Positions 1-64,000 are shown, counted from the first letter of the stretch. The stretch: DNA of 64,000 bases from an uncultured bacterium (GCA_937930175.1 CALGLP010000009.1:549-64548), one strand, 5' to 3'. Numbers and translations: made by a program. Notes: a model not told the origin generated them from the sequence alone.

Positions 1-113
1 AGCAAAACAGCGGAGGCAACAACAGGGCCGGCCAAGGGTCCTCGGCCGGCCTCATCAATACCAATAATAATTTCGAAACCTTCGTCTTTGGCTTTATTCT
101 CGAAGGAAAGCAT
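1..113 (-). CDS. rnhB: Ribonuclease HII, N-terminal fragment (runs off window start)
   Basis: Minus-strand translation from the ATG at 111-113 gives [38 protein letters not shown], the RNase HII N-terminal DEAGRGP motif. It lies directly downstream of rplS, which is a conserved arrangement. Not in the ORF track because it is under 60 aa inside the window. Confidence 0.8.
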
Positions 114-120
114 CCAGCAA

Positions 121-483
121 TTAGGCTTGGGTCGCCTCTTTGTCAACGCGAGCACTCTTGCCTGTACGTCCACGAAGATAATATAATTTACTACGTTTCT
201 TAATCCCCTTGGCCACAACATCCAAGCTGTCGATCATCGGAGAATGCAGAGGAAAAGTTCTTTCCACGCCTTCACCAAAAGAAACCTTACGAAGCGTAAA
301 TGTTCCCTTAAGCCCTCGTCCTGTTTTGCGGATCACGGTTCCTTCAAAGGGATGAAGACGGACCTTGTCCCCTTCCGCTACCTTGACGAACATCTTCACG
401 TTGTCGCCGACTTTAAAATCCGGCAATTTCTTTTGATATTTGTTTTCAATGTCTTTGATCACGGCTCCTATATTACTAACCAT
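121..483 (-). CDS. rplS: 50S ribosomal protein L19
   Basis: ORF 121..510 on the minus strand. An internal Met ([30 protein letters not shown]...) gives the typical ~120-aa L19, and the ATG sits at 481-483. The trmD-rplS operon order is conserved. Confidence 0.9.
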
Positions 484-519
484 AGCAAACAACCCCCTTT
501 GTTGTACCACAACACCCTT

Positions 520-1194
520 TTATTTTAACAAATCCGGACGGATTTTCTTAGTCCTAAGAATGGATTGCTGCCAACGCCATTCTTTAATGCCTTGATGATT
601 TCCCGATAATAGCACATTTGGAACCTTCATGCCAATAAAATTTGCCGGCCGCGTATAGTGGGGATACTCTAAAAGATTGCGCTCAAAGGATTCATCCTTT
701 AAGGAGCTTTCGCGCCCCACGACGCCGGGCAAAAGGCGCGTAACGCTATCGACAACAACCATGGCAGGAATTTCTCCCCCGGTCAAGACATAGTCGCCAA
801 TAGAAATACTTTCATCGACGAGAAAATCGCGGACACGTTCATCAACTCCCTCGTAGTGCCCACAAATAATGATCACGTTCTTTTCTTTGGCAAGACGATA
901 GGCTTGTTTTTGATGAAAGGGCGTTCCCGAGGGTGTCATCAAAAGGACCTTGGCCTTTTTCCTCCCCTTGATCTTTTTAACCGCATGAAAAATAGGCTCT
1001 GGCTGCATCACCATGCCCGGCCCCCCACCAAAGGGCTTGTCATCAACCTTACGGTGTTTGTCTTTGACGTAATCCCTAAGATCATGAACGCGGATGATAA
1101 CCTTTTTCTTTTCTTGGGCGCGCTTGATGATGGATTCAGAAAATACACCATCAAAAGACTTGGGGAAGATCGTTATAATGTCGAACCGTAACAT
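520..1194 (-). CDS. trmD: tRNA (guanine37-N1)-methyltransferase
   Basis: 224 aa starting MLRFDIITIFP..., with the SPOUT-fold TrmD motifs (VLLMTPSG, GHYEGVDERV). It is immediately upstream of rplS. Confidence 0.92.
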   Translation of the reverse strand: MLRFDIITIFPKSFDGVFSESIIKRAQEKKKVIIRVHDLRDYVKDKHRKVDDKPFGGGPGMVMQPEPIFHAVKKIKGRKKAKVLLMTPSGTPFHQKQAYRLAKEKNVIIICGHYEGVDERVRDFLVDESISIGDYVLTGGEIPAMVVVDSVTRLLPGVVGRESSLKDESFERNLLEYPHYTRPANFIGMKVPNVLLSGNHQGIKEWRWQQSILRTKKIRPDLLK

Positions 1195-2297
1195 GAGAGG
1201 AATTCCTTTTGAAATTCTAAAAATTTATTCGCTTCGATAGCCGCACGGATCTGCGCCATCAACTTGATATAAAAATAAAGATTGTGATACGATGTCATCC
1301 TTAATCCTGTAAGTTCTTCGATCGTAAATAAGTGACGGATATAACTGCGCGAATACCGTTTGCACACAAAACAATCGCATGTTTCATCTAACGGGCGCAT
1401 GTCTTTAGCAAATTCTAAATTTCTTACAATGATCCGGCCCTGACGGGTAAAGGCCGACCCATAGCGACCATAGCGCGTCGGCACGCAGGTGTCGAACATG
1501 TCAACACCTTCCCCTACAGCTCTCACGATCTGATCTGGCATACCGATCCCCATCACATACCGCGGTTTATCTGTCGGTAGAAATGGTATGACATGAGAGA
1601 TCGCTTCAAACATCAGATCGATCGGCTCCCCGACACTCACTCCACCAATGGCATAACCATCAAATCCAATCCCAACGATCTCTTCGGCGGACATACGGCG
1701 TAAGCTTTCATAATGCGAGCCCTGAACTATGCCAAACAAGGACTGACGTTCATGATAAGGGCTTTTGAGGAAATGCTCTCGCGATCGCCGTGCCCAAAGC
1801 CCTGTGCGCTTTACAGCTTCCTTGGCTTGTTTTTCATCGCAAGGATAGGGTGCGCATTCATCTAAAGGCATCATGATATCCGATCGCAAAATTCCTTGCA
1901 CGTCAACGATATCCTCTGGCGTAAAAAAATGCAAAGATCCGTCAATATGCGAACGGAATTCCACGCCCTTATCCGTGAGCTTACGGAACTTTGCCAGGCT
2001 AAAGATCTGATAACCGCCGCTATCGGTCAAGATCGGCTTATCCCAGCCCATAAACTGATGAAGCCCACCAGTATTCTTGATGAGCTCAAGACCGGGACGC
2101 AAATAAAGATGATAGGTATTTGATAGGACAATCTGAGCACCCATACCCTCCAGGTCTTCATTGGTTAAAGACTTAACGGTCGCGTTCGTGCCAACCGACA
2201 TAAAAAATGGCGTCTGGATCTCCCCGTGATGTGTCTTGAGAACACCGCGGCGAGCCTTGGTTTCGACATCTTTTGTTTTGAGTATAAATGTTTTCAT
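1173..2297 (-). CDS. tgt: Queuine tRNA-ribosyltransferase (tRNA-guanine transglycosylase)
   Basis: 374 aa starting MKTFILKTKD..ARRGVLKTHHGEIQTPFFMSVGT, with the Zn site CDCFVC...H near the C-terminus. Typical TGT length. Confidence 0.9.
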   Translation of the reverse strand: MKTFILKTKDVETKARRGVLKTHHGEIQTPFFMSVGTNATVKSLTNEDLEGMGAQIVLSNTYHLYLRPGLELIKNTGGLHQFMGWDKPILTDSGGYQIFSLAKFRKLTDKGVEFRSHIDGSLHFFTPEDIVDVQGILRSDIMMPLDECAPYPCDEKQAKEAVKRTGLWARRSREHFLKSPYHERQSLFGIVQGSHYESLRRMSAEEIVGIGFDGYAIGGVSVGEPIDLMFEAISHVIPFLPTDKPRYVMGIGMPDQIVRAVGEGVDMFDTCVPTRYGRYGSAFTRQGRIIVRNLEFAKDMRPLDETCDCFVCKRYSRSYIRHLFTIEELTGLRMTSYHNLYFYIKLMAQIRAAIEANKFLEFQKEFLSCYGSTL

Positions 2298-2300
2298 AAA

Positions 2301-3311
2301 TTATAGTATGAGCATGCAATCGCCATAACTGTAAAACCGGTATTTTTCTTTAATAGCTTCCTGATAGGCCTTCATCACAAAATCGGTTGACGCAAATCCA
2401 CACACCAGCATTAAAAGCGTGCTTTTGGGTAAATGAAAATTTGTCAACAAAGCATCCACCATTTTAAACGAAAAACCTGGATACACAAACAAATTTGTGC
2501 TCCCTGCGAGTTTACCACTCTGAGCGTAGGACTCAAGAACCCGGCAGCTGGTAGTTCCCACGGCGACGATCTTTTGGCCCTTGGCCTTAGCTTTTTTTAA
2601 CCGTTGCATGATCGCGCTAGAAACAGAATAATCCTCAAAATGCATCTGATGCCGAGTGATATCATTCTCCTGGACAGGCCGAAAAGTGCCATAGCTGACA
2701 TGCAAGGTCACTTTACCAAATCGATGACCAGACTTTTGAAGATCATTTAAGATCTTGTTCGTAAAATGCAGCCCTGCCGTAGGCGCGGCTACAGAGCCCG
2801 GATGCTTGGCGTAAACGGTCTGATAATCTTTTCTGTCCGACTTCTCGTCATTTCGACGAATATAAGGCGGCAGGGGCATATGACCTATTTTCTTTAAATG
2901 CGCCATGACGTTTTTCTTATTAAACTGAACGATCTTCTGGGCATGATCAATCAACGTGGCGCGAAGATCCGTTCCTTCAAAGACGATCGTATCCTCATAT
3001 CTGATCTTCTTCAGAGGCCGCAACAGCGCATGATAACGGCTTCCGCCTTCCAAAGGACTCAAGAGAAATATTTCAACTTCCCTGCCCGTTCGTTCCAGGC
3101 GGCCTAGAAGCCGCGCGGGAACAACCTTGCTATCATTGGCAACCAGCAAAGACTTTGCAGGAAGATAACGGCCAATATTAAAGAAACGGTCATGGATAAT
3201 TTCTTGACGCTGCCGGTCAAGGACCATTAATCGCGCGTGATCTCTTTTCTTTAAAGGGTATTGAGCGATTGCTTCTTGAGGAAGTTGGTAATCAAAATCT
3301 GAAAGCTTCAT
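2301..3311 (-). CDS. queA: S-adenosylmethionine:tRNA ribosyltransferase-isomerase
   Basis: Starts at the ATG at 3309-3311 (MKLSDFDYQLPQEAIAQYP...), which overlaps the upstream gene's stop as ATGA. QueA-typical N-terminus and length (~337 aa). Forms a tgt-queA queuosine pair. Confidence 0.9.
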   Translation of the reverse strand: MKLSDFDYQLPQEAIAQYPLKKRDHARLMVLDRQRQEIIHDRFFNIGRYLPAKSLLVANDSKVVPARLLGRLERTGREVEIFLLSPLEGGSRYHALLRPLKKIRYEDTIVFEGTDLRATLIDHAQKIVQFNKKNVMAHLKKIGHMPLPPYIRRNDEKSDRKDYQTVYAKHPGSVAAPTAGLHFTNKILNDLQKSGHRFGKVTLHVSYGTFRPVQENDITRHQMHFEDYSVSSAIMQRLKKAKAKGQKIVAVGTTSCRVLESYAQSGKLAGSTNLFVYPGFSFKMVDALLTNFHLPKSTLLMLVCGFASTDFVMKAYQEAIKEKYRFYSYGDCMLIL

Positions 3312-4486
3312 CGATCGCTTTGGTCGCAATCATAATAACGCATAATTTCAACACCAGGATAGTAATACTTAAGAATATCGCCGAACGAATAACCTTCACG
3401 TGCCATAAAATTAGCACCCCATTGACACAAGCCAACCCCATGACCCCACCCTTTTCCATAAATATCGATAAAATACCCTTTCATCTCAATATCATAATTA
3501 TTACTTTTGATCAAATTAGGGCCAATAATATTACGAAAATCTTTTCCTGAGATAAAAACTTCTTTATGATCTCTTGTGGTAATTTTAAGGTCTCGAATTC
3601 TCTGGCTTTGATCACGCTCAACAATAGCAATATCTTTGATAAGGCCTAGCGTATACCCTTGCGCATTAAGCTTGTCTTGAATATCTTTAAGGCGTAGATT
3701 TCTTTTCCACGCCATATGCGGTGACTCTTTGCAAAAAACGCAGACGACCCCTTGTAGCGGCGACATACTCCCGCCCCAGAGTTCGCCAACATCTTCGGTA
3801 TGCCCAGCACAGGTCGCATGATAATACGCGGGAATTGTCTTCTGATTATATATCAACACAAGGCTTTTCGTTCGCTCAACGGCAAGGCTTGTGCGATATT
3901 TTTCAGCGCTTTGCCCACCATACATCTGAGAAAAGATATCACTTGTCAGATCATACAAAGGGTATTTCTTCTGTTTCTTGATATACAACGTGTAGGTCCT
4001 TGCGACAATAGCCTGCGCTTTAATAGCCTCCAAGGGCCAACGATCAGGGATCTCTTTAGGTACAACACCCTTAAGATAATCCTCAAGCTCAAGGGTGTTA
4101 ACAACCGTCAGTTTGCTTGTCCCAGTTCGAATAAAACTAATATCCCCTCGATAGCATTGACCATTAATAAAAAAGGCCGCTTCTTTTTGGGCAACAACGT
4201 TAATCGACGATACCCTAAAAAGATTATCCGCCCAGTGAATGCCCTGTTCTGAAGCAGAAATCGCCGCTGTCCGAAGACCGTTTTCCTCTACAAGTTTCTG
4301 GCCGGACATTACATCAGTAACGGTATAAGGTCCACGAACCTCAATGGTGCAGGTAACCACGTCTTTTAAAAGAGCAACACGGATCATGTTCGCCGGAGCC
4401 TGAACTTTTTCAACAAAAATGGTCGAAAGCGCGCATCCCGATAATAGAAAAAGTGAGAATAAACATTGAAGAGTTTTTTTTCTCAT
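3308..4486 (-). CDS. SpoIID/LytB-domain protein (amidase-enhancer-like lipoprotein)
   Basis: ORF 3308..4513, with a probable start at MRKKTLQCLFSLFLLSGCALS (signal peptide plus lipobox). The SpoIID/LytB family signature is in the C-terminal half (GHGVGLCQWGA). Confidence 0.75.
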   Translation of the reverse strand: MRKKTLQCLFSLFLLSGCALSTIFVEKVQAPANMIRVALLKDVVTCTIEVRGPYTVTDVMSGQKLVEENGLRTAAISASEQGIHWADNLFRVSSINVVAQKEAAFFINGQCYRGDISFIRTGTSKLTVVNTLELEDYLKGVVPKEIPDRWPLEAIKAQAIVARTYTLYIKKQKKYPLYDLTSDIFSQMYGGQSAEKYRTSLAVERTKSLVLIYNQKTIPAYYHATCAGHTEDVGELWGGSMSPLQGVVCVFCKESPHMAWKRNLRLKDIQDKLNAQGYTLGLIKDIAIVERDQSQRIRDLKITTRDHKEVFISGKDFRNIIGPNLIKSNNYDIEMKGYFIDIYGKGWGHGVGLCQWGANFMAREGYSFGDILKYYYPGVEIMRYYDCDQSDR

Positions 4487-4488
4487 GA

Positions 4489-4704
4489 TCATTTCTGGCG
4501 GAAAGCCATCCACAAAAGGCTTAAGATCGCGCTAAGAATAAGCGACGTTGTTAAAGGAAAATAAAAAGTAATATTCTCTTTTTTGATTAAGATATCACCG
4601 GGCAATCGTCCAAGACCAGGGATGCGCCCCCCAAAAACAATAATCAAGCCTAAAGCAATAAAAACAAAACCTGAAAAGATAAGAATCTTGCCAAGGCCCA
4701 TCAT
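4489..4704 (-). CDS. Small membrane protein, DUF2905-like
   Basis: ~71 aa starting MMGLGKILIFSGFVFIALGLIIVFGGRIPGLGRLPGDI...; two TM segments and the PGDI motif typical of DUF2905. The start was chosen just after the ruvB stop. Confidence 0.6.
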   Translation of the reverse strand: MMGLGKILIFSGFVFIALGLIIVFGGRIPGLGRLPGDILIKKENITFYFPLTTSLILSAILSLLWMAFRQK

Positions 4705-4708
4705 AGGA

Positions 4709-5746
4709 TTACTTAAATAAGTCCCCCTCACGATCTTTAGCTCTTAGTTGAGAACCAATATGCTTGTGGCCTTCCGCTGTGAGCTCACGGCCACGCTGCG
4801 TACGCCTTAGAAATCCCCTTTTCAATAAAAACGGCTCAACCACATCCACAACCGTATCCACTTCCTCGTTAAGCGTTGCGGCAATCGCTTCCACACCAAC
4901 AGGCCCACCTTGATAATGATCACGCATGGCACTCATCAAACGACGATCAACCTCATCTAAGCCTTCCGCATCAATTCCTAGAGTCATCATAGCCTTTAAG
5001 GCAACTTCTAACGTGATCGCTCCGCCTTGGGTCTTCACCTGCGCGTAATCACGCACGCGACGCAAGAGCCTATTAGCAATACGCGGCGTTCCCCTGGCTC
5101 GACGTGCAATCTCCTGAGCCGCATCTGCCTTTAAGACAACCGATAACTTTTTTGCGGAATTCATAATAATCTGTTCAAGGTCTTCAACGTGATAAAAATC
5201 CAAATGATGAAAAATACCAAAGCGATCACGTAGGGGTGAGGCCAAAAGCCCGCTGCGGGTCGTCGCGCCTATCAGAGTAAAAGGTTTTAAATTAAATTTA
5301 ATGGTCTTAGCATAGGGACCTTTATCAACAATAAAATCAATTTGAAAACTTTCCATAGCCGGATAAAGAAACTCTTCAACGGTTTTGGAAAGCCGATGGA
5401 TCTCGTCAATAAAAAGCACATCCCCTTGCCCTAGATTAGTCAGGATCCCGATAAAATCACCCGCACGATCAATGGCCGGCCCTGAGGTCACGGTGATGCG
5501 TGTATTCATCTCATGGGCAATAATATACGCTAGCGATGTTTTTCCAAGCCCTGGCGGCCCTGAAAAAAGCATGTGCTCGATCGATTCTCCTCGCTGCTGC
5601 GCAGCCTGAAGAGAAACTTTAAGGCTTTCCACCAGATCCTTCTGTCCAATAAAATCATCAAGCTTCGAAGGCCTTAAGGAAAGACTGACAATAGCATCTT
5701 CTTCGGTTTCTTTATTGAGAATAAGTCGTTGTCGTTCGTCAGCCAT
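4709..5746 (-). CDS. ruvB: Holliday junction branch-migration ATPase RuvB
   Basis: 345 aa with a Walker A (GPPGLGKTSLA), an AAA+ RuvB N-domain and a C-terminal winged helix. The LRP..LDDFIGQ motif is typical of RuvB. Confidence 0.93.
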   Translation of the reverse strand: MADERQRLILNKETEEDAIVSLSLRPSKLDDFIGQKDLVESLKVSLQAAQQRGESIEHMLFSGPPGLGKTSLAYIIAHEMNTRITVTSGPAIDRAGDFIGILTNLGQGDVLFIDEIHRLSKTVEEFLYPAMESFQIDFIVDKGPYAKTIKFNLKPFTLIGATTRSGLLASPLRDRFGIFHHLDFYHVEDLEQIIMNSAKKLSVVLKADAAQEIARRARGTPRIANRLLRRVRDYAQVKTQGGAITLEVALKAMMTLGIDAEGLDEVDRRLMSAMRDHYQGGPVGVEAIAATLNEEVDTVVDVVEPFLLKRGFLRRTQRGRELTAEGHKHIGSQLRAKDREGDLFK

Positions 5747-5747
5747 A

Positions 5748-6587
5748 TTACGAAAGGGGTTGGGATGGATCGTTTTCTACGGGCGTTGGGTCCTCTGGTT
5801 TGTCGTCTTGTTGCTGCTCAGCTGGCGCATCATTGGTCTCAAGGTCATGAAACGACGTAGAAATATTTTCCTTATTACGAATAACTTCGATCTCGCTAAA
5901 AATGCCTTTTTGCATGGCCACAACTTCGCGTAAACGAATCAACTCCAAGATCGCCATGAAGGTAACAATAATCTCATCCTTACTTCGCGCCTTCGCGAAT
6001 AGATCGGTCAAAAAAACACTGGAGCGATGCAAAAATAAATGCAAAATATCATGAATCTTTTGCTCAACGGTAAATTCCTCTTTCATCACCTCATAAAAGA
6101 CATCCTTAGGAACATTTTTAAGCGCGTTAGCAAAAGCTGAAATAAGATCAAAAAGATTTGCCTCAAAATAAACCTCGGTGGCCTCTTCCTTCATCTCCTT
6201 GATCTTCTCTTCATCGGGAGTTCGGCGAAAGAAATCCTGACGCACCATTTCCTTGTTACGTAAATCATCGGCCGCTTCCTTAAACTTTTTATACTCCAAA
6301 AGGCGTCGCACGAGTTCATCACGAGGATCCTCTTCTTCTTTGGCTTGCTCGCTTGGGTCCGGGGGAAGAAGCATCTTGGATTTGATCTGCATAAGCGTTG
6401 CGGCCATCACAAGAAAATCTCCCACCACATCCAAATCTAGAAGCTTGATCAAATCAAGATACTCCAAATATTGTTCCGTGATCTGAGCAATAGGAATATC
6501 GTAAATATTGACTTCGTCTTTCTTGATCAAATACAAGAGAAGATCAAGCGGCCCTTCAAAAACCTCAAGTTTGATTTTATAGCTCAT
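5748..6587 (-). CDS. scpA: Segregation and condensation protein A (kleisin)
   Basis: MSYKIKLEVFEGPLDLLLYLIKKDEVNIYDIPIAQITEQYLEYL is the canonical ScpA N-terminus. It carries an acidic, Pro-rich C-terminal tail. An internal start was chosen to limit overlap with trpS. Confidence 0.85.
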   Translation of the reverse strand: MSYKIKLEVFEGPLDLLLYLIKKDEVNIYDIPIAQITEQYLEYLDLIKLLDLDVVGDFLVMAATLMQIKSKMLLPPDPSEQAKEEEDPRDELVRRLLEYKKFKEAADDLRNKEMVRQDFFRRTPDEEKIKEMKEEATEVYFEANLFDLISAFANALKNVPKDVFYEVMKEEFTVEQKIHDILHLFLHRSSVFLTDLFAKARSKDEIIVTFMAILELIRLREVVAMQKGIFSEIEVIRNKENISTSFHDLETNDAPAEQQQDDKPEDPTPVENDPSQPLS

Positions 6588-7581
6588 AATGTCCAAAAAC
6601 TTTTTGACGAACTTCACTCATGGTGGATGAGGCGATGACCCTTGCTTTTTTCGCACCATCGTTAAGGATTGCCATCACGCGCCCTTTATCTTTCAAAAGT
6701 TCTTCACGTTTCTCCTGAATAGGCTTAAGCCGCGTCATAATCTCTTGCGCAAGGATCTTTTTACATTCAGTGCATCCTTTGTGCGCTTTAACACACCAGG
6801 AACACACCTCGGCCTCCCTTGACGGAGCAAAAACCTGATAATAGCTAAAAACATTGCACACTTCAGGGTGCCCTGGATCGCTTAGCTTGATACGCTGGGG
6901 ATCGGTGATCATCGAGGAAATCTTTTTCTCAACCACGTCTTGAGGATCGGAGAGATTAATCGCGTTGTCATAGCTCTTACTCATCTTGCGGCCATCAAGG
7001 CCCAAGAGGCGTGGATTGGCTGTCAAAATCGCTTTGCAATCACTAAATACTTCATCTTTGTAGAGAAGATTAAATTTTCTTGCGATTTCACGGGTCAACT
7101 CAACATGCGGAAGTTGATCTTCACCAATTGGAACAGCTTGGGCTTTATAAAGCAAGATGTCCGCGGCCTGCAAAACGGGATATCCTAAGAACCCATACGT
7201 ATGCAAATCACGCGTTTTGAGCTCTCGCAGCTGCTCTTTGTAGGTGGGGTTACGCTCAAGCCATCCTAAAGGGGTAAAGCAGGAAAAAAACATATACAGT
7301 TCCAAGTGTTCCGGAACATGGGATTGAATAAAAAGAATGGATTTTTCCGGATCGATCCCGCAGGCCATCCAATCAACCGCCATCTCAAAAACATTTTCCT
7401 TAATTTTTGCACTGTCTTCATATTCCCCCATCAAGGCATGCCAATCCACAATACTAAAAACACAGTGGTATTCATCCTGAAGAGCAACCCAATTACTCAA
7501 CGCCCCCACGAGATGGCCTAGATGTAGCTTTCCCGTTGGACGCATACCGCTAAAAATCTTCTTCTTTATCATTCTGGGCAT
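6577..7581 (-). CDS. trpS: Tryptophanyl-tRNA synthetase
   Basis: 334 aa class I aaRS with the HIGH-like motif (TGKLHLGHLVGA) and KMSKS. Typical TrpRS length. Confidence 0.92.
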   Translation of the reverse strand: MPRMIKKKIFSGMRPTGKLHLGHLVGALSNWVALQDEYHCVFSIVDWHALMGEYEDSAKIKENVFEMAVDWMACGIDPEKSILFIQSHVPEHLELYMFFSCFTPLGWLERNPTYKEQLRELKTRDLHTYGFLGYPVLQAADILLYKAQAVPIGEDQLPHVELTREIARKFNLLYKDEVFSDCKAILTANPRLLGLDGRKMSKSYDNAINLSDPQDVVEKKISSMITDPQRIKLSDPGHPEVCNVFSYYQVFAPSREAEVCSWCVKAHKGCTECKKILAQEIMTRLKPIQEKREELLKDKGRVMAILNDGAKKARVIASSTMSEVRQKVFGHYEL

Positions 7582-7584
7582 CCT

Positions 7585-10038
7585 TTAAAGTTCACGCTGA
7601 ATCGTTTCCAATTCATAAGCCTCAATGACATCACCGGGCTCAATCCCGTCGAAGCCGCGCAAGGTAATACCGCATTCAAAGCCTTCTCTTACTTCACGGA
7701 CATCATCCTTAAAACGCTTTAATGAATCGATTTCTCCCGTAAAGACCTCAGCGCCGTTTCGCATAATAGCAATTTTGGATTTGCGATCAATGCGCCCCTT
7801 TAAAACAAAACATCCCGCGACAACGCCAGATTTGCTAAGCTTAAAAACCTGACGAATTTCAACGCGTCCAATAAATCTCTTGCGAATCTTAGGCTCCAAA
7901 AGCCCTGACAATGCTTTTTTAATATCATCTACCGCATCATAAATAATACGGTACATGCGCACATCCACATTTTGCTTGGCAAGCTCTTCGGAAGCTTTTG
8001 AACTAATCTGGACGTGAAAACCCACAATAATCGCCGAAGACACCTGAGCCAAGATCACATCAGCCGCGTTAATATCACCAATCCCCGTATGAATAAATTT
8101 AATCTGCACTTCCGTATTTGACAAATTACGTAATGAATCCCGCAAAGCCTCCATCGAGCCTTGGACATCCGTCTTAAGAACAATGTTCAAATCCTTGATC
8201 TTTCCCTGCTGGATTTGCGCATAAAGCCCTTCCAGGGTAATTTTTTGATTAGATTCCAATCGCTTGCTTTTGATTTGCTGCAATCGCATCTCGCAAACTT
8301 CCCGCGCATTTTTTTCATCAGGAACAATGTAAAAGATTTCGCCTGCCTCGGGAACCCCAGAAAGTCCAAGAATTTCAACGGGCGTGGCTGGCTCAGCAAT
8401 CTTCACCGCTTGATTGTAATCGCCAAAAATCGCCTTCACTTTTCCAAAATACGGACCCGCAACAACAATATCTCCCTCTTTCAAGGTTCCACTTTGAACA
8501 ATAACAGATGCCACAGCACCTTTGCCATGGCTTAGATGCGCCTCGACCACGATCCCGGTAGCAGGCCGATCATAATTGGCTTTAAGGTCAAGCAATTCCG
8601 CTTCCAGAAGAATCATCTCCAAAAGATGATCCACGCCCTCGCCGGTTGTCGCTGATACCCCAAGGGTAATGGTCTTTCCACCCCAATCTTCAGGATTAAG
8701 ATCATTGGCAGCAAGTTGTTTTTTAACACGGTCAATATTAATATTACGTTTATCAATTTTATTAATCGCCACAACAATGGGAACACCCGCTGCACGGGCA
8801 TGGCCAATCGCTTCTTCAGTCTGAGGCATAACGCCCTCATCTGCCGCAACAACAAGAACGATCAAATCCGTAATATGCGCGCCCCGAGCCCGCATAGCTG
8901 TAAATGCCGCGTGGCCTGGGGTATCCAAAAATGTAATTTTCCCTCGGGGTGTCAAAACCGAATACGCAGCCATGTGCTGAGTGATGCCACCATGCTCCTT
9001 GTCGACAATATGACTTTTACGAATACGGTCCAGAAGCGACGTCTTGCCGTGGTCAACATGCCCCATAAACGTAATAACCGGAGGACGCGCTTTTTTAAGC
9101 CCAGGATCCCCTTGATCAGCATGCAACGCAACAAGTTGCTCTTCTTCAGTCTTCGCTTTCTTATACGAAAAATTTAAATCACCCTGAAGAGCGTTAATAG
9201 TCTCTTCATTCAGACTTTGATTAATCGTGGCTAAAATACCTTTTTGCATCAAAATCTTTAAAACAGCGCTTGGCTTTTGCTGCAACTTAATCGAAAGATC
9301 TTTAACGCTAATGGGAAAAGTCAACTCGATATCTTTTAAGGGCCGATCAACGAGTGAGGCGGAGGCCAAAGAAACTTGTGGCCGATGCGGAACATGAGAC
9401 CGATGATCAAATCGACGGCTATGCGACGGCGTGTATCGTTCTTTTTTATACTCAACAGGATTAACAGGAGAAACAACAGGTTTGAGAGGTTCTGCTTTTG
9501 CAACAACCACTGGTTTCTCAACAACCACTGGCTTTGTCACCGAGACCTTAGGCGCTAGCGCCTCTTTAGATTCTTTGGCTGCCATAGAAGCAACAACCTT
9601 GGCATCAGCAGGCTGTTTCGTTAATGCTTTGCCTTTCTTGGGTGGCACAACCTTTTCTTTCTCACCCTTTACTTCTTTCCCTTTTTCTTTCTTTGCCCTA
9701 ATGGGAACCTTCTTGGCAATGGCTTTCTTAACAACCTTTGGCTTTTCTTTAGGCTCAGGAATCTTTTTAGCCTTAGACAATTTTATCCCTTTTTGCACAA
9801 CATCAACCTCAAGCTTTTTAACTTTTTCTTTCTCTGCTTTTAAGACAACAGGCTTTTCTTCTTTTTGGACTGGAACAATTTTCCTGCCCTTTAATTCTAA
9901 AGAACGCCTCAACACAGCAATCGCTGCAGGACTAAGATCTTGCTTGGCATCTTTCGACTTAAGCTTTAAGGCTTTAAGCTCTAATAAAATATCATCGCTC
10001 TTGAGTCCATATTCTTTCGCTAAATCGGAAACTTTCAT
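7585..10038 (-). CDS. infB: Translation initiation factor IF-2
   Basis: 817 aa with a low-complexity Lys/Pro/Val-rich N-terminal region followed by the GTPase core ([21 protein letters not shown]). The nusA-infB order is conserved. Confidence 0.95.
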
Positions 10039-10057
10039 AAGCTTCTTTCTTCTCTCA

Positions 10058-11260
10058 TTATTTTTTGTTGATCATTTTTTTTGCTTCTTTAATCATTTTC
10101 TCAGCTTTGACCTTACCAAGCCCTTTGATCACAGACAACTCCTCAACAGAGCTTGCGGCAATCTTTTCAAGAGTATCCCAACCTTTCTCGTTTAACAAAA
10201 CAACAAGCTTTTCTCCCACACCAGACAAATCCGCGATGCTTCCTTCTTCATTCTCACCCACACCTTCATTAGGTTGAATAACTTCGAGGGATTGCTGGGG
10301 AAGATTTTGCGCATGCTCTTTCCATTGTGTTTCCGAGAAAACCTCGAGCTGCCATCCTACAAGTTGGCCCGCAAGACGGATATTCTGGCCATGTTTTCCA
10401 ATCGCAATTGATAATTGATCGTCCGGAACAACGATATCCGCGCGCTTGTCACTGGCGTAGAGATACATCTGCGCAATCTCCGCCGGAGAAATAGCAGCCT
10501 GAATATAAGTCTTCTTGTCTTCGCTATAGCGGACAATATCAATTTTTTCGCCATGAAGCTCGGTCACGATACTCTTGACTCGCGAACCGCGCATCCCAAC
10601 ACATGCACCTACGCAATCCACTTTATCTTCTTTAGAAGACACTGCAATCTTGGTACGCTCGCCAGGCTCGCGGGCAATACCTTTGACCTCCACAATCCCG
10701 TCATAAATCTCCGGAACCTCGAGCTCAAAAAGCCTTTTGACCAAATGCGGATGCGCCCGTGATAAAACAATCTGCGGACCCTTGTTTTCTCGTCGGACAT
10801 CTAAAATATAGGCCCGAATACGATCCCCTTGCTTAAACTCTTCTTTACTCGATTGTTCACTGCGCGGGATAAAAGCCTCCGTCTTGCTCAAGTCAACAAT
10901 AATGTTGCCTTTGTCAATGCGATAAACGCTACCCGTTACAATTTGTCCGATGCGCGCATGATATTCATTAAAGATAACATCTTTTTCTGCTTCACGAATC
11001 TTTTGAATAACAACTTGTTTGGCTGTTTGCGCGGCAATGCGCCCAAAATCTTTCGACTTAATCTCCTCACCATCGGCATAGGCAATCAACTTTCCACTCT
11101 TACGGTCCAAGACAACCTGAATTTCTTGTTCCTTGCCAACCGTGAGAATTTTCTTAGCCGCCGAGGCAACCGCCATTTCTACCGCCTGGATGAGGATTTC
11201 TTTATCGACACCCTTGTCACGTTCAATTTGATCTAAAATAATAAGTAATTCACTATCCAT
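10058..11260 (-). CDS. nusA: Transcription termination/antitermination factor NusA
   Basis: Starts at the ATG at 11258-11260 (MDSELLIILDQIERDKGV...), preceded by a GGAAGGA Shine-Dalgarno. Has S1 and KH domains and a C-terminal acidic repeat region. Confidence 0.93.
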   Translation of the reverse strand: MDSELLIILDQIERDKGVDKEILIQAVEMAVASAAKKILTVGKEQEIQVVLDRKSGKLIAYADGEEIKSKDFGRIAAQTAKQVVIQKIREAEKDVIFNEYHARIGQIVTGSVYRIDKGNIIVDLSKTEAFIPRSEQSSKEEFKQGDRIRAYILDVRRENKGPQIVLSRAHPHLVKRLFELEVPEIYDGIVEVKGIAREPGERTKIAVSSKEDKVDCVGACVGMRGSRVKSIVTELHGEKIDIVRYSEDKKTYIQAAISPAEIAQMYLYASDKRADIVVPDDQLSIAIGKHGQNIRLAGQLVGWQLEVFSETQWKEHAQNLPQQSLEVIQPNEGVGENEEGSIADLSGVGEKLVVLLNEKGWDTLEKIAASSVEELSVIKGLGKVKAEKMIKEAKKMINKK

Positions 11261-11274
11261 ATTTTTTCCTTCCT

Positions 11275-11730
11275 TCAAATCATTTGCTTAGCTTTGTTAA
11301 TACTTTGAATGGGAATACCAACTTCCTTCCCCGCATGCTTAATAAAAACATGCTCATGCTGAACCCTTTCAACAATTCCTTGATACGCCCGCCTTCCCTC
11401 AATAGGCTCCTTAAGATAAAAGATGATCTCTTTGCCGCATGACCGTAGAAAATCTTTCACACTCGACAACGGCCGGTCAATCCCGGGTGAAGAAACTTCA
11501 AGCGCATAGTTGCCATCAAGAATCTTTTCTTGATCAAAAAGCTCTCGAATCTTTGAGTGAAGGCGAGCACACTCATCCATGGTGATGCCGCCCTGAGGCT
11601 TATCCACAAAGATCTGAATCAAGCTGTCCGTATGCCCATGATTAATCCTCGTATCAATCAAATCAAAGCCTTGACTGCCAAGAAAAGGCTCAAGCAATAC
11701 GATGATTTTCTCCCGAACAGCATCCATCAT
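11275..11730 (-). CDS. rimP: Ribosome maturation factor RimP
   Basis: 151 aa. The rimP-nusA-infB operon order and the RimP-like N-terminal fold motif (LIDTRINHGHTDSLIQIFVDKPQG) support the call. Confidence 0.85.
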   Translation of the reverse strand: MMDAVREKIIVLLEPFLGSQGFDLIDTRINHGHTDSLIQIFVDKPQGGITMDECARLHSKIRELFDQEKILDGNYALEVSSPGIDRPLSSVKDFLRSCGKEIIFYLKEPIEGRRAYQGIVERVQHEHVFIKHAGKEVGIPIQSINKAKQMI

Positions 11731-12983
11731 GTGGCCATCATTTCCCTTAGCCGTGATTTCATTTGATCCTTGGCGACAACAACAATCTCAGCTGTTTGCC
11801 GTTTTTTAATCTCAACATTATTTTCAGCGAGCATGCGCTTACCAATGATCACGCGATACGGAATCCCAATCAGATCAGCATCGTTAAACTTACGTCCTGC
11901 GCTTTCGTTGCGATCGTCGACGAGCACTTCAAAGCCGCTTCCCTGGAGATCCTCGTAACACTCATTGGCGACCTTCATCAAGTCAGGGTCGTCGACTTGC
12001 AGCGGAAGAACCTCCACGTCAAACGGCGCAACTTCTTTAGGCCAAACAATCCCAGCCTTGTCATTATTTTTCTCAATAATCGTTGCAATTAAGCGGCTCA
12101 CGCCAATCCCATAACATCCCATGATGACCGTCTTTTTCTGTCCTTTTTCATCCAAAAAATTTAAATCCAAGGCTTTGGTATATTTTGTGCCAAGCTGAAA
12201 AATATGCCCGATCTCGATCGCTGGTGTTTTGACAAGCTCACCCTTCTGACACTTTGGACACGGAGAAGATTGATCTCCATCTTTTAATCCTTGTGCATAT
12301 CCACATCCAGGACAACGCAAAACTTGATCTTCGCCAATGTCTGCAGGAACCATAAACTCGTGCGACACGTCACCCCCCATCGCTCCTGAATCCGCGCCAA
12401 CGCTCACCACGTCCAGGCCACAGCGTACAAAGATTTTCTGATACGCCTCATACATTTGCTTGTAATTCTTTTCAAGACCCGCTTGATCCATGTCAAAACT
12501 ATACGCATCTTTCATGATAAATTCACACGCACGCACGATACCAAATCGCGGACGCATCTCATCACGAAATTTGGTCTGAATCTGATAAAGAACCACCGGA
12601 AGCTGTTTATACGATTGCACCGCACTTTTCACCAAATCTGTGATGACCTCTTCATGCGTCGGGCCAAGGCACATCGCGCGCCCTTTTTTATCTTTAAATT
12701 GGATCATGACCTCTTTGAGCGTTTCATCACGGCCAGTTTTCTTCCAAAGATCCATAGGCTGCAAGCATGGCAAAAAAAGTTCCCGCGCGCCAATCGCGTT
12801 CATTTCTTCGTTAATAATTCTTTCGATTTTGCGTAACACTCTCAACCCTAAAGGCAAATACGAATACACACCTGAAGTCAGCATATGCACAAGCCCAGCG
12901 CGCAACAAAAGCTGATGGCTAATCGCCTCCGTTCCAATAGGAACTTCCTTGAGAGTTGGAATATAATATTGTGTCCAGCGCAT
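11727..12983 (-). CDS. proS: Prolyl-tRNA synthetase, bacterial type lacking the INS editing domain (CxxC..CxxC mini-insert)
   Basis: 418 aa. The N-terminus MRWTQYYIPTLKEVPIGTEAISHQLLLRAGL parallels E. coli ProRS. Class II motifs are present. Where the INS domain would be there is a short segment carrying CPGCGY..CPKC. Confidence 0.9.
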   Translation of the reverse strand: MRWTQYYIPTLKEVPIGTEAISHQLLLRAGLVHMLTSGVYSYLPLGLRVLRKIERIINEEMNAIGARELFLPCLQPMDLWKKTGRDETLKEVMIQFKDKKGRAMCLGPTHEEVITDLVKSAVQSYKQLPVVLYQIQTKFRDEMRPRFGIVRACEFIMKDAYSFDMDQAGLEKNYKQMYEAYQKIFVRCGLDVVSVGADSGAMGGDVSHEFMVPADIGEDQVLRCPGCGYAQGLKDGDQSSPCPKCQKGELVKTPAIEIGHIFQLGTKYTKALDLNFLDEKGQKKTVIMGCYGIGVSRLIATIIEKNNDKAGIVWPKEVAPFDVEVLPLQVDDPDLMKVANECYEDLQGSGFEVLVDDRNESAGRKFNDADLIGIPYRVIIGKRMLAENNVEIKKRQTAEIVVVAKDQMKSRLREMMAT

Positions 12984-12993
12984 TTTCTTACCC

Positions 12994-14250
12994 TTAAAAA
13001 GGTTTTGAAAGCTTCACATTGCGTTTAACAAACTTCTCCATGCAAGATGGCTTAACGCCTGTAAAAAACCAGTCACCCAACACCTTGCCATCAGAAGTAA
13101 TCTGTTCTTCCTTAAAATAAAAAATGTCCTTTAGCGCAACATCATCATTCTCGATCACCGAAGCAACATCGGTCACATGCGTAATACGCCTTGTGCCATC
13201 AACAAAAAGCTCTGTATGCACAATCAAATCCACCGCGCAAACAATTTGACGGCGAATTTCATCCACGCTTAAAGGAATGCCAGTTGACAAAAGCATCGTA
13301 ACCAAACGATTATAGCAATCTTTGGGCGATTCCCCATGCACGATCGCTAAGGCCCCAGAGTGACCGCTGCTAATCGACAAAATCAAATCCAGCGCTTCGT
13401 TGCCGCGCACCTCGCCAATGATAATGCGATCAGGCCGCATGCGTAGAGAATTCACAAACAAGTCCCCAATGCTAATAACCCCCTTGCCCTCAACATTCGC
13501 GGCCTTAGCCTGCAAGCTCACCACATGGGCTTGCTTTAATTTAAGTTCAGCGGTGTCCTCAATAGTCACAATACGTTCCCTCTCAGGAATATGACGAGAC
13601 AAAACATTAAGCGTTGTTGTTTTACCTGTTCCCGTAGCTCCGGAAAAGATAATATTAAGTTTGGCAACAATGGCGGCAATCAAAAAATCAGCCATCTCAC
13701 GATTAAGCATTCCTAATCGCAAGAGATCCTCAACAGTTTCAATATCCGAGGAGAATTTGCGGATCGTGACAACCGGGCCAATGAGCGATACCGGCGGCAA
13801 AATCACATTCACGCGCGAACCATCCGACAGAGAAAAGTCAACATACGGCGATGATTCATCCACGCGTCGCCCAGATGATGATCCAGCCAAAATCTTTTGG
13901 ATCGTAAAGAGCAGCTCCTTGGAGTCTTGAAAACGCACATCACTTAGCTCTATTTTCCCTTTACGCTGAATATAAATCTTATAGGGCCCGTTGATCATGA
14001 TCTCGCTGATTGTCTTGTCCTCCATCAAAGGACGTAAAGGACCTAAATTAATAACCGAACTAACAAACTGACGAAGAAGAGCATTTTTCTCATCTTCCGT
14101 CAAATAGATTTCATTCTCCTGGCAAACAAAATCAATAGCCTTGCGCACATAAATGCGCACCTGATCCTCGCTGATCGAATCTTTAACTTTCAGAAAATCT
14201 GTTTTCGCAATCAAATGCTTTTGAGCTAAACTCTTAACATTTTCGAACAT
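12994..14250 (-). CDS. CpaF/TadA-family type II/IV secretion (Tad pilus-type) ATPase
   Basis: 418 aa with a Walker A (GATGTGKTTTLNVLS), the Asp box, Walker B and His box typical of CpaF/VirB11-like secretion ATPases. Confidence 0.85.
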   Translation of the reverse strand: MFENVKSLAQKHLIAKTDFLKVKDSISEDQVRIYVRKAIDFVCQENEIYLTEDEKNALLRQFVSSVINLGPLRPLMEDKTISEIMINGPYKIYIQRKGKIELSDVRFQDSKELLFTIQKILAGSSSGRRVDESSPYVDFSLSDGSRVNVILPPVSLIGPVVTIRKFSSDIETVEDLLRLGMLNREMADFLIAAIVAKLNIIFSGATGTGKTTTLNVLSRHIPERERIVTIEDTAELKLKQAHVVSLQAKAANVEGKGVISIGDLFVNSLRMRPDRIIIGEVRGNEALDLILSISSGHSGALAIVHGESPKDCYNRLVTMLLSTGIPLSVDEIRRQIVCAVDLIVHTELFVDGTRRITHVTDVASVIENDDVALKDIFYFKEEQITSDGKVLGDWFFTGVKPSCMEKFVKRNVKLSKPF

Positions 14251-14276
14251 AAACCCCTCTTTTCATAAAGTACAAA

Positions 14277-15353
14277 TTAACGCTTAAAATGAATAATTTT
14301 ATCAAAAATCCCATAACGCACAAAATCACTATAAAAAACAAACAGGGCCAAGCAAATGATCATACTAAAACCAATCTTATAGATAATCTCATCCGCTTTG
14401 GGTGACAATGGTTTTCCGCGCAACTTTTCAATCCCAAAAAAGAAAAGATGCCCGCCATCTAAAACCGGCAAAGGTAAAAGATTAAAAATCGCGAGACTCG
14501 CCGAGATCACCGCCATGATATAAACAACGTAAGAAAACCCAAGTTCCGCTGCCTTCTTAATAATAAAAAAGATGCCAATCGGCCCCGTAACGCCATCTTT
14601 CGTAGACATCGCTCCTGTCACCATTAGATAAAGCGCTTTATAAGTCGTCGTCGTAATCACAACAAGTTTTTTCCCCGCCCTGACAATACTTTCCAAGAAA
14701 CCATATTTAAGCAAGACGAGGTCTTCCTTGGGTTTAATACCCACAATCCGCGTTTGAATCTTTTGTCCAAAAACATTTTCCATATTCTCTTGCGATGAAT
14801 GAAGAACAATGTTTTTCAAGATAGCATTACGCTCAACGGAAAAAATAAACTGCTCTTGCTTTGCCTGGCTGATATAGCTCTGAACGCCTTCCCAGCTATC
14901 CACATTTAGAGCATCAATAGAAACAATACGATCGCCTGCCTTAAGACCTGCCTGCTCTGCGGGATAACCCTTAACCACTTCTCCCACCGTTGTTCCTAAA
15001 GTCGGATAACCGATCATAAAAACGATACAAAAACAAAAAAACGCAAAGACATAGTTCACAACAGGGCCAGACAAAACAATTAAGGCGCGATGACCAACAG
15101 GCTTTGAAAAAAATTCTTCCTTTGCGCCTTTACATTCTGCACGCTCATCACCAGCCATCTTCACATAACCACCAAGAGGAATAAGGCATACCGCGTACTC
15201 GGTCCCATCTTTAATAAAACTAAAAAGCTTAGGGCCAAATCCAAAGGCAAATCGCTCAACCTTGACCCCCAGCGCCTTGGCCGTGGCCAAATGACCATAT
15301 TCATGAACGATCACTAAAACACTTAAAACAATAATAAAAACCAAGGTTCCCAT
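14277..15353 (-). CDS. rseP: RIP zinc metalloprotease RseP (site-2 protease)
   Basis: 358 aa with an HEYGHLATA zinc motif at the N-terminus, a PDZ domain and the LPLPVLDGGH motif. Confidence 0.92.
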   Translation of the reverse strand: MGTLVFIIVLSVLVIVHEYGHLATAKALGVKVERFAFGFGPKLFSFIKDGTEYAVCLIPLGGYVKMAGDERAECKGAKEEFFSKPVGHRALIVLSGPVVNYVFAFFCFCIVFMIGYPTLGTTVGEVVKGYPAEQAGLKAGDRIVSIDALNVDSWEGVQSYISQAKQEQFIFSVERNAILKNIVLHSSQENMENVFGQKIQTRIVGIKPKEDLVLLKYGFLESIVRAGKKLVVITTTTYKALYLMVTGAMSTKDGVTGPIGIFFIIKKAAELGFSYVVYIMAVISASLAIFNLLPLPVLDGGHLFFFGIEKLRGKPLSPKADEIIYKIGFSMIICLALFVFYSDFVRYGIFDKIIHFKR

Positions 15354-15354
15354 C

Positions 15355-16509
15355 TTATGCTCCTATGAGGCGCCGGGCCTCTTCTCTGGCCCACGCGTCT
15401 GCGTGTAATATGTTTGTCAATGTCAATTCGTGAACGGCTTGATGTTTCAAAACAACCTTTTCCACAATACCAAAAATTTTAGAAAAACAAATTGCTCCTT
15501 TTAAGAAAGCCTCAACAGCCTCTTCATTGGCTGCATTTAAAACACTCCCAAACGTTTTACCCTTGCGGGCAACGCTGTAACAAAGATCAAGAGCTGGAAA
15601 CTTTTTAAAATCCGGCTTTAAAAATGTTAGCTTCCCCTGCTTAACAAAATCCATAGCCGGCAATGTTGTTGCCAATCGATTAGGATACGTTAACGCGTAC
15701 TGGATCGGAATGCGCATATCCGTTACCCCAAGTTGCGCCATCAGAGCGCCATCACAAAATTCAACCATCGAATGAACAATCGACTCTGGATGGATCACAA
15801 CGTCGATCTGACTCACCTTCAAATCAAAAAGCCACATCGCTTCAATAACTTCAAGACCCTTGTTCATCAGAGTTGCAGAATCAACCGTAATTTTCTTTCC
15901 CATTTTCCAACGCGGATGATTCAAAATCGCTTTAATCGAAATCTTATCAAAGCTTTTTCCTGGAACATCCCTCAAAGGACCCCCAGAAGCGGTCAAATAA
16001 ACCTTTCTCAACTCTTGACGCAAATGGCCTTGCAAGCACTGAAAGATCGCGCTCTGCTCGCTATCCACAGGGATAATACGCGCCTGGTGCTGTTTGGCGT
16101 CGTGCATAATCAGCGGACCCGCCATAACCAAGGCCTCTTTGTTGGCCGGAGCAATATGTTTTCCAGCGCGTGTAGCAGCTAAAAAAGGCTTGAGAGCAGC
16201 GCTACCCTGGATACCTAAGACAACAATATCGACATCTTCAAGACTCACAAGATGCTCCATGTCTATTTCGGTGTCAAAGATCTTACACGCTTTACGTCCA
16301 ATTTCTCGACGCAAGTTCTGTATCTTAGACGCAGCAACGGCAACATATTGAGGAGAAAATTGCCGGATCTGCCGCGCAAGCAACTCCACATTGCGAAACG
16401 CGCTTAAGCCAATGACTTGAAAACGGTCTGGAAAACGCCCGATCACCTTAAGCGTGTTAATACCAATAGACCCTGTGGATCCTAATACAAAAACTTTTTT
16501 TATGCTCAT
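15355..16509 (-). CDS. dxr: 1-deoxy-D-xylulose 5-phosphate reductoisomerase
   Basis: 384 aa starting MSIKKVFVLGSTGSIGINTLKVI (NADPH-binding), with DXR signature regions. Sits in the conserved uppS-cdsA-dxr-rseP cluster. Confidence 0.93.
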   Translation of the reverse strand: MSIKKVFVLGSTGSIGINTLKVIGRFPDRFQVIGLSAFRNVELLARQIRQFSPQYVAVAASKIQNLRREIGRKACKIFDTEIDMEHLVSLEDVDIVVLGIQGSAALKPFLAATRAGKHIAPANKEALVMAGPLIMHDAKQHQARIIPVDSEQSAIFQCLQGHLRQELRKVYLTASGGPLRDVPGKSFDKISIKAILNHPRWKMGKKITVDSATLMNKGLEVIEAMWLFDLKVSQIDVVIHPESIVHSMVEFCDGALMAQLGVTDMRIPIQYALTYPNRLATTLPAMDFVKQGKLTFLKPDFKKFPALDLCYSVARKGKTFGSVLNAANEEAVEAFLKGAICFSKIFGIVEKVVLKHQAVHELTLTNILHADAWAREEARRLIGA

Positions 16510-16510
16510 C

Positions 16511-17329
16511 TTACAGTGTATTAAGGGCTGAGCTCATGTAAAGATAAAATGCCGGCGCAGCAAACAAAAGACTGTCAATAATATCTAAAATGCCACCTAA
16601 CCCGGGAAGAAATTTCCCAGAATCTTTCACGTCACAATCACGCTTAATCATCGACTCCGACAAATCTCCCAGCTGACCCATAGCAGCAAAAAAAGCACCA
16701 ATGAGAAATATTTGGAACAGTGAATATTTTAGCTCCAAGGGTAAAAACGACCAACAAATAAGCCCTGTCAAGCCACCAAAAATCAAACTCGCCGCCCATC
16801 CTTCAACAGTTTTGTTGGGGCTGACCTTGGACAAAAGGGCATGTTTGCCAAGCTTTCTGCCGATTAAAAGTGCTCCAATATCTCCGGCTTTAGTGACAGC
16901 GAGAATAAAAATCAAAAGCTTAACTCCTCCATCACCTGGAATCAGAAAACGAATCTTAATAAGAAAGCTAAAAAACCATGAAACATACAAAATACCAAAC
17001 AATGTTGTTGAGATCCCAACAATCGCATTATGATTATCCTCACGTAAGAATTGCAACAACAACAAAAGGAGGAACCCTATAACAACAAAAAGAAGCTCCC
17101 AGTTCTTAGTAAATTCAAATCGCGTAAAGATCGATAAAGGAATTGCCGCACCAATAAAGATCCCCACATAACTATAAATAGGGATTCCCTTCTTGCGGAT
17201 CAAATAAAAAAATTCATAAAGGCCGCCCATGGTCAAAAGCAAAATAAGGACAATAAAAAACCACCTATTGAAGATTCCTAATACTGTTAAAGTAATAAGA
17301 AAGATAGAACTTGTAATACGATTAAACAT
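16511..17329 (-). CDS. cdsA: Phosphatidate cytidylyltransferase
   Basis: 272 aa polytopic membrane protein with the CDS signature near the C-terminus (KRDCDVKDSGKFLPGLGGILDIIDSLLFAAP). Confidence 0.9.
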   Translation of the reverse strand: MFNRITSSIFLITLTVLGIFNRWFFIVLILLLTMGGLYEFFYLIRKKGIPIYSYVGIFIGAAIPLSIFTRFEFTKNWELLFVVIGFLLLLLLQFLREDNHNAIVGISTTLFGILYVSWFFSFLIKIRFLIPGDGGVKLLIFILAVTKAGDIGALLIGRKLGKHALLSKVSPNKTVEGWAASLIFGGLTGLICWSFLPLELKYSLFQIFLIGAFFAAMGQLGDLSESMIKRDCDVKDSGKFLPGLGGILDIIDSLLFAAPAFYLYMSSALNTL

Positions 17330-17332
17330 TAT

Positions 17333-18055
17333 TTATCCTCGATGATGAATATGTCCATAACGTCGTTCCCGCCTCTGGTAATCCCCAACAGCTTTTTCAA
17401 ATTCCTTGACATTAAAATCTGGCCAATATGTTTGGGTAAAATAGAGCTCACTATACGAAAGCTGCCAGAGCAAAAAATTGCTGATCCTTTGCTCGCCTGA
17501 CGTACGAATAAGCAAGTCGGGGTCGGGCATTCCCTGTGTATACAACGCCTGACTAAAGGTCTCCTCTGTAACCTGATCAGAGGCTAAGACCCCCTGACAC
17601 ACATCCGCAGAAATCTTCTTCACCGCGTCCACAATTTCCTGACGAGATCCATAATTAAAAGCAAGATTAAGCGTCATCGCTGTGTTGCGCTTTGTTGTCT
17701 CTTGGGCGTCTTTTAAAGTTTTTAAAACCTTAGCAGGAACACCCTCTTCACGCCCCAAAACCTGAAATCGAATACCGGCCTCATCCAATTCCTTAACCTT
17801 TTTGCTAAGATTGTTCGCCAAAGCACGCATCAGCATATCAATTTCTTTTTTAGGACGATTCCAATTTTCTGCTGAAAAAGCAAACAACGTTAAAAATTGA
17901 ATACCTCGCTTACGCGCTGCCGCAACAATCTCATCGACCCTCTTAATACCCTCAAGATGCCCATAGGAGCGCGGCATGTGCTTGCTCTTGGCCCAACGGC
18001 CGTTACCGTCCATTATAATGGCCACATGTTCTGGAATCCTGTCATCCTTCATCAA
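17333..18055 (-). CDS. uppS: Undecaprenyl-diphosphate synthase (cis-isoprenyl transferase)
   Basis: 240 aa with the HVAIIMDGNGRWA motif and a C-terminal RRYG, typical of UPP synthase. Confidence 0.93.
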   Translation of the reverse strand: MMKDDRIPEHVAIIMDGNGRWAKSKHMPRSYGHLEGIKRVDEIVAAARKRGIQFLTLFAFSAENWNRPKKEIDMLMRALANNLSKKVKELDEAGIRFQVLGREEGVPAKVLKTLKDAQETTKRNTAMTLNLAFNYGSRQEIVDAVKKISADVCQGVLASDQVTEETFSQALYTQGMPDPDLLIRTSGEQRISNFLLWQLSYSELYFTQTYWPDFNVKEFEKAVGDYQRRERRYGHIHHRG

Positions 18056-18064
18056 TATTGCTCC

Positions 18065-18096
18065 ACCAAATAAAATGGGGGATATAAATCCCCCAT
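18065..18096 (-). terminator. Rho-independent terminator candidate
   Basis: Perfect inverted repeat atggggga-tataaa-tcccccat at 18075..18096. On the minus strand it is followed by TTTATTTGG. It lies downstream of the 18150..18503 gene and upstream of uppS. Confidence 0.55.
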
Positions 18097-18149
18097 CGCG
18101 ATGTCACCGTTTCAATCAAAGCTAATAAGGCTACTCGCTCATCGCATCA

Positions 18150-18503
18150 TCACTGTTGCTGCTGAACAAGAGCGTTTTTAAGCTGCTCTTGAAGCACCTG
18201 ATTAAGGCGCTCTGTTTTCTCAAGTTCAAGCTTCAGATTAGCAATCGCCCCTTCATTGCGCTGCAAGAGGGCGTTGAGTTGATCAACTTCTTCTTTTGAT
18301 TTCTGGGACGCTCCCTCTAAGACGCGTACCTTGACCTTAAGCTGCTCAAACTTCTCTTCAGCAACCATACGATTATAACGTTCTGCGTTAAGATCATTTT
18401 TCGTCCGTTGAAACTTCTGCGACGAAACAAATGAAATCAGCACACAACCAATACAGATAGTGGCAAGAATAAGAAGGTGCTTATTTTCGAGGGCTTTGAT
18501 CAT
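18150..18503 (-). CDS. Membrane-anchored coiled-coil protein (FtsB/DivIC-like architecture)
   Basis: 117 aa. Has an N-terminal TM helix (LLILATICIGCVLISFV) followed by heptad-rich coiled coil and a poly-Q C-terminus. No family assigned. Confidence 0.55.
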   Translation of the reverse strand: MIKALENKHLLILATICIGCVLISFVSSQKFQRTKNDLNAERYNRMVAEEKFEQLKVKVRVLEGASQKSKEEVDQLNALLQRNEGAIANLKLELEKTERLNQVLQEQLKNALVQQQQ

Positions 18504-18508
18504 AGAAA

Positions 18509-19156
18509 TTATTTTAAATTTTCTTCCATATCCTGATCGATCAATGACGGCGCGGCCTCTTTAAGCGTATTAGGGAGAATTACAATCTCTACACGACGAT
18601 TCTTTTGTCGTCCCTCTTTTGTATCATTGGAATCGACAGGATGAAATTCACCATAACCTGTTGCAGATAAACGATTTGGTTCAAGGCCTTGATTATCGAT
18701 CAAGTAATGCAAAACGCTCATCGATCTTGCTGCTGAAAGCTCCCAATTAGACTTCCACCCAGAACGTGTGATCGGAACATTATCAGTATGACCTTCAATA
18801 CCGACTTTAAGATCTCTAACCGTCGTCTCAAGGACATCGGCTATTTTATTGATTTTTCCCTTGGCATCTTCCTTCAAAGTTGCTTTTCCAGAATCAAATA
18901 AAACCTCGGAAACAAAAGTAATAACCAGTCCTCTTTCGAGCATCTGGATCGACACTTCTTTATCATTAATTTCTTTCTTAAGCCTATTTTCAAGTTCTGC
19001 TTTGGCGCGTTCAAGCTCGCTTAATTCTCTTTTAAGGTTCGAGATCTCCTGAAAATCCTTTGTTCTCCCCTTTTGGATAACAACAGTACACCCAGAAAGA
19101 CCAGCAACGAATGTTGCCATCACCATAAAAATAATAACAGATTTTACAAATTTCAT
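18509..19156 (-). CDS. OmpA/MotB-domain lipoprotein with coiled-coil linker
   Basis: 215 aa with a signal peptide and lipobox (LSGC), a coiled-coil segment and a C-terminal OmpA-like peptidoglycan-binding domain (GHTDNVPI...NRRVEIVI). A strong AGGAGGAAG Shine-Dalgarno lies upstream. Confidence 0.8.
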   Translation of the reverse strand: MKFVKSVIIFMVMATFVAGLSGCTVVIQKGRTKDFQEISNLKRELSELERAKAELENRLKKEINDKEVSIQMLERGLVITFVSEVLFDSGKATLKEDAKGKINKIADVLETTVRDLKVGIEGHTDNVPITRSGWKSNWELSAARSMSVLHYLIDNQGLEPNRLSATGYGEFHPVDSNDTKEGRQKNRRVEIVILPNTLKEAAPSLIDQDMEENLK

Positions 19157-19251
19157 TACTTCCTCCTTTTTATAATACGTTCAAATTAACATATGCAATT
19201 TCCAAAGTCAAGCAAATTGTACCAGCGTTCTTGACCTAAAACTGGTCTTCC

Positions 19252-20526
<1,275 letters not shown>

Positions 20527-20565
20527 TTACTCACTTTTTATATTACTTTTTGTTTAAGGAACTGC

Positions 20566-21588
20566 TCATTTTGATTTCATTAACGTCAACACTTCATCCG
20601 CGGTTGTCTTTTCGGTTGCGCCAAAAATTTCCGTATTCTCCATCAGAAAGATAGGAGCGTAACGAATATTCAACTCTTGGGATAAGCGAATTTTCTCTTT
20701 GAACAACTTCTGGCCCTCAGGTCCTTGCGCACAACCCTTGATTTTCTTTACATCAAACTTACGCGCCACAAGGACGTCCTCGATCCAGATATCTGAAGTC
20801 TTCATCAAGCGGTCCATCAAATAATCCCAAGATTGCTTAGGGTAATATTTCTCGACGCAGGCATAAACCTTTTCTTCATTTGCCTCGCGCTCCGTTCCAG
20901 GGCTGATGATTTCTTTTGTCTGCATATCTTCAATCCCAAGAAAATGAACGCGTACCGCGATCTTCTCGCCCTTGGCCTTCTGGATCTCCTCGGCAATCTT
21001 AACCGACTGAATCATGCCAGGGCTTGTCAAGACAAGGAAGACATCGAGCTTATTTTTCTCTGTTTTCCGACTAGAAAAATACGAAACACCTGAAAATTCT
21101 GGTTTCAAATAGTAGTTTCCCCCCACCAAGGTAACCATTTTCTCAAAATCAGCAAAACGACTCTCCCGCTCCACCTCCTTGCTCAAGATATACGCAGGAA
21201 GCATCGTAATCTTTATTTGATCAATAAGCTCTTTGGCTTTTTTATCTGTGGCTTTTAAATATGCGACATCGAGTCCTGGAAAAAACATCCGCAGCTGATT
21301 CACGACACCCGCAGTTTGACACGTACGACAACCTTCGGGCTCAATGACAATCGCAGGGACCTTGACAATCTCCTGCCAAAGACATCGCGATGTCTTTTCT
21401 CCAGGGGCTTGACAGATACCAAGCATGCCTGGCCGATGGCAATCCACATCTGCCGAGCATCGCGCTCGCAAGCCTTCCTGCTGGTCAATCGTCAAAACAG
21501 TCTTGTCTTGCGCGTGAACCACATATCCACTGCTTATCCAGATCAAACTAATAAAAATTAATAAAATAAAGAAATAAAATTTTCGCAT
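20566..21588 (-). CDS. Secreted hypothetical protein, thioredoxin/DsbA-like (CxxC)
   Basis: 340 aa with a signal peptide (MRKFYFFILLIFISLIWISSGYVVHA), Cys-rich N-terminal segment, a CRTC motif and a second thioredoxin-like half (GCAQG). Family assignment is tentative. Confidence 0.5.
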   Translation of the reverse strand: MRKFYFFILLIFISLIWISSGYVVHAQDKTVLTIDQQEGLRARCSADVDCHRPGMLGICQAPGEKTSRCLWQEIVKVPAIVIEPEGCRTCQTAGVVNQLRMFFPGLDVAYLKATDKKAKELIDQIKITMLPAYILSKEVERESRFADFEKMVTLVGGNYYLKPEFSGVSYFSSRKTEKNKLDVFLVLTSPGMIQSVKIAEEIQKAKGEKIAVRVHFLGIEDMQTKEIISPGTEREANEEKVYACVEKYYPKQSWDYLMDRLMKTSDIWIEDVLVARKFDVKKIKGCAQGPEGQKLFKEKIRLSQELNIRYAPIFLMENTEIFGATEKTTADEVLTLMKSK

Positions 21589-21622
21589 AATCTCACCTTT
21601 TGATTACCAAATCAAAAATAAC

Positions 21623-23209
21623 CTAGACTTTGATTAATTTAACAAAAACAATATCCGGCGTTTGCTCAAGCTCTCTGATCACGGCTTCGGGAACTTCATT
21701 ATCAACATTCACAACGCTCGTCACAAGCCCACCCTTAACCTCGCGGCCAAAAGTAATGCTTGCGATATTCACCTTATTCTTTCCCAAAATTGTACCCACT
21801 GCGCCCACAATACCTGGACGATCATTATTGTTAATATAAAGCATATACCCTTGCGGAACAGCTTCAACATAAACATTGTTAACCTTGACGATACGCGGTT
21901 GCTGATTACTTGACAAAGTCCCATAAAGCGTAAAAGGACTCTTATCGGTAACGATGTCAATACGGACAAGATTAACAAATTCTTGTTTTTCGTTGGATTT
22001 AATTTCTTCAATCTTGATCACACGCTCTTTGGCTACGTCCAAGGCATTGACAAGATTAACGCTCTCGCCTAGAACTGGCTTAAGGATCCCATACACCAGG
22101 GCCATCGATACCGAGGCCGTTTTATGATCGCAGAGAATACCACTATAGGCAATCTTGATCTCCTTGATACGTCCATCGATCAACTGCCCTGCAAATTTGC
22201 CCATACGCTCCGAAAGCTCAATATAAGGTTCTAAGATTTTATATGTTTCCGCATCAATCGACGGGAAATTGGTGGCATTGACAATGCCATGGCCTAAAAG
22301 CGCATTACGCACGGTCTCGGCAATTTCAATAGCGACATTGACTTGCGCCTCTGAGGTCGATGCCCCCAAATGCGGCGAAGCAACACAATTATCAAATTTA
22401 AAAAGCGGTGAATTAAAATCAGGCGGCTCTTTTTCATAGACATCCAAGGCGCACCCTTTAATACGTCCTGTTTCAAGGGCCCTAATCAACGCAGCTTCAT
22501 CCACGATGCCGCCGCGGGCACAATTGATGATGCGGACATCCTTTTTCATCATTTCAATTTCCTTGTCCGAAATAAAACTCTTGGTCTCCGTGCTCTTGGG
22601 CACATGGATCGTGATATAATCTGCGCGCTTTAAAAGCTCCTCTTTGTCAACCAATTCCGCACCCAACTGTTTAGCAAGCTCCACGGCAATAAAAGGGTCA
22701 TAGCCAATAATTTTCATACCAAAGGCCTTGGCCATACGTGCCACGGTAGCACCAATGCGCCCCAAGCCAACGACACCCAAGGTTTTTCCATAAAGCTCAA
22801 CACCGGTGAATTTTGAACGCTCCCATTTGCCAGCCTTGAGGGACGCACAGGCTTGAGGAATGTTGCGCGACAACGCCAAGATCAAGCTCATGGTTTGCTC
22901 CGCTGTTGAAGTGGTGTTGCCGCCGGGAGTATTCATCACCACGATGCCTTTTTTCGTCGCCGCCTTCAAGTCAACATTATCAACACCCACGCCAGCTCGC
23001 CCAATAAATTTAAGCTGCGCGGCGGCTTCAATAATTTCCGCGGTGACCTTTGTTTCACTACGAATAATCAAAGCCGCATAATCCTTGATGACACTCTTAA
23101 GCTCCTCAGGGCTCATACCGACTTTGTGATCGACCTGAAACTCTTTGACAGCTTTTAAAATTTCTAGACCTTCGGTCGATAATTTATCACTTACCAAAAT
23201 CTTAATCAT
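21623..23209 (-). CDS. serA: D-3-phosphoglycerate dehydrogenase (full length with ASB/ACT domains)
   Basis: Starts at the ATG at 23207-23209 (MIKILVSDKLS...). The NAD motif GVVGLGRIGATVA and the C-terminal ASB and ACT regions give ~527 aa. Confidence 0.9.
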   Translation of the reverse strand: MIKILVSDKLSTEGLEILKAVKEFQVDHKVGMSPEELKSVIKDYAALIIRSETKVTAEIIEAAAQLKFIGRAGVGVDNVDLKAATKKGIVVMNTPGGNTTSTAEQTMSLILALSRNIPQACASLKAGKWERSKFTGVELYGKTLGVVGLGRIGATVARMAKAFGMKIIGYDPFIAVELAKQLGAELVDKEELLKRADYITIHVPKSTETKSFISDKEIEMMKKDVRIINCARGGIVDEAALIRALETGRIKGCALDVYEKEPPDFNSPLFKFDNCVASPHLGASTSEAQVNVAIEIAETVRNALLGHGIVNATNFPSIDAETYKILEPYIELSERMGKFAGQLIDGRIKEIKIAYSGILCDHKTASVSMALVYGILKPVLGESVNLVNALDVAKERVIKIEEIKSNEKQEFVNLVRIDIVTDKSPFTLYGTLSSNQQPRIVKVNNVYVEAVPQGYMLYINNNDRPGIVGAVGTILGKNKVNIASITFGREVKGGLVTSVVNVDNEVPEAVIRELEQTPDIVFVKLIKV

Positions 23210-23228
23210 ATCGCGTTCCTCGTTATTC

Positions 23229-24368
23229 TTAACTGTTAAACACTTTTTGAGCCGCAGACACACCGGCACCAAGTTCAAATTGATGTCCCATTTGATGCAA
23301 AACTTTCTCAATGGACGCAATGCCTGTTAAAATATCATACTCATCCACAGCGCCCATATGCGCAATGCGGATTACCTTTCCTTTAAGCTCACCCTGACCT
23401 CCGGCTATGGTAATCCCGTGAACATCACGAAGCGTTTTTACAAGTTTCTCCCCGTCAATACTTAGAGGAATATTGATCGCCGTGACCGCGTTTGAAGCGG
23501 AAGCTTCCTCAGCAAAAACGGATAGATTGATCGCCTTGGCTGCGGCACGAACAGCCTTAGCCATTGTGATATAATAAGGCCACATATTTTCAATGCCTTT
23601 GGCATTGACCATCTTCAAGCTCTCATTTAATCCCATCACCAGATTGATGGCTGGCGTAAAAGGTGTATCCGCCTGATCAACTGCCTTTTTCGATTTCTTA
23701 AAACTAAAATAATATTTGGGGCATTTGGATTGTTCCACAAGCTTCATCGCTTTGGGGCTGACGCTCACAAATGAAACACCAGGAGGCAGCATAAGACCTT
23801 TGTGACACGCGGAGCAAACAACATCCACGCCCCACTCATCCGTGCGAAGCTCATCAGGCCCAAGGCCGCTAATCGCATCAACGACCAAAACAGCATTGGT
23901 TTTCTTAACCACATCCGCAATCGCCTTGACATCGGGCATCGTCGCTGTCGATGTTTCGCAAAGAGTAATAAAGACAGCTTTGATATCCTTGTCCGCATCT
24001 AAAAGATCTTTGATCGCTGAAGGCTGAACAGATTTTCCCCACGTCACTTTAATGATCTTGGGATCAGCGCCATAGGCCTTGCAGAGCTCTGCCCAACGCT
24101 CGCCAAATTTACCAGCCTCGACAGTAATGGCTTTATCACCTGAAGAAAGTAAGTTACTCACCGCCGCCTCCATCGCCCCTGTCCCAGAGGACGCAAAAAT
24201 AAAAACATCATTCTGTGTTTTCAAAACTTTCTTGAGGCCTTCAAAGACTTCCTTTAAAACAACTTGAAATTGCGGCGTGCGATGATGGATAATCGGCCGG
24301 CCTAGCACTTCACAAAGTTCTGCAGGGACTTTCGAGGGACCAGGAGATAAAAGCAAATTACGTTTCAT
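23229..24368 (-). CDS. Class V aminotransferase, phosphoserine aminotransferase-like (AGXT family)
   Basis: 379 aa starting MKRNLLLSPGPSKVPAELCEV..., the SPGP start typical of the AGXT/archaeal-type SerC family. A PLP Lys region is present. Adjacent to serA. Confidence 0.8.
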   Translation of the reverse strand: MKRNLLLSPGPSKVPAELCEVLGRPIIHHRTPQFQVVLKEVFEGLKKVLKTQNDVFIFASSGTGAMEAAVSNLLSSGDKAITVEAGKFGERWAELCKAYGADPKIIKVTWGKSVQPSAIKDLLDADKDIKAVFITLCETSTATMPDVKAIADVVKKTNAVLVVDAISGLGPDELRTDEWGVDVVCSACHKGLMLPPGVSFVSVSPKAMKLVEQSKCPKYYFSFKKSKKAVDQADTPFTPAINLVMGLNESLKMVNAKGIENMWPYYITMAKAVRAAAKAINLSVFAEEASASNAVTAINIPLSIDGEKLVKTLRDVHGITIAGGQGELKGKVIRIAHMGAVDEYDILTGIASIEKVLHQMGHQFELGAGVSAAQKVFNS

Positions 24369-24407
24369 GGGAGAGAACTTCCTTTCTTAATTTAAATGCA
24401 GCAATCC

Positions 24408-25019
24408 TTAATTAATTTTATCCGCACTATAAATAACTTCATCAATCAAGCCATATTTCTTGGCTTCTTCCGCGCTCATAAAAAAATCACGATCAGAATC
24501 AACCGTCACCTTTTCGACGGTTTGCCCCGTATGATGGCTGAGAATCTTGATCAAATCTGTTTTCAAGCGATCAATCTCGCGTGCCTGAATAGTAATATCA
24601 CTGGCAGTTCCCTGCACGCCACCCCAGGGTTGATGGATCATGATCCGGGCATAAGGAAGCGCGTAACGCTTGCCCTTTGTTCCCGCGGTCAAAAGCACAG
24701 CCCCCATACTCGCGGCTTGGCCCATGCAATAAGTGCGAATATTCGGCTTCAGGAACTGCATCGTGTCATAAATCGCTAACCCCGCGGTCACAGATCCCCC
24801 CGGCGAATTAACATAAACACTGATATCCTTGGTCGCATCCTCAGACTGCAAAAATAAAAGCTGCGCGATGATCACATTGGCAACGTTATCATCGATCGCG
24901 GTCCCAATAAACACAATGCGTTCCTTCAAAAGACGTGAATAAATATCGTATGCCCGCTCACCGTGGCCTGACTTTTCCACAACAATAGGAACTAAAATTT
25001 GACTATGCTTTTCCATCAT
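24408..25019 (-). CDS. clpP: ATP-dependent Clp protease proteolytic subunit
   Basis: 203 aa with a ClpP core ([13 protein letters not shown], catalytic Ser in GQAASMG, His in MIHQP). Confidence 0.95.
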
Positions 25020-25911
25020 GTTTTGCCTCCTCCCATTGGGCTTCTTTCAACAAAAAGCCAATGACTTTTTGAAAAACATTTTCACCTTGTTCAAGGCTCA
25101 TCTTTTCCTGTTCTGCAATCTTCTCTAAAATAAAATAGGCCTTCACGTCACGCTCGGCGTTTGGCGTCATGGTCTTCACAAACTCTCCCAAGCGCTTTTC
25201 AAGCTCTTCAGGTTTTAGCTTCTGCTCTTCGAGGCGTTTACGGGCATCGTGGGTCAAACGGTCCAAATGACGCTGAATCGTTGTCTTGGGAACAACAAGC
25301 TTGGTATGTTTGACCAAAAATTCAACAATTTGGTTTTCAACGTCAAAACGATTCTGACGATCCTTTTCCAATTCCATCTGACGCTTAAATGACGTTTTTA
25401 ATTCCTCAAGGCTGGCATAACCTAAACCCTTGGCAAATTCATCATCCAAAGTTGCTTCTTTTTCCTTGCCTTGCGCTGTTTTGAAGAAATCAAGGGTTTT
25501 CTGGATTTCCTCGTCAGTAACAGTCGTAGATTTCTTACTGACCTTGATCCCTTTATAATCCTGAACCGTAAATTCAGGCTGAATATCCAAACTCGCCTTA
25601 AAGCTGAGAATGCCTTCTTTGTATTGAACATCAGAAATCTCAGGAAAATCAATCGGCGCTAAACTTTCCTGCGTGATCGCTTCTTGATAAGCCTCAGGGA
25701 TCAAGCTCTCCATCATTTTTTCTTGCGCGAGCTTGCCATGTTCTTTCTCAATAATATGACGCGGCGCCTTGCCAGGTCGAAACCCACGAATCTTGACAGC
25801 CTTGGCAATATCGCTATAAACTTCATCAAGCCTCTTAATAACCCGATCCTTGGGAATTTCAAATTTTATTTCACGTTTGGTCGCATCCACTTTCTTCACT
25901 TCAACTTTCAT
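25003..25911 (-). CDS. tig: Trigger factor, short form lacking the PPIase domain
   Basis: 302 aa. The N-terminal ribosome-binding domain carries the GFRPGKAP signature and a C-terminal arm domain follows. No FKBP GFEDG-type segment. The tig-clpP order is conserved. Confidence 0.8.
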
Positions 25912-25940
25912 GACATTATCCTTCCTGACTCTAGGGTGTA

Positions 25941-26663
25941 TTACATTCTAAACTTTTCACCTAAATAAATCTGCCGCGCCTTAGGATCATTGACAAGATC
26001 CTGCGCTGTTCCTGAAATCAAAATCTGCCCATCGGCCACAAGATAGGCGCGATCTGTAATCGAAAGTGTTTCGCGGACATTATGATCCGTTAATAAAATA
26101 CCAAGACCTCGATTTTTTAACTCTTTAATGATTTCCTGCGCTTCCGCCACCACAATCGGATCAATGCCTGAAAAAGGTTCATCAAGCAATAAAAATGATG
26201 GATTCGTCACAAGAGCACGCGTGATCTCAAGTCGTCGCCTCTCCCCACCTGATAGCGTATAAGCTTTACTTTTAGCCAAATGCCCAATATTCAATTCTTC
26301 TAAAAGGTTGCTCAAACGGCGCTTACGCTCACGGGGAGAAATCTGTAAGGTCTCTAAAATCAGCATAATATTTTCTTCCACGGTTAATTTGCGAAAGATC
26401 GATGGCTCTTGAGCCAAGTAACCAATCCCCAAATGGCAACGCTCATGAATAGGCTTGGCCGTAATATCTTCCTGGTCAAAATAAACTTTCCCTTCATCAG
26501 GCTTGATGATGCCAACCGCCATATAAAAGGTTGTGGTCTTACCGGCCCCATTAGGTCCCAAAAGGCCAACGATTTCAGAACGGCCAATCGAAATACTCAA
26601 ATTGCTCACAACCCGACGACCACCATATGTCTTAACAAGATTTTTAGCTTCCAAAAGGTACAT
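25941..26663 (-). CDS. lptB: LPS export ABC transporter ATP-binding protein
   Basis: Start at MYLLEAKNLVKTYGGRRVV.... Walker A (GPNGAGKTT), the signature LSGGERRRLEI and Walker B are present. It lies downstream of lptA. Confidence 0.88.
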   Translation of the reverse strand: MYLLEAKNLVKTYGGRRVVSNLSISIGRSEIVGLLGPNGAGKTTTFYMAVGIIKPDEGKVYFDQEDITAKPIHERCHLGIGYLAQEPSIFRKLTVEENIMLILETLQISPRERKRRLSNLLEELNIGHLAKSKAYTLSGGERRRLEITRALVTNPSFLLLDEPFSGIDPIVVAEAQEIIKELKNRGLGILLTDHNVRETLSITDRAYLVADGQILISGTAQDLVNDPKARQIYLGEKFRM

Positions 26664-27483
26664 TGTTTTTTTTCTCACCCTTGTCATCCATATACAAAAG
26701 TAGTTTTGGACGACCGTAAAGCTTAACTTTCTGTTCTCCCGCAAAATAAACAGCCTTATCAGAAAATGACGTATTTTGGCCCTGCACGATCAACACATTG
26801 CCCGTGCAAATCATTTGCTTGATCTGTTTCTTATCCGCATCAAAAAAAATCTCCATCTTATCGGCCATGATCTTGCGGTCGCCTTGAAGAGCAACCACAT
26901 TATCATTAAAGACTGCAGTTTGCCCAACATAATCTACTTCCATAGGCCCGTCAGAGCTAATCGTCACCATATCTTTCATCGCATCATCTGCCGATGGCAT
27001 GTACTCGACCACAACATCTTTATTAAGCTGAGCCTTGTTTAATCCGGGCTGAGCGGTAACCCCAGTTCCGGTCGCCTTCATATTATCACGCAAGATGGTG
27101 ACATCATCTTGGGTGGTAACCAAATCTTTTTCTTTCTGCCAATCCAAGGTATCCGTTAACATCTTCGTACCAGTTTCCGTCGTTACAACCACATCTTGCT
27201 CCAAGCGCATATCCCCTTGCGCTTTATCAATACGACCTTTCTTAGCTGTAACATTCATATCCTCATCGCCATAGGCATTGGCATCCACATCGCTAATATT
27301 GATCTCATTATCCTGGATCGTAGCCGTTGAGCCTTTCACATCCCACGCTTTATCCCCACCATTGCCATAGCCAACTAAATTAAAACCTTCAAGCTGCTGT
27401 CCTTCCTCTTGCGCAAAAGCCGATGGAAAAGAAAATAATACACCGAAAAGTAAAATAATAAACAAAAAAAGAGTTTTTTTCAT
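26644..27483 (-). CDS. lptA: LptA/OstA-like periplasmic LPS transport protein
   Basis: Start at MKKTLFLFIILLFGVLFSFPSAFA (signal peptide). The beta-jellyroll OstA-like sequence and its position upstream of lptB fit LptA, though it could represent LptC/LptA. Confidence 0.7.
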   Translation of the reverse strand: MKKTLFLFIILLFGVLFSFPSAFAQEEGQQLEGFNLVGYGNGGDKAWDVKGSTATIQDNEINISDVDANAYGDEDMNVTAKKGRIDKAQGDMRLEQDVVVTTETGTKMLTDTLDWQKEKDLVTTQDDVTILRDNMKATGTGVTAQPGLNKAQLNKDVVVEYMPSADDAMKDMVTISSDGPMEVDYVGQTAVFNDNVVALQGDRKIMADKMEIFFDADKKQIKQMICTGNVLIVQGQNTSFSDKAVYFAGEQKVKLYGRPKLLLYMDDKGEKKNNVPFGS

Positions 27484-27510
27484 TTTCCGCGGCCTCACAC
27501 GGTTTAAAAC

Positions 27511-28041
27511 CTAGAGATCTTGGGCAATGGCTTTAAACCATGTCCCCTGGACTTTAAGAATAAGCTCGATTATTTCACGCACCGCGCCATCACCCCCACA
27601 ACGCTTCGTTACCAAATGAACATTCTTTTTGGCTTCGGCCACGGCATTTTTTACCGCAACAGCAAGCCCCACACGTCTTAAGATCTGGCAGTCGGTTAGA
27701 TCATCACCGATAAAACACACATTCTCATCTTTGACATTAAATGCTTTGAGCATCTGTTCATAGGCATCGATCTTCGGATACGCTCCCAAATAAAGCTGAT
27801 CAATATGCAAATAATCCGCGCGAACCTTAACCACCTGCGAATTGCCAGCGGTAATGATCGCCGTCTTAATGCCCGTACGCTTGAGCACCACGATACCATA
27901 ACCATCCTGAACATTAAAACTTTTCATCTCGCGACCCTCACCATCAAAAATAAGATGCCCCTCGGTCAACACGCCATCCACATCCATGGCAAGGACCTTG
28001 ATCTTGTGAATCCGTTTTTTAAGTTTCGGCGTTATCTTCAT
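27511..28041 (-). CDS. kdsC: 3-deoxy-D-manno-octulosonate 8-phosphate phosphatase
   Basis: 176 aa HAD phosphatase with a DVDGVLT motif. Typical KdsC size, within the kds cluster. Confidence 0.9.
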   Translation of the reverse strand: MKITPKLKKRIHKIKVLAMDVDGVLTEGHLIFDGEGREMKSFNVQDGYGIVVLKRTGIKTAIITAGNSQVVKVRADYLHIDQLYLGAYPKIDAYEQMLKAFNVKDENVCFIGDDLTDCQILRRVGLAVAVKNAVAEAKKNVHLVTKRCGGDGAVREIIELILKVQGTWFKAIAQDL

Positions 28042-29001
28042 TTAAACAATCCCTGCTTTCAATAAATCCTGAACATCCAGCAAGCCAACCGATTTTCCAT
28101 GCGCATCCACAACCGGAACCTCATCAATACGCTTTTCTTCCAAAAGGCGTAAGGCCTCAGCCGCCAGATGATCCTGCACGATCGTTGTTGGAGTTTTAGT
28201 CATCACCGTTTTAACTTGGTCATTTAAAAAGGCGGATCCTGATTTCAGATGACGACGCAAATCTCCATCTGTAAAGATCCCTAAAAGTTTTCCTTTCAAG
28301 TCCACAACACACGCAGATCCGCATCGAAACTTGGTAATGGCAAACAAAACATCCTTAACCTTGGCATTCGGCTTAACCTTAGGGTATTGTTGACCCTTAC
28401 GCATAATATCTTCCACTTTAAGAAGAAGGTTGCGCCCCAGTGACCCACCCGGATGGAAAAAAGCAAAATCTTCACGACGAAATCCCTTCGCATCGATCAA
28501 ACACGCCGCTAAGGCATCGCCTAAGACAAGAGTCACCGTGGTTGACGCCATCGGCGCAAGGCCCAAAGGACACCCCTCTTTGACAACCGCTGTATTTAAC
28601 ACAACATCGCAATAACGCCCCAACGCCGAAGAAGGATTTCCTGTCATCGCAATTGACTTGATCCCAATTTTTTTAAGTAGCGGCAACAAGCTTTTTGTTT
28701 CTTCCGTTTCGCCGCTATGTGAAATAAGAATAACAATGTCCGCTTTTGTCACCTGACCCAGATCGCCGTGCAGGGCTTCCGCGGCATGCAGCCAGGTGGA
28801 TGGCGTTCCCGTCGATGACAAAGTGGCTGAAATTTTACGTCCAATCAAACCGGTCTTTCCCATCCCTGAAACAATGACGCGCCCCTGACACTTCGCCATC
28901 AATTTAACGGCTTTGACAAAATCTTGGCCAAGACGCTTTTTAAGTTGCGTCATCGCTTGGATTTCTGCGTCAATCACATTCTTAGCTCGTGTTAAAACCA
29001 T
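28042..29001 (-). CDS. kdsD: Arabinose-5-phosphate isomerase (SIS + tandem CBS)
   Basis: Start at the ATG at 28999-29001 with an AGAGGG Shine-Dalgarno. The SIS domain (VIVSGMGKTG, SHSGET) and two CBS domains are present. Confidence 0.88.
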   Translation of the reverse strand: MVLTRAKNVIDAEIQAMTQLKKRLGQDFVKAVKLMAKCQGRVIVSGMGKTGLIGRKISATLSSTGTPSTWLHAAEALHGDLGQVTKADIVILISHSGETEETKSLLPLLKKIGIKSIAMTGNPSSALGRYCDVVLNTAVVKEGCPLGLAPMASTTVTLVLGDALAACLIDAKGFRREDFAFFHPGGSLGRNLLLKVEDIMRKGQQYPKVKPNAKVKDVLFAITKFRCGSACVVDLKGKLLGIFTDGDLRRHLKSGSAFLNDQVKTVMTKTPTTIVQDHLAAEALRLLEEKRIDEVPVVDAHGKSVGLLDVQDLLKAGIV

Positions 29002-29008
29002 ACGCCCT

Positions 29009-29839
29009 CTATCGGTTCGATGTTTTGACAATTTTATCAATTTGCTTTAGTTCCTTGAGCAGTCCTTTGAGTCGTAAAAGTGGTAACGAATTGGGCCCAT
29101 CCGAAAGTGCCTCTTTGGGATGCGGATGCACCTCTAAAAACAACGCCCCAACGCCGGCGGCAATAGCACAACGCGAGAGAAGTGGAACATAATCACTATT
29201 ACCACCCGAACATTCCCCTTGGCCACCAGGCTGCTGGACGCTATGCGTGGCGTCATAAACGACCGGATATCCTGTTTGTTGCATGATCTCAAGGGATCGA
29301 AAATCACTCACAAGATTGTTATAACCAAACATCACGCCGCGCTCGGTTAGAAGAATTTTCTTGTTTCCCTGCGCTTCAATCTTTTTAATCACCTGCGCGA
29401 TATCCCAGGGCGCTAAAAACTGACCCTTTTTGACATTGACGATCTTTTGCGTTTTGGCAACTTCAACAATGAAATCAGTTTGACGACACAAAAACGCAGG
29501 AATCTGAATAATATCTAAAACTTGCGCCGCAGGAGCGACCTCTGAAATCATATGCACATCGCTTAAGATCGGAACACCAATAGCTTGCTTGATATCCTGG
29601 AGAACCGCCAACCCCTTAACAAGCCCAGGACCGCGAAAGGCATTTAATGACGTACGATTGGCCTTATCATAACTTGCCTTAAAAATAAAAGGGACACCCA
29701 CCTCATCCGCGACTTGTTTTAACGTCTTCGCAAGCCGCAGCGCAAAAGTCCGTCCTTCGATCACGCAAGGACCTGCAATCAAAACAAAGGGATTGCTCCC
29801 GCCAATCTTTATTTTTCCTATCGTAATCGTCTTGTTCAT
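29009..29839 (-). CDS. kdsA: 2-dehydro-3-deoxyphosphooctonate aldolase (KDO8P synthase)
   Basis: 276 aa starting MNKTITIGKIKIGGSNPFVLIAGPCVIE..., with a DAHP/KDO8P synthase fold. Confidence 0.93.
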   Translation of the reverse strand: MNKTITIGKIKIGGSNPFVLIAGPCVIEGRTFALRLAKTLKQVADEVGVPFIFKASYDKANRTSLNAFRGPGLVKGLAVLQDIKQAIGVPILSDVHMISEVAPAAQVLDIIQIPAFLCRQTDFIVEVAKTQKIVNVKKGQFLAPWDIAQVIKKIEAQGNKKILLTERGVMFGYNNLVSDFRSLEIMQQTGYPVVYDATHSVQQPGGQGECSGGNSDYVPLLSRCAIAAGVGALFLEVHPHPKEALSDGPNSLPLLRLKGLLKELKQIDKIVKTSNR

Positions 29840-30576
29840 TTTTTTAGCTTTCGTAAGAATATTTTGACCTTCTCAAGATCTTCGGCAGTGTCCACGCTCA
29901 TTGTTTCCTTGTCGGTTTCAATAACCCTGATCTTGTACCCTGCCTCAAGGACCCGAAGCTGTTCAAGTTTTTCTGTTTCTTCCAGGATGGACTTGGGCAA
30001 TTTATTAAAACTCATCAAGAAACTTTTCTGGTAGGCATAGATCCCCAAATGCTTATAATAAACACGGCTTCCGAAAGAAACTGCATCACGATTAAACGGG
30101 ATGACTGAACGCGAAAAATAAAGCGCGTAACCTTTTCGGTCAACAACAACCTTCACCACATTGGGATTAATTAAATCTTCTTCTTCCTCAATGCGCTTGA
30201 TGATCGTTGCCACCGATGCTTGCTTTTCTTTCCACAAGGTCGTTATCAATCCATCGATCATGCCTGGATCGATCAGGGGTTCATCCCCTTGAATATTAAT
30301 GATATACGCGGCACTCAAATCCTTGACCGCCTCAATAATGCGATCGGATCCTGACGAGCATTCAGGGCTTGTCATCAAAACCTTGGCGCCAAATCCTTCA
30401 CAGGCAAGTTTTACTCGCTCATCATCGGTTGCCACAAAAAGCCCATCGAGATGCTTGGCTTTCGCCGCACGCTCCCAAACATGCTGGATCAATGGCTTAC
30501 CCAAAAGATCCGCTAAAACCTTTGCCTTGAATCGAGTGGATCCGTATCGCGCAGGAATAACGCCAATAGCCTTCAT
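29836..30576 (-). CDS. kdsB: 3-deoxy-manno-octulosonate cytidylyltransferase (CMP-KDO synthetase)
   Basis: 246 aa starting MKAIGVIPARYGSTRFKAK, with an IQGDEP motif. Confidence 0.93.
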   Translation of the reverse strand: MKAIGVIPARYGSTRFKAKVLADLLGKPLIQHVWERAAKAKHLDGLFVATDDERVKLACEGFGAKVLMTSPECSSGSDRIIEAVKDLSAAYIINIQGDEPLIDPGMIDGLITTLWKEKQASVATIIKRIEEEEDLINPNVVKVVVDRKGYALYFSRSVIPFNRDAVSFGSRVYYKHLGIYAYQKSFLMSFNKLPKSILEETEKLEQLRVLEAGYKIRVIETDKETMSVDTAEDLEKVKIFLRKLKK

Positions 30577-31604
30577 GATTCCCGGCCCTCCATAGCTTGC
30601 AAAATATCCTGAGGCGTCACAGTTACAGCACCTGTCTTAGCGACCACCACACCAGCGGCAGAATTAGCCAGCATCGCGGCCTCGCGTTTTGTAGCGCCAG
30701 CCATCAAGCTTAGCGTAAAAACAGAAATCACCGTATCGCCGGCACCAGTCACATCAAATACTTCCCGCGCCTGGGTTGGGATCAAAAAGGGGTCTTGATT
30801 TTTTTCAAATAGATACATCCCGTGCTCGCCTAATGTGATCAGAAGTGATTCAAGACTAAGATAATGAAGAATAGCATCGCCCGCCACACGAACATCTTTC
30901 AAGGTCTTTAATTTATCATTTTTTATTTTGAGCTGACGACCTTTATCGTGGGTGATGATAATATTACGAATTGCGTTTTCCATTTCTTTACGATTAGGCG
31001 TAATACAGGTGGCCTTGGTATAATAATTGAAATGTTCTACCTTGGGATCAACGGTGATGATCTTTTTTTGCTGACGGGCTAGCGCACAAACACGGCGAAC
31101 AAGCTCCTTGGTGATCACACCTTTGCCATAATCAGAAAGAATGATACCATCCGCCTTTTTGATATGGGTCTCAATAAAACGAAGGATTTTGGCCTGCATA
31201 TCGTCGGACACAAGGCTATTTTCTTCCCGGTCCACGCGCACCACTTGTTGATGTTGGGCAATGATACGCGTCTTTAGCGATGTCACCGACTGAGGAGAGG
31301 AAAAAAGCCCTGAACTATCAACCCTGCGCTTATTTAATGCTCGTTTTAGGATTTTTTCTTCACGGTCGCGGCCGACCTTGCCAACTAAGAAGACTTTAGC
31401 GCCTAGGGCACTTAAATTATTGGCAACGTTAGCGGCTCCACCCAGAGTAAAGCGGGACTCACCTTCTTGAAGCACAACCGGCACAGGGGCTTCTGGAGAG
31501 ATACGATCAACCGACCCTTGGATATATTGATCCAAGATCACGTCACCAACAACCAACACTCTTTTCCCGTGAAAACAAGAAATGATCTTTATAAAATTAG
31601 TCAT
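30573..31604 (-). CDS. hldA: D-glycero-beta-D-manno-heptose-7-phosphate kinase (HldE domain I / RfaE1, PfkB family)
   Basis: 343 aa. VLVVGDVILDQYIQGSVDRISPEAPVPVV...GGAANVANNLSALGAKV aligns with the E. coli HldE N-terminal kinase domain. A DVTGAGDT motif is present. Confidence 0.85.
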   Translation of the reverse strand: MTNFIKIISCFHGKRVLVVGDVILDQYIQGSVDRISPEAPVPVVLQEGESRFTLGGAANVANNLSALGAKVFLVGKVGRDREEKILKRALNKRRVDSSGLFSSPQSVTSLKTRIIAQHQQVVRVDREENSLVSDDMQAKILRFIETHIKKADGIILSDYGKGVITKELVRRVCALARQQKKIITVDPKVEHFNYYTKATCITPNRKEMENAIRNIIITHDKGRQLKIKNDKLKTLKDVRVAGDAILHYLSLESLLITLGEHGMYLFEKNQDPFLIPTQAREVFDVTGAGDTVISVFTLSLMAGATKREAAMLANSAAGVVVAKTGAVTVTPQDILQAMEGRES

Positions 31605-31958
31605 AGAAAGGTTAAAAAATAATACTATTATTGATGACAGAAGGAGTTAGGAGCCAACATAGGACCCAACCAAAGAGCCGATTTTAGCATAGTTTTAAAA
31701 TGCCGTCAAATGGTTTACAGGGACGCTTTGCTTCTAGGACATATTCTATTCCCCCTAAACAGATTTAATTTATAAAGAATGTCTTCTAGCAAAAAACAAG
31801 GCATTTTCTATTCGAACATGATTAACTGCATACTTTAGACAGCAGATGGACAATTCGCCAGAATATGCTATCCTTTTGTTATTGGAGAGGGGGTGTTTAT
31901 CACCATCCGCGGAAGCGTTTTTGTAGACTTCTTGCTTTTTATTGAAAGGACAAAATTG

Positions 31959-34900
31959 ATGAAAAAATTTGTTATTATGATCATGACCTGTGCGTTCCTA
32001 ACATCTATTTTTCTGGCTACGGGATATTGCCAGTTTGATGCAAGGAAGAGAGCCAAAGAAGCGCCCTTGAAGAATAATAAAAACGCCGAAGTTGTCAAAG
32101 AAACGTTGGATTCTGATCTTGATCCGGCAGCAAGCTCTTTGCGCGTAAGATATTCGTATCCGGTTCCCCGAGTGAATAGAGTAGCGCTGGAAGATAAAGT
32201 TTATGATGAGATTTCGTTAAATAATGTTCAGAATTTTGCCGAACCGGGACAGCCGCTCTTGCCGCTCGACGGTCATTATATTTTGATCCCGCAAGGAAAG
32301 AAAGTTGTCGATATTTCTGTCAAAACAGATGATGCCAAATCTTTAGGTACGGGATTTATTGTCAGGCCCGAAAGCGAGCCCGTGTTTGTTTCCGATGATC
32401 GGGGAAAACCCCTTCCCATTCCTAACGAAGACATTTATTCATCCAACGAGATGTTTCCCGGAGAGATCGCCAAAAAGGTTAGTTCTTCCTGGTTTCGAGG
32501 ATATCAGATCCTTGCTTTAAACATCGCTCCGGTGCAATTCATTCCCTCTTCGGGAGAAGTTCTTTATTATCGAGACATTACGATTCATGTGACCTTGGCT
32601 CAAGATCGTGATCCGGTTCATCCGCTGTTTAGAGGCAGCAAAACAGATCGCCTTGAGATCAGGCGTCGGGTTGAAAATCCCTCTGTGGCCGATACCTATC
32701 TTGATAAAGTGAGGAACGTGTCCGAAACAGCTTACGATATGGTGATCATTACCGGCGCTGATCTTGTCAATGGATTAGTACCTCTTAAAAACATGCATGA
32801 TAGTACCGGGGTCAGCACCCATATCGTTACCGTTGAGGATATTTACCAAAATTACCCAGGGGTCGATAACCCTGAGAAAATCCGTAATTTTATTATTTCG
32901 GCATACAATGATTGGCAGGTTGATTACGTTCTGCTCGCGGGGGATGCCGGGATCATTCCTGCGCGGCTATTACGGCCAAGCCAGAGCGGAGATGCGACCG
33001 TAGTTTCAGATCAATATTACTCTTGTCTTGATGGTCCCTACAATGCCGATGGTGATCAATACTGGGGAGAAATTCATGATGGAGAAAATGGAGAAGATAT
33101 TGATTTCTTTGCAGAGGTTTACATTGGAAGGGCGACTATAGAAAATTCTCAGGAAGTTCAGAACTTTGTCAATAAAACAATTGCATATGTGAACCTAGAT
33201 CCAAATTCTGATTATTTAAAGAAAGTTTCTTTGATGGGAGAACACATAGGTGAGGATTATTGGGGTGGAGATGCTCTTGATCGTTTAATCGATGGAGCTT
33301 TTTACAACAACAAAATAACGGTAGGGTTGCCTTCTCATGAGCTGGATATAGAAACTCTTTATGATGAGAATTGGCCATATAATCAATGGCCGAAGCAAGA
33401 GGTAATTAATTTAATCAATTCTGGAGTTCACATTATTAATCATCATGGGCACTCTGGCACAGATTTGAACATGAAAATACTATCGAATCCGGATGTCTTA
33501 GGTCTTACGAATGAAAAATTGTGTTTTATTTATTCCGCGGGATGTTCTCCAGGGTATTTTGTTCGTTATAACGAAGATGTTATTGCCGAATATTTTACGA
33601 TCAAAACGGAGAATGCGGCTGTTTTTGGGATTTGGTATACCTGCTCTTCTTCTTCCTATGTCAGTGAACAGCTTCAATCGTATTTCTGGGATTCGGTATT
33701 TTATGATGGATTGATAGTCCCTAGCATGGCTTTACAATCAAGCAAGGAGAAGTATGCGTACGCGTATAATGGAACTGCTGTGCGTCAGAATGTCTTTGGT
33801 CTAACTTTATTTGGAGATCCTGCCGTTCACTTTAATGGATCATTTTTCGATGAATCAGTTGTCAAAATAGCCGATATTTTGCATCACAATGTACTTGAAA
33901 ATGAACTTTATACTTTTCAGGTTCAACTTGATCATAGTGATCCGCAAAAAACATATCTCTATTCGCTATCTTCTGCTCCTGAAGAAATGGAAATTGACTC
34001 CTTGACAGGCGCAATTTCCTGGATACCTCAACGTGCAGATGTCGGAGCCAATCACATTTGCGTAAAGGTCGCTGATGCTGACGATCCTGAAATTTATGAT
34101 CTAGAACAGTATGCTGTTGTTGTTGATTACATCAATCATCCACCTGTGGCTAATGATGATTCGGCAACGCTCTATGAGAATTTGTATACGTATATCTATG
34201 TTCTAGATAACGATAGTGATCCGGATTTGGGTTATGGAGACTCTCTAACCATCGATAGCATTGTTAATGCTCCTGCTGGAGGAACGGCCGTGATTTCAAA
34301 TGGAACAAGAATTAGGTACGCGGCTAATAATGGTTTTGTTGGCTTGGATTCCTTTGCTTATGCGGTTCGTGATGCTTCAGGGGAAATGGATACAGCCGAA
34401 GTGTCTGTTTTTGTCAAAGACAGAGACGTATTGTTGCATCAAGGATGGAATCTCTTTTCATTGAATATGAACAATTGGTATCCTTCTAAAAAGTTGTCCT
34501 ATTTCTTGCAGTCTTTGATTGATCAGGGAATTGTTGAAATTGTCAAGGATGATACATCTCATGTGATTTGGCCTGAGTATGGAATCGATACGATCGGGCT
34601 TATGAAGGCAACTGAAGGTTATCAAATCAAGGTCACACAAGACGCTGCGATCCCTGTTTACGGAAGTCCTGTAAATTCTTCTTCATTAAATATCTCGCTG
34701 CAGCAAGGGTGGAATATTGTCGGGTATCCGATGTTAGAAGAGCATCCTGGGCTTGCCTTTGTAAAACCTCTTATTGAACAAGAAGTATTGATTGAGGTTA
34801 TTGATGAAAACAATCAGAAGATTTATCACAATGGATCAGCATGGGTCAATCAAATTGGCAATTTTAAACCAGGAGAAGGGTATCATATAAAGCTCTCTGC

Positions 34901-36209
34901 GAGCGCAGAGATGAAAATTCCGGAGGATTCATTTTTTCTATCCGGAAATATTAAAGATTCTAATGGAAATGATATCGAGGCCATTGCTCCGATAACGATC
35001 GCACTGATCGGCGAAGGGCAATTTGAGGGCATCAATTTTACAGCCATCATAGAAGAAGGCGATTATGACTATTACATCCCCAATGTCATTTTCGGGTGGA
35101 CAGGAACGATCAATGTGACAAGTGATGCTTATAATTTTGAAATGATGAGCCCCGGGGTGACTGTTCCTCTGACCGAGAAAAGAAACAATCTAGATTTTGA
35201 AGCGACGTTAAAAACATACATCATTTCAGGGACGGTTACCTGTAACGGCCAAGGTGTTGAGGGGGTTGAGTTTAAAGATAGCCATGGTGTTTGGCTCGGA
35301 TCAACGGGGCCTACGGGAGAGTATTTCTTTAATCTTCCGTATGAATGGACAGATATCATCATTCCCACCAAGGAACATTATACGTTTTTACCTGAAAGTC
35401 AGGCCTATAGCTGGTTGAGAAGTGATCAAGCGCAAGATTTTATTGCAACGAAAATCTCAGCTTCCATTTCCGGGGAGATTCTTTATGAAGATGGCAGTCC
35501 TCTGGGAGGCGTTGAAATCAAGAAAGGAGATGAGGTTCTTGCGGTGACGGGATCAAATGGGCTATATTCTTTTAGTAAACCTGCTGGCTGGTCAGGAACG
35601 GTTCATCCTGAGAAGGCGAACTATATCTTTGATCCGGAGAGTAGAGAGTATACTGATCTTGAGCAAAATCAAGAGTCTCAAGATTATGAGGCTAGCACAG
35701 AAGAAACTTTCACCCAGATCGTAGAACTTCATGAAGGGTGGAATAATTTTGCGCCTATTGTCATCGCGCAAAGCATGCATGTCGAGGATTTATTAGCTCC
35801 ATTGGTTCTCGAAGGAAAACTGGTCACTTGTTATGATCGGACAGGGTCTTTTTACAATCCAAATACCGGGCTCAATCAAATTAGCCAGCCGTTGAGTGTC
35901 GGTTATGGGGTTACGTTGCAATTAAATGCTCCTACAACGCTGTTTGTTCCGGGGGAATCTTTTACTTCACAAGTCACTGTCGACCTCTTTAGTGGAAATA
36001 ATTATATTGGATTTCCAGTTAATAAAAATGCGATGGAAACACTACAGGGATTAATTGACGCTGGGGTCTTAGTCTATGTGATGGATCGTACAACTGGCGG
36101 TACTATTTCTTATTATGGAGGCACTTGGATAGATTCTATAGGTCAGTTTGTCAAAGGGCGGGCGTACTGGATTGTGGTTAATCAGAATTCACAGATTGAC
36201 GTGCAATAG
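31959..36209 (+). CDS. Secreted multidomain peptidase: C25 (gingipain-like, clan CD) cysteine peptidase core + cadherin/Ig-like domain + 2 CarboxypepD_reg-like domains + 3 unclassified repeats
   Basis: Start at the ATG at 31959 (MKKFVIMIMTCAFLTSIFLATGYC, signal peptide) with an AAAGGA Shine-Dalgarno. A caspase-like His/Cys dyad (INHHGHSG ... 33 aa ... SAGCSPG) has the same spacing as gingipain His211/Cys244. A YVLLAGDAGIIPAR motif is present. Further on there is a Big_9/cadherin-like segment (VLDNDSDPDLGYGDSLTI), two CarboxypepD_reg-like modules and three LxxGWN repeats. It is the only plus-strand gene in the window. Confidence 0.8.
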   Translation: MKKFVIMIMTCAFLTSIFLATGYCQFDARKRAKEAPLKNNKNAEVVKETLDSDLDPAASSLRVRYSYPVPRVNRVALEDKVYDEISLNNVQNFAEPGQPLLPLDGHYILIPQGKKVVDISVKTDDAKSLGTGFIVRPESEPVFVSDDRGKPLPIPNEDIYSSNEMFPGEIAKKVSSSWFRGYQILALNIAPVQFIPSSGEVLYYRDITIHVTLAQDRDPVHPLFRGSKTDRLEIRRRVENPSVADTYLDKVRNVSETAYDMVIITGADLVNGLVPLKNMHDSTGVSTHIVTVEDIYQNYPGVDNPEKIRNFIISAYNDWQVDYVLLAGDAGIIPARLLRPSQSGDATVVSDQYYSCLDGPYNADGDQYWGEIHDGENGEDIDFFAEVYIGRATIENSQEVQNFVNKTIAYVNLDPNSDYLKKVSLMGEHIGEDYWGGDALDRLIDGAFYNNKITVGLPSHELDIETLYDENWPYNQWPKQEVINLINSGVHIINHHGHSGTDLNMKILSNPDVLGLTNEKLCFIYSAGCSPGYFVRYNEDVIAEYFTIKTENAAVFGIWYTCSSSSYVSEQLQSYFWDSVFYDGLIVPSMALQSSKEKYAYAYNGTAVRQNVFGLTLFGDPAVHFNGSFFDESVVKIADILHHNVLENELYTFQVQLDHSDPQKTYLYSLSSAPEEMEIDSLTGAISWIPQRADVGANHICVKVADADDPEIYDLEQYAVVVDYINHPPVANDDSATLYENLYTYIYVLDNDSDPDLGYGDSLTIDSIVNAPAGGTAVISNGTRIRYAANNGFVGLDSFAYAVRDASGEMDTAEVSVFVKDRDVLLHQGWNLFSLNMNNWYPSKKLSYFLQSLIDQGIVEIVKDDTSHVIWPEYGIDTIGLMKATEGYQIKVTQDAAIPVYGSPVNSSSLNISLQQGWNIVGYPMLEEHPGLAFVKPLIEQEVLIEVIDENNQKIYHNGSAWVNQIGNFKPGEGYHIKLSASAEMKIPEDSFFLSGNIKDSNGNDIEAIAPITIALIGEGQFEGINFTAIIEEGDYDYYIPNVIFGWTGTINVTSDAYNFEMMSPGVTVPLTEKRNNLDFEATLKTYIISGTVTCNGQGVEGVEFKDSHGVWLGSTGPTGEYFFNLPYEWTDIIIPTKEHYTFLPESQAYSWLRSDQAQDFIATKISASISGEILYEDGSPLGGVEIKKGDEVLAVTGSNGLYSFSKPAGWSGTVHPEKANYIFDPESREYTDLEQNQESQDYEASTEETFTQIVELHEGWNNFAPIVIAQSMHVEDLLAPLVLEGKLVTCYDRTGSFYNPNTGLNQISQPLSVGYGVTLQLNAPTTLFVPGESFTSQVTVDLFSGNNYIGFPVNKNAMETLQGLIDAGVLVYVMDRTTGGTISYYGGTWIDSIGQFVKGRAYWIVVNQNSQIDVQ

Positions 36210-36495
36210 GTTCAAGGGCAGTATTCTCAATATCGATATATCAAAAGAGGGTTCTGTCTTTGATTTTATAAAAGATAAAGACTGACACCCCCAAAGGCTT
36301 CGCTAGGTTCCATGACGCGCTTTGATGCAATTTTCCTTTCTACCTACCCCCGACCTCTTTCCCAAAAGCCATGGCTTGCTTACGAACATCCTGCGGCATG
36401 TCTTCTCCTAAAATATCAACAGATTCAATATCTTGTTATTTCTGCTAAGCGGAATTACGCTCTTTTTAAGTATGAAGAGCCTCGCGTGCTCAAAA

Positions 36496-36735
36496 TTATT
36501 TATAATTAAATAAATCCGCCAAGGTGTAGGTTTTTGTGGTTGCCGCATTAAGGGCATTTAAAATTTTAGCCTTCATGTGCGGGGTAATTCTGCGGCCTTT
36601 AAGAGCATGGGCAACCTGCTTGTGGGTAAGCTGCGTAGTTGAGACGGCCACAAGGTCATGGGTCTTGAGATGATGTTCGGTCATGATCTTCCCTATTGGC
36701 TGGAGACCAAAATTTTTCTCAAGGTCGGTGCGCAT
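36496..36735 (-). CDS. Hypothetical small protein (possible HTH-like)
   Basis: 79 aa (MRTDLEKNFGLQPIGKIMTEHH...LTHKQVAHALKGRRITPHMKAKILNAL...). An alternative internal start at 36684 is possible. No family recognised. Tightly packed after the 75-aa ORF. Confidence 0.45.
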   Translation of the reverse strand: MRTDLEKNFGLQPIGKIMTEHHLKTHDLVAVSTTQLTHKQVAHALKGRRITPHMKAKILNALNAATTKTYTLADLFNYK

Positions 36736-36752
36736 AAACTTTGCAAATCCCT

Positions 36753-36980
36753 TTACAATTTGATAATATCTTTCGAATATTGATTGCCATCATTGATCGT
36801 TCTTAAAAACGCAGGAAAAGCTCTCGCGGGAATGACCATCTCCGTGACCTTTTCATGCGTCACATCTTCAAAAATCATAGTTACGCCTTTACGGCCTTCC
36901 TCATCCATAAAATGTTTAATGTAAATACTAAAATGCGAACCTAAATAATCCCACTCGATCAATTGATTAATTTTTGCCAT
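36753..36980 (-). CDS. Hypothetical small protein
   Basis: 75 aa (MAKINQLIEWDYLGSHFSIYIKHF...). No family recognised. Its stop is 8 nt from the pilZ-like gene and 17 nt from the next small ORF. Confidence 0.45.
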   Translation of the reverse strand: MAKINQLIEWDYLGSHFSIYIKHFMDEEGRKGVTMIFEDVTHEKVTEMVIPARAFPAFLRTINDGNQYSKDIIKL

Positions 36981-36987
36981 ACAACTC

Positions 36988-37356
36988 CTAGCGATAGTTA
37001 TCGAATCGTTGAGCCGAATTAAGATAATTCAAGAGCTTCTTAACATCAAGCTCAGGAAGATCAATAAATTTGACCCCTGCCTCGTAACGCTTATTTCTGA
37101 CGATCTCATTGATCCAGCGGACCACGCCTTTAGCCACAAAGCAAAAATCAAGATGCTCAAGACTGATGGAGACATCTACAATCGTCCCGATCTCAAGCTT
37201 TTCCGTCACAATAAAACAAATGCCAGACTGGCTGATATCCTTAGCTTCCGTCTTTTTCTTTTTGCCCGAAGACGCGGCCTCGTAGACAACTTCAGAACAG
37301 TCCGGGACACGGACAAACTCACGCTGATTAAAATGTTCAGTGGTATCGGTCATCAT
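36988..37356 (-). CDS. PilZ-domain protein (putative c-di-GMP receptor)
   Basis: Start at MMTDTTEH (37354-37356) with a strong GGAGGA Shine-Dalgarno 4 nt upstream. PilZ signature motifs REFVR (RxxxR) and DISQSGICF (D/NxSxxG) are present. Confidence 0.7.
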   Translation of the reverse strand: MMTDTTEHFNQREFVRVPDCSEVVYEAASSGKKKKTEAKDISQSGICFIVTEKLEIGTIVDVSISLEHLDFCFVAKGVVRWINEIVRNKRYEAGVKFIDLPELDVKKLLNYLNSAQRFDNYR

Positions 37357-37428
37357 CAATTCCTCCGTAAACAGGTTAAAAATGTTTTCGCTTGAACAGC
37401 ACAATAATTTTAAAAAGCACCCTTCACG

Positions 37429-38484
37429 CTACCCATCCTGCTTGGCACTTAAGATTTTATCAGCTGCTTGAAGAACATGCAAAACAGAAATTGCCTTGAG
37501 GCATTTAAAGCCTAATTGGCAGCGATGCGCCAAACATCGCCGACAACCAACATCCTCATGCAAGGCAACATCAAGCGCTCCCAGCGGTTTCCATCGCGCT
37601 GGAGAAAGGCCCAGCTGATGGCGTCCAAAAATCGAAATCACCGGGGTTTTAACACCGACAGCCAAATGGACAGGGCCAGAATCATTAGAAATAAGTAACG
37701 TGCAACGCTTGAGAACGCTGATGAGCTGGCTTAAAGTTGTCTTTCCTGCCAGATCTATCGGGGGTTGTTTCATGGATTGAAAAACCTCTTGAACAATATG
37801 CTTCTGATCGCGAGAGCCAATGAGCACAATCTTGGCATGGTATTTTTGAGCTATCCTGTCTGCAACTTCACTAAAACGCTCAAATGGCCAACGCTTGGAA
37901 ATACAGCTAGCTCCTGGATGAATCGCAATAAGCGTATCCCTTGGAGCAATACCTTGCTGTTGAAAAAACTCTTGAGCCCATGCCTCCGATTCAGCTTTAA
38001 CATGAACATAAAGATTTCTTTCAACTCCTTCAATGCCTAAATACTTCAAGAGACCCAAGCAATATTCTGCCTCATGGCACTCACCATTGGTACGCGGGTC
38101 AGGATACTGTTCTGTTAATAAAAATCCTAGTTTGTTGTTTTGAAATCCTACGCGCCGAGGAATACCCGCATGAAAAAGCATAAGATTCATCCGGCTTTTT
38201 AAATGATAATTAATCGCTAGATCAAAATTCTTTTTCCTTAGTTTAAAAATGAAACGCCAGAAATTCAAAAATCCCGCGTTAGCTCCCTTTTTATCATAAA
38301 CAATCACTTCGTCAAGCAAAGGACAGCCTTCCACAATATCCTTAGTGAGGGGTGCAACCATCATCGAGATTTTGGCTTTTGGATATGCCTTGCGCAAAGC
38401 CTCGATCACAGGCGTAGTCAGAACCACATCCCCAACGCGATCGGTACGCACGATAAGAATACGATTTAAGTTTGGCTTTCCCAT
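37429..38484 (-). CDS. Glycosyltransferase family 9 (LPS heptosyltransferase-like), paralog 1
   Basis: 351 aa starting ILIVRTDRVGDVVLTTPVIEALRKAYP; a C-terminal GNDSGPVHLA motif is typical of GT9 (WaaC/WaaF/WaaQ). Confidence 0.85.
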   Translation of the reverse strand: MGKPNLNRILIVRTDRVGDVVLTTPVIEALRKAYPKAKISMMVAPLTKDIVEGCPLLDEVIVYDKKGANAGFLNFWRFIFKLRKKNFDLAINYHLKSRMNLMLFHAGIPRRVGFQNNKLGFLLTEQYPDPRTNGECHEAEYCLGLLKYLGIEGVERNLYVHVKAESEAWAQEFFQQQGIAPRDTLIAIHPGASCISKRWPFERFSEVADRIAQKYHAKIVLIGSRDQKHIVQEVFQSMKQPPIDLAGKTTLSQLISVLKRCTLLISNDSGPVHLAVGVKTPVISIFGRHQLGLSPARWKPLGALDVALHEDVGCRRCLAHRCQLGFKCLKAISVLHVLQAADKILSAKQDG

Positions 38485-38485
38485 T

Positions 38486-39442
38486 TTAAAAAATACTTTT
38501 AATCTTGGCTAAAACATCTTTAACCTCAATGCCGCTCATGAATCCTTCGCCATGCTCGCCCTTAGATTGAGTCTGAACAAAAGCACCTTTCGCTCCCCAA
38601 GGCCCATATTTTCGAGGATCGGTTGGCCCAAAAAGTGCCACTACCGGAACATCAAAATAGCTCGCCAAATGCATAACTGCACTATCATTACAAAGCACCA
38701 AATGACTATTGCGCAAAACCCATACAGCCTCCAAAAGAGAAACTCTCCCACAAAGATTCACAACCCCTGGGGGCAATCTGGTAATAACGCGCTCGCTATA
38801 TTCTTTGTCTTGCGCATCCCCTATAAAAAGAATCGGAAGCTTGTATTCATCGATAAGCGCCTGACAAACAGCGACAAAACCATCAACCGTCCATCGCTTT
38901 CGCGTGTCCGCAGCTCCAGGAGATACAACAAAATAACTTTTAGACCATCCAAGGGACGGATGAAAAAGACTTTCCGCGTGTTTACGGATCAGTTCACTAA
39001 TAAAAAGCGCATAGCGCTTTGTAGTAATTTGAGCATCAGGAACAACGCTCTTAAGTCTCAAGAAATGCTGATCCTTTTTATGAAGAGCTAAGGTTTTCTT
39101 CATCAATACCGACGTATGAAATGGCACGCCTAAAAAATACGCAAGCGCGGTATTGCGCAAATCAATAACAAGATCAAAGCGCTCACAATACAATCGTTTA
39201 AACAACAAAAAAAGATCAAACCAAGACTCTTTTTTCGTAAAGATATAAATATTCTTGATATACGGATTCTGATCAAAGAGCGTTCGCGCTTTAGGGCCAA
39301 CGACAAGGGAGACTTCCGCAAGCGGAAACTGCGTGATCACGGCATCGATCGTAGGACATGTCAAGACAACGTCCCCGATGTTTGTCAGGCTAACGATCAA
39401 AATCTTTTTAATACGCGAATTCTCTAATTTTTTGAATAACAT
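38486..39442 (-). CDS. Glycosyltransferase family 9 (heptosyltransferase-like), paralog 2
   Basis: 318 aa starting ILIVSLTNIGDVVLTCPTIDAV; a CNDSAVMHLA motif is present. Confidence 0.85.
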   Translation of the reverse strand: MLFKKLENSRIKKILIVSLTNIGDVVLTCPTIDAVITQFPLAEVSLVVGPKARTLFDQNPYIKNIYIFTKKESWFDLFLLFKRLYCERFDLVIDLRNTALAYFLGVPFHTSVLMKKTLALHKKDQHFLRLKSVVPDAQITTKRYALFISELIRKHAESLFHPSLGWSKSYFVVSPGAADTRKRWTVDGFVAVCQALIDEYKLPILFIGDAQDKEYSERVITRLPPGVVNLCGRVSLLEAVWVLRNSHLVLCNDSAVMHLASYFDVPVVALFGPTDPRKYGPWGAKGAFVQTQSKGEHGEGFMSGIEVKDVLAKIKSIF

Positions 39443-40421
39443 GGTTCACCGTAATGGCCTTCATACAGACATTATCAGGGCATTTTAAATGATAACAAGG
39501 TTTTATATTGCATCCCATCTCATGACGAATAACCATGCTCTTGCCACTGCCACGCGGACCCGTTACAGAAGGATGCGTTGGGCCAAAAAGCCCGATAACG
39601 GATGTTCCGACACTATTGGCCAAATGCAAAGGCCCTGAGTCACCGGAGATGACAACGCTAGCCCTTTGTAAGAGCGCGACAAGCTCCCCAAGGTTTGTCT
39701 TGCCAGCTAAAACAACGGGTTTGCGCGCTGCCAAAGCGCTCACCTCTTGCGCAAGCGCAAGATCATCTTCCCCGCCGCAAACAACAACCTTCGCGTTAAA
39801 ATCACGCGTAAGTGCATCAAAAAGTTTCGCAAAATTCTCAACCGACCATCGCTTCAAATTCCAATTTCCGCCGATATGAACAACCACACAAAAATCTCCC
39901 TCATGAATCTGAAAGCCCGTGAGCATATCCTTAACACGCCTGACAGCCTCTTGATCAACCTCAAGACAAGTCTGACGATTTTTGACAGCAATCCCTAGGG
40001 GCTCAAGAACTTTCAGATAAAGATCGCTGCGATGCACAACTCCCTCATCCATAACAACGCGATGTGTCAACAACCATCCACGTTTCTTTCTATCATACCC
40101 GACACGAATCGGAATACCAGCAAGAAAAACAAGTAACGCCCTTGTCCAAGAGCCATGCAGCAAAAAAACAGCATCAAAGTCTTTGGAGCGAAGATGCGCG
40201 ATCAGTTTAAGTTTACCCCAAAGCGATCGGTCATGGCCTTTCTCATCGTAAACAATAATCTCATCCACATAAGGGACTTGCTTTAAAATGCCCACCACCC
40301 GCGGCAACGCTAAAGCACTCACGCGAGATTGCGGATATGTGTCTTTGATAGCTTGAAAAACAGGGGCTGAAAAAACAATATCCCCCAGCCAATTCACATT
40401 AACAACAAGAATGTTTTTCAT
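39408..40421 (-). CDS. Glycosyltransferase family 9 (heptosyltransferase-like), paralog 3
   Basis: 337 aa starting ILVVNVNWLGDIVFSAPVFQAI; a GDSGPLHLA motif is present. Confidence 0.85.
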   Translation of the reverse strand: MKNILVVNVNWLGDIVFSAPVFQAIKDTYPQSRVSALALPRVVGILKQVPYVDEIIVYDEKGHDRSLWGKLKLIAHLRSKDFDAVFLLHGSWTRALLVFLAGIPIRVGYDRKKRGWLLTHRVVMDEGVVHRSDLYLKVLEPLGIAVKNRQTCLEVDQEAVRRVKDMLTGFQIHEGDFCVVVHIGGNWNLKRWSVENFAKLFDALTRDFNAKVVVCGGEDDLALAQEVSALAARKPVVLAGKTNLGELVALLQRASVVISGDSGPLHLANSVGTSVIGLFGPTHPSVTGPRGSGKSMVIRHEMGCNIKPCYHLKCPDNVCMKAITVNHVIQKIREFAY

Positions 40422-41511
40422 GCGCCATCACTTTTTTGTAAACATTGAGGGTTTGAACAATCATACGTTCAAACGAAAAATTCCTGCAAATAAAATTGTA
40501 AGCCGCTTCTCCAAGTTCAGAACGCTCTTGTTCATTTTCCATAAGATAAATGATCGCTTGACTTAAGCGATCAACATTTTCTTTGGGAACAAGGATCCCT
40601 GTCTTACCGTCTTGAATCAGCGTTGGTAATCCTCCGACGTTGGAAGCAATGACAGCCAAGCCTTGAGCCTGGGCCTCCATTACGGACAACCCCAATCCCT
40701 CTTGGCGCGACGGCATCACAAAAATATCAAAGAAAGGCAACATATTCTGCTCGCCCTGACTCGTGGGAACAAAAAAAACGTTAGACTCAAGTGACAACTG
40801 CTTTGCCAGCGACACGAGCGCCTCCTTCCATTTTCCCTCACCCACGATCACAAGATTCACATCAGGATATTGGCTCACAACTTTTTTCACAGCCTTAATC
40901 AAAATATCTTGGCCTTTAACTTCAGAAAGCCGTGCGACAATACCCACGATCAGCCCAGGCTTCAGCCCCAATTCTTTGCGCTTGTCGTTTTTTCTGATTT
41001 CACTCCAGCCATAACGCTGACTCTCAAGTCCATGGGGAACAAGAAAAACATTTTCTTGCGTGCAGCCAAAATCTTTTTTCAAATGCTCTTCCACCTGTGC
41101 GCTAATGGCGATCACCGCCTTGCCCCAACAAGGAAAAAGGGCACGCACAATCTTTGGCGTAAAAAATCCATGGCAAGTGGTCACATAAGGAACTTTTGTA
41201 AAAAATGATACACACGCGGCCAAAACTTGCGTCACGCGCGTTTGCGCATGGATCACCTCAATATGATTTTGTTTCACCATGTCCATCACATAAGGGACAT
41301 TGCGATAAATTTTCAAGCTTAATTCTGATTTTGTTTTGATATCCAAACTGATATGTTTGGCGCCGATCGCGCTCAAATCGCCCACGCGATCTCCCCCGCT
41401 CGTGGCTATATAAACATGATGGCCTTTTTGCACCAAACCCTTCGCAATACCCAAAACATAACTGGTGATCCCGCCAGTATTAAAATGCGTTGCCAAAATC
41501 AAAATATTCAT
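40399..41511 (-). CDS. Glycosyltransferase family 4 (GT-B, retaining)
   Basis: 370 aa. A C-terminal EGLGLSVMEAQAQGLAVIASNVGG (E-x7-E region) is typical of GT4. Confidence 0.85.
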   Translation of the reverse strand: MNILILATHFNTGGITSYVLGIAKGLVQKGHHVYIATSGGDRVGDLSAIGAKHISLDIKTKSELSLKIYRNVPYVMDMVKQNHIEVIHAQTRVTQVLAACVSFFTKVPYVTTCHGFFTPKIVRALFPCWGKAVIAISAQVEEHLKKDFGCTQENVFLVPHGLESQRYGWSEIRKNDKRKELGLKPGLIVGIVARLSEVKGQDILIKAVKKVVSQYPDVNLVIVGEGKWKEALVSLAKQLSLESNVFFVPTSQGEQNMLPFFDIFVMPSRQEGLGLSVMEAQAQGLAVIASNVGGLPTLIQDGKTGILVPKENVDRLSQAIIYLMENEQERSELGEAAYNFICRNFSFERMIVQTLNVYKKVMAHEKHSCC

Positions 41512-43613
41512 TGGTCCCCTTTCGCCGCAAGACTCTCAATCTCCGCAACAACTTGTTCGGGTGTAATATTTTTCATGCAGATATGTGTCTTGATCGAGCA
41601 TTGGCCCTGATAACACGGCGCACAACTAGGCTTCAAATAAACAACCTTGCATCGGCCTGAAGGCGGAAGATGACGGAAAGGATCTGTGGGCCCAAAAAGC
41701 GCCACAAACGGTGTTTTCATGGCTGCAGCAACATGCATAGGCGCTGAGTCTGGCGTAACAAAAACAGCAGCTTTTTTTATCAGTGCAGCAAGCTGTAGCA
41801 TATTGGTCTTACCGATTAAATCAATCGGCTTTGATTTAGCCAGCATGATAATCGTCCGCGCCAATTCTTTATTCTTTTCAATGCCAGTAAGAAAAACCCT
41901 GATACTTTTCTGCGCGAGCAAATCACAAAGCTTGGCAATGTGCTCTGGAGGCCAATTTTTTGTAAGCCAGCGCTCCGAAGCCGCAATATTGATACCAACA
42001 AGACGCATACCCGAGGCGACCCAAAAACTATCCAAAAGTTGCTGAACCATGCGATGATCTTCTTTGGACGGCCACATCTCGAGCTCGGGCGCGCTATCCA
42101 GCGAAACATCAAGTTCATCCAGAATGCGAAACTGATGTTCCACCGCCGGCAGAGGCCCTTGATCATCTTTGATCCCACAAGAAAGAAGAAATCCCCATTT
42201 TTTATTATGATACCCATAGCGCTCAAGACAAAAGCTTAAGAACCCCAACAAATGACTTTTGCGATTATTTTGAAAGTCAATTACCTTGTCAAAATGGTAC
42301 TGACGTAACATTTTTCCTAACTTCCAAAGTTTCCACCAGCGTTTATGTTTTTGCTTTCGATCATAGATAATCAAATCATCAAGATAAGGGCAACCTTGTA
42401 AAATTTCACGCGCCTCTCTTCCCACAAGACAAAAGATCTTAGCCAGAGGATATTTAGCACGCAAGGCTTTCAAAGACGGCATGATCAACAAAACATCGCC
42501 GACGGCGCTCAACTTAATCACTAGGATGTTCACATGTTCGCAAAGCTCCTGATACACCTTCATCGTCTGGCTTGCCATATGCTCCAACGTATATTGAGAA
42601 AGGATCTTGGCTTTTGCCTTTTCGACCATTTGCCGAGCTAGCGCCTTGTCCTGTAAAATCTTAACGACTGCCTGCGCCATTTCTTCAGGTTCTTTAGGAG
42701 ACACAAGCAACCCCGTCTCACCTTCATCGATCAGTTCCACAACGCCACCAACACGCGTTGCCACAACAGGAACACCTGCCGCTTGCGCTTCTAAGATCAC
42801 GCGGCCAAAAGATTCTTGCGTGACTGTTGAAAGCACCAAAACGTCCACCTGAGAAAGAAGCTGAGGAATATCTTTTCGATTCCCAAGGAACTCAACATGC
42901 TCAGTCAATCCAAGATACTTTGTCAAAGCCAAAAGCCCTTCCTTGTATGATTCTTTTTCAGCCGGAGCATCTCCAATGATCCAAATCTTAACAAACGGCA
43001 TTGTGCGAACAACTCGCGCCATGGCCTTTAAAAAATACTCATGTCCCTTCAAAGGCGTAATGCGACCAACAATCGCAATGGTGGGTCGCGACTTCGCCTG
43101 GGCATCTTCACGGGGAATATCAAATTTTCTTAGATCAACGCTACGGGGAATACAGCGGATGTTTTCCGGCAAGACACCAAAATCTTGGATCATGTGATGG
43201 CCGATCACTTGACTCGGCACAATGACAAGCTTGGACCAACCCATCACAGAGCTAAAAGGGTGCTTAGAATAATACCCATGGCATGTTGTGATAAACGGCG
43301 TTCGTGTTTTGCGGCAAGCAAAATAGGCAATCCAAGCGGGAACCCGAGAACGGGCATGCACAAGATCAACTTTTTCTTTGACCAAAATTTGTTCAAGCTT
43401 ACGCATCGCCCAAAGCATGGTCACAAGATTTTTTTCTTTTACGTTAAGCTGATAATGCTTGCCCCCTGCACCTTCCAAATCCGCAACTAAATCGCCGCCG
43501 CTTGAGACCACAATCGCCTGATGCCCATGCTCGACAAGATAACGGGCAAAATCAACGGTGCCGGTCTCAACGCCTCCAACACGCAAGGCCGGAAGAATTT
43601 GTAATATTTTCAT
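41508..43613 (-). CDS. Bifunctional GT4-GT9 glycosyltransferase fusion
   Basis: 701 aa. The N-terminal ~350 aa are GT4 (ESFGRVILEAQAAGVPVVATRVGG). The C-terminal ~350 aa are GT9 (ILVIKLSAVGDVLLIMPSL ... PDSAPMHVAAA). Confidence 0.8.
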   Translation of the reverse strand: MKILQILPALRVGGVETGTVDFARYLVEHGHQAIVVSSGGDLVADLEGAGGKHYQLNVKEKNLVTMLWAMRKLEQILVKEKVDLVHARSRVPAWIAYFACRKTRTPFITTCHGYYSKHPFSSVMGWSKLVIVPSQVIGHHMIQDFGVLPENIRCIPRSVDLRKFDIPREDAQAKSRPTIAIVGRITPLKGHEYFLKAMARVVRTMPFVKIWIIGDAPAEKESYKEGLLALTKYLGLTEHVEFLGNRKDIPQLLSQVDVLVLSTVTQESFGRVILEAQAAGVPVVATRVGGVVELIDEGETGLLVSPKEPEEMAQAVVKILQDKALARQMVEKAKAKILSQYTLEHMASQTMKVYQELCEHVNILVIKLSAVGDVLLIMPSLKALRAKYPLAKIFCLVGREAREILQGCPYLDDLIIYDRKQKHKRWWKLWKLGKMLRQYHFDKVIDFQNNRKSHLLGFLSFCLERYGYHNKKWGFLLSCGIKDDQGPLPAVEHQFRILDELDVSLDSAPELEMWPSKEDHRMVQQLLDSFWVASGMRLVGINIAASERWLTKNWPPEHIAKLCDLLAQKSIRVFLTGIEKNKELARTIIMLAKSKPIDLIGKTNMLQLAALIKKAAVFVTPDSAPMHVAAAMKTPFVALFGPTDPFRHLPPSGRCKVVYLKPSCAPCYQGQCSIKTHICMKNITPEQVVAEIESLAAKGDQ

Positions 43614-45583
43614 ATGATCCCTCGTGCCGCATCTAATAGGCAGTCTTGTTGATTCACAGATTTTGTCACTAATCGTTCTTTAACAATGCGTTCAATAAGG
43701 CTTCCAAGATTTTGAGGTTTGACAAGAAAAACATGACCATCATCCTCCAGGCGATCAACAAAGCGATCATGCTTAGTAACCTGCCCGACCAGACGCGACG
43801 TAGGCTTAAACACAATGATCGTCTTTCCAGAGCTCACAGCTTCCGAAACCATCGAAATGCTATCCGAGGACACAATCACGATATCCGAAAGCCCCAAGAT
43901 GCCACCAACAGCATCAGGCAAATTATGTTCTTTAGGGAAAACAGCCAGTGGGCATTGTGGAAAACTGCTTAAACTTTCTTTGATCACGGTTTCAACCTCA
44001 AGCGAAGTGCGCCTGGAGGTTGTCAGCAAAAGCTGCCCATGAAGGGCAATAATCACCCCTTTGAGTTGATCCATCATCTCTTGAGCAAAAGCTGGAGAAA
44101 TCATAAAGCGCTTAGAGTCTCCTCCCCAGAAAATACCAATAGTGATAGGCGGCCGATATTGAAGCCTGGAAAATTTCTGCACAAGGCTCTTGGCCTGCTC
44201 CTGAACATAAGCGGGTGTAATCACGCTAGGAGTGATCTTGGTATACAAAACTTTTTTACTTTTAGGAACAAAGAAACCTTTATCATGTTCGGGTAAAACC
44301 ACAAGGTCAAAGCGCTCCACATTCATCATTCCAGGCTTTTGAATCGCAATACTCTTAGCGCGATAATCTTGAGAAAGAAAATAATTGACTCCTGCTGTCG
44401 AAGATCCACACGAGATCACAAAATCCCCTTTCACGCTCATAACTTCTAAAAAAGACTTTCGTTTTAAAAACCACTTGAGATAACGAAGACGGCCCTGCGA
44501 AACCCTGCGATGACTAACAAAACTTATCGCAGAAAAGGCTTTCTCGCGCATACGATTTTTAAACTCAATATCAATCACCTCCAAATGGGCCTTAATACTT
44601 CGCTCCCCTAAAGCCTGCACAACGCTTTGCGCCATCGCCAAGGATTGATGAAGATGCCCCATTTTTTTATCATTTAAGATCACAATCGTGGATTCTTTTG
44701 AGTATTTCCAAATCTTATAAAACCACATATACTCTGAGGGATATTGCCGAATGTACTGCTCCATTGTACGCACAACCGCATCAAGGCTATGGTTAATATT
44801 GGCATCCAGATCACCCTCTTTGTTAAACTCAAGTAATGGGCTAATGATCAAACGATGTTGCGCCCCTAGTTCACGTGTTAAAACACAAAAACACACCGCC
44901 ACATCCAATTTGATTCCCATCTTGATCGCGCCCGTCGACATCGATGCATCACGGCCAAAGAATTTTACCAAGCTTCCCATCTTCCCGCCTTGATCCACAA
45001 CCATGCCAACCATCTCGTTATTGCGTAACGTTTGCACAAAAGCGCGCATCCCAGTTCCAGGATTTAAAAGCCCTGCCCCGGCTTGCTGCCGATAAGAATT
45101 AAGAAGATCATCAAGCTTAGAATAGCGATTTTGAGGATTAACAAGGACCTTATAAGGATGATTGAAAAGGCGTGGAATAAAATTACACAACTCCCAGCTA
45201 CCAAAATGCATCGCAAGAAAAATAACGCCCTTGCCTCTGGCAAGCGCCTGATCAACATATTCACGGCCTTCCACCTTGATCATTTTGTGAGGATCAATCA
45301 CCGGCAGACGTAAAAGCTCGATCACGTTTTGCCCATAGTTTTCAAAAGCCTTACGCAGAATCTTTTTGATTTCACCGGTTTTCTTTTCACGCGCAAAGGC
45401 AATCTTCAAATTCGCGTAAGCAAGCGAACGATGCCGATGATCAAAAGCATAGCTCAACAGTCCAATCATGCGTCCAATAAAAAGCGCAACAGATATGGGT
45501 AAAAGACAAACAACAAAAGCAAAAAACTTAACGAGATAAAGCAATATGTATTCGTTCTTCAAATTCTTTTTCTCCCTTAACAA
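43610..45583 (-). CDS. LpxL/HtrB-family lipid A late acyltransferase fused to an ELM1/DUF1022-like (GT-B-like) domain
   Basis: 657 aa. The N-terminal ~290 aa have a TM anchor and an HFGSWE (Hx4E) motif typical of LpxL/LpxM. The C-terminal ~360 aa resemble the Mito_fiss_Elm1/DUF1022 family. The start may be downstream of 45583. Confidence 0.7.
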   Translation of the reverse strand: MLREKKNLKNEYILLYLVKFFAFVVCLLPISVALFIGRMIGLLSYAFDHRHRSLAYANLKIAFAREKKTGEIKKILRKAFENYGQNVIELLRLPVIDPHKMIKVEGREYVDQALARGKGVIFLAMHFGSWELCNFIPRLFNHPYKVLVNPQNRYSKLDDLLNSYRQQAGAGLLNPGTGMRAFVQTLRNNEMVGMVVDQGGKMGSLVKFFGRDASMSTGAIKMGIKLDVAVCFCVLTRELGAQHRLIISPLLEFNKEGDLDANINHSLDAVVRTMEQYIRQYPSEYMWFYKIWKYSKESTIVILNDKKMGHLHQSLAMAQSVVQALGERSIKAHLEVIDIEFKNRMREKAFSAISFVSHRRVSQGRLRYLKWFLKRKSFLEVMSVKGDFVISCGSSTAGVNYFLSQDYRAKSIAIQKPGMMNVERFDLVVLPEHDKGFFVPKSKKVLYTKITPSVITPAYVQEQAKSLVQKFSRLQYRPPITIGIFWGGDSKRFMISPAFAQEMMDQLKGVIIALHGQLLLTTSRRTSLEVETVIKESLSSFPQCPLAVFPKEHNLPDAVGGILGLSDIVIVSSDSISMVSEAVSSGKTIIVFKPTSRLVGQVTKHDRFVDRLEDDGHVFLVKPQNLGSLIERIVKERLVTKSVNQQDCLLDAARGII

Positions 45584-46586
45584 TCTTAAACGATACCGCT
45601 AATGCAAAAATATCCACGTCTTGTGGAACAAGAACTAGCAGATCCTTTAGCTTCACAGCATCCTTCTGCGTCGTGATCAATGTTTTGATATTTTGCGCTT
45701 GAGCACGCTCAATGATACCGTGCACATCTTCTTTGGTATAGACATGATGATCTAAAAAAGAAACAGCACCCTGGACGTTAACGCCCAGGGTACCAACTGT
45801 TTTTTCAAAAGCCTGAGGATTCCCAATCGCCGAAAACAAAACCACGGGCAAAACCTTTATTTCTGAAATCTCCTTGTCTTGCATCCTATTTTTTAAATTT
45901 ACAAGCTTTGTTGGCTCATAAATGCTTTCAACAATAATCGCATGATAATTATTTTTCTTAACCGTCGTATAAATTTGTCTAAGGCCTTCTTGAGCCAAAT
46001 CGGTCTTAGTTAAAACAATAATATCGGCGCGCTTCAAGGCAGACAACGGCTCACGCAGAATTCCGCGCGGCAGACAAAAACCATTGCCAAAAGGATTCGT
46101 AGTATCAATCACCACGATCTCAAGATCACGATCTATCGACCAGTGCTGAAATCCGTCATCAAGAATAAAGGCATCAATAGGACAATGTCCGCTCAAGGCC
46201 TTTGTGCCAGATGCAAAACGGTTTCTTCCCTGCACGATGCGAACCTCTGGCAAAATTTCGCGATAAAGCTCAACCTCGTCAGAAATACCATTTTCTGCCA
46301 TATAGCCACGAATAAGAATAACAGGTTCCAAGCCCTTTTCTTTAAGATGCGCTGCCAGAAAACCTGTTAACGGGGTCTTGCCTGTTCCACCAACGGTTAA
46401 ATTTCCAATGCTGATAACAGGCCTGGGAAGATGATTCTTTCTCAATAAATTATTCTGATAGAGCCAAAAAATAATCCGCGCTGTACCAACATAACACAAC
46501 GACAAAACCCACAACAATCCCTTCAGGACTTTGGCCGGGAAATTCTTTTGATCTTCGTTAATAAAATGATAAAAAAAAGATTTCAT
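45528..46586 (-). CDS. lpxK: Tetraacyldisaccharide 4'-kinase
   Basis: P-loop ISIGNLTVGGTGKTP, typical LpxK. The start was chosen at MKSFFYHF to avoid overlap with waaA. Confidence 0.88.
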   Translation of the reverse strand: MKSFFYHFINEDQKNFPAKVLKGLLWVLSLCYVGTARIIFWLYQNNLLRKNHLPRPVISIGNLTVGGTGKTPLTGFLAAHLKEKGLEPVILIRGYMAENGISDEVELYREILPEVRIVQGRNRFASGTKALSGHCPIDAFILDDGFQHWSIDRDLEIVVIDTTNPFGNGFCLPRGILREPLSALKRADIIVLTKTDLAQEGLRQIYTTVKKNNYHAIIVESIYEPTKLVNLKNRMQDKEISEIKVLPVVLFSAIGNPQAFEKTVGTLGVNVQGAVSFLDHHVYTKEDVHGIIERAQAQNIKTLITTQKDAVKLKDLLVLVPQDVDIFALAVSFKIVKGEKEFEERIHIALSR

Positions 46587-46593
46587 AAATCGC

Positions 46594-47847
46594 TTAACCC
46601 ATAATTTCTGAAACAAGCGCAAAAGTTTTTTCTGTGGCCCCCTTGTTCGCTTTAATAACAGCCTGGGCATTGGCCCCCAGCTTTTGCCTCAACCCTTGAT
46701 CATTGAAAAGCTTAGCGATAACCTCTTGGAGATGAACTTTATCCTTAACCTGAACCAAGGCATCATGATCTAAGAAAAGCTTAGTGATATCACGAAAGTT
46801 TTGCATAAATGGCCCAACGACAATTGGCTTGCCATAATACGCAGGCTCAATAATATTATGACCTCCCTGCACTGTTAAACTTTTTCCCAGAAAAACAACA
46901 TCGGCTAACGCATAAAACGAACGCAAATGACCAATGGTGTCAACGACAACAACGGCTGGCGCAACAAAGGCCTTACTCACTTGCGAAAACTTAACAGCGC
47001 TAAAACCTTTTCTCTCGCAAAGACTCATGATCTCACCCGCGCGATCAGGATGTCGCGGCGCAAGAACAAGGACAAGGGGAGAAATCTGTGCCTTAAGCGC
47101 ACAAACAATATCAAGTAAGATTTCTTCTTCGCCAGGATGTGTGCTGCCAGCAACAAGCACCATGTTGCTATCCCTAAGCATGGCGTGAGACAATTCATGG
47201 CGACTCTCACCCACAACATCATCAAATTTCATGTTTCCGACAACAAAAACTTTTTCTTCCAAAGCCCCCAGCTCCTTGATACGACTAGCATCTGACTCGC
47301 TTTGCATACAAAAACAATCAACACATGCTAAAACAGGACGCAAGAGACACTTAAGAAATTTATACCCCTTCAAGGCCTTGTCAGATATGCGGCCATTAAC
47401 TTGTACAATCGGAATCGAGCGCTTGTGGAGCTCTGTCAACAAATTAGGCCAGATTTCAGTTTCGGCATTAAGATAAATGCTAGGCTGCAAGAGATCCAAA
47501 TATTGACGCACAGCAAAACTTAAATCCAGAGGCGCGTAAATAACTCTTTCATCCCCTTCGAGTTTTGTCTTGGCTAACTCAAAACCTGTTTGCGTCACAA
47601 CCGAGATCACAATCTGATGATCAGAATAGCGCGTCCTCATCTTTTTAAGAAGGTTCGAAACAACCATCACCTCCCCGACACTTACCGCATGGATCCAAAT
47701 CCTTTTTTTTCCAACGAGCCCAAGTTTTTGCGCACTTAAGAAACCAAAACGCGTCCCAAAATCTTTGTGCCATTTTCGCTTGAGCAAAAGATAAGGCACA
47801 TAAAGTAATGAAAAAAGGATAAAAAGAAAATCGTACAATAAAGCCAT
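46594..47847 (-). CDS. waaA: 3-deoxy-D-manno-octulosonic acid (Kdo) transferase
   Basis: 417 aa with an N-terminal membrane anchor followed by IWIHAVSVGE, typical of KdtA/WaaA. Confidence 0.9.
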   Translation of the reverse strand: MALLYDFLFILFSLLYVPYLLLKRKWHKDFGTRFGFLSAQKLGLVGKKRIWIHAVSVGEVMVVSNLLKKMRTRYSDHQIVISVVTQTGFELAKTKLEGDERVIYAPLDLSFAVRQYLDLLQPSIYLNAETEIWPNLLTELHKRSIPIVQVNGRISDKALKGYKFLKCLLRPVLACVDCFCMQSESDASRIKELGALEEKVFVVGNMKFDDVVGESRHELSHAMLRDSNMVLVAGSTHPGEEEILLDIVCALKAQISPLVLVLAPRHPDRAGEIMSLCERKGFSAVKFSQVSKAFVAPAVVVVDTIGHLRSFYALADVVFLGKSLTVQGGHNIIEPAYYGKPIVVGPFMQNFRDITKLFLDHDALVQVKDKVHLQEVIAKLFNDQGLRQKLGANAQAVIKANKGATEKTFALVSEIMG

Positions 47848-47848
47848 G

Positions 47849-48709
47849 CTATGCCCGCGGGTGCGCCTTGTTATAAATATTCTTAAGTTTTTCCGTTGTC
47901 ATGTGGGTATAAATCTGCGTTGTTGAAAGATTAACGTGGCCCAGCAATTCCTGAACAGAACGTAAATCAGCGCCCGCATTTAACAAATGCGTGGCAAAGG
48001 AATGCCGCAAGGCATGCGGCGACATCTTGCTTTGAATACTGGCCTTCAAAATATATTTGTTGAGGATGTTGCGCACACTTCGATCCGTTAAGCGCCTTCC
48101 ATGATGATTCAAAAAAACAGCATCGGATTTATGTTCACGCGTGTCAACGTATTCTTTAACCGCTTTCAACGCTGTTTCGCCAATGGGCAGAAGCCGCTCT
48201 TTTTTTCCTTTGCCCAGAACCTTCACAATATTACTGATAAAATCAACACGATCAAGATTAAGCGACACGAGTTCACTCACGCGCATACCCGTACTATACA
48301 GAGTTTCCAAAATCGCATGATCCCGTAAGCCTGCCTCATCGCGATCAATCACCGCATCCACAAGACGCGTGGCATCCATTTCCGACAAAAATTTAGGGAG
48401 TTTCTTGTCCAGCTTAGGCGTCATCAAAAGCGTTGAAGGGTTTTTCTTCACCAATCCCTCGCGAAACAGAAATTTAAAAAAGCTTCGCAAGGACGATAAT
48501 TTACGCGCGACGGTACGCGTCTTTAGATTTTTGCTTCGCAAGTTTCCCAGATAACGCCGCAGATGAAAATAATCCACGCGTTCAATGGGCGTCTCCTGCA
48601 GATAAAGAAAAAACTCTTCTAAGTCAATCTTGTAGTTTAAGAGGGTATGTTTAGAATAATTCTTTTCAATATCCAGATACGATATGAATTTCTCAACGTA
48701 TCGGTTCAT
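47849..48709 (-). CDS. Tyrosine recombinase XerC/XerD family
   Basis: Start at MNRYVEKFISYLDIE.... The C-terminal catalytic motifs HALRHSFATHLL and LGHVNLSTTQIYTHM (R-H-R-Y) are present. It sits within a housekeeping operon. Confidence 0.85.
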   Translation of the reverse strand: MNRYVEKFISYLDIEKNYSKHTLLNYKIDLEEFFLYLQETPIERVDYFHLRRYLGNLRSKNLKTRTVARKLSSLRSFFKFLFREGLVKKNPSTLLMTPKLDKKLPKFLSEMDATRLVDAVIDRDEAGLRDHAILETLYSTGMRVSELVSLNLDRVDFISNIVKVLGKGKKERLLPIGETALKAVKEYVDTREHKSDAVFLNHHGRRLTDRSVRNILNKYILKASIQSKMSPHALRHSFATHLLNAGADLRSVQELLGHVNLSTTQIYTHMTTEKLKNIYNKAHPRA

Positions 48710-50690
48710 TGTTTGTGGTTGGTTGATCCTCTTGGGGCAGCTGCCGCGCTGTATAAGTGCACTCAGGGTAACGGCTACACCCATAAAAAGCGGTTCCTCC
48801 GCGTGAGCGACGCTCAACCAATTCTCCAGTGCAATTAGGTTGAGGACATTTGACGCCAGAGGAAAAGGCCTCGGAATGGCGACAGGCTGGAAATCCTGTG
48901 CAACTGATAAATTTCCCTCGACGCCCCCACTTGATGGCTAACGGCTTGCCGCAATCAGGGCATGCGCGGTCAATAAAGGCAGTTGTCTTTTCAATATTTT
49001 GCATCGCATAATCAAGCTCTTCTTTAAACGGAGGATAAAATTCATTCAAAAGATGCAAATACTCCATCTCGCCTTCTTCAATCAAGTCGAGATCATTCTC
49101 CATGGTGGCGGTAAACCCAATATCCATAATCTTGGGAAAATATTCAATAAGCATATCGCAAACCTTTTGCCCTAGCTCCGTCGATGTAAAATAACCCTTA
49201 GCGCGCGACACATAATTGCGGAAAACAAGAGTATGGATAATCGGCGCATACGTGCTGGGCCGACCAATCCCGTCTTCTTCCAGAGCGCGAACAAGCGTCG
49301 CTTCCGAATAATGAGGTGGCGGTTTTGTAAAATGCTGATCCGGATGGACATCGACAAGCTCCAAGAGATCGTTTTTTTCAAAGGCAGAAAAATCAGAACC
49401 CTTTTCCTTGACCTCATCCTCGCGAAAAAGAATAAGACACCCCTCAAATTTGAGCGTCGAAGCAGACGCGCTAAATTCAAAATCACCAGCTGTAATATTG
49501 ATTTTCTTCTGCACAAAAACCGCTGGGGTCATCTGGCAGCTGACAAACCTACGCCAAATCAATTCATAAATTTTATACTGCTCCTCCGTCAGGAAAGCCT
49601 TCACGTCATCCGGCTTACGAAAAACATCCGACGGACGAATGGCCTCATGTGCCTCCTGGGCGCTCTTCTTAGATTTATACACATTAGCTGTCTCTGGTAA
49701 ATACGCCTTATCAAAATTTTCTTGAATATATGTGCGGACCCGTGCCTTAGCTTCGTTGGCAATGTTCACCGAATCCGTGCGCATATAAGTAATCAAACCA
49801 ACGGTTTCCCCATCGCCTAAATCAACGCCTTCATAAAGGCCCTGGGCAATCATCATGGTCTTGGCGGTATTAAATCCAAGCTTGTTAAAGGCCTCCTGCT
49901 GCAAAGTGCTGGTGATAAACGGCGGCAAGGGATTGCGACGGACATCTTTTTCAGAAATATCCGCAACCACAAAAGTTTGCGCCTTGATTTGCGCAGACAC
50001 CTCTTGCGCCTGCTCTTGCGAAACCATCTCTGGCTTTACTTTCTTTATCTTTTCAAGAGAAGCAGATAAAACTTGCGGATTCCCTGGTTTCTTAACATCA
50101 ATGCTGATGTCCCAATATTCCTGAGGAATAAATGCGGCAATGGCGCGATCACGATCCACGATCAACCGAAGGGCAACCGATTGCACGCGCCCAGCACTTA
50201 AACCTGAGCCAACCTTTTTCCATAAAAGCGGGCTCAGCTGATAACCAACCAAACGATCCATAACACGACGAGCTGTTTGCGCTTCGATCTTCTTGGCATC
50301 AAATTCACGCACATGGTCAAAGGCTTTCAAAACAGCTTCTTTGGTAATTTCGTGGAAGACAACGCGAAAAACTTTTTTGTCTTCCCGTATTTCTTGGGCT
50401 AAATTCCAGCCAATAGCTTCTCCTTCGCGATCAGGATCCGTCGCGATATAAATTTCTTTTTTACCTTTAGCATCAGCCTTGAGTTTTTTTAACGTCGGAC
50501 GCTTGGCACGGATGACAATGAGCTTTGGCTTAAACTCATTTTCAATATCAATGCCTAAGGTTGACTTCGGGAGATCAATCACATGCCCCATGGACGAAAC
50601 AACCTTGTATTGATCACCCAAGATCTTATTAATAGTCTTGACCTTGGCTGGAGACTCGACAACAACAAGACATTTTGCAGATTTAGCCAT
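48693..50690 (-). CDS. topA: DNA topoisomerase I
   Basis: 665 aa with a TOPRIM domain (CLVVVESPAKVKTI), the active-site Tyr region and C-terminal Zn-ribbon Cys clusters. Confidence 0.93.
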   Translation of the reverse strand: MAKSAKCLVVVESPAKVKTINKILGDQYKVVSSMGHVIDLPKSTLGIDIENEFKPKLIVIRAKRPTLKKLKADAKGKKEIYIATDPDREGEAIGWNLAQEIREDKKVFRVVFHEITKEAVLKAFDHVREFDAKKIEAQTARRVMDRLVGYQLSPLLWKKVGSGLSAGRVQSVALRLIVDRDRAIAAFIPQEYWDISIDVKKPGNPQVLSASLEKIKKVKPEMVSQEQAQEVSAQIKAQTFVVADISEKDVRRNPLPPFITSTLQQEAFNKLGFNTAKTMMIAQGLYEGVDLGDGETVGLITYMRTDSVNIANEAKARVRTYIQENFDKAYLPETANVYKSKKSAQEAHEAIRPSDVFRKPDDVKAFLTEEQYKIYELIWRRFVSCQMTPAVFVQKKINITAGDFEFSASASTLKFEGCLILFREDEVKEKGSDFSAFEKNDLLELVDVHPDQHFTKPPPHYSEATLVRALEEDGIGRPSTYAPIIHTLVFRNYVSRAKGYFTSTELGQKVCDMLIEYFPKIMDIGFTATMENDLDLIEEGEMEYLHLLNEFYPPFKEELDYAMQNIEKTTAFIDRACPDCGKPLAIKWGRRGKFISCTGFPACRHSEAFSSGVKCPQPNCTGELVERRSRGGTAFYGCSRYPECTYTARQLPQEDQPTTNNEPIR

Positions 50691-50778
50691 AATACTCCTC
50701 TTGAAAATTCATGCGCATCAACGAACAACACCATTGGCGAGGCCCATCACACGCTTATTTATTTATAATAATAGAAGT

Positions 50779-50806
50779 ATTATAGAGGATTTTTATTTTA
50801 AGACAA
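50779..50806 (-). promoter_or_regulatory. Candidate sigma70-type promoter for topA (TTGTCT-N16-TATAAT)
   Basis: On the minus strand, a TATAAT (plus-strand attata, 50779-50784) sits 16 nt downstream of a TTGTCT (50801-50806), ~85 nt upstream of the topA ATG. It overlaps the dprA 3' end. Confidence 0.35.
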
Positions 50807-51902
50807 ATAGTTTTCCAGGCAATTGCTTGACCAGGCCTGAAAGCTCTAGCTTTAAGAGAGCACTAAAAACACACGGCAGGGACAATTTACTTTCATAGCA
50901 AAGGGAATCTAGATCCCTGGGGCAACGCGATAAAAGCTTTAAAACGCTTGCCTCTTCCGGTGAAAGATTCTTGTCTGTCTGGACATGTTCACCTTCTTGA
51001 GGTTTTTCTTCTGTCAAAAGACAAGGCTTAACATCAAGCGATAGCTCATCCACAATATCCTGAACACACGTCACAAGCTTGGCTCCTTGCTTGATCAACT
51101 CGTTAACGCCGTGCGAACTCGGAGAGTCCACTTTCCCAGGAATAGCAAAAACGTCCCTGCCCTGCTCCAGAGCAAGATCCGCGGTGATCAAGGCACCACT
51201 TGTTTTAGCCGCTTCCACCACCACAACGCCAAGCGACAATCCGCTAATGATCCGATTTCGATGAGGAAAATGATAAGGCCGCGGAGGGGTGTCCAAAGGA
51301 AACTCCGAAAGAACCAATCCCTGCTCCGCAATCGCTTCAAACAATCTTTTATTTTCAGGAGGATAAATTTGTGCTAACCCCGTCCCTAAGACAGCAACGG
51401 TTTTCCCACGAACTTTAAGGACGCCTCGATGCGCTGCGGTATCAATGCCCCGCGCAAGCCCGGAAACAACTGTGAGGCGATAATCGCAGAGCTGCTGAGC
51501 TAGCTTTTCCGCGGTTGTCATGCCATAAACGGAGGCCCGGCGGCAGCCGACAATGGCAATCGCTAAAGTCTGCATCAGGGCAACATCTCCCCTGCCATAC
51601 AACACAACTGGCGGATCACAGATTTCTTTAAGCTGTTTTGGATATGCAGAATCAAAAATACTGACCACAAAGGCCTTGTGCTTTTTTAACAAGGCATATT
51701 CGTTCTTTAAAAAATCATCACAAGGAAACCGCGTGAGGGCGTTCACAGCTGACGGCGGAAGAAAACGACAGGAGCTAAAATCTTTTTCCTGGGCTTGAAA
51801 AATCTTTTCAGGAGAGCCAAAATGCGCAAGAAGTTTCTTGATGCGTGTAGGCCCAAGACCAAAGACGGCGTTGAGTGCAATCAGATAATCTAAGTTAACC
51901 AT
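50793..51902 (-). CDS. dprA: DNA processing protein DprA (SMF)
   Basis: 369 aa with a Rossmann-like DprA core (GLARGIDTAAHRGVL ... AIPG) and a C-terminal winged-helix. The dprA-topA adjacency is conserved. Confidence 0.88.
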   Translation of the reverse strand: MVNLDYLIALNAVFGLGPTRIKKLLAHFGSPEKIFQAQEKDFSSCRFLPPSAVNALTRFPCDDFLKNEYALLKKHKAFVVSIFDSAYPKQLKEICDPPVVLYGRGDVALMQTLAIAIVGCRRASVYGMTTAEKLAQQLCDYRLTVVSGLARGIDTAAHRGVLKVRGKTVAVLGTGLAQIYPPENKRLFEAIAEQGLVLSEFPLDTPPRPYHFPHRNRIISGLSLGVVVVEAAKTSGALITADLALEQGRDVFAIPGKVDSPSSHGVNELIKQGAKLVTCVQDIVDELSLDVKPCLLTEEKPQEGEHVQTDKNLSPEEASVLKLLSRCPRDLDSLCYESKLSLPCVFSALLKLELSGLVKQLPGKLFVLK

Positions 51903-52404
51903 TCTTTACAAGTTGCGTAATCGCGTCAACAACTTCGCTGACGCTTTTTTCCGAGGTGTCAATGGTATAATCAGCGTTTGCGTAAAAAGGCTCTCGCTTT
52001 AAGAGAAGCTCTTTGATCTTAGCTTGAGGGTCACTTACATTAAGAAGCGGGCGATGGGTTTCCTTTTTTGTGCGCTCATGCAAAACATCAATGCTCGCTT
52101 TTAAATAAACAATGATCCCCTGCTTTTTCAAGTGGACCATATTCTCCTCTTGCAGCACAATGCCGCCGCCGCAATCGATCACGAGATTTATTTCTTGAGC
52201 TAGCTGCGCAACCACTTTTCGTTCAAGGCCGCGAAAATACGCTTCACCCTTAAGAGCAAAAATATCAGCGATGGAGCATTGCTCGGCTTTGACAATGATC
52301 TCATCGGTGCTCACAAGTTTTCGCTGAAGTTTCTTGGCGAGCGCGCAGGCCACGGTTGTCTTTCCGGAACCCATAAAGCCAATTAATGCAATATTTTTAT
52401 CCAC
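51895..52404 (-). CDS. aroK: Shikimate kinase
   Basis: 169 aa starting MDKNIALIGFMGSGKTTVACALAKKL (Walker A). Confidence 0.9.
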   Translation of the reverse strand: MDKNIALIGFMGSGKTTVACALAKKLQRKLVSTDEIIVKAEQCSIADIFALKGEAYFRGLERKVVAQLAQEINLVIDCGGGIVLQEENMVHLKKQGIIVYLKASIDVLHERTKKETHRPLLNVSDPQAKIKELLLKREPFYANADYTIDTSEKSVSEVVDAITQLVKNG

Positions 52405-52436
52405 ATGAAGCCTTTCTCTTTTTTAGGCGATGGCAA

Positions 52437-52466
52437 ATTGTAACATGAGGACAACGGAAGTGTCAA
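52437..52466 (-). promoter_or_regulatory. Near-consensus sigma70 promoter upstream of aroK (TTGACA-N18-TACAAT)
   Basis: The minus strand reads TTGACActtccgttgtcctcatgtTACAAT. On the plus strand, tgtcaa is at 52461-52466 and attgta at 52437-52442. It is ~30 nt upstream of the aroK RBS/ATG. Confidence 0.5.
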
Positions 52467-52513
52467 GAAAGCAAGACTTGTTGGTCGACGTAGCCTTTTG
52501 CTAAAAGGTAGGT

Positions 52514-53305
52514 TTACTGTATCCCATACAAATGAAATAACCAGTAAAAAATTTCCTTGGAAAAGAATAGGGCGATGAGCGATCCCATGACAAGAAAAGG
52601 GCCGTAAGGAATAAGGCTTTCCTTGGTGCGGATTTTGACAATGATCCCAACAACAGCGCCAAAGAAAGGCGCGATAAAAAAAGCTAAAAGAGCCAGCTGC
52701 CAACCTAAAAAAGCACCAACCATGGCCATAAATTTAACATCTCCCCCGCCCATGGACTCTTTCTTAAAAAGAAAATCGCCAACAAGTCCCATCAGATAAA
52801 TTGATCCGCCACCGATTAAAATACCCAAGAAACTTCTCACCCCGCCAAGCAGATGCTGATCGGTGTGATGGAGCTGTGGAATCAAAAGACTAAAAAGGAA
52901 TCCAACCACCAATCCGCCCAAGGTAATCTCATCAGGAATAATCCTATGCTCAATATCCACGAAAGTAGCAACAATAAATCCAGAAAGCATCACCAAATAG
53001 GGCCACAGGATCGCCTCAAGCCCAAAATAACGATAAAATCCAAAAAAAGAAACGGCTGTCAAAAGCTCCACCAAAACATAGCGTATAGAAATCTTAGCCT
53101 GGCAAGATCGGCATTTGCCCTTCAAGAGAAAAAAACTGACCAAAGGAATATTATCATACCAGGGAATCATCTTGTTACAGTTCACGCAATGCGAGCGCGG
53201 CATAACGACGGACTCTTCCTTGGGCATGCGCACAATGCACACGTTCAAGAAACTTCCGATCATGCTTCCAAAGATAAAAATAAGAATACCGATCATGATT
53301 TCCAT
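52514..53305 (-). CDS. pilD: Type IV prepilin leader peptidase (A24 family)
   Basis: 263 aa with an N-terminal Zn-binding CxxC..CxxC (CVNCNKMIPW...CRSCQAKI), polytopic TM helices and the catalytic Asp motifs typical of PilD/GspO. Confidence 0.88.
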   Translation of the reverse strand: MEIMIGILIFIFGSMIGSFLNVCIVRMPKEESVVMPRSHCVNCNKMIPWYDNIPLVSFFLLKGKCRSCQAKISIRYVLVELLTAVSFFGFYRYFGLEAILWPYLVMLSGFIVATFVDIEHRIIPDEITLGGLVVGFLFSLLIPQLHHTDQHLLGGVRSFLGILIGGGSIYLMGLVGDFLFKKESMGGGDVKFMAMVGAFLGWQLALLAFFIAPFFGAVVGIIVKIRTKESLIPYGPFLVMGSLIALFFSKEIFYWLFHLYGIQ

Positions 53306-53317
53306 GCGTTAAGTCCT

Positions 53318-54181
53318 TTACTTTAGCCCATCATTAAGTGCTTTTTTCATTTTTGTCTTAATATTCTCAGGAAGCTCAACCCCTGCCCAATGCTGAAACG
53401 CAAGAACCCCTTGATAAAAAAGCATGCCTAGGCCATTGGAGGTCTTGGCACCTTTCTTTTTTGCCATCTTCAAAAGCACCGTTTGCGCGGGATTATACAC
53501 CAGATCATACACACAAAGGTTGGCATGCAAAGGCTCTTCATCAAGCAAAGGAATGTCCGTGGCCTTCATACCAACAGGTGTTGCGTTGATGAGCAAATCT
53601 GCAAGCTCGACATTCAGATCGTCGATGCTACTCACAGCCTCAACAATATCACAATTCATGCTCTTCTTTAAGTCAACAACAAGGTGCTCAGCCTTTTCAG
53701 GCTCAATATCAAAAATCTTAATCTGGCTTGGCCGCTCAGGGATCATACAAAGGGCTGACAGTACAGCCCGCGCTGCCCCACCAGCACCCAAAAGCGCCAC
53801 GCGCTTATCGTGCGTCGGAAACTTGAGCTCTGTCAAATGAGCTAGAAACCCAGGCCCATCCGTATTGTAGCCTTTAAGCTTGCGGTCTTCGCTGATCACA
53901 ATCGTATTGACGGCAGATACTTTTTGCGCGTAAGGACTCATGCTATCCAGGTACTTGATAACCTTTTCTTTATAAGGGACAGTCACATTAAGGCCAAAAA
54001 TAGGGCTGTCCTCCTTCTTTAAATCATGAAAAAAAGCATCGAGCTCGTCTTCTTTTAAAGGAAAAAGTTCATACGTCGCCTCAACTCCCAAAGCCTCAAA
54101 AGCGGCATTGTGCATTAAAGGAGAAAGGCTATGCCCTAAGGGATAGCCTATGAGTCCGTACGTTGTCATTTTATTGGTCAT
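53318..54181 (-). CDS. aroE: Shikimate dehydrogenase
   Basis: 287 aa starting YGLIGYPLGHSLSPLMHNAAF, with a GAGGAARAV NADP-binding motif. Confidence 0.92.
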   Translation of the reverse strand: MTNKMTTYGLIGYPLGHSLSPLMHNAAFEALGVEATYELFPLKEDELDAFFHDLKKEDSPIFGLNVTVPYKEKVIKYLDSMSPYAQKVSAVNTIVISEDRKLKGYNTDGPGFLAHLTELKFPTHDKRVALLGAGGAARAVLSALCMIPERPSQIKIFDIEPEKAEHLVVDLKKSMNCDIVEAVSSIDDLNVELADLLINATPVGMKATDIPLLDEEPLHANLCVYDLVYNPAQTVLLKMAKKKGAKTSNGLGMLFYQGVLAFQHWAGVELPENIKTKMKKALNDGLK

Positions 54182-54190
54182 AAATGATTA

Positions 54191-55711
54191 TCAGGTGGCG
54201 CCTTGAAAGATCATTTTGTTAATCGCGTTTAAATACGCCTTTGCGGAAGCTTCGAGGATATCCGTGCTTGATCCGTGACCGATATACTTTTTTCCTTGAA
54301 TGCGAACCTTGACGGTAACCTCACCTAAAGCATCTTTGCCATGGGTTACAGATTGAATGGAATAATCTAAAAGCTCACCCTTGACCTTAACCATCTGATC
54401 AATGGCCTTATAACAAGCATCCACAGGCCCATCACCTGAAGAGGTCTTTTCTAAAGCCTTACCCTTAGACTTGATCGCCACCGTTGCCTTAGGCGCGATC
54501 TTCGTACCACTCGTAACCGCAAGACTCACAAGTTGCCACGTATTGGGAAGGAACTTTGTTTCATCTTCCGCGATCGAAACTAAATCCTCATCGAAAACTT
54601 GCTTCTTTTTGTCCGCAACCGCTTTAAAACGTGTAAAGGCGCGATCAAGATCAGCATCTTTTAAGTCAATACCTAAGACTTTTAAACGCACACGAAAGGC
54701 ATGACGACCAGAATGCTTTCCTAAAACAAGACCCGTCTCCATAAAACCAACATCTTCCGGGCGCATGATTTCATAGGTTGAGCGCTCTTTCAAAACACCG
54801 TCTTGATGAATACCCGCTTCATGACGAAAAGCATTCGCGCCAACAATAGCCTTATTCGGCGCGACAACAAATCCTGAATATTTGCTCACAAGCCGTGAAA
54901 CACGACAGATTTCCTGCGTTTTGATATTTGTTTTACATCCAAAATAATCCTCGCGTGTCTTCAAGGCCATAACAATTTCTTCCATCGATGCGTTACCGGC
55001 TCGTTCACCGATACCGTTCACAGTGCATTCCACCTGACGCGCACCATTCTTAATCGCGGCCAAAGAATTGGCCACGCCAAGACCTAAATCATTATGGCAA
55101 TGAACTGAAATAACAGCTTTATGGATATTCGGAACATGGCTGTAAATATCATGAATAAGCTGGCCAAATTGATCCGGCATGCCGTAACCCACGGTATCAG
55201 GAATATTCACGGTCTTGGCCCCTGCCTTGATGACAGCTTCAACCACACGAAACAAGAAATCTCCCTCGGTCCTGGAAGCATCTTCAGGCGAAAACTCAAT
55301 ATCATCATGCTTAGTCCTCGCATACTTAACCGCATCAATAGCCATCTGCAAAATTTCTTCCTTGGTGCGTTTAAATTTATACTGAAGATGAATCTTGGAT
55401 GTTGCCAAGAAAACATGAATGCGTGAACTTTTAGCACACTTCACGGCATCGGCACAAGCATCGATATCCGCTTTAATCGAGCGCGCCAAACCGCAAACTG
55501 TCGATGTCTTGATATGCTTAGCCACGCTCTTGACGGCGCTAAAATCACCTTTAGAGATCACAGGAAAACCTGCCTCGATGATATCAACGCCTAAACGCTC
55601 TAGAGCGAAAGCGACTTCGAGCTTTTCTTTCTCGTTCATGCTCGCACCCGGGGCTTGCTCCCCGTCGCGTAAGGTCGTGTCGAAAATATAAACTTTATCG
55701 TTTTTCATCAT
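54191..55711 (-). CDS. leuA: 2-isopropylmalate synthase (LeuA/CimA family)
   Basis: Start at MMKNDKVYIFDTTLRDGEQAPG with a GAGG Shine-Dalgarno. A HMGL-like TIM barrel with HxH metal motifs (VHCHNDLGL) and a C-terminal LeuA dimer/regulatory domain are present. Adjacent to ilvC. Confidence 0.85.
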   Translation of the reverse strand: MMKNDKVYIFDTTLRDGEQAPGASMNEKEKLEVAFALERLGVDIIEAGFPVISKGDFSAVKSVAKHIKTSTVCGLARSIKADIDACADAVKCAKSSRIHVFLATSKIHLQYKFKRTKEEILQMAIDAVKYARTKHDDIEFSPEDASRTEGDFLFRVVEAVIKAGAKTVNIPDTVGYGMPDQFGQLIHDIYSHVPNIHKAVISVHCHNDLGLGVANSLAAIKNGARQVECTVNGIGERAGNASMEEIVMALKTREDYFGCKTNIKTQEICRVSRLVSKYSGFVVAPNKAIVGANAFRHEAGIHQDGVLKERSTYEIMRPEDVGFMETGLVLGKHSGRHAFRVRLKVLGIDLKDADLDRAFTRFKAVADKKKQVFDEDLVSIAEDETKFLPNTWQLVSLAVTSGTKIAPKATVAIKSKGKALEKTSSGDGPVDACYKAIDQMVKVKGELLDYSIQSVTHGKDALGEVTVKVRIQGKKYIGHGSSTDILEASAKAYLNAINKMIFQGAT

Positions 55712-55844
55712 ACACCTCTTCAAAAATCCGAATGCCCCAAACCCCAATGTCGAATGAATGAATCAAATCGTAATGTCCAATTGCAAATTAAATCATTGTG
55801 ATTTCATTTTGCATTGGAATTTGGTCATTGATCATTTATTCCTT

Positions 55845-55971
55845 TATTTCATCCACGGCATCATAAATGAGGCCATAGTTTACGGACGAACACAGTGAGA
55901 AACGTAAACAATCTGGCCGAATTTACTCCGAGCGATAGCGAGGAGTCTCCTATTTCATCCACGGCATCATA
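55845..55971. repeat. 21-nt exact direct repeat (tatttcatccacggcatcata) duplicating the 3' end of ilvC inside the ilvC-leuA intergenic region
   Basis: Copy A is at 55845-55865 and copy B at 55951-55971. Copy B encodes the last six codons plus stop of ilvC (MMPWMK*). The copies are 106 bp apart. Confidence 0.7.
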
Positions 55972-56939
55972 TCGCGAAGCTGGGAGCCCACCTTTTCAAT
56001 CAAATGGCCATCCGCTTCTTTACGCCAGGCATTAAAATTAGGTCGTCCTTTTTTATTTTCGCGAATCCATTCTTTAGCAAACTTGCCAGACTGGACTTCG
56101 GAGAGCATCTTTTTCATCACCTTACGTGTCTTATCGCTAATGACACGCTTGCCTCGTGAAAAATCACCATACTCGGCGGTATCCGATACGCGCTTACGCA
56201 TACCCTGAATTCCCGTCGAGTAAATAAGATCTGTGATGAGTTTGAGCTCATGCAAACATTCAAAATACGCGATCTCTGGCTGATAACCAGCTTCGACTAA
56301 CGTATCAAATCCTGCCTTAACAAGTTCACTCACGCCACCGCAAAGAACAGCCTGCTCGCCAAAGAGGTCAGTTTCCGTTTCTTCCTTAAACGTTGTTTCA
56401 ATCACACCCGCGCGAGCACCGCCAATCCCCTTGGCATAAGCAAGAGCAGTCTTAAGCGCGTTGCCTGTGGCGTCTTGGTGGATCGCGACGAGGCATGGAA
56501 CGCCTTTACCTTCCACATATTGACTGCGCACCAAAGCCCCTGGCCCCTTAGGAGCGATCATAAACACGTCGATATCCGCCGGTGGCTTAATTTGGCCAAA
56601 ATGAATATTAAACCCATGGGAAAAAAGTAATGATTTCCCAGCTTTAAGATTCTTTTTAATATCTTTCTTGTACACTGCGGCCTGCACATGGTCTTGGGTC
56701 AACACCTGAATAATATCCGCATTCTTTGTTGCGGTCTTGACATCCACAGGTTCAAAGCCATCTTCTTTAGCCTTCTTGTAGTTGTCGGTTCCTTCAAGCT
56801 CGCTGACAATTACTTTCAACCCGCTATCACGCAAATTCAACGCCTGCCCTCGGCCCTGAATACCATAACCGATGATCGCAATTGTTTTATTCTTAATGAA
56901 ATCTAAATTTGCATCCTTGTCATAATAAATTTTTGCCAT
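55950..56939 (-). CDS. ilvC: Ketol-acid reductoisomerase
   Basis: 329 aa starting [40 protein letters not shown] (class I KARI). Confidence 0.95.
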
Positions 56940-56961
56940 GAACTGCTCCTCTCGTTAAAAG

Positions 56962-57921
56962 TTAAACTAAGATTTTAATTAAGTTTAGATATTCATCAAT
57001 GGGAAGATTGGTGGACGCACACGCTTGACCCAAATCAACGACATTGATCTTGTTTTGCAACACACCGACGGCCTTACCATAGTGACCCTGAATTAAACAC
57101 TCCACGGCTGCGGCACCAAGCCGCGTGGCTAAAATACGATCTGGAGCGGTAGGGGTCCCCCCACGCTGAATATGTCCCAAGACAACATAACGACTCTCCA
57201 ATCCTGTGATCTTGGTCACCTTCTCGGCAACCTTATACGCCTTGCCTGCGCCTTCGGCGACAATAATCATCCAACTAATTTTTCCTTTTTTATGGCCTTT
57301 CTTGATCTCCTCATACATCTTTTTATAATCAAATACACGCTCTGGAATGATCACATCTTCGGCACCTGACCCAACAGCCACTTGCATGGCGATATATCCC
57401 GAATGGCGCCCCATCACTTCAACAACAAAAATACGTTCCATACTATGGGCCGTATCGCGAATCTTGTCGATCGCCTCGAGGGCAACGTTAACCGCCGTAT
57501 GGCATCCAATCGTTTGATCGGTTCCATAAAGATCGTTATCAATCGTGCCTGGAACACCCACCACAGGAATATTCCATGAACGAAAAAGATCCAAGGCTCC
57601 GGCGTAGCTGCCATCTCCGCCAATCACAACAAGTCCATCAATCTTATGCTTTGTTAACGTGGCCGCAGCCTTAGCAACTCCGGCTTTTGTTCTAAATTCG
57701 GGGCACCGTGAAGTTTTTAAGAATGTCCCTCCGCGACTAATAATATTGGACACCGACCGTCGATTAAGATCAACAATTTCATCATCAATCAAGCCTTGAT
57801 AGCCGCGCATAATTCCTTTGACCGCAAGGCCATGATAGAGCGCGTAACGAACAACACTGCGAATCGCTGCATTCATCCCCGAGCCATCACCGCCAGAGGT
57901 TAAAACAGCAATTGTTTTCAT
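56962..57921 (-). CDS. pfkA: ATP-dependent 6-phosphofructokinase
   Basis: Start at MKTIAVLTSGGDGSGMNAAIRSVV..., which parallels E. coli PfkA. A GGDGS motif is present. Confidence 0.9.
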   Translation of the reverse strand: MKTIAVLTSGGDGSGMNAAIRSVVRYALYHGLAVKGIMRGYQGLIDDEIVDLNRRSVSNIISRGGTFLKTSRCPEFRTKAGVAKAAATLTKHKIDGLVVIGGDGSYAGALDLFRSWNIPVVGVPGTIDNDLYGTDQTIGCHTAVNVALEAIDKIRDTAHSMERIFVVEVMGRHSGYIAMQVAVGSGAEDVIIPERVFDYKKMYEEIKKGHKKGKISWMIIVAEGAGKAYKVAEKVTKITGLESRYVVLGHIQRGGTPTAPDRILATRLGAAAVECLIQGHYGKAVGVLQNKINVVDLGQACASTNLPIDEYLNLIKILV

Positions 57922-57955
57922 TTTATTCTTCTTCACCATAATCAGTCTCTTAAGC

Positions 57956-59374
57956 TTAATAACGATAATGATCCGATTTATACGGACCGTTAACTGGACA
58001 GCCAATATATTTCGCTTGTTTTTCCGTTAGCGTTGTCAATTTCACGCCCACATGATCCAAATGAAGGCGCGCGACTTCTTCGTCCAATTCTTTGGGAAGA
58101 CGATACACGCCAATCTTGTATTCTTTGCTCCAAAGCGCTAACTGCGCCAAGGTTTGATTGGTAAACGAATTGCTCATCACAAACGATGGATGTCCTGTGG
58201 CGCAACCAAGATTGACCAAGCGTCCCTCAGCCAACAAAACAATCGAATGCCCATCTTTAAAATAATATTGGTCAACCTGAGGTTTGACGTTGACTTTTTT
58301 GACTCCAGGCCACGCATTAAGACGGCCAACCTGGATCTCATTATCAAAGTGTCCAATATTACAAACAATTGCGCCATCTTTCATTTTGGACATCTGCTCA
58401 GCGGTAATGACCTCACAATTGCCTGTGGCCGTCACAAAAATATCACCTAGTGATATCACATCCTCAAGAGTTTTAACCTCATAACCTTCCATGGCAGCCT
58501 GAAGAGCGCAGATGGGATCGATCTCGGTAACAATCACACGAGATCCATATGCCTTCATTGAGCGCGCCGACCCCTTGCCCACATCACCATAGCCGCAGAC
58601 AACAACGACCTTGCCAGCCACCATGATATCAGTAGCGCGCTTAATACCGTCGGCCAGGGATTCACGACAACCATACAAATTATCAAATTTAGATTTGGTC
58701 ACCGAATCATTAACATTAAACGCGGGAAACAACAACTCATTCTTCTCAAGCATTTGATATAAGCGATGCACCCCTGTTGTTGTCTCTTCCGAAACGCCCT
58801 TCATCTCTTTGACAACACGATGCCAACGCTTAGCATCTTGCTTTAAAATTGCTTTTAACGCCACTAAAAGTTCTTGCTCATCTTCGGTATCGGCCTTGGC
58901 ATCCAAAACTTTAGCATTATTTTCTGCTTCATAACCTTTATGAATCATCATCGTAGCGTCTCCCCCATCATCTACGATCAGGGTCGGACCTTGAGCGCCG
59001 GGAAAGGAGAGCGCTTTGTCCGTACACCACCAATATTCCTTGAGGGTCTCACCTTTCCAGGCAAAGACAGGAATGCCTAAATCAGCAATGGCCGCGGCTG
59101 CATGATCTTGCGTTGAAAAAATATTGCAGCTTGCCCAGCGTACCTGTGCGCCAAGAGCTGCCAGCGTCTTAATGAGAACAGCGGTCTGGATCGTCATATG
59201 CAACGAACCCATAATGCGTGCGCCCTTCAAGGGCTTTTGACCCTTATATTTTTTCTGCAAAGCCATCAAACCTGGCATCTCTTTTTCAGCTAATTCAATT
59301 TCCTTATGACCAAATGTTGCCAAGGATATGTCTTTAATTTTATAATCTTGTGTTACTTTTTCTTTCATTACCAT
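57956..59374 (-). CDS. ahcY: Adenosylhomocysteinase
   Basis: ~473 aa with an NAD-binding domain ([13 protein letters not shown]) and C-terminal motifs conserved in AhcY. The start was chosen at an ATG with an AAGGAAAAGG Shine-Dalgarno. Confidence 0.92.
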
Positions 59375-59392
59375 ACCTTTTCCTTTGAATGA

Positions 59393-59436
59393 GGGCAAAT
59401 GACTTAGGCACCTTTACACGCCTAAGTCATTTGCCC
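59393..59436. repeat. Perfect 17-bp inverted repeat with 10-nt spacer (gggcaaatgacttaggc-acctttacac-gcctaagtcatttgccc)
   Basis: Read directly from the sequence. It lies between the metK stop (59478) and the ahcY Shine-Dalgarno/ATG (59374), ending 5 nt before the ahcY Shine-Dalgarno on the mRNA. No U-tract follows on the minus strand. Confidence 0.9.
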
Positions 59437-59477
59437 GAAATGAACTCCAAAGCAAAAAACGCTTCGAAGAATTAAAA

Positions 59478-60638
59478 CTATTTTCTTTTTGCTTCTTTAG
59501 CCAGAAGACTGGCCTTGTCTATTTTTTCCCAGGTAAATTCTTCACGGCCAAAATGACCATAAGCCGCAGTCTTTTGATAAATCGGGGTTAAAAGTTTAAG
59601 CGTTTTAATGATGCCTTGCGGTGTCAAATCAAAATGCTTACGCACCAGGTCAACAAGAACCTGCTCTGAAACATTCCCCGTGCCAAACGTATCGACGGTC
59701 ACGCTCACAGGATCTGCACGGCCAATCGCATACCCAAACTGGATCCAACATCGTTTGGCAAGCTTGGCTGCCACAATATTCTTGGCCACATAGCGCGCCA
59801 TATACGTTGCCGAACGATCCACCTTGGTTGGATCTTTGCCAGAAAAAGCGCCGCCGCCGTGGGAAACAACCCCACCATAAGTATCAACAATGATTTTTCG
59901 TCCCGTCACACCTGTATCGGACTGTGGGCCGCCAACCACAAATTTCCCAGTTTCGTTCACGTAAAACTTTGTCTTGGCGTCAACCCACTTATCAAGGATA
60001 GGACGCGCAATGACATCAATAATTTCTTTCTTGGCTTCTGCCGTAATTCTCATTCCCGTCTTATCAAGGATCTTGGTTGTGTGCTGACACGCCAGAACAA
60101 CCGTATCCACACGAAACGGCACGCCATCTTCATATTCGATCGTAACCTGACTTTTGCAGTCGGGACCAAGATAATCAAGCTCGCTAGACTTGCGCACATC
60201 TTCAATACGCTTAACCAGCTTGTGCGCCAACATGATTGGAAGCGGCATGAGCTCCTTGGTTTCATCACACGCATACCCAATCATAATCCCCTGATCTCCG
60301 GCGCCTCCAGCATCCACGCCTTGAGCAATATCCGGTGATTGACTCACAATAGCGCTTAACACCGCGCAGGTATAGGCTGAAAAACCATAGCGATCATGGT
60401 TATATCCAATATCAATCAAGACTTTCTTAACTAATTTCTGAACATTAATAAAAGTCGTTGTTGTAATTTCTCCACCGACCACGACAAGACCCGTCGTGAC
60501 AAAGGTTTCGCATGCCACACGCCCCTTGGGATCATCTTTTAAAACCGCATCTAACACCGCATCTGAAATCTGATCACACACCTTGTCCGGATGGCCTGCG
60601 CCTACGGATTCTGACGTAATAAAATAACGACCTTTCAC
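59478..60638 (-). CDS. metK: S-adenosylmethionine synthetase
   Basis: 386 aa starting [30 protein letters not shown], with a [16 protein letters not shown] motif. Confidence 0.95.
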
Positions 60639-60659
60639 GTGACATTCCTCCTGTTTTGA

Positions 60660-61406
60660 TTAATGTTTTGTAAAATCTGCTTGAGCTTCATGATACGCCT
60701 CAAGACTTCCGATATCATACCACGAACCTGAAAATTGAAAACCGCAAAGTCGTTTTTGTTCACACAACCATTTAATATAATCTCCAGCTAAATCCACCTT
60801 CCCGCCCTGAGTCATATATTGCTGAATTAATGGAAGTGTTTTTTTGGGTAAATAATAAAAACACATGGCGATCAAGCTTGATTTAGGCTTAGAAGGTTTT
60901 TCTTCAAAGGATATCACGCTATGGCTACCATCCATAGCCGCAACGCCAAAATTCTTGGCCTTTTCGATATGTTTAATATCATAAAGACCCAAAGTGACCT
61001 TTTCCTTGTTTGCCATGGCAAATGTAAAAAACTGGTCTGTCTTAAAATCAAACAGGTTGTCGCCTCCAACAACCAAGAGATCCTCAGCTATCTTGTACCC
61101 TTTAACGGTAAAATCAATATCCCCAATCGACCCCAGTCGGTCTTCAGGAGTTTTTGTCCCGTCGTTAACAATGGTCATCGGCACAGAAAGCCCCCTAAAT
61201 GTTTCCGCCCATTGCTGGAATTTCTCAAAGAACTTATCATTGGTCACAACATAGATCTCCGTTAATTCTTGCAAACCAACAACGCGCTCAACTAAATAAT
61301 TAATCAACGGCTTATCAGGTTCAATAGGAAGCAGTGGCTTTGGTTTATCCTTGGTCAAAGGATAAAGCCGTGTTCCATATCCTGCAGCTAAAATCAGAAC
61401 CTTCAT
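60660..61406 (-). CDS. Sugar-phosphate nucleotidyltransferase (NTP_transferase family)
   Basis: 248 aa starting MKVLILAAGYGTRLYPLTKDKPKPLLPI (G-x-G-T-R signature). Confidence 0.8.
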   Translation of the reverse strand: MKVLILAAGYGTRLYPLTKDKPKPLLPIEPDKPLINYLVERVVGLQELTEIYVVTNDKFFEKFQQWAETFRGLSVPMTIVNDGTKTPEDRLGSIGDIDFTVKGYKIAEDLLVVGGDNLFDFKTDQFFTFAMANKEKVTLGLYDIKHIEKAKNFGVAAMDGSHSVISFEEKPSKPKSSLIAMCFYYLPKKTLPLIQQYMTQGGKVDLAGDYIKWLCEQKRLCGFQFSGSWYDIGSLEAYHEAQADFTKH

Positions 61407-61409
61407 ATC

Positions 61410-63188
61410 TTATTTCCGAGGACTGTAAATATGCGGAGCATATTTTCTCAGCTTCATTTTCAAAAACTCTTCCACGTGCTCTGCGGAGGAAAAACTTAAC
61501 GCCTCTTGAGCAATCTCTTGCGCATCCTTAAAATTAAAACTTCGAATCAGCTCCTTAATCTGTAAAATATTAAGCGACGACATGCTGAATTCATCGAGTC
61601 CTAGGCCTAAAAGCAACATGGCAAAAATAGGATCACTCGCCATTTCTCCACAAAGCCCAACAGAGATTCCTGCCTGATGCGCGGATTGAATCGTTTGCTT
61701 AATCAAGCGCAGCACCGATGGATGCGAAGGCTGATAAAGATTGGCGGTCTGCTCATTGGTGCGATCCACAGCAAGCGTGTATTGAATAAGATCGTTAGTG
61801 CCGATACTAAAAAAGTTCACTTCCTTAGCCAAGATATCTGAGGTCACCGCAGCAGAGGGGACTTCAATCATTGCTCCCAACGGCATATTCCCATTAAAAG
61901 GAATCTTTTCTTTCTTGAGACTATTTTTAGCTTCATGAAGAATCGTGTTAGCCTCGCGAAGCTCCCCTACACCTGAAATCATTGGATACATCATCTTCAG
62001 GTTCCCAAACACAGAAGCCCTTAAAATCGCTCGCAACTGCGCCTTAAAGATATCTGGTCGACCCAAACAAAAACGTATCGCCCTCCAGCCTAAAAAAGAT
62101 TGCATCTCTTTAGGCACTTGAACACTCGAAGCAAACTTATCCCCACCCAAGTCAAGGGTGCGGATCACCACGGGATGCGGCGCCATTTTTTCCGCCACAT
62201 AACGATAGGCCTTAAATTGCTCTTCTTCTGAAGGCAAATCCGTACGATTCATGTACAAATATTCCGTACGGTACAAACCAACGCCGCTACAATGCTGCTT
62301 CAAAACAATGGGAATCTCTTCAGGAAGCTCCAAATTTGCCATGAGCGCCACGCGCCGACCATCAATCGTCTCTGCCGGCAAGTCCTTGATATCATCAAAA
62401 CGCGAACGTGAAGCCGCAATCTTATTTTTCTCAATATTATATTTTTCTTTGGTCTTATCCGAAGGATCAATAATCAGAAATCCTTTGCGGCCATCCACAA
62501 TGACATAATCCTGGTTATGCACACGAAGTGTTCCATCTTTAAGGCCAACCACCGCAGGAATGCCAAGCGACTTGGCCATAATCGCGGTATGCGATGTTCG
62601 GCCACCTACATCCGTTGCAAAAGCTAAAATCTTTTTGTTGTACATGCTCGCCGTGTCCGATGGAGAAAAATCATGGGCAATAACAATGGTCTCCTCGGTT
62701 AAATCCTCGAGGTCGTGGAGCTTTGTCTCTTCCATCAGATTCTTTAAGACACGCTTGCTAACATCATTAATATCACTGGTACGATCACGCAAATACTCAT
62801 CTTGAATATCAGAAAAAACTTTAATATATTTCTTCATGACCTGCGAAAAGACATACTCAACGCATGCCTTTTCTTTCTTAATCGTTTTAATGACCTCCTG
62901 AATAATCGTTCGGTCTTCAAGGACCAGAAGATGTGCGTCGAAAATCTGTGCGTGGCGCACCCCCATGTCCTTAGAGATCCGTGATTGAATATTTAAAATT
63001 TCCTCACGGGTCTTAATCAAGGCTTCTTCGAAGCGCGCAATTTCAATGGGAATTTCATTTTCAAGAATGGTGCGCGGAGAAATAAAAAAATCCTGTTTAT
63101 CTAAAATAAACACAGGTCCTGAAGCAACGCCTGGAGCTGCAGGAATACCACTTAAGATAATCTCATTATTTTTTGTTTTCATGGCCAC
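61410..63188 (-). CDS. ptsI: Phosphoenolpyruvate-protein phosphotransferase (PTS Enzyme I)
   Basis: 592 aa with an active-site His region (GGRTSHTAIMAKSLGIPAVVG) and a C-terminal PEP-utilising TIM barrel. Confidence 0.93.
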   Translation of the reverse strand: MAMKTKNNEIILSGIPAAPGVASGPVFILDKQDFFISPRTILENEIPIEIARFEEALIKTREEILNIQSRISKDMGVRHAQIFDAHLLVLEDRTIIQEVIKTIKKEKACVEYVFSQVMKKYIKVFSDIQDEYLRDRTSDINDVSKRVLKNLMEETKLHDLEDLTEETIVIAHDFSPSDTASMYNKKILAFATDVGGRTSHTAIMAKSLGIPAVVGLKDGTLRVHNQDYVIVDGRKGFLIIDPSDKTKEKYNIEKNKIAASRSRFDDIKDLPAETIDGRRVALMANLELPEEIPIVLKQHCSGVGLYRTEYLYMNRTDLPSEEEQFKAYRYVAEKMAPHPVVIRTLDLGGDKFASSVQVPKEMQSFLGWRAIRFCLGRPDIFKAQLRAILRASVFGNLKMMYPMISGVGELREANTILHEAKNSLKKEKIPFNGNMPLGAMIEVPSAAVTSDILAKEVNFFSIGTNDLIQYTLAVDRTNEQTANLYQPSHPSVLRLIKQTIQSAHQAGISVGLCGEMASDPIFAMLLLGLGLDEFSMSSLNILQIKELIRSFNFKDAQEIAQEALSFSSAEHVEEFLKMKLRKYAPHIYSPRK

Positions 63189-63193
63189 ACAAA

Positions 63194-63457
63194 CTAGCTG
63201 TTATTGGTCAAGAACTGCGTTAATTCTTGAACCGCGCGCTCAGCATCATCACCTTCCGCCGAAACCGTAAGCTTGCTTCCCTTTTCCGCGGCAAGCATCA
63301 GAATCCCCATGATCGACTTTCCATTAACCACATCCGTCCCTTTACGCACAACAATTTCGCAATCAAATTTATTGGCAAGCTGAACAAACAATGCCGCTGG
63401 GCGCGCATGAAGACCTTGCGCACTTTTAATAATCACTTCTTTCTCAATCTTTACCAT
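63194..63457 (-). CDS. ptsH: Phosphocarrier protein HPr
   Basis: 87 aa starting MVKIEKEVIIKSAQGLHARPAALFV, with the catalytic His15 and a Ser46 region (GKSIMG). Confidence 0.93.
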   Translation of the reverse strand: MVKIEKEVIIKSAQGLHARPAALFVQLANKFDCEIVVRKGTDVVNGKSIMGILMLAAEKGSKLTVSAEGDDAERAVQELTQFLTNNS

Positions 63458-63466
63458 ACATCCTTT

Positions 63467-64000
63467 TTAACGCTTGATAAAGCGTTGTGTCTCAATCAGA
63501 TCAATCAAGGCCTTTGTTAATTTCTTAGAATCATGGCGGACATAATCATTGACCCCTAGCAAATCTGCAACAACCGCTTTACACCCCAGGGCTCTTATTG
63601 CGTCAACGTCTGGCTGAACAGGATAAGAATTCTCATGACGATAACGCTCCAGCGCACCCTCCGGAACGACCGCATCGTTAATCAGACAGGCATCAACTGT
63701 GCGTGACGATGTATGCTTCATAAGTGCCTTAAGATGCTGACTAGCGCTATACCCATCGGTCTCACCAGGCTGAGTCATCACATTACAGATATAAATCTTA
63801 TAAGCACGCGTCTTTTCGAGGGCCTGCGTCATTCCCTTAATCACTAAGTTAGAGATAACACTTGTATAGAGGCTCCCAGGGCCCAAAATAACAATATCCG
63901 CGTTTTCAATCGCGTCCAAAGCTTCTTGCGTCGGAAGCGTATGCTCAGGCGTCAAATAAAGACGCGCAATACGTTTATCACGCTTAGGAATCTTGGCCTC
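63467..64000 (-). CDS. YvcK/CofD-like (UPF0052, gluconeogenesis factor) protein, C-terminal part; gene continues beyond window end
   Basis: The reading frame stays open to 64000 with no stop, so the track's apparent start is not real. The C-terminal ~178 aa match the YvcK family (DIVILGPGSLYTSV). The yvcK-ptsH neighbourhood is known from Firmicutes. Confidence 0.7.
   Translation of the reverse strand, partial: EAKIPKRDKRIARLYLTPEHTLPTQEALDAIENADIVILGPGSLYTSVISNLVIKGMTQALEKTRAYKIYICNVMTQPGETDGYSASQHLKALMKHTSSRTVDACLINDAVVPEGALERYRHENSYPVQPDVDAIRALGCKAVVADLLGVNDYVRHDSKKLTKALIDLIETQRFIKR

What the first reader, a model, noticed from the sequence alone, without database searches (positions are those of the whole stretch)
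31605..36209. Lone plus-strand gene: ~1,416-aa secreted gingipain-like (C25, clan CD) cysteine peptidase inserted between two LPS-core operons
Of about 61 genes in the window, this is the only one on the plus strand. It is preceded by the largest intergenic region (31605..31958, ~350 bp, divergent from hldA). The product has a signal peptide and a C25-type catalytic region whose His (INHHGHSG, ~nt 33441) and Cys (SAGCSPG, ~nt 33533) are 33 residues apart, the same spacing as gingipain His211/Cys244. A YVLLAGDAGIIP motif is also C25-like. After the protease core come a cadherin/Big_9-like segment, two CarboxypepD_reg-like modules and three unclassified repeats. There is no T9SS C-terminal domain, LPXTG or PEP-CTERM signal, so export and anchoring are unexplained. 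C25 peptidases are mainly known from Bacteroidota, where they depend on T9SS. The gene looks AT-richer than its neighbours and sits exactly at the junction of the kds/hldA operon and the heptosyltransferase operon, which is consistent with horizontal acquisition into a cell-surface locus. It is a candidate surface or secreted virulence or nutrient-acquisition protease.
Basis: partly seen in the sequence, partly recalled or inferred. Interest (0 to 1): 0.75.

Follow-up and report, generated by a model that had tools for sequence, protein, structure and literature searches.

The report
Gingipain-family protease inserted in LPS operon
An uncultured Omnitrophota bacterium carries a large secreted gingipain-type cysteine protease gene, whose closest catalytic relatives are archaeal, dropped backwards into a variable slot of its lipopolysaccharide-core gene cluster; it is a real but fairly ordinary new member of a known enzyme family.

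Summary
Window 31959-36209 (+) encodes a 1416-aa protein. It is the only plus-strand gene among about 59 and follows the largest intergenic gap (354 bp). It is a true family C25 (clan CD) peptidase: Pfam Peptidase_C25 E=5e-57, Propeptide_C25 E=1e-17, His498/Cys529 aligned to RgpB His211/Cys244, and a confident model that matches Kgp and RgpB best. There is no T9SS sorting domain, LPXTG or PEP-CTERM. Corrections: the dyad spacing is 31, not 33. The tail is Ig-like, Big_9, two 'GWN' units, three weak CarboxypepD_reg-like units, then two more GWN units. Three small genes lie between the protease and the heptosyltransferases. The AT bias is modest. In every Omnitrophota relative with a readable junction the LPS cluster is collinear and lacks this gene. 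The same slot is empty or carries unrelated cargo (serpins, a transglutaminase-like protein, regulators), even in the closest relative (82% identity). The catalytic half nests in a Thermoplasmatota-labelled archaeal clade at about 40% identity. Non-Bacteroidota C25 proteins are common in databases, so this is a new member of a known kind. By-product: the GWN pair is a very large unannotated module family, mostly found in T9SS cargo.

The parts
31605..31958 (.). Divergent intergenic region between the heptose-7-phosphate kinase gene (minus strand) and the protease gene (plus strand). It contains a likely RBS (AAAGGA) 8-9 nt before ATG 31959.
   Evidence: It is the largest gap in the window at 354 bp. 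The sequence was read directly. Promoter-like sites lie at 31836-31874 (+) and 31709-31681 (-), but the number of sites is not above shuffled controls. There is no Rfam match.
31959..36209 (+). Protease gene: 1416 codons plus the stop codon.
   Evidence: The identical product (called from GTG 31893) is found on contigs from several assemblies.
31959..32027 (+). Sec-type signal peptide, about aa 1-23 (MKK, then a hydrophobic core, then LATG/YC). It does not fit a lipobox.
   Evidence: Assigned by inspection. It is the only hydrophobic window in the protein. The model shows a helix at aa 2-20 followed by a disordered linker at aa 21-43. No signal-peptide predictor was available.
32130..32615 (+). 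Gingipain-type propeptide (aa 58-219), presumably a latency domain.
   Evidence: Pfam Propeptide_C25 E=1.3e-17, 64 bits against a cutoff of 22. The profile hits the Kgp and RgpB prodomains at E=4e-13 and 1e-8. Foldseek gives TM 0.75-0.77 to the RgpB prodomain.
32739..33827 (+). Peptidase_C25 catalytic domain (aa 261-623).
   Evidence: Pfam E=5.1e-57 over model positions 1-372 of 374. The profile hits RgpB 1cvr at E=3e-26. The AF2 model has pLDDT 88.7. Foldseek hits Kgp 6i9a at E=1e-16 with TM 0.63.
33450..33452 (+). Codon for His498, the predicted catalytic histidine.
   Evidence: Invariant in 68 homologues. It aligns with RgpB His211, GH against GHG. It lies two residues after strand 492-496 in the model.
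33543..33545 (+). Codon for Cys529, the predicted catalytic cysteine.
   Evidence: Invariant in 68 homologues. It aligns with RgpB Cys244. It lies two residues after strand 522-527 in the model.
33885..34085 (+). Probable Ig-like domain (aa 643-709), in the position of the Ig-like domain that follows the gingipain catalytic domain.
   Evidence: Only a sub-threshold Pfam He_PIG hit: E=8.7e-4, 20.1 bits against a cutoff of 24.
34116..34418 (+). Big_9 / cadherin-like domain (aa 720-820).
   Evidence: Pfam Big_9 E=6e-19, with Cadherin_4 and Cadherin_5 also above cutoff.
34422..34925 (+). First pair of 'GWN' units (aa 822-989), an unannotated module.
   Evidence: An HMM built only from other proteins' segments matches at E=5.6e-47. 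No Pfam or NCBIfam model covers it.
34935..35720 (+). Three tandem units of about 85 aa (aa 993-1254), distantly CarboxypepD_reg-like.
   Evidence: An external HMM matches at E=3.3e-64. The Pfam CarboxypepD_reg hit is sub-threshold (E=0.005, 17.5 bits against 32.3). Homologous repeats in other proteins carry partial PF13620 and PF13715 hits.
35712..36200 (+). Second pair of GWN units (aa 1252-1414), ending two residues before the C-terminus.
36496..36735 (-). orf79, a small conserved gene bordering the slot. It is context and not part of the insertion.
   Evidence: 65% identical homologue at the same position in the closest relative L023. No family match.
36753..36980 (-). orf75, a small conserved gene (context).
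   Evidence: 77-89% identical homologues in L006, L007, L023, L025 and L038. No family match.
36988..37353 (-). PilZ-domain gene (context), a conserved member of the LPS cluster in close relatives.
   Evidence: Pfam PilZ E=7e-12. Present in L005-L008, L013 and L023-L025.
30573..31604 (-). D-glycero-beta-D-manno-heptose-7-phosphate kinase gene (HldE domain I type), the other border of the slot.
   Evidence: NCBIfam TIGR02198 scores 369.5 bits against a cutoff of 345. Pfam PfkB.

Best explanation
The gene encodes a Sec-exported zymogen of a gingipain-family (MEROPS C25, clan CD) cysteine endopeptidase. An N-terminal prodomain keeps the caspase-like catalytic domain latent until the prodomain is removed. 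His498 and Cys529 form the catalytic dyad. About 790 C-terminal residues form a string of small beta-rich modules: an Ig-like domain, a Big_9/cadherin-like domain, two pairs of an unannotated 'GWN' module and three CarboxypepD_reg-like units. These modules most likely bind substrates or surfaces, which is the role the adhesin domains play in RgpA and Kgp. The enzyme probably works outside the cytoplasmic membrane of an Omnitrophota bacterium, degrading external proteins for nutrients or attacking the surfaces of other cells. The gene is not part of LPS synthesis. It is lineage-specific cargo inserted, in reverse orientation, into a hypervariable slot between orf79 and the heptose kinase gene within an otherwise conserved LPS-core cluster. 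Its catalytic half derives from a clade whose identifiable members are Thermoplasmatota archaea. Shown here: family membership, conservation of the dyad, the fold, absence of the known sorting signals, absence of the gene from relatives, and the phylogenetic placement. Inferred: removal of the signal peptide, activation by loss of the propeptide, passage across the outer membrane (possibly by a type II-like system), the binding role of the tail, and the substrate.
For: Pfam finds Peptidase_C25 at E=5e-57, Propeptide_C25 at E=1e-17 and Big_9 at E=6e-19. H498, C529 and D329 are invariant in 68 homologues. The profile aligns H498 and C529 with RgpB His211 and Cys244 at E=3e-26. The AF2 model has pLDDT 88.7 and pTM 0.88. 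Its best structural matches are the Kgp and RgpB catalytic domains and their prodomains. The only hydrophobic segment is the N-terminal signal peptide, and there is no LPXTG, PEP-CTERM or C-terminal TM. No Por_Secre_tail or TIGR04183 match appears even at E<=1. The tail modules recur in many secreted proteins with other catalytic heads. In synteny, 10 GTDB Omnitrophota loci and further metagenome loci lack the gene, while the slot is empty or carries unrelated cargo. In the NJ tree, 99 of 100 bootstraps place the query in a clade with only Thermoplasmata or Thermoplasmatota labels. Its sister P0062 lies on a contig whose GlnRS-like gene is 82% identical to those of Thermoplasmatales MAGs. Omnitrophota encode type II/IV-like secretion loci according to the literature. 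The window itself has a T2SSE-family ATPase and a prepilin peptidase.
Against: There is no experimental evidence of activity or secretion. The S1 specificity residue cannot be assigned from the alignment. The outer-membrane export route is unknown, and I could not search the whole genome for T9SS or T2SS genes. The compositional signal for foreign origin is weak, and no mobile-element marks flank the gene. The nearest homologue is only about 42% identical and only over the N-terminal 40% of the protein, so the donor and the date of acquisition are unknown. Taxon labels in the tree are sparse: 15 of 120 sequences.
Confidence: 0.8

Rival explanations
1. It is a PorU-like sortase or transpeptidase rather than a degradative protease. 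On this reading the C25 enzyme cleaves a C-terminal signal from surface proteins and attaches them to LPS, which would account for its position in an LPS-core locus.
For: PorU belongs to family C25. The NCBIfam PorU models give the only NCBIfam hits to the catalytic region. PorU 6za2 appears among the structural and profile matches. The gene sits between LPS-core genes.
Against: The PorU model scores are 78 and 49 bits against cutoffs of 420 and 450. The match to RgpB is about 20 orders of magnitude stronger than the match to PorU (3e-26 against 4e-6). A gingipain-type prodomain is present. The gene is absent from the same locus in all relatives, and the slot carries unrelated cargo, so there is no conserved link to LPS synthesis. 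No T9SS genes occur in the window.
Confidence: 0.05
2. It is an ancestral native gene of this lineage that was lost from all sampled relatives, rather than an insertion.
For: Codon usage is not an outlier and GC is only about 2 SD below the mean for neighbouring genes. No transposase, tRNA or strong flanking repeats are present. Other Omnitrophota also encode C25 proteins.
Against: All 10 GTDB Omnitrophota loci and the metagenome loci with a readable junction lack it. The closest relative (82% identity on the kinase) has five unrelated genes in the same slot, running in the same direction as the operon. It is the only gene in 64 kb on the opposite strand. The catalytic domain groups with Thermoplasmatota-labelled sequences and not with the Omnitrophota-labelled C25 proteins, in 99 of 100 bootstraps.
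Confidence: 0.08
3. The protein stays in the periplasm or cell envelope and processes the cell's own envelope proteins, or it is a catalytically inactive adhesin.
For: No known outer-membrane export or anchoring signal is present. More than half of the protein is non-catalytic repeat modules.
Against: The dyad and the other family-invariant residues are intact. The zymogen prodomain is typical of secreted gingipains. The tail modules are those of extracellular proteins, many of which are T9SS cargo.
Confidence: 0.07

Closest known systems
Gingipains RgpB and Kgp of Porphyromonas gingivalis (MEROPS C25; PDB 1cvr, 4ief, 4rbm, 6i9a)
   Same: The overall layout is shared: signal peptide, inhibitory prodomain, caspase-like catalytic domain, Ig-like domain, then further non-catalytic domains. 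The His/Cys dyad aligns and the YVLL-GD motif is shared. These are the best structural matches for both the prodomain and the catalytic domain.
   Different: Sequence identity is only about 19-20%. The dyad spacing is 31 rather than 33 residues. There is no T9SS C-terminal domain and no haemagglutinin/adhesin domain, and the tail is built from different modules. The host is an environmental PVC-group bacterium rather than a Bacteroidota pathogen. Specificity is unknown.
Archaeal propeptide-C25-PKD proteins of about 811 aa (for example P0028, labelled Thermoplasmata; P0054, labelled Thermoplasmatota; P0062)
   Same: These are the closest sequence relatives of the propeptide and catalytic half, at 37-42% identity. 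The query nests in this clade in 99 of 100 bootstraps.
   Different: Their tails are PKD, CARDB, beta-helix or dockerin domains, not Big_9, GWN and CarboxypepD_reg-like modules. They come from archaea. None has been characterised.
PorU, the T9SS C-terminal signal peptidase/sortase (PDB 6za2; NCBIfam NF033707)
   Same: It has a family C25 catalytic fold and gives weak profile and structural matches.
   Different: The scores are far below the family cutoff, the domain organisation differs, and there is no T9SS context.
Dockerin-bearing gingipain-like C25 peptidase of Ca. Stygibacter (Cloacimonadota), described by Williams et al. 2021 (PMC8542988)
   Same: It is a non-Bacteroidota, signal-peptide-bearing C25 peptidase in an uncultured anaerobe, and it was interpreted as an extracellular protein-degrading enzyme.
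   Different: That protein is proposed to dock onto a cohesin scaffold through a dockerin. The query has no dockerin.

Membership tests
Peptidase family C25 (Pfam PF01364, MEROPS C25, clan CD) | Sequence match to the family model above the curated threshold, over the full length of the model | tested here: met
   194.2 bits against a cutoff of 23, E=5.1e-57, model positions 1-372 of 374.
Peptidase family C25 (Pfam PF01364, MEROPS C25, clan CD) | Catalytic His and Cys at the positions of RgpB His211 and Cys244 | tested here: met
   H498 and C529 are invariant in 68 homologues. They align with GH(211)G and AC(244) of 1cvr in the profile alignment.
Peptidase family C25 (Pfam PF01364, MEROPS C25, clan CD) | Caspase-like alpha/beta fold, with the dyad residues at the C-terminal ends of adjacent strands | tested here: met
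   The model has pLDDT 88.7. Foldseek hits Kgp and RgpB at E about 1e-16 and TM 0.63, followed by other clan CD enzymes such as separase and Craspase. H498 and C529 each lie two residues after strands 492-496 and 522-527.
Peptidase family C25 (Pfam PF01364, MEROPS C25, clan CD) | Cysteine endopeptidase activity | not testable with these tools
   This needs recombinant enzyme and active-site mutants.
Gingipains in the strict sense (RgpA, RgpB, Kgp) | N-terminal inhibitory prodomain (PF08126) | tested here: met
   64 bits against a cutoff of 22. Structural match to the RgpB and Kgp prodomains at TM 0.66-0.77.
Gingipains in the strict sense (RgpA, RgpB, Kgp) | T9SS C-terminal sorting domain (PF18962 or TIGR04183) | tested here: not met
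   No hit even at E<=1 in Pfam or NCBIfam. The protein ends with a GWN unit.
Gingipains in the strict sense (RgpA, RgpB, Kgp) | Arg-X or Lys-X specificity set by an Asp in the S1 pocket (RgpB Asp163, Kgp Asp516) | tested here: inconclusive
   The profile alignment is gapped across this region, so no confident equivalent residue can be named.
PorU-type T9SS sortase (NCBIfam NF033707, NF052324) | Score at or above the curated equivalog cutoff | tested here: not met
   78.3 bits against 420, and 48.7 bits against 450.
Big_9 bacterial Ig domain (PF17963) | Match above the gathering threshold | tested here: met
   69.2 bits against 23.6, aa 726-817.
CarboxypepD_reg-like domain (PF13620, PF13715) | Match above the gathering threshold | tested here: not met
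   17.5 bits against 32.3, covering only model positions 1-47 of 82. Homologous repeats in other proteins get partial hits. The label therefore describes a distant resemblance only.
LPXTG sortase substrates and PEP-CTERM proteins | C-terminal motif followed by a hydrophobic helix and a basic tail | tested here: not met
   The only match is an internal NPNTG at aa 1300 with no following TM. There is no PEP motif and no hydrophobic window outside aa 1-24.

The most novel reading that the evidence does not exclude
An Omnitrophota bacterium, from a phylum with a documented archaeal predator and widely suspected predatory or epibiotic habits, captured an archaeal C25 protease. In archaea that protease may act on archaeal surface proteins. 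The bacterium fused it to bacterial surface-binding modules and now uses it as a weapon against archaeal S-layers or sheaths. On this reading the orf79|hldA slot in the LPS-core cluster is a dedicated site where such surface 'arsenal' genes (a protease here, serpins and a transglutaminase-like protease in relatives) are swapped and expressed alongside the cell envelope genes.
Probability: 0.1. Interest if true: 0.7.

Novelty: new member of a known kind. Interest (0 to 1): 0.35.

Why it matters
All biochemical knowledge of family C25 comes from Porphyromonas gingipains and PorU, which depend on T9SS. This gene is a clear and intact example of how the family exists outside that setting: the catalytic core and latency domain are the same, the tail is different, there is no T9SS signal, and the closest relatives are archaeal. 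If expressed, it could show what specificity and export route non-Bacteroidota C25 enzymes use. It could also show whether Omnitrophota use them for feeding on or attacking other microbes. Two by-products may be of wider use. The first is a hypervariable cargo slot inside a conserved LPS-core cluster. The second is a very large 'GWN-pair' module family (about 21,000 cluster representatives) with no annotation and no solved structure, which typically sits about 140 residues upstream of the T9SS sorting domain in cargo proteins.

Tried and rejected
BLASTP self-comparison found no internal repeats, so profiles built from other proteins were needed. A single-sequence search of PDB sequences found only the prodomains, so a family profile was needed to reach the catalytic domains. 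The global alignments of the tail with full-length hits (A2) and with mixed fragments (A3) were unusable, so I used a fragment alignment of the GWN pair alone (A4). The afdb50 fold library was not available. Cluster look-ups returned no taxon names. Genomic context of P0004 and P0002 gave only hints of taxonomy. Taxonomy for P0062 came from a housekeeping gene on its contig. Promoter-like sites were not more frequent than in shuffled sequence, and the scan found no terminator after the gene. The hairpin plus U-run just after the stop codon lies in a region whose folding is not significant, z=-1.1. Rfam found nothing in the window. No significant direct or inverted repeats mark the insertion. 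NCBIfam and PHROGs gave nothing for orf79 or orf75. I first thought orf79 might have arrived together with the protease. I rejected this because the closest relative has orf79 but no protease. I also considered that the GWN pair might replace the T9SS sorting domain. I rejected this as the main reading because in most family members it co-occurs with a genuine sorting domain further downstream.

Full report
OBSERVATION. The window holds an ORF at 31893-36209 on the plus strand. The ATG at 31959 is preceded by AAAGGA. It gives a 1416-aa product starting MKKFVIMIMTCAFLTSIFLATGYC, which looks like a typical Sec signal peptide. Public gene calls start the gene at GTG 31893, giving 1438 aa (P0001). 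Every other plus-strand ORF of 100 aa or more lies inside a longer minus-strand ORF. Independent gene calls on contigs of the same organism put all other genes on the opposite strand. The 354-bp gap upstream is the largest in the window. The identical protein, with both junctions, occurs on contigs from several assemblies, so the arrangement is not a chimera.

WHAT THE PROTEIN IS. Pfam gives Peptidase_C25 (aa 261-623, E=5e-57, full model length), Propeptide_C25 (aa 58-219, E=1e-17) and Big_9/cadherin-like (aa 720-820, E=6e-19). It also gives a sub-threshold He_PIG Ig-like hit at aa 643-709. In an alignment with 67 homologues, H498, C529, D329 and a few other residues are invariant. A profile of that alignment hits gingipain R (1cvr) at E=3e-26. 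It aligns H498 with His211 (GH against GHG), C529 with Cys244, and YVLLAGD with YVLLVGD. The propeptide hits the Kgp and RgpB prodomains. An AlphaFold2 model of residues 1-640 is confident (pLDDT 88.7, pTM 0.88). Its best matches among solved structures are the Kgp and RgpB catalytic domains (E about 1e-16, TM 0.63 over about 400 columns) and their prodomains (TM about 0.75). PorU, separase and Craspase, all clan CD enzymes, follow at a distance. H498 and C529 each sit two residues after a beta strand, as expected for clan CD. NCBIfam's PorU models score 78 and 49 bits against cutoffs of 420 and 450, so the protein is not a PorU orthologue.

THE TAIL. BLAST self-comparison saw nothing. HMMs built only from other proteins' segments define the modules: a pair of 'GWN' units at aa 822-989 (E=6e-47), three units of about 85 aa at aa 993-1254 (E=3e-64), and a second GWN pair at aa 1252-1414 (E=7e-22). 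The middle units resemble CarboxypepD_reg only below threshold, at 17.5 bits against 32.3. There is no T9SS sorting domain even at E<=1. There is no LPXTG with an anchor, no PEP-CTERM, and no hydrophobic segment other than the signal peptide.

CONTEXT AND ORGANISM. Upstream on the minus strand lie kdsC, kdsD, kdsA, kdsB and a heptose-7-phosphate kinase (TIGR02198, above cutoff). Downstream lie orf79, orf75, a PilZ gene, three GT9 heptosyltransferases, GT4 genes, a lipid A acyltransferase fusion, LpxK and WaaA. The rest of the window is housekeeping: IF2, NusA, ProS, RuvB, TopA and DprA. It also has a T2SSE-family ATPase and a prepilin peptidase, and no T9SS genes. Scanning GTDB genomes with the kinase identifies the organism as an Omnitrophota bacterium. 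Its nearest species representatives are 70-74% identical on the kinase and include Ca. Aceula.

SYNTENY. In all 10 Omnitrophota loci from GTDB, the cluster GT4, GT9, GT9, GT9, (PilZ), kinase, kdsB, kdsA, kdsD, kdsC is collinear on one strand, and no C25 gene lies between. The junction is empty in L005 (150 bp) and in L009, L011 and L012. Elsewhere it carries unrelated cargo running in the same direction as the operon: two serpins, a response regulator and a membrane protein in L006; a secreted transglutaminase-core protein in L013; a cupin and small proteins in L007; a PNPOx-like gene in L008. A metagenome scan found a closer relative, L023, with 82% identity on the kinase, 89% on orf75 and 65% on orf79. 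It has the same order up to orf79. It then has 5 kb holding an FMN reductase, a GT87-like membrane protein, a Cys-rich protein, a triple-receiver response regulator and a GMP-synthase-like PP-loop protein, and again no C25 gene. The slot between orf79 and the kinase is therefore hypervariable. The protease is specific to this species-level lineage, and it is the only cargo in reverse orientation. orf79 and orf75 are resident genes and were not acquired with it.

ORIGIN. Apart from itself, the best database hit is 42% identical, and only over the N-terminal 40% of the protein. The tail modules find their best matches in other, unrelated proteins, so the protein is a mosaic. In an NJ tree of catalytic domains, the smallest clade containing the query and any labelled sequence carried only Thermoplasmata or Thermoplasmatota labels in 99 of 100 bootstraps. 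The three Omnitrophota-labelled C25 proteins fell outside that clade. The sister P0062 (83 of 100 bootstraps) lies on a contig whose GlnRS-like gene is 82% identical to those of megabase-scale Thermoplasmatales MAGs. P0002's contig carries an archaeal-type D-aminoacyl-tRNA deacylase. Composition gives only weak support for a foreign origin: GC is 0.417 against 0.446 +/- 0.016, GC3 is 0.376 against 0.440 +/- 0.029, and codon-usage distance is unremarkable. No tRNA, transposase or convincing flanking repeats are present. The only candidate is a 21-nt inverted repeat, 76% complementary, in AT-rich DNA. The acquisition is therefore real but not demonstrably recent.

MECHANISM. The most likely course is as follows. 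The Sec system exports the protein and the signal peptide is removed. The protein folds as a latent zymogen held by the prodomain, and is activated when the prodomain is lost. His498 and Cys529 then carry out proteolysis, while the modular tail binds a substrate or a surface. The route across the outer membrane is unknown. A type II-like system is plausible, because such loci are widespread in Omnitrophota (10.1101/2023.11.21.568195 and 10.64898/2026.06.07.730766), but I could not search the genome. One consequence of the insertion is that the once-continuous cluster is split. The kinase-kds genes then need their own promoter, and a promoter-like site lies at 31709-31681 on the minus strand. 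Such sites are not enriched over shuffled sequence, however. This point is inference.

COMPARISON AND NOVELTY. The protein passes the tests for family C25. It fails those for gingipains in the strict sense (no sorting domain, no adhesin domains) and for PorU. C25 proteins outside Bacteroidota are numerous in sequence databases, and one has been discussed in Cloacimonadota (PMC8542988). No paper in the searchable library links Omnitrophota with C25 enzymes. This is a new and divergent member of a known kind. Its points of interest are the archaeal affinity of the catalytic half, the missing export signal, and the variable slot. I score interest at 0.35.

Noticed in passing
L005-L014 and L023-L038, upstream of the kinase gene (for example L006 5430-9653, L013 8653-9825, L023 3009-7765); window 31605-36495: The junction between PilZ/orf75/orf79 and the heptose kinase gene is a hypervariable cargo slot across Omnitrophota. 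It is empty in four loci. Elsewhere it holds two tandem secreted serpins with a response regulator, a secreted transglutaminase-core protein, a cupin, a PNPOx-like gene, or an FMN reductase, GT87-like protein, response regulator and PP-loop protein set. Three of the filled slots carry secreted proteolysis-related genes (the C25 protease, the serpins, the transglutaminase-like protein). The numbers are too small for a statistical test.
   Followed up: partly
window 34422-34925 and 35712-36200 (aa 822-989 and 1252-1414): The 'GWN pair' module (two units of about 80 aa, with conserved GWN and PGEGY motifs) is a very large family, with 20,963 cluster representatives. It has no Pfam or NCBIfam model and no solved structural relative. 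It is either C-terminal or lies about 140 residues before a T9SS sorting domain.
   Followed up: yes
L011 5272-6934: An AbiEi/AbiEii toxin-antitoxin pair is inserted between two heptosyltransferase genes of the same LPS cluster in another Omnitrophota MAG. This is a second insertion point in the cluster.
   Followed up: partly
window 1-64000: All of the roughly 58 other genes lie on the minus strand over 64 kb. Plus-strand GC skew is negative throughout and turns positive only across the protease gene, so the skew tracks the coding strand.
   Followed up: no
window 31893-31958: Public gene calls start the protease at GTG 31893, giving 1438 aa. That start would bury the signal peptide behind 22 extra residues. 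ATG 31959, which has an RBS, is the better start.
   Followed up: yes
window 36753-36980 (orf75) and 36496-36735 (orf79): Two small genes have no family assignment but are well conserved in position among close relatives (orf75 at 77-89% identity, orf79 at 65%). orf75 has unusually low GC, 0.355.
   Followed up: partly
window 41508-43613 and 43610-45583: Two fused LPS genes: a 701-aa protein that combines GT4 and GT9 domains, and a 650-aa protein that combines a lipid A acyltransferase domain with an Elm1-like domain (precomputed Pfam).
   Followed up: no
window 12994-14250 and 52514-53305: A T2SSE-family (GspE/PilB-type) ATPase and a prepilin peptidase sit singly among housekeeping genes. This shows that the organism has type II / type IV pilus-type machinery.
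   Followed up: no
window 31588-31608 and 36252-36272: A 21-nt inverted repeat, 76% complementary, brackets the protease gene and its upstream region almost exactly. It is AT-rich and probably a chance match.
   Followed up: partly
window 36211-36275: A long hairpin followed by UUUUAU lies immediately after the stop codon and could act as a terminator between the convergent genes. The region's folding energy is not significant, z=-1.1.
   Followed up: partly

Follow-up and report, generated by a model that had tools for sequence, protein, structure and literature searches.

A lipid A late acyltransferase and an ELM1/KdoT-family glycosyltransferase domain fused in a single Omnitrophota gene

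Within a 64,000-nucleotide stretch of DNA from an uncultured bacterium (GCA_937930175.1 CALGLP010000009.1:549-64548; hereafter the window), one gene encodes an LpxL/LpxM-type lipid A late acyltransferase joined to a glycosyltransferase domain of the ELM1/KdoT family. This LpxL-ELM1 fusion is a genuine single gene of Omnitrophota, an uncultured phylum, and the protein itself is uncharacterised; it unites two enzyme types that are already known and does not amount to a novel kind of system. Our best explanation, to which we give a probability of roughly 0.6, is a bifunctional enzyme of LPS assembly whose second half would most likely add an extra Kdo. The gene and its parts are located as follows:

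43610..45583, minus strand: whole fused LpxL-ELM1 gene, 657 aa (possibly 650 aa); its best 120 homologs are all ~650 aa and two-domain
44705..45574, minus strand: LpxL/LpxM-type lipid A late acyltransferase domain, residues 4-293 (PF03279; phmmer; Foldseek)
44684..44734, minus strand: domain junction EYMWFYKIWKYSKESTI, residues 284-300, of fixed length and without a flexible linker
43613..44692, minus strand: ELM1/KdoT-family GT-B glycosyltransferase domain, residues 298-657 (PF06258; AlphaFold2; Foldseek)

The 657-aa frame is uninterrupted, without an internal stop or frameshift. The TTG listed as the start codon, at 45583, may be incorrect; an alternative TTG at 45562, with a Shine-Dalgarno-like site (AAGGGAG) 9 nt before it, would give a protein of 650 aa. 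The choice of start leaves the fusion finding unchanged. Pfam searches matched PF03279 (Lip_A_acyltrans) to residues 4-293 (E 5.8e-48; 164 bits vs a cutoff of 22.3), spanning profile positions 5-294 of 295, and PF06258 (Mito_fiss_Elm1) to residues 309-619 (E 9.6e-42; 143.6 bits vs a cutoff of 27). A sequence-only reading of this DNA had described an LpxL/HtrB-type acyltransferase and an ELM1/DUF1022-like domain in one polypeptide, with a boundary near nt 44700. Both Pfam domains are above cutoff in one frame and the boundary falls at residues ~294-298 (nt ~44690-44705). That reading named beforehand two grounds for refutation, namely a missing PF06258 match and a frameshift or stop betraying two merged genes; PF06258 matched and the frame is continuous. 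It also did not recognise the protein as a characterised enzyme, and our literature search found no publication on the LpxL-ELM1 fusion protein. Existing names for the fusion are 'ELM1/GtrOC1 family putative glycosyltransferase' at NCBI and 'KDO2-lipid IV(A) lauroyltransferase' at JGI.

Across the phylum, at least 80 species-level Omnitrophota genomes carry the fusion at 34–67% identity, supplying the survey of its spread that the initial reading had proposed. The order of genes is near-invariant: topA-xerC-waaA-lpxK-[LpxL-ELM1]-[GT4-GT9]-GT4-GT9x3. The position that had been read for the gene, between lpxK/waaA and the heptosyltransferases, is borne out in the window, where waaA and lpxK are upstream and a GT4-GT9 fusion, one GT4 gene, and three GT9 genes are downstream:

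46594..47847, minus strand: waaA, Kdo transferase, GT30 (PF04413, E 1.2e-58; NF004388, E 8.7e-108)
45528..46670, minus strand: lpxK, tetraacyldisaccharide 4'-kinase (PF02606, E 1.6e-76; TIGR00682 above cutoff)
41508..43613, minus strand: GT4-GT9 fused glycosyltransferase, next to the ELM1 module in essentially every related locus
40399-41511, minus strand: GT4 (profile match)
39408-40421, 38486-39442 and 37429-38484, minus strand: three GT9 heptosyltransferase-like genes (profile matches)
27511..30576, minus strand: CMP-Kdo supply cluster, with kdsC-like HAD (27511-28041), kdsD (28042-29040), kdsA (29009-29839) and kdsB (29836-30576)

The 3' end of lpxK overlaps the start of the fusion gene. 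Because the ATG of the GT4-GT9 gene overlaps the TGA of the fusion (ATGA), these two genes are probably translationally coupled. Of the four GT9 domains, three pass the cutoff of the heptosyltransferase II model and none attains that of heptosyltransferase I. With no domain at the heptosyltransferase I cutoff, a non-heptose first branch on KdoI is conceivable, of the kind seen in Acinetobacter; Acinetobacter LOS is not known to contain heptose. The presence of kdsA, kdsB, kdsC, and kdsD in the same window was counted as support for a CMP-Kdo donor, their names being assigned from domains (Pfam HAD, SIS+CBS, DAHP_synth_1, and CTP_transf_3) and clustering.

The C-terminal half had been likened to Mito_fiss_Elm1/DUF1022 with a GT-B-like fold, and structure prediction agrees with the Pfam match. 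The AlphaFold2 model of the domain (pLDDT 94.2, pTM 0.90) has two Rossmann-like halves. Foldseek returned 244 PDB matches with E <= 0.001, of which the best (probability 1.0) are GT-B enzymes and the 50 listed are all GT-B glycosyltransferases or GT-B-fold 2-epimerases. Approximately 20 polar and glycine residues lining the GT-B cleft motifs are invariant across 34–79% identity. The features of this half are:

44645..44671, minus strand: D305-x4-H310-x2-Q313 motif (domain D8, G12, H13, Q16), by conservation and the KdoT D8/H13 positions
44429..44566, minus strand: basic helical insertion, residues 340-385, in the acceptor-side half (13 K/R vs 3 D/E; modelled helices 344-382)
44282..44287, minus strand: H433-D434 pair, equivalent to KdoT H109-D110 (H433 invariant, D434 at least 90% conserved)
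44006..44017, minus strand: SRRT motif, S523-R524-R525-T526, invariant in homolog alignments
43841..43861, minus strand: S575-x2-M578-x2-E581 (SISMVSE), donor-side motif, with S575, M578 and E581 invariant

In the homolog alignment, G309, H310, and Q313 are invariant and D305 is at least 90% conserved; D8, G12, and Q16 stay invariant even against ~320-aa proteobacterial-type ELM1 proteins. The HD pair is invariant throughout the ELM1 family alignment and exact SRRT is present in 146 of 150 representatives. The basic insertion is partly missing from short proteobacterial-type homologs and may bind the membrane or lipid A phosphates.

The statement that ELM1/DUF1022 proteins have no known function in bacteria is out of date. 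In December 2025, purified A1S_2903 of A. baumannii was reported as KdoT, a CMP-Kdo:Kdo2-lipid IVA KdoIII transferase and the first characterised bacterial ELM1-like member, encoded by the first gene of the outer-core locus in which gtrOC1 lies (PMC12856342; for genetics, PMC10936431). KdoT prefers a tetra-acylated substrate, needs the arginines of SRRT (R180 is functionally required), partners in vivo with the GT4 enzyme GnaT, and is complemented by a distant Rickettsia homolog (PMC12856342). Its authors describe structural similarity to WaaA (PMC12856342, PMC10936431). Like KdoT, the C-terminal domain of the fusion belongs to PF06258 and has a GT-B fold, with identical order and register of the D-x4-H, HD, and SRRT motifs. 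It is likewise coded among LPS core genes with a GT4 enzyme next, here a GT4 domain directly downstream at the ATGA overlap, in a conserved adjacency that is compared with GnaT by position only. Kdo2-lipid IVA, the acceptor expected for it, also serves LpxL as substrate, and the tetra-acylated substrate is the canonical one for LpxL in the Raetz pathway. The link between the fusion and KdoT is one of shared Pfam membership, motifs, and spacing, rather than of direct alignment or phylogeny. Conversely, KdoT, at ~35 kDa, stands alone as a peripheral membrane protein, whereas here the domain forms one polypeptide with a membrane-anchored acyltransferase, has ~60 additional residues and a basic helical insertion, and occurs in a host that, unlike that of KdoT, has four GT9 heptosyltransferase-like domains.

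Because A1S_2903 is KdoT, the glycosyltransferase half most likely acts, by analogy, on the Kdo/inner core of the Kdo2-lipid IVA intermediate rather than on lipid A. The sequence-only reading had proposed a coupled lipid A late-modification step; a coupled late step is supported, as are architecture, Hx4E motif, GT-B character, and operon position, but the target of glycosylation is likely the Kdo/inner core. That the donor is specifically CMP-Kdo is a tentative assignment made on the same analogy. The SRRT motif is family-wide, being invariant also in standalone paralogs from unrelated contexts, and with such paralogs in existence it is no proof of a Kdo donor. The enzyme could instead be bifunctional with another donor (e.g., ADP-heptose, UDP-hexose/uronic acid, or another ulosonic acid) and add a different first branch to the Kdo region or lipid A, which we consider rather unlikely. 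Consistent with this alternative, several PF06258 paralogs, presumably with differing specificities, occur in outer-core loci of A. baumannii (GtrOC1, reported as PF06258, and GtrOC14/19/22) and in Omnitrophota, where one MAG has two standalone copies, of which one is coupled to an MsbA-like exporter within a cluster of O-antigen type; the standalone copies in Omnitrophota all keep SRRT. Moreover, the sole profile similarity detected to other window enzymes is local and weak, an hhalign match with the half of GT9 that binds the donor, where SISMVSE aligns to the DSGPxHLA stretch of a GT9 heptosyltransferase (E 0.001, probability 21%), and the GT9 profile PF01075 had no match in the fusion protein in the Pfam search. 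WaaA (GT30) shares the GT-B fold and possibly the CMP-Kdo donor and lipid acceptor class, but is of a separate family from the ELM1 domain: PF04413 had no match in the fusion and hhalign against the window's WaaA gave a probability of 0.1. On the other hand, the sole biochemically characterised member of the family uses CMP-Kdo and is complemented by the Rickettsia homolog, the fused clade is placed at the waaA/lpxK/lpxL stage of the operon, and the locus already offers four GT9 and two GT4 domains for heptose and hexose.

The N-terminal half resembles LpxL, LpxM, and LpxP in its PF03279 domain, N-terminal hydrophobic anchor, HxGxWE motif aligned to LpxM catalytic residues, and best structural match (5KN7). 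It differs in carrying a 360-aa C-terminal glycosyltransferase and in scoring below NCBIfam equivalog cutoffs. Two features had been recognised from the outset:

45449..45547, minus strand: putative N-terminal hydrophobic membrane anchor ILLYLVKFFAFVVCLLPISVALFIGRMIGLL, residues 13-45 (read from sequence; modelled helices 2-27 and 30-47)
45191..45208, minus strand: HFGSWE, Hx4E catalytic dyad H126/E131, residues 126-131 (alignment to LpxM; conservation)

Both hold up, the anchor as a putative one judged by reading the sequence together with the modelled helices. HFGSWE lines up with HFGTWE in the LpxM structure 5KN7 of A. baumannii, whose E127A catalytic mutant is 5KNK; H126, G128, W130, and E131 are invariant in an alignment of 64 homologs, and HxGxWE is kept in 277 of 279 full-length fusions. 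LpxM 5KN7 was matched by phmmer (E 3.5e-14), and 5KNK/5KN7 were the best Foldseek matches of the full-length model (E 3-5e-14, target TM 0.67–0.68, 24–25% identity). The domain missed every cutoff of the NCBIfam LpxL/LpxM/LpxP equivalog models (best score 138 bits vs 248 for NF006270; 92 vs 298 for TIGR02207), and is therefore a family member not assignable to LpxL, LpxM, or LpxP or to an acyl position. These low scores also fit an enzyme of a different glycolipid, with the domain acylating a core sugar or other glycolipid much as PatA acts on PIMs; PF03279 also takes in PatA and 'lysophospholipid acyltransferase family' proteins, and PatA structures are the second-best Foldseek matches of the full-length model. 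We find such an acceptor improbable, given that LpxL/LpxM are the best sequence and structure matches, that the slot right after lpxK/waaA is conserved in at least 80 genomes, and that the scanned window ORFs included no second PF03279 gene.

The two halves are held in a fixed relation. The gap between domain envelopes is 5–8 aa in 270 of 279 proteins, junction length is fixed in 63 of 64 sequences with K290, W292, K293, and Y294 invariant, and the full-length model has a pTM of 0.87. Of 279 full-length fusions, 273 combine HxGxWE with SRRT (counted as S[RK][RK]T), and identities of the N- and C-terminal domains correlate (r = 0.93). These alignments indicate joint purifying selection on both active sites. 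A C-terminal domain that is non-catalytic, serving as a scaffold, membrane-targeting or substrate-binding module, or regulator that recruits or gates LPS enzymes while the acyltransferase alone is enzymatic, has a parallel in plant ELM1, a recruitment factor for a dynamin (cited in PMC10936431). A non-enzymatic assisting role was also weighed by A. baumannii authors before 2025 (PMC10936431), and single mutants in candidate catalytic bases of KdoT remain active (PMC12856342). But purified KdoT alone is a glycosyltransferase in vitro (PMC12856342) and the invariance of ~20 cleft residues is what is typically seen at an active site rather than in a scaffold, making a non-catalytic role very improbable. 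Merging of two neighbouring genes by sequencing or assembly error, in favour of which nothing was found, is rejected as having negligible probability: the frame is continuous, the best 120 homologs come from independent assemblies and have both domains, the fusion recurs in at least 80 genomes at species level, and the junction is of fixed length.

In sister lineages among other Omnitrophota (e.g., P0137 and P0289 on CP070837.1), the ELM1 clade is fused to LpxK instead. These LpxK-ELM1 proteins have an ELM1 domain of the same clade (36–40% identity to that in the window) with a shared SRRT and lie at the same place in the operon, immediately upstream of GT4-GT9, but their N-terminal partner is a 4'-kinase and not an acyltransferase. 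They count as independent fusion evidence in favour of our best explanation. LpxL is absent at the loci of these lineages, so acylation and glycosylation are not obligatorily coupled.

We are fairly confident that the LpxL-ELM1 fusion is a bifunctional acyltransferase and active glycosyltransferase acting on a lipid A-Kdo intermediate. Alongside the observed domain identities, motifs, fold, conservation, synteny, and alternative LpxK fusion, we infer substrates, donor sugar, and step order as follows. The protein would be a single rigid, bifunctional enzyme, anchored in the membrane and working in LPS assembly on the cytoplasmic side of the inner membrane. Its N-terminal Hx4E domain would transfer a secondary acyl chain, presumably from acyl-ACP, onto a Kdo2-lipid IVA-stage intermediate, the predicted product of the upstream-encoded LpxK and WaaA. 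Its C-terminal domain, a predicted catalytically competent inverting GT-B enzyme with SRRT, would glycosylate that intermediate in its Kdo region, most likely (by analogy to KdoT) with an extra Kdo from CMP-Kdo, before core extension by the downstream GT4/GT9 enzymes. The fusion would thus place two enzymes with a shared substrate on one membrane anchor.

A single gene of the window joins a lipid A acyltransferase domain to an ELM1-family domain:

43610-45583, minus strand: LpxL-ELM1 fusion, one unbroken frame of 657 aa

Residues 4–293 match PF03279 (lipid A biosynthesis acyltransferase; 164 bits) and residues 309–619 match PF06258 (Mito_fiss_Elm1; 143.6 bits), both far above the Pfam gathering scores, so that the two-domain gene proposed by the sequence-only reading is borne out. 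The HFGSWE motif it named is at residues 126–131 (nt 45191-45208) and aligns by phmmer opposite HFGTWE of Acinetobacter baumannii LpxM (5KN7), for which the paired entry 5KNK represents the catalytic mutant E127A. The domain boundary, predicted at about nt 44700, falls at residues ∼294–298 (nt ∼44690-44705). Profile, catalytic dyad, anchor, and fold place the N-terminal domain in the LpxL/LpxM/LpxP family, but its scores are under every NCBIfam equivalog cutoff and the assignment is thus at the level of the family, without subtype, acyl position, or chain length. The full-length AlphaFold2 model has a pLDDT of 90.9 and a pTM of 0.87, a value that, for a two-domain protein, indicates a defined packing between the domains as opposed to two beads on a string. 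The first possible start, a TTG at 45583, is 56 nt inside lpxK. The second TTG, at 45562, is more plausible as the start, with a ribosome-binding-like site (AAGGGAG) 9 nt before it, and alignments of homologs to the fusion start between residues 1 and 11.

The fusion is widely conserved. The best 120 database homologs, mostly from Omnitrophota, are all ∼650 aa in length and have both Pfam domains, at identities from 79% down to ∼45%. When one genome per species was scanned, at least 80 genomes had the fusion, at 34–67% identity and near full-length coverage; the search patterns were derived from the fusion family itself and therefore do not establish restriction to the phylum. These genomes are labeled Candidatus Omnitrophota/Omnitrophica, Candidatus Aceula (a genus of Omnitrophota), or, for metagenome-assembled genomes (MAGs), automatically as "uncultured Planctomycetales" or "bacterium". 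The junction (EYMWFYKIWKYSKE-STI) is equal in length in 63 of 64 aligned sequences and has invariant residues on either side, and identity to the window protein is correlated between the two halves (r = 0.93). The ∼650-aa two-domain homologs, their presence in at least 80 genomes, and the fixed-length junction rule out a sequencing artefact. Nor is the C-terminal domain (hereafter C-domain) a degenerate pseudo-enzyme, because HxGxWE and S[RK][RK]T are both kept in 273 of the 279 full-length fusions retrieved and many polar residues are invariant across the fusion family (S523-R524-R525-T526, G309-H310, Q313, S391, N400, K410, H433, G487-G488, S575, M578, and E581).

Modeled alone, the C-domain adopts a GT-B fold (AlphaFold2 pLDDT 94.2, pTM 0.90). 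Foldseek returned matches with a probability of 1.0, all of them generic (TreT, OtsA, MGD1, and UDP-GlcNAc 2-epimerases, TM ∼0.5), and PDB sequence and profile searches found no solved structure related by sequence. A Rickettsia glycosyltransferase, 7MI0, was matched by Foldseek yet is unrelated in sequence and was rejected as a relative. Membership in family GT30 was dismissed because the C-domain has no profile similarity to the WaaA of the window, and membership in GT9 because profile comparison gave only a weak match (E 0.001), to the donor-binding half of a GT9. A tblastn search of a plasmid collection with the C-domain gave no match.

Function in this family has been demonstrated only recently, the bacterial ELM1-like family having been a domain of unknown function until December 2025. 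[quoted passage not shown] That place in the cluster is the gtrOC1 position in the nomenclature of OC loci. Work with the purified protein then showed it to be KdoT, which transfers the third Kdo from CMP-Kdo to Kdo2-lipid IVA and acts on the tetra-acylated substrate at about twice its rate on hexa-acylated Kdo2-lipid A (PMC12856342). KdoT, proposed as an inverting GT-B enzyme that fits no named glycosyltransferase family, needs for its activity the arginines of SRRT, a conserved motif; a homolog from Rickettsia complements the mutant; and KdoT and GnaT, the GT4 enzyme that adds the next sugar, are co-dependent in vivo (PMC12856342).

The C-domain shares this layout. In a wider alignment that adds LpxK-fused, standalone, and ∼320-aa proteobacterial-type members (the last at only 20–27% identity), the invariant columns are D8, G12, and Q16 (numbered in the C-domain), P-x-H136-D137, G190-G191, SRRT, and S..M..E. 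The order D-x4-(H)...HD...SRRT is that of D8, H13, H109, D110, R179, and R180 of KdoT; the spacing in the fusion is longer because of insertions. Among the sequences aligned, His at position 13 is confined to those of the Omnitrophota clade, in agreement with the report that H13 of KdoT is not conserved outside Acinetobacter (PMC12856342). The largest insertion, at residues ∼340–385, is helical and strongly basic (13 K/R vs. 3 D/E), and it may act at the membrane or at the phosphate surface of lipid A. In LpxK-fused and some standalone forms (proteins P0126, P0137, P0212, and P0266), a cysteine cluster replaces the basic helix (window residues ∼355–375), examples of the segment being PGCGRCLRCLRFCL, SCRRCMRCLRLCL, and KRCNGCNRCIRY. 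From its sequence, this variant of the loop may bind metal or depend on its cysteines in some other way.

Its place in the operon is also conserved. The gene follows lpxK and waaA, as in the sequence-only reading, and precedes core glycosyltransferase genes, namely, a GT4-GT9 fusion, a GT4, and three GT9 genes:

48693-50690, minus strand: topA
47849-48817, minus strand: xerC-like recombinase ORF, taken from its first TTG
46594-47847: waaA, upstream of the fusion
45528-46670: lpxK, upstream of the fusion
41508-43613, minus strand: GT4-GT9 fusion, downstream (GT4 at residues ∼12–358, GT9 at 362–696)

The LpxL-ELM1 stop codon and the GT4-GT9 start codon share bases, TGA and ATG being merged as ATGA. 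In 80 loci searched by tblastn with the window neighbors, the order topA-xerC-waaA-lpxK-[LpxL-ELM1]-[GT4-GT9]-GT4-GT9-GT9-GT9, all in the same orientation, is found almost wherever the contig reaches, with topA-xerC ahead of waaA in almost every locus. Read from its first TTG, the xerC-like ORF shares 125 nt with the 3′ end of topA; translation probably begins at a site more downstream, since homolog matches begin later. The GT9 region of the GT4-GT9 fusion was found in these loci through the other GT9 queries. Its two halves are contiguous in nearly all 80 loci and in genomes with an LpxK-ELM1 fusion, so this second fusion appears to be phylum-wide too. Its GT9 domain exceeds the cutoff for heptosyltransferase II (TIGR02195), as do three of the four GT9 domains in all, while none exceeds that for heptosyltransferase I (WaaC; window 37429-40421 and 41508-42529, minus strand). 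The pattern is a weak pointer to an arrangement like that of Acinetobacter.

Also within the window are kdsD, kdsA, kdsB, and a gene for a kdsC-like phosphatase, and CMP-Kdo is therefore made in this organism. These genes adjoin lptB and an LptC/LptA-like gene:

26644-27498, minus strand: candidate LptC-LptA-like fusion of 284 aa (LptC at residues 35–166, LptA/LptD N-terminal domain at 186–266)
25941-26744: lptB, adjoining the LptC-LptA-like ORF and the kds genes
31893-36209, plus strand: Peptidase_C25 (gingipain-like) protein of 1438 aa, with propeptide, catalytic domain, and Big_9/cadherin-like repeats

The peptidase gene separates the kds/heptose-kinase genes from the core glycosyltransferase operon and is the sole large plus-strand ORF among those annotated in an otherwise minus-strand window. 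The remaining genes are ordinary housekeeping genes.

A second architecture ties the ELM1 module to the same stage of lipid A synthesis. The C-domain alone, searched exhaustively against 1.84 billion cluster representatives, has 2105 relatives among them, of which 215 are below 1e-30. The closest 150 comprise 118 LpxL-ELM1 fusions (93 complete and 25 cut by contig ends), three LpxK-ELM1 fusions, 14 proteins with only ELM1 and a complete domain N-terminus, and 15 fragments. Several "standalone" representatives are in 90% clusters with ∼650-aa proteins and so are fragments; most apparently standalone close relatives are pieces of fusions, and a few are genuine standalone paralogs. LpxK-ELM1 proteins form a separate group of ∼35 clusters, every named one from Omnitrophota:

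L081 8001-10136 and L083 8001-10166 (homologous loci in other genomes): LpxK-ELM1, in the operon slot of LpxL-ELM1; proteins P0137, P0212, P0289, and P0304

In two of these genomes, one a 1.55-Mb contig, the order is waaA-(CBS, Na/H exchanger)-[LpxK-ELM1]-[GT4-GT9]-GT4-...-GT9x3, and no LpxL is encoded at the LpxK-ELM1 loci. The ELM1 module directly upstream of GT4-GT9 is therefore constant and its N-terminal partner varies, being one of two consecutive late lipid A enzymes. This links the ELM1 clade with the stage of lipid IVA/Kdo2-lipid IVA by evidence that owes nothing to the work in Acinetobacter. Omnitrophota also have WaaA-LpxK fusions (∼780–820 aa, PF04413+PF02606; proteins P0318 and P0324), and gene fusion seems unusually frequent in their LPS operon. 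The literature searched contained no description of the LpxL-ELM1 fusion, its phylum-wide conservation, or the LpxK alternative, and searches for "DUF1022" and for Omnitrophota LPS gave nothing relevant.

Other members of the family occur elsewhere. The Omnitrophota MAG GCA_030698625.1 has two standalone paralogs (L084 5058-8074; L085 7001-8110). One shares bases with the stop of a gene for an MsbA-like ABC exporter, in an O-antigen-type cluster that also has Wzy_C, GT2, Wzm/Wzt-like, and several methyltransferase genes; its companion is in an unrelated neighborhood of radical-SAM and ResB-like genes. The family is diversified within Omnitrophota. Further PF06258 paralogs are present in A. baumannii outer-core loci, and one alphaproteobacterial member has no LPS context at all. 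Standalone paralogs in unrelated contexts retain SRRT, so the motif marks the family and catalytic competence but not a Kdo donor, and we gave it less weight as evidence for one.

We suggest that both halves of LpxL-ELM1 are active enzymes on the lipid A-Kdo intermediate, to which we give a probability of roughly three in four. A single membrane-anchored polypeptide would work on the inner membrane's cytoplasmic face. Once Kdo2-lipid IVA has been made by LpxK and WaaA, the N-terminal domain would attach a secondary acyl chain and the C-domain would glycosylate the Kdo region, the likeliest addition being another Kdo, with CMP-Kdo as donor. The choice of CMP-Kdo is by analogy with KdoT and is tentative, at somewhat less than even odds. 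The observations establish the domains, motifs, fold, conservation, synteny, and alternative fusions, and from them substrates, donor, order of steps, and any channeling are inferred. The GT4-GT9 protein, probably translationally coupled, and then GT4 and GT9 enzymes, would lengthen the core. Alternatively, the ELM1-family domain, unlike KdoT, may carry out a first branching glycosylation of the Kdo-lipid A intermediate that is as yet undescribed; it could, for example, do the work of a WaaC-type heptosyltransferase I, which is missing, or attach some other acidic sugar. A rigid fusion to LpxL, or to LpxK in sister lineages, would then impose substrate channeling or make the order of lipid A completion and core initiation obligatory, and give an LPS inner core specific to Omnitrophota. 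We consider this unlikely.

LpxL-ELM1 is not a new kind of system. Both halves come from known enzyme families and public annotation already names the protein, each database by one half (NCBI by ELM1 only, JGI by the lauroyltransferase only), names that the two-domain architecture corrects. Nevertheless, the fusions to LpxL and LpxK are genomic evidence of the "Rosetta-stone" kind, independent and drawn from a distant, mostly uncultured phylum of the PVC group, that points to the ELM1-like family acting at the Kdo2-lipid IVA stage, where biochemistry placed KdoT. A WaaA-independent glycosylation step would thereby extend beyond Proteobacteria to the PVC group. For Omnitrophota, whose LPS chemistry was not found in the literature searched, the fusion is a testable entry into envelope biochemistry and a natural single-polypeptide system in which to study how late acylation and core initiation are coordinated.
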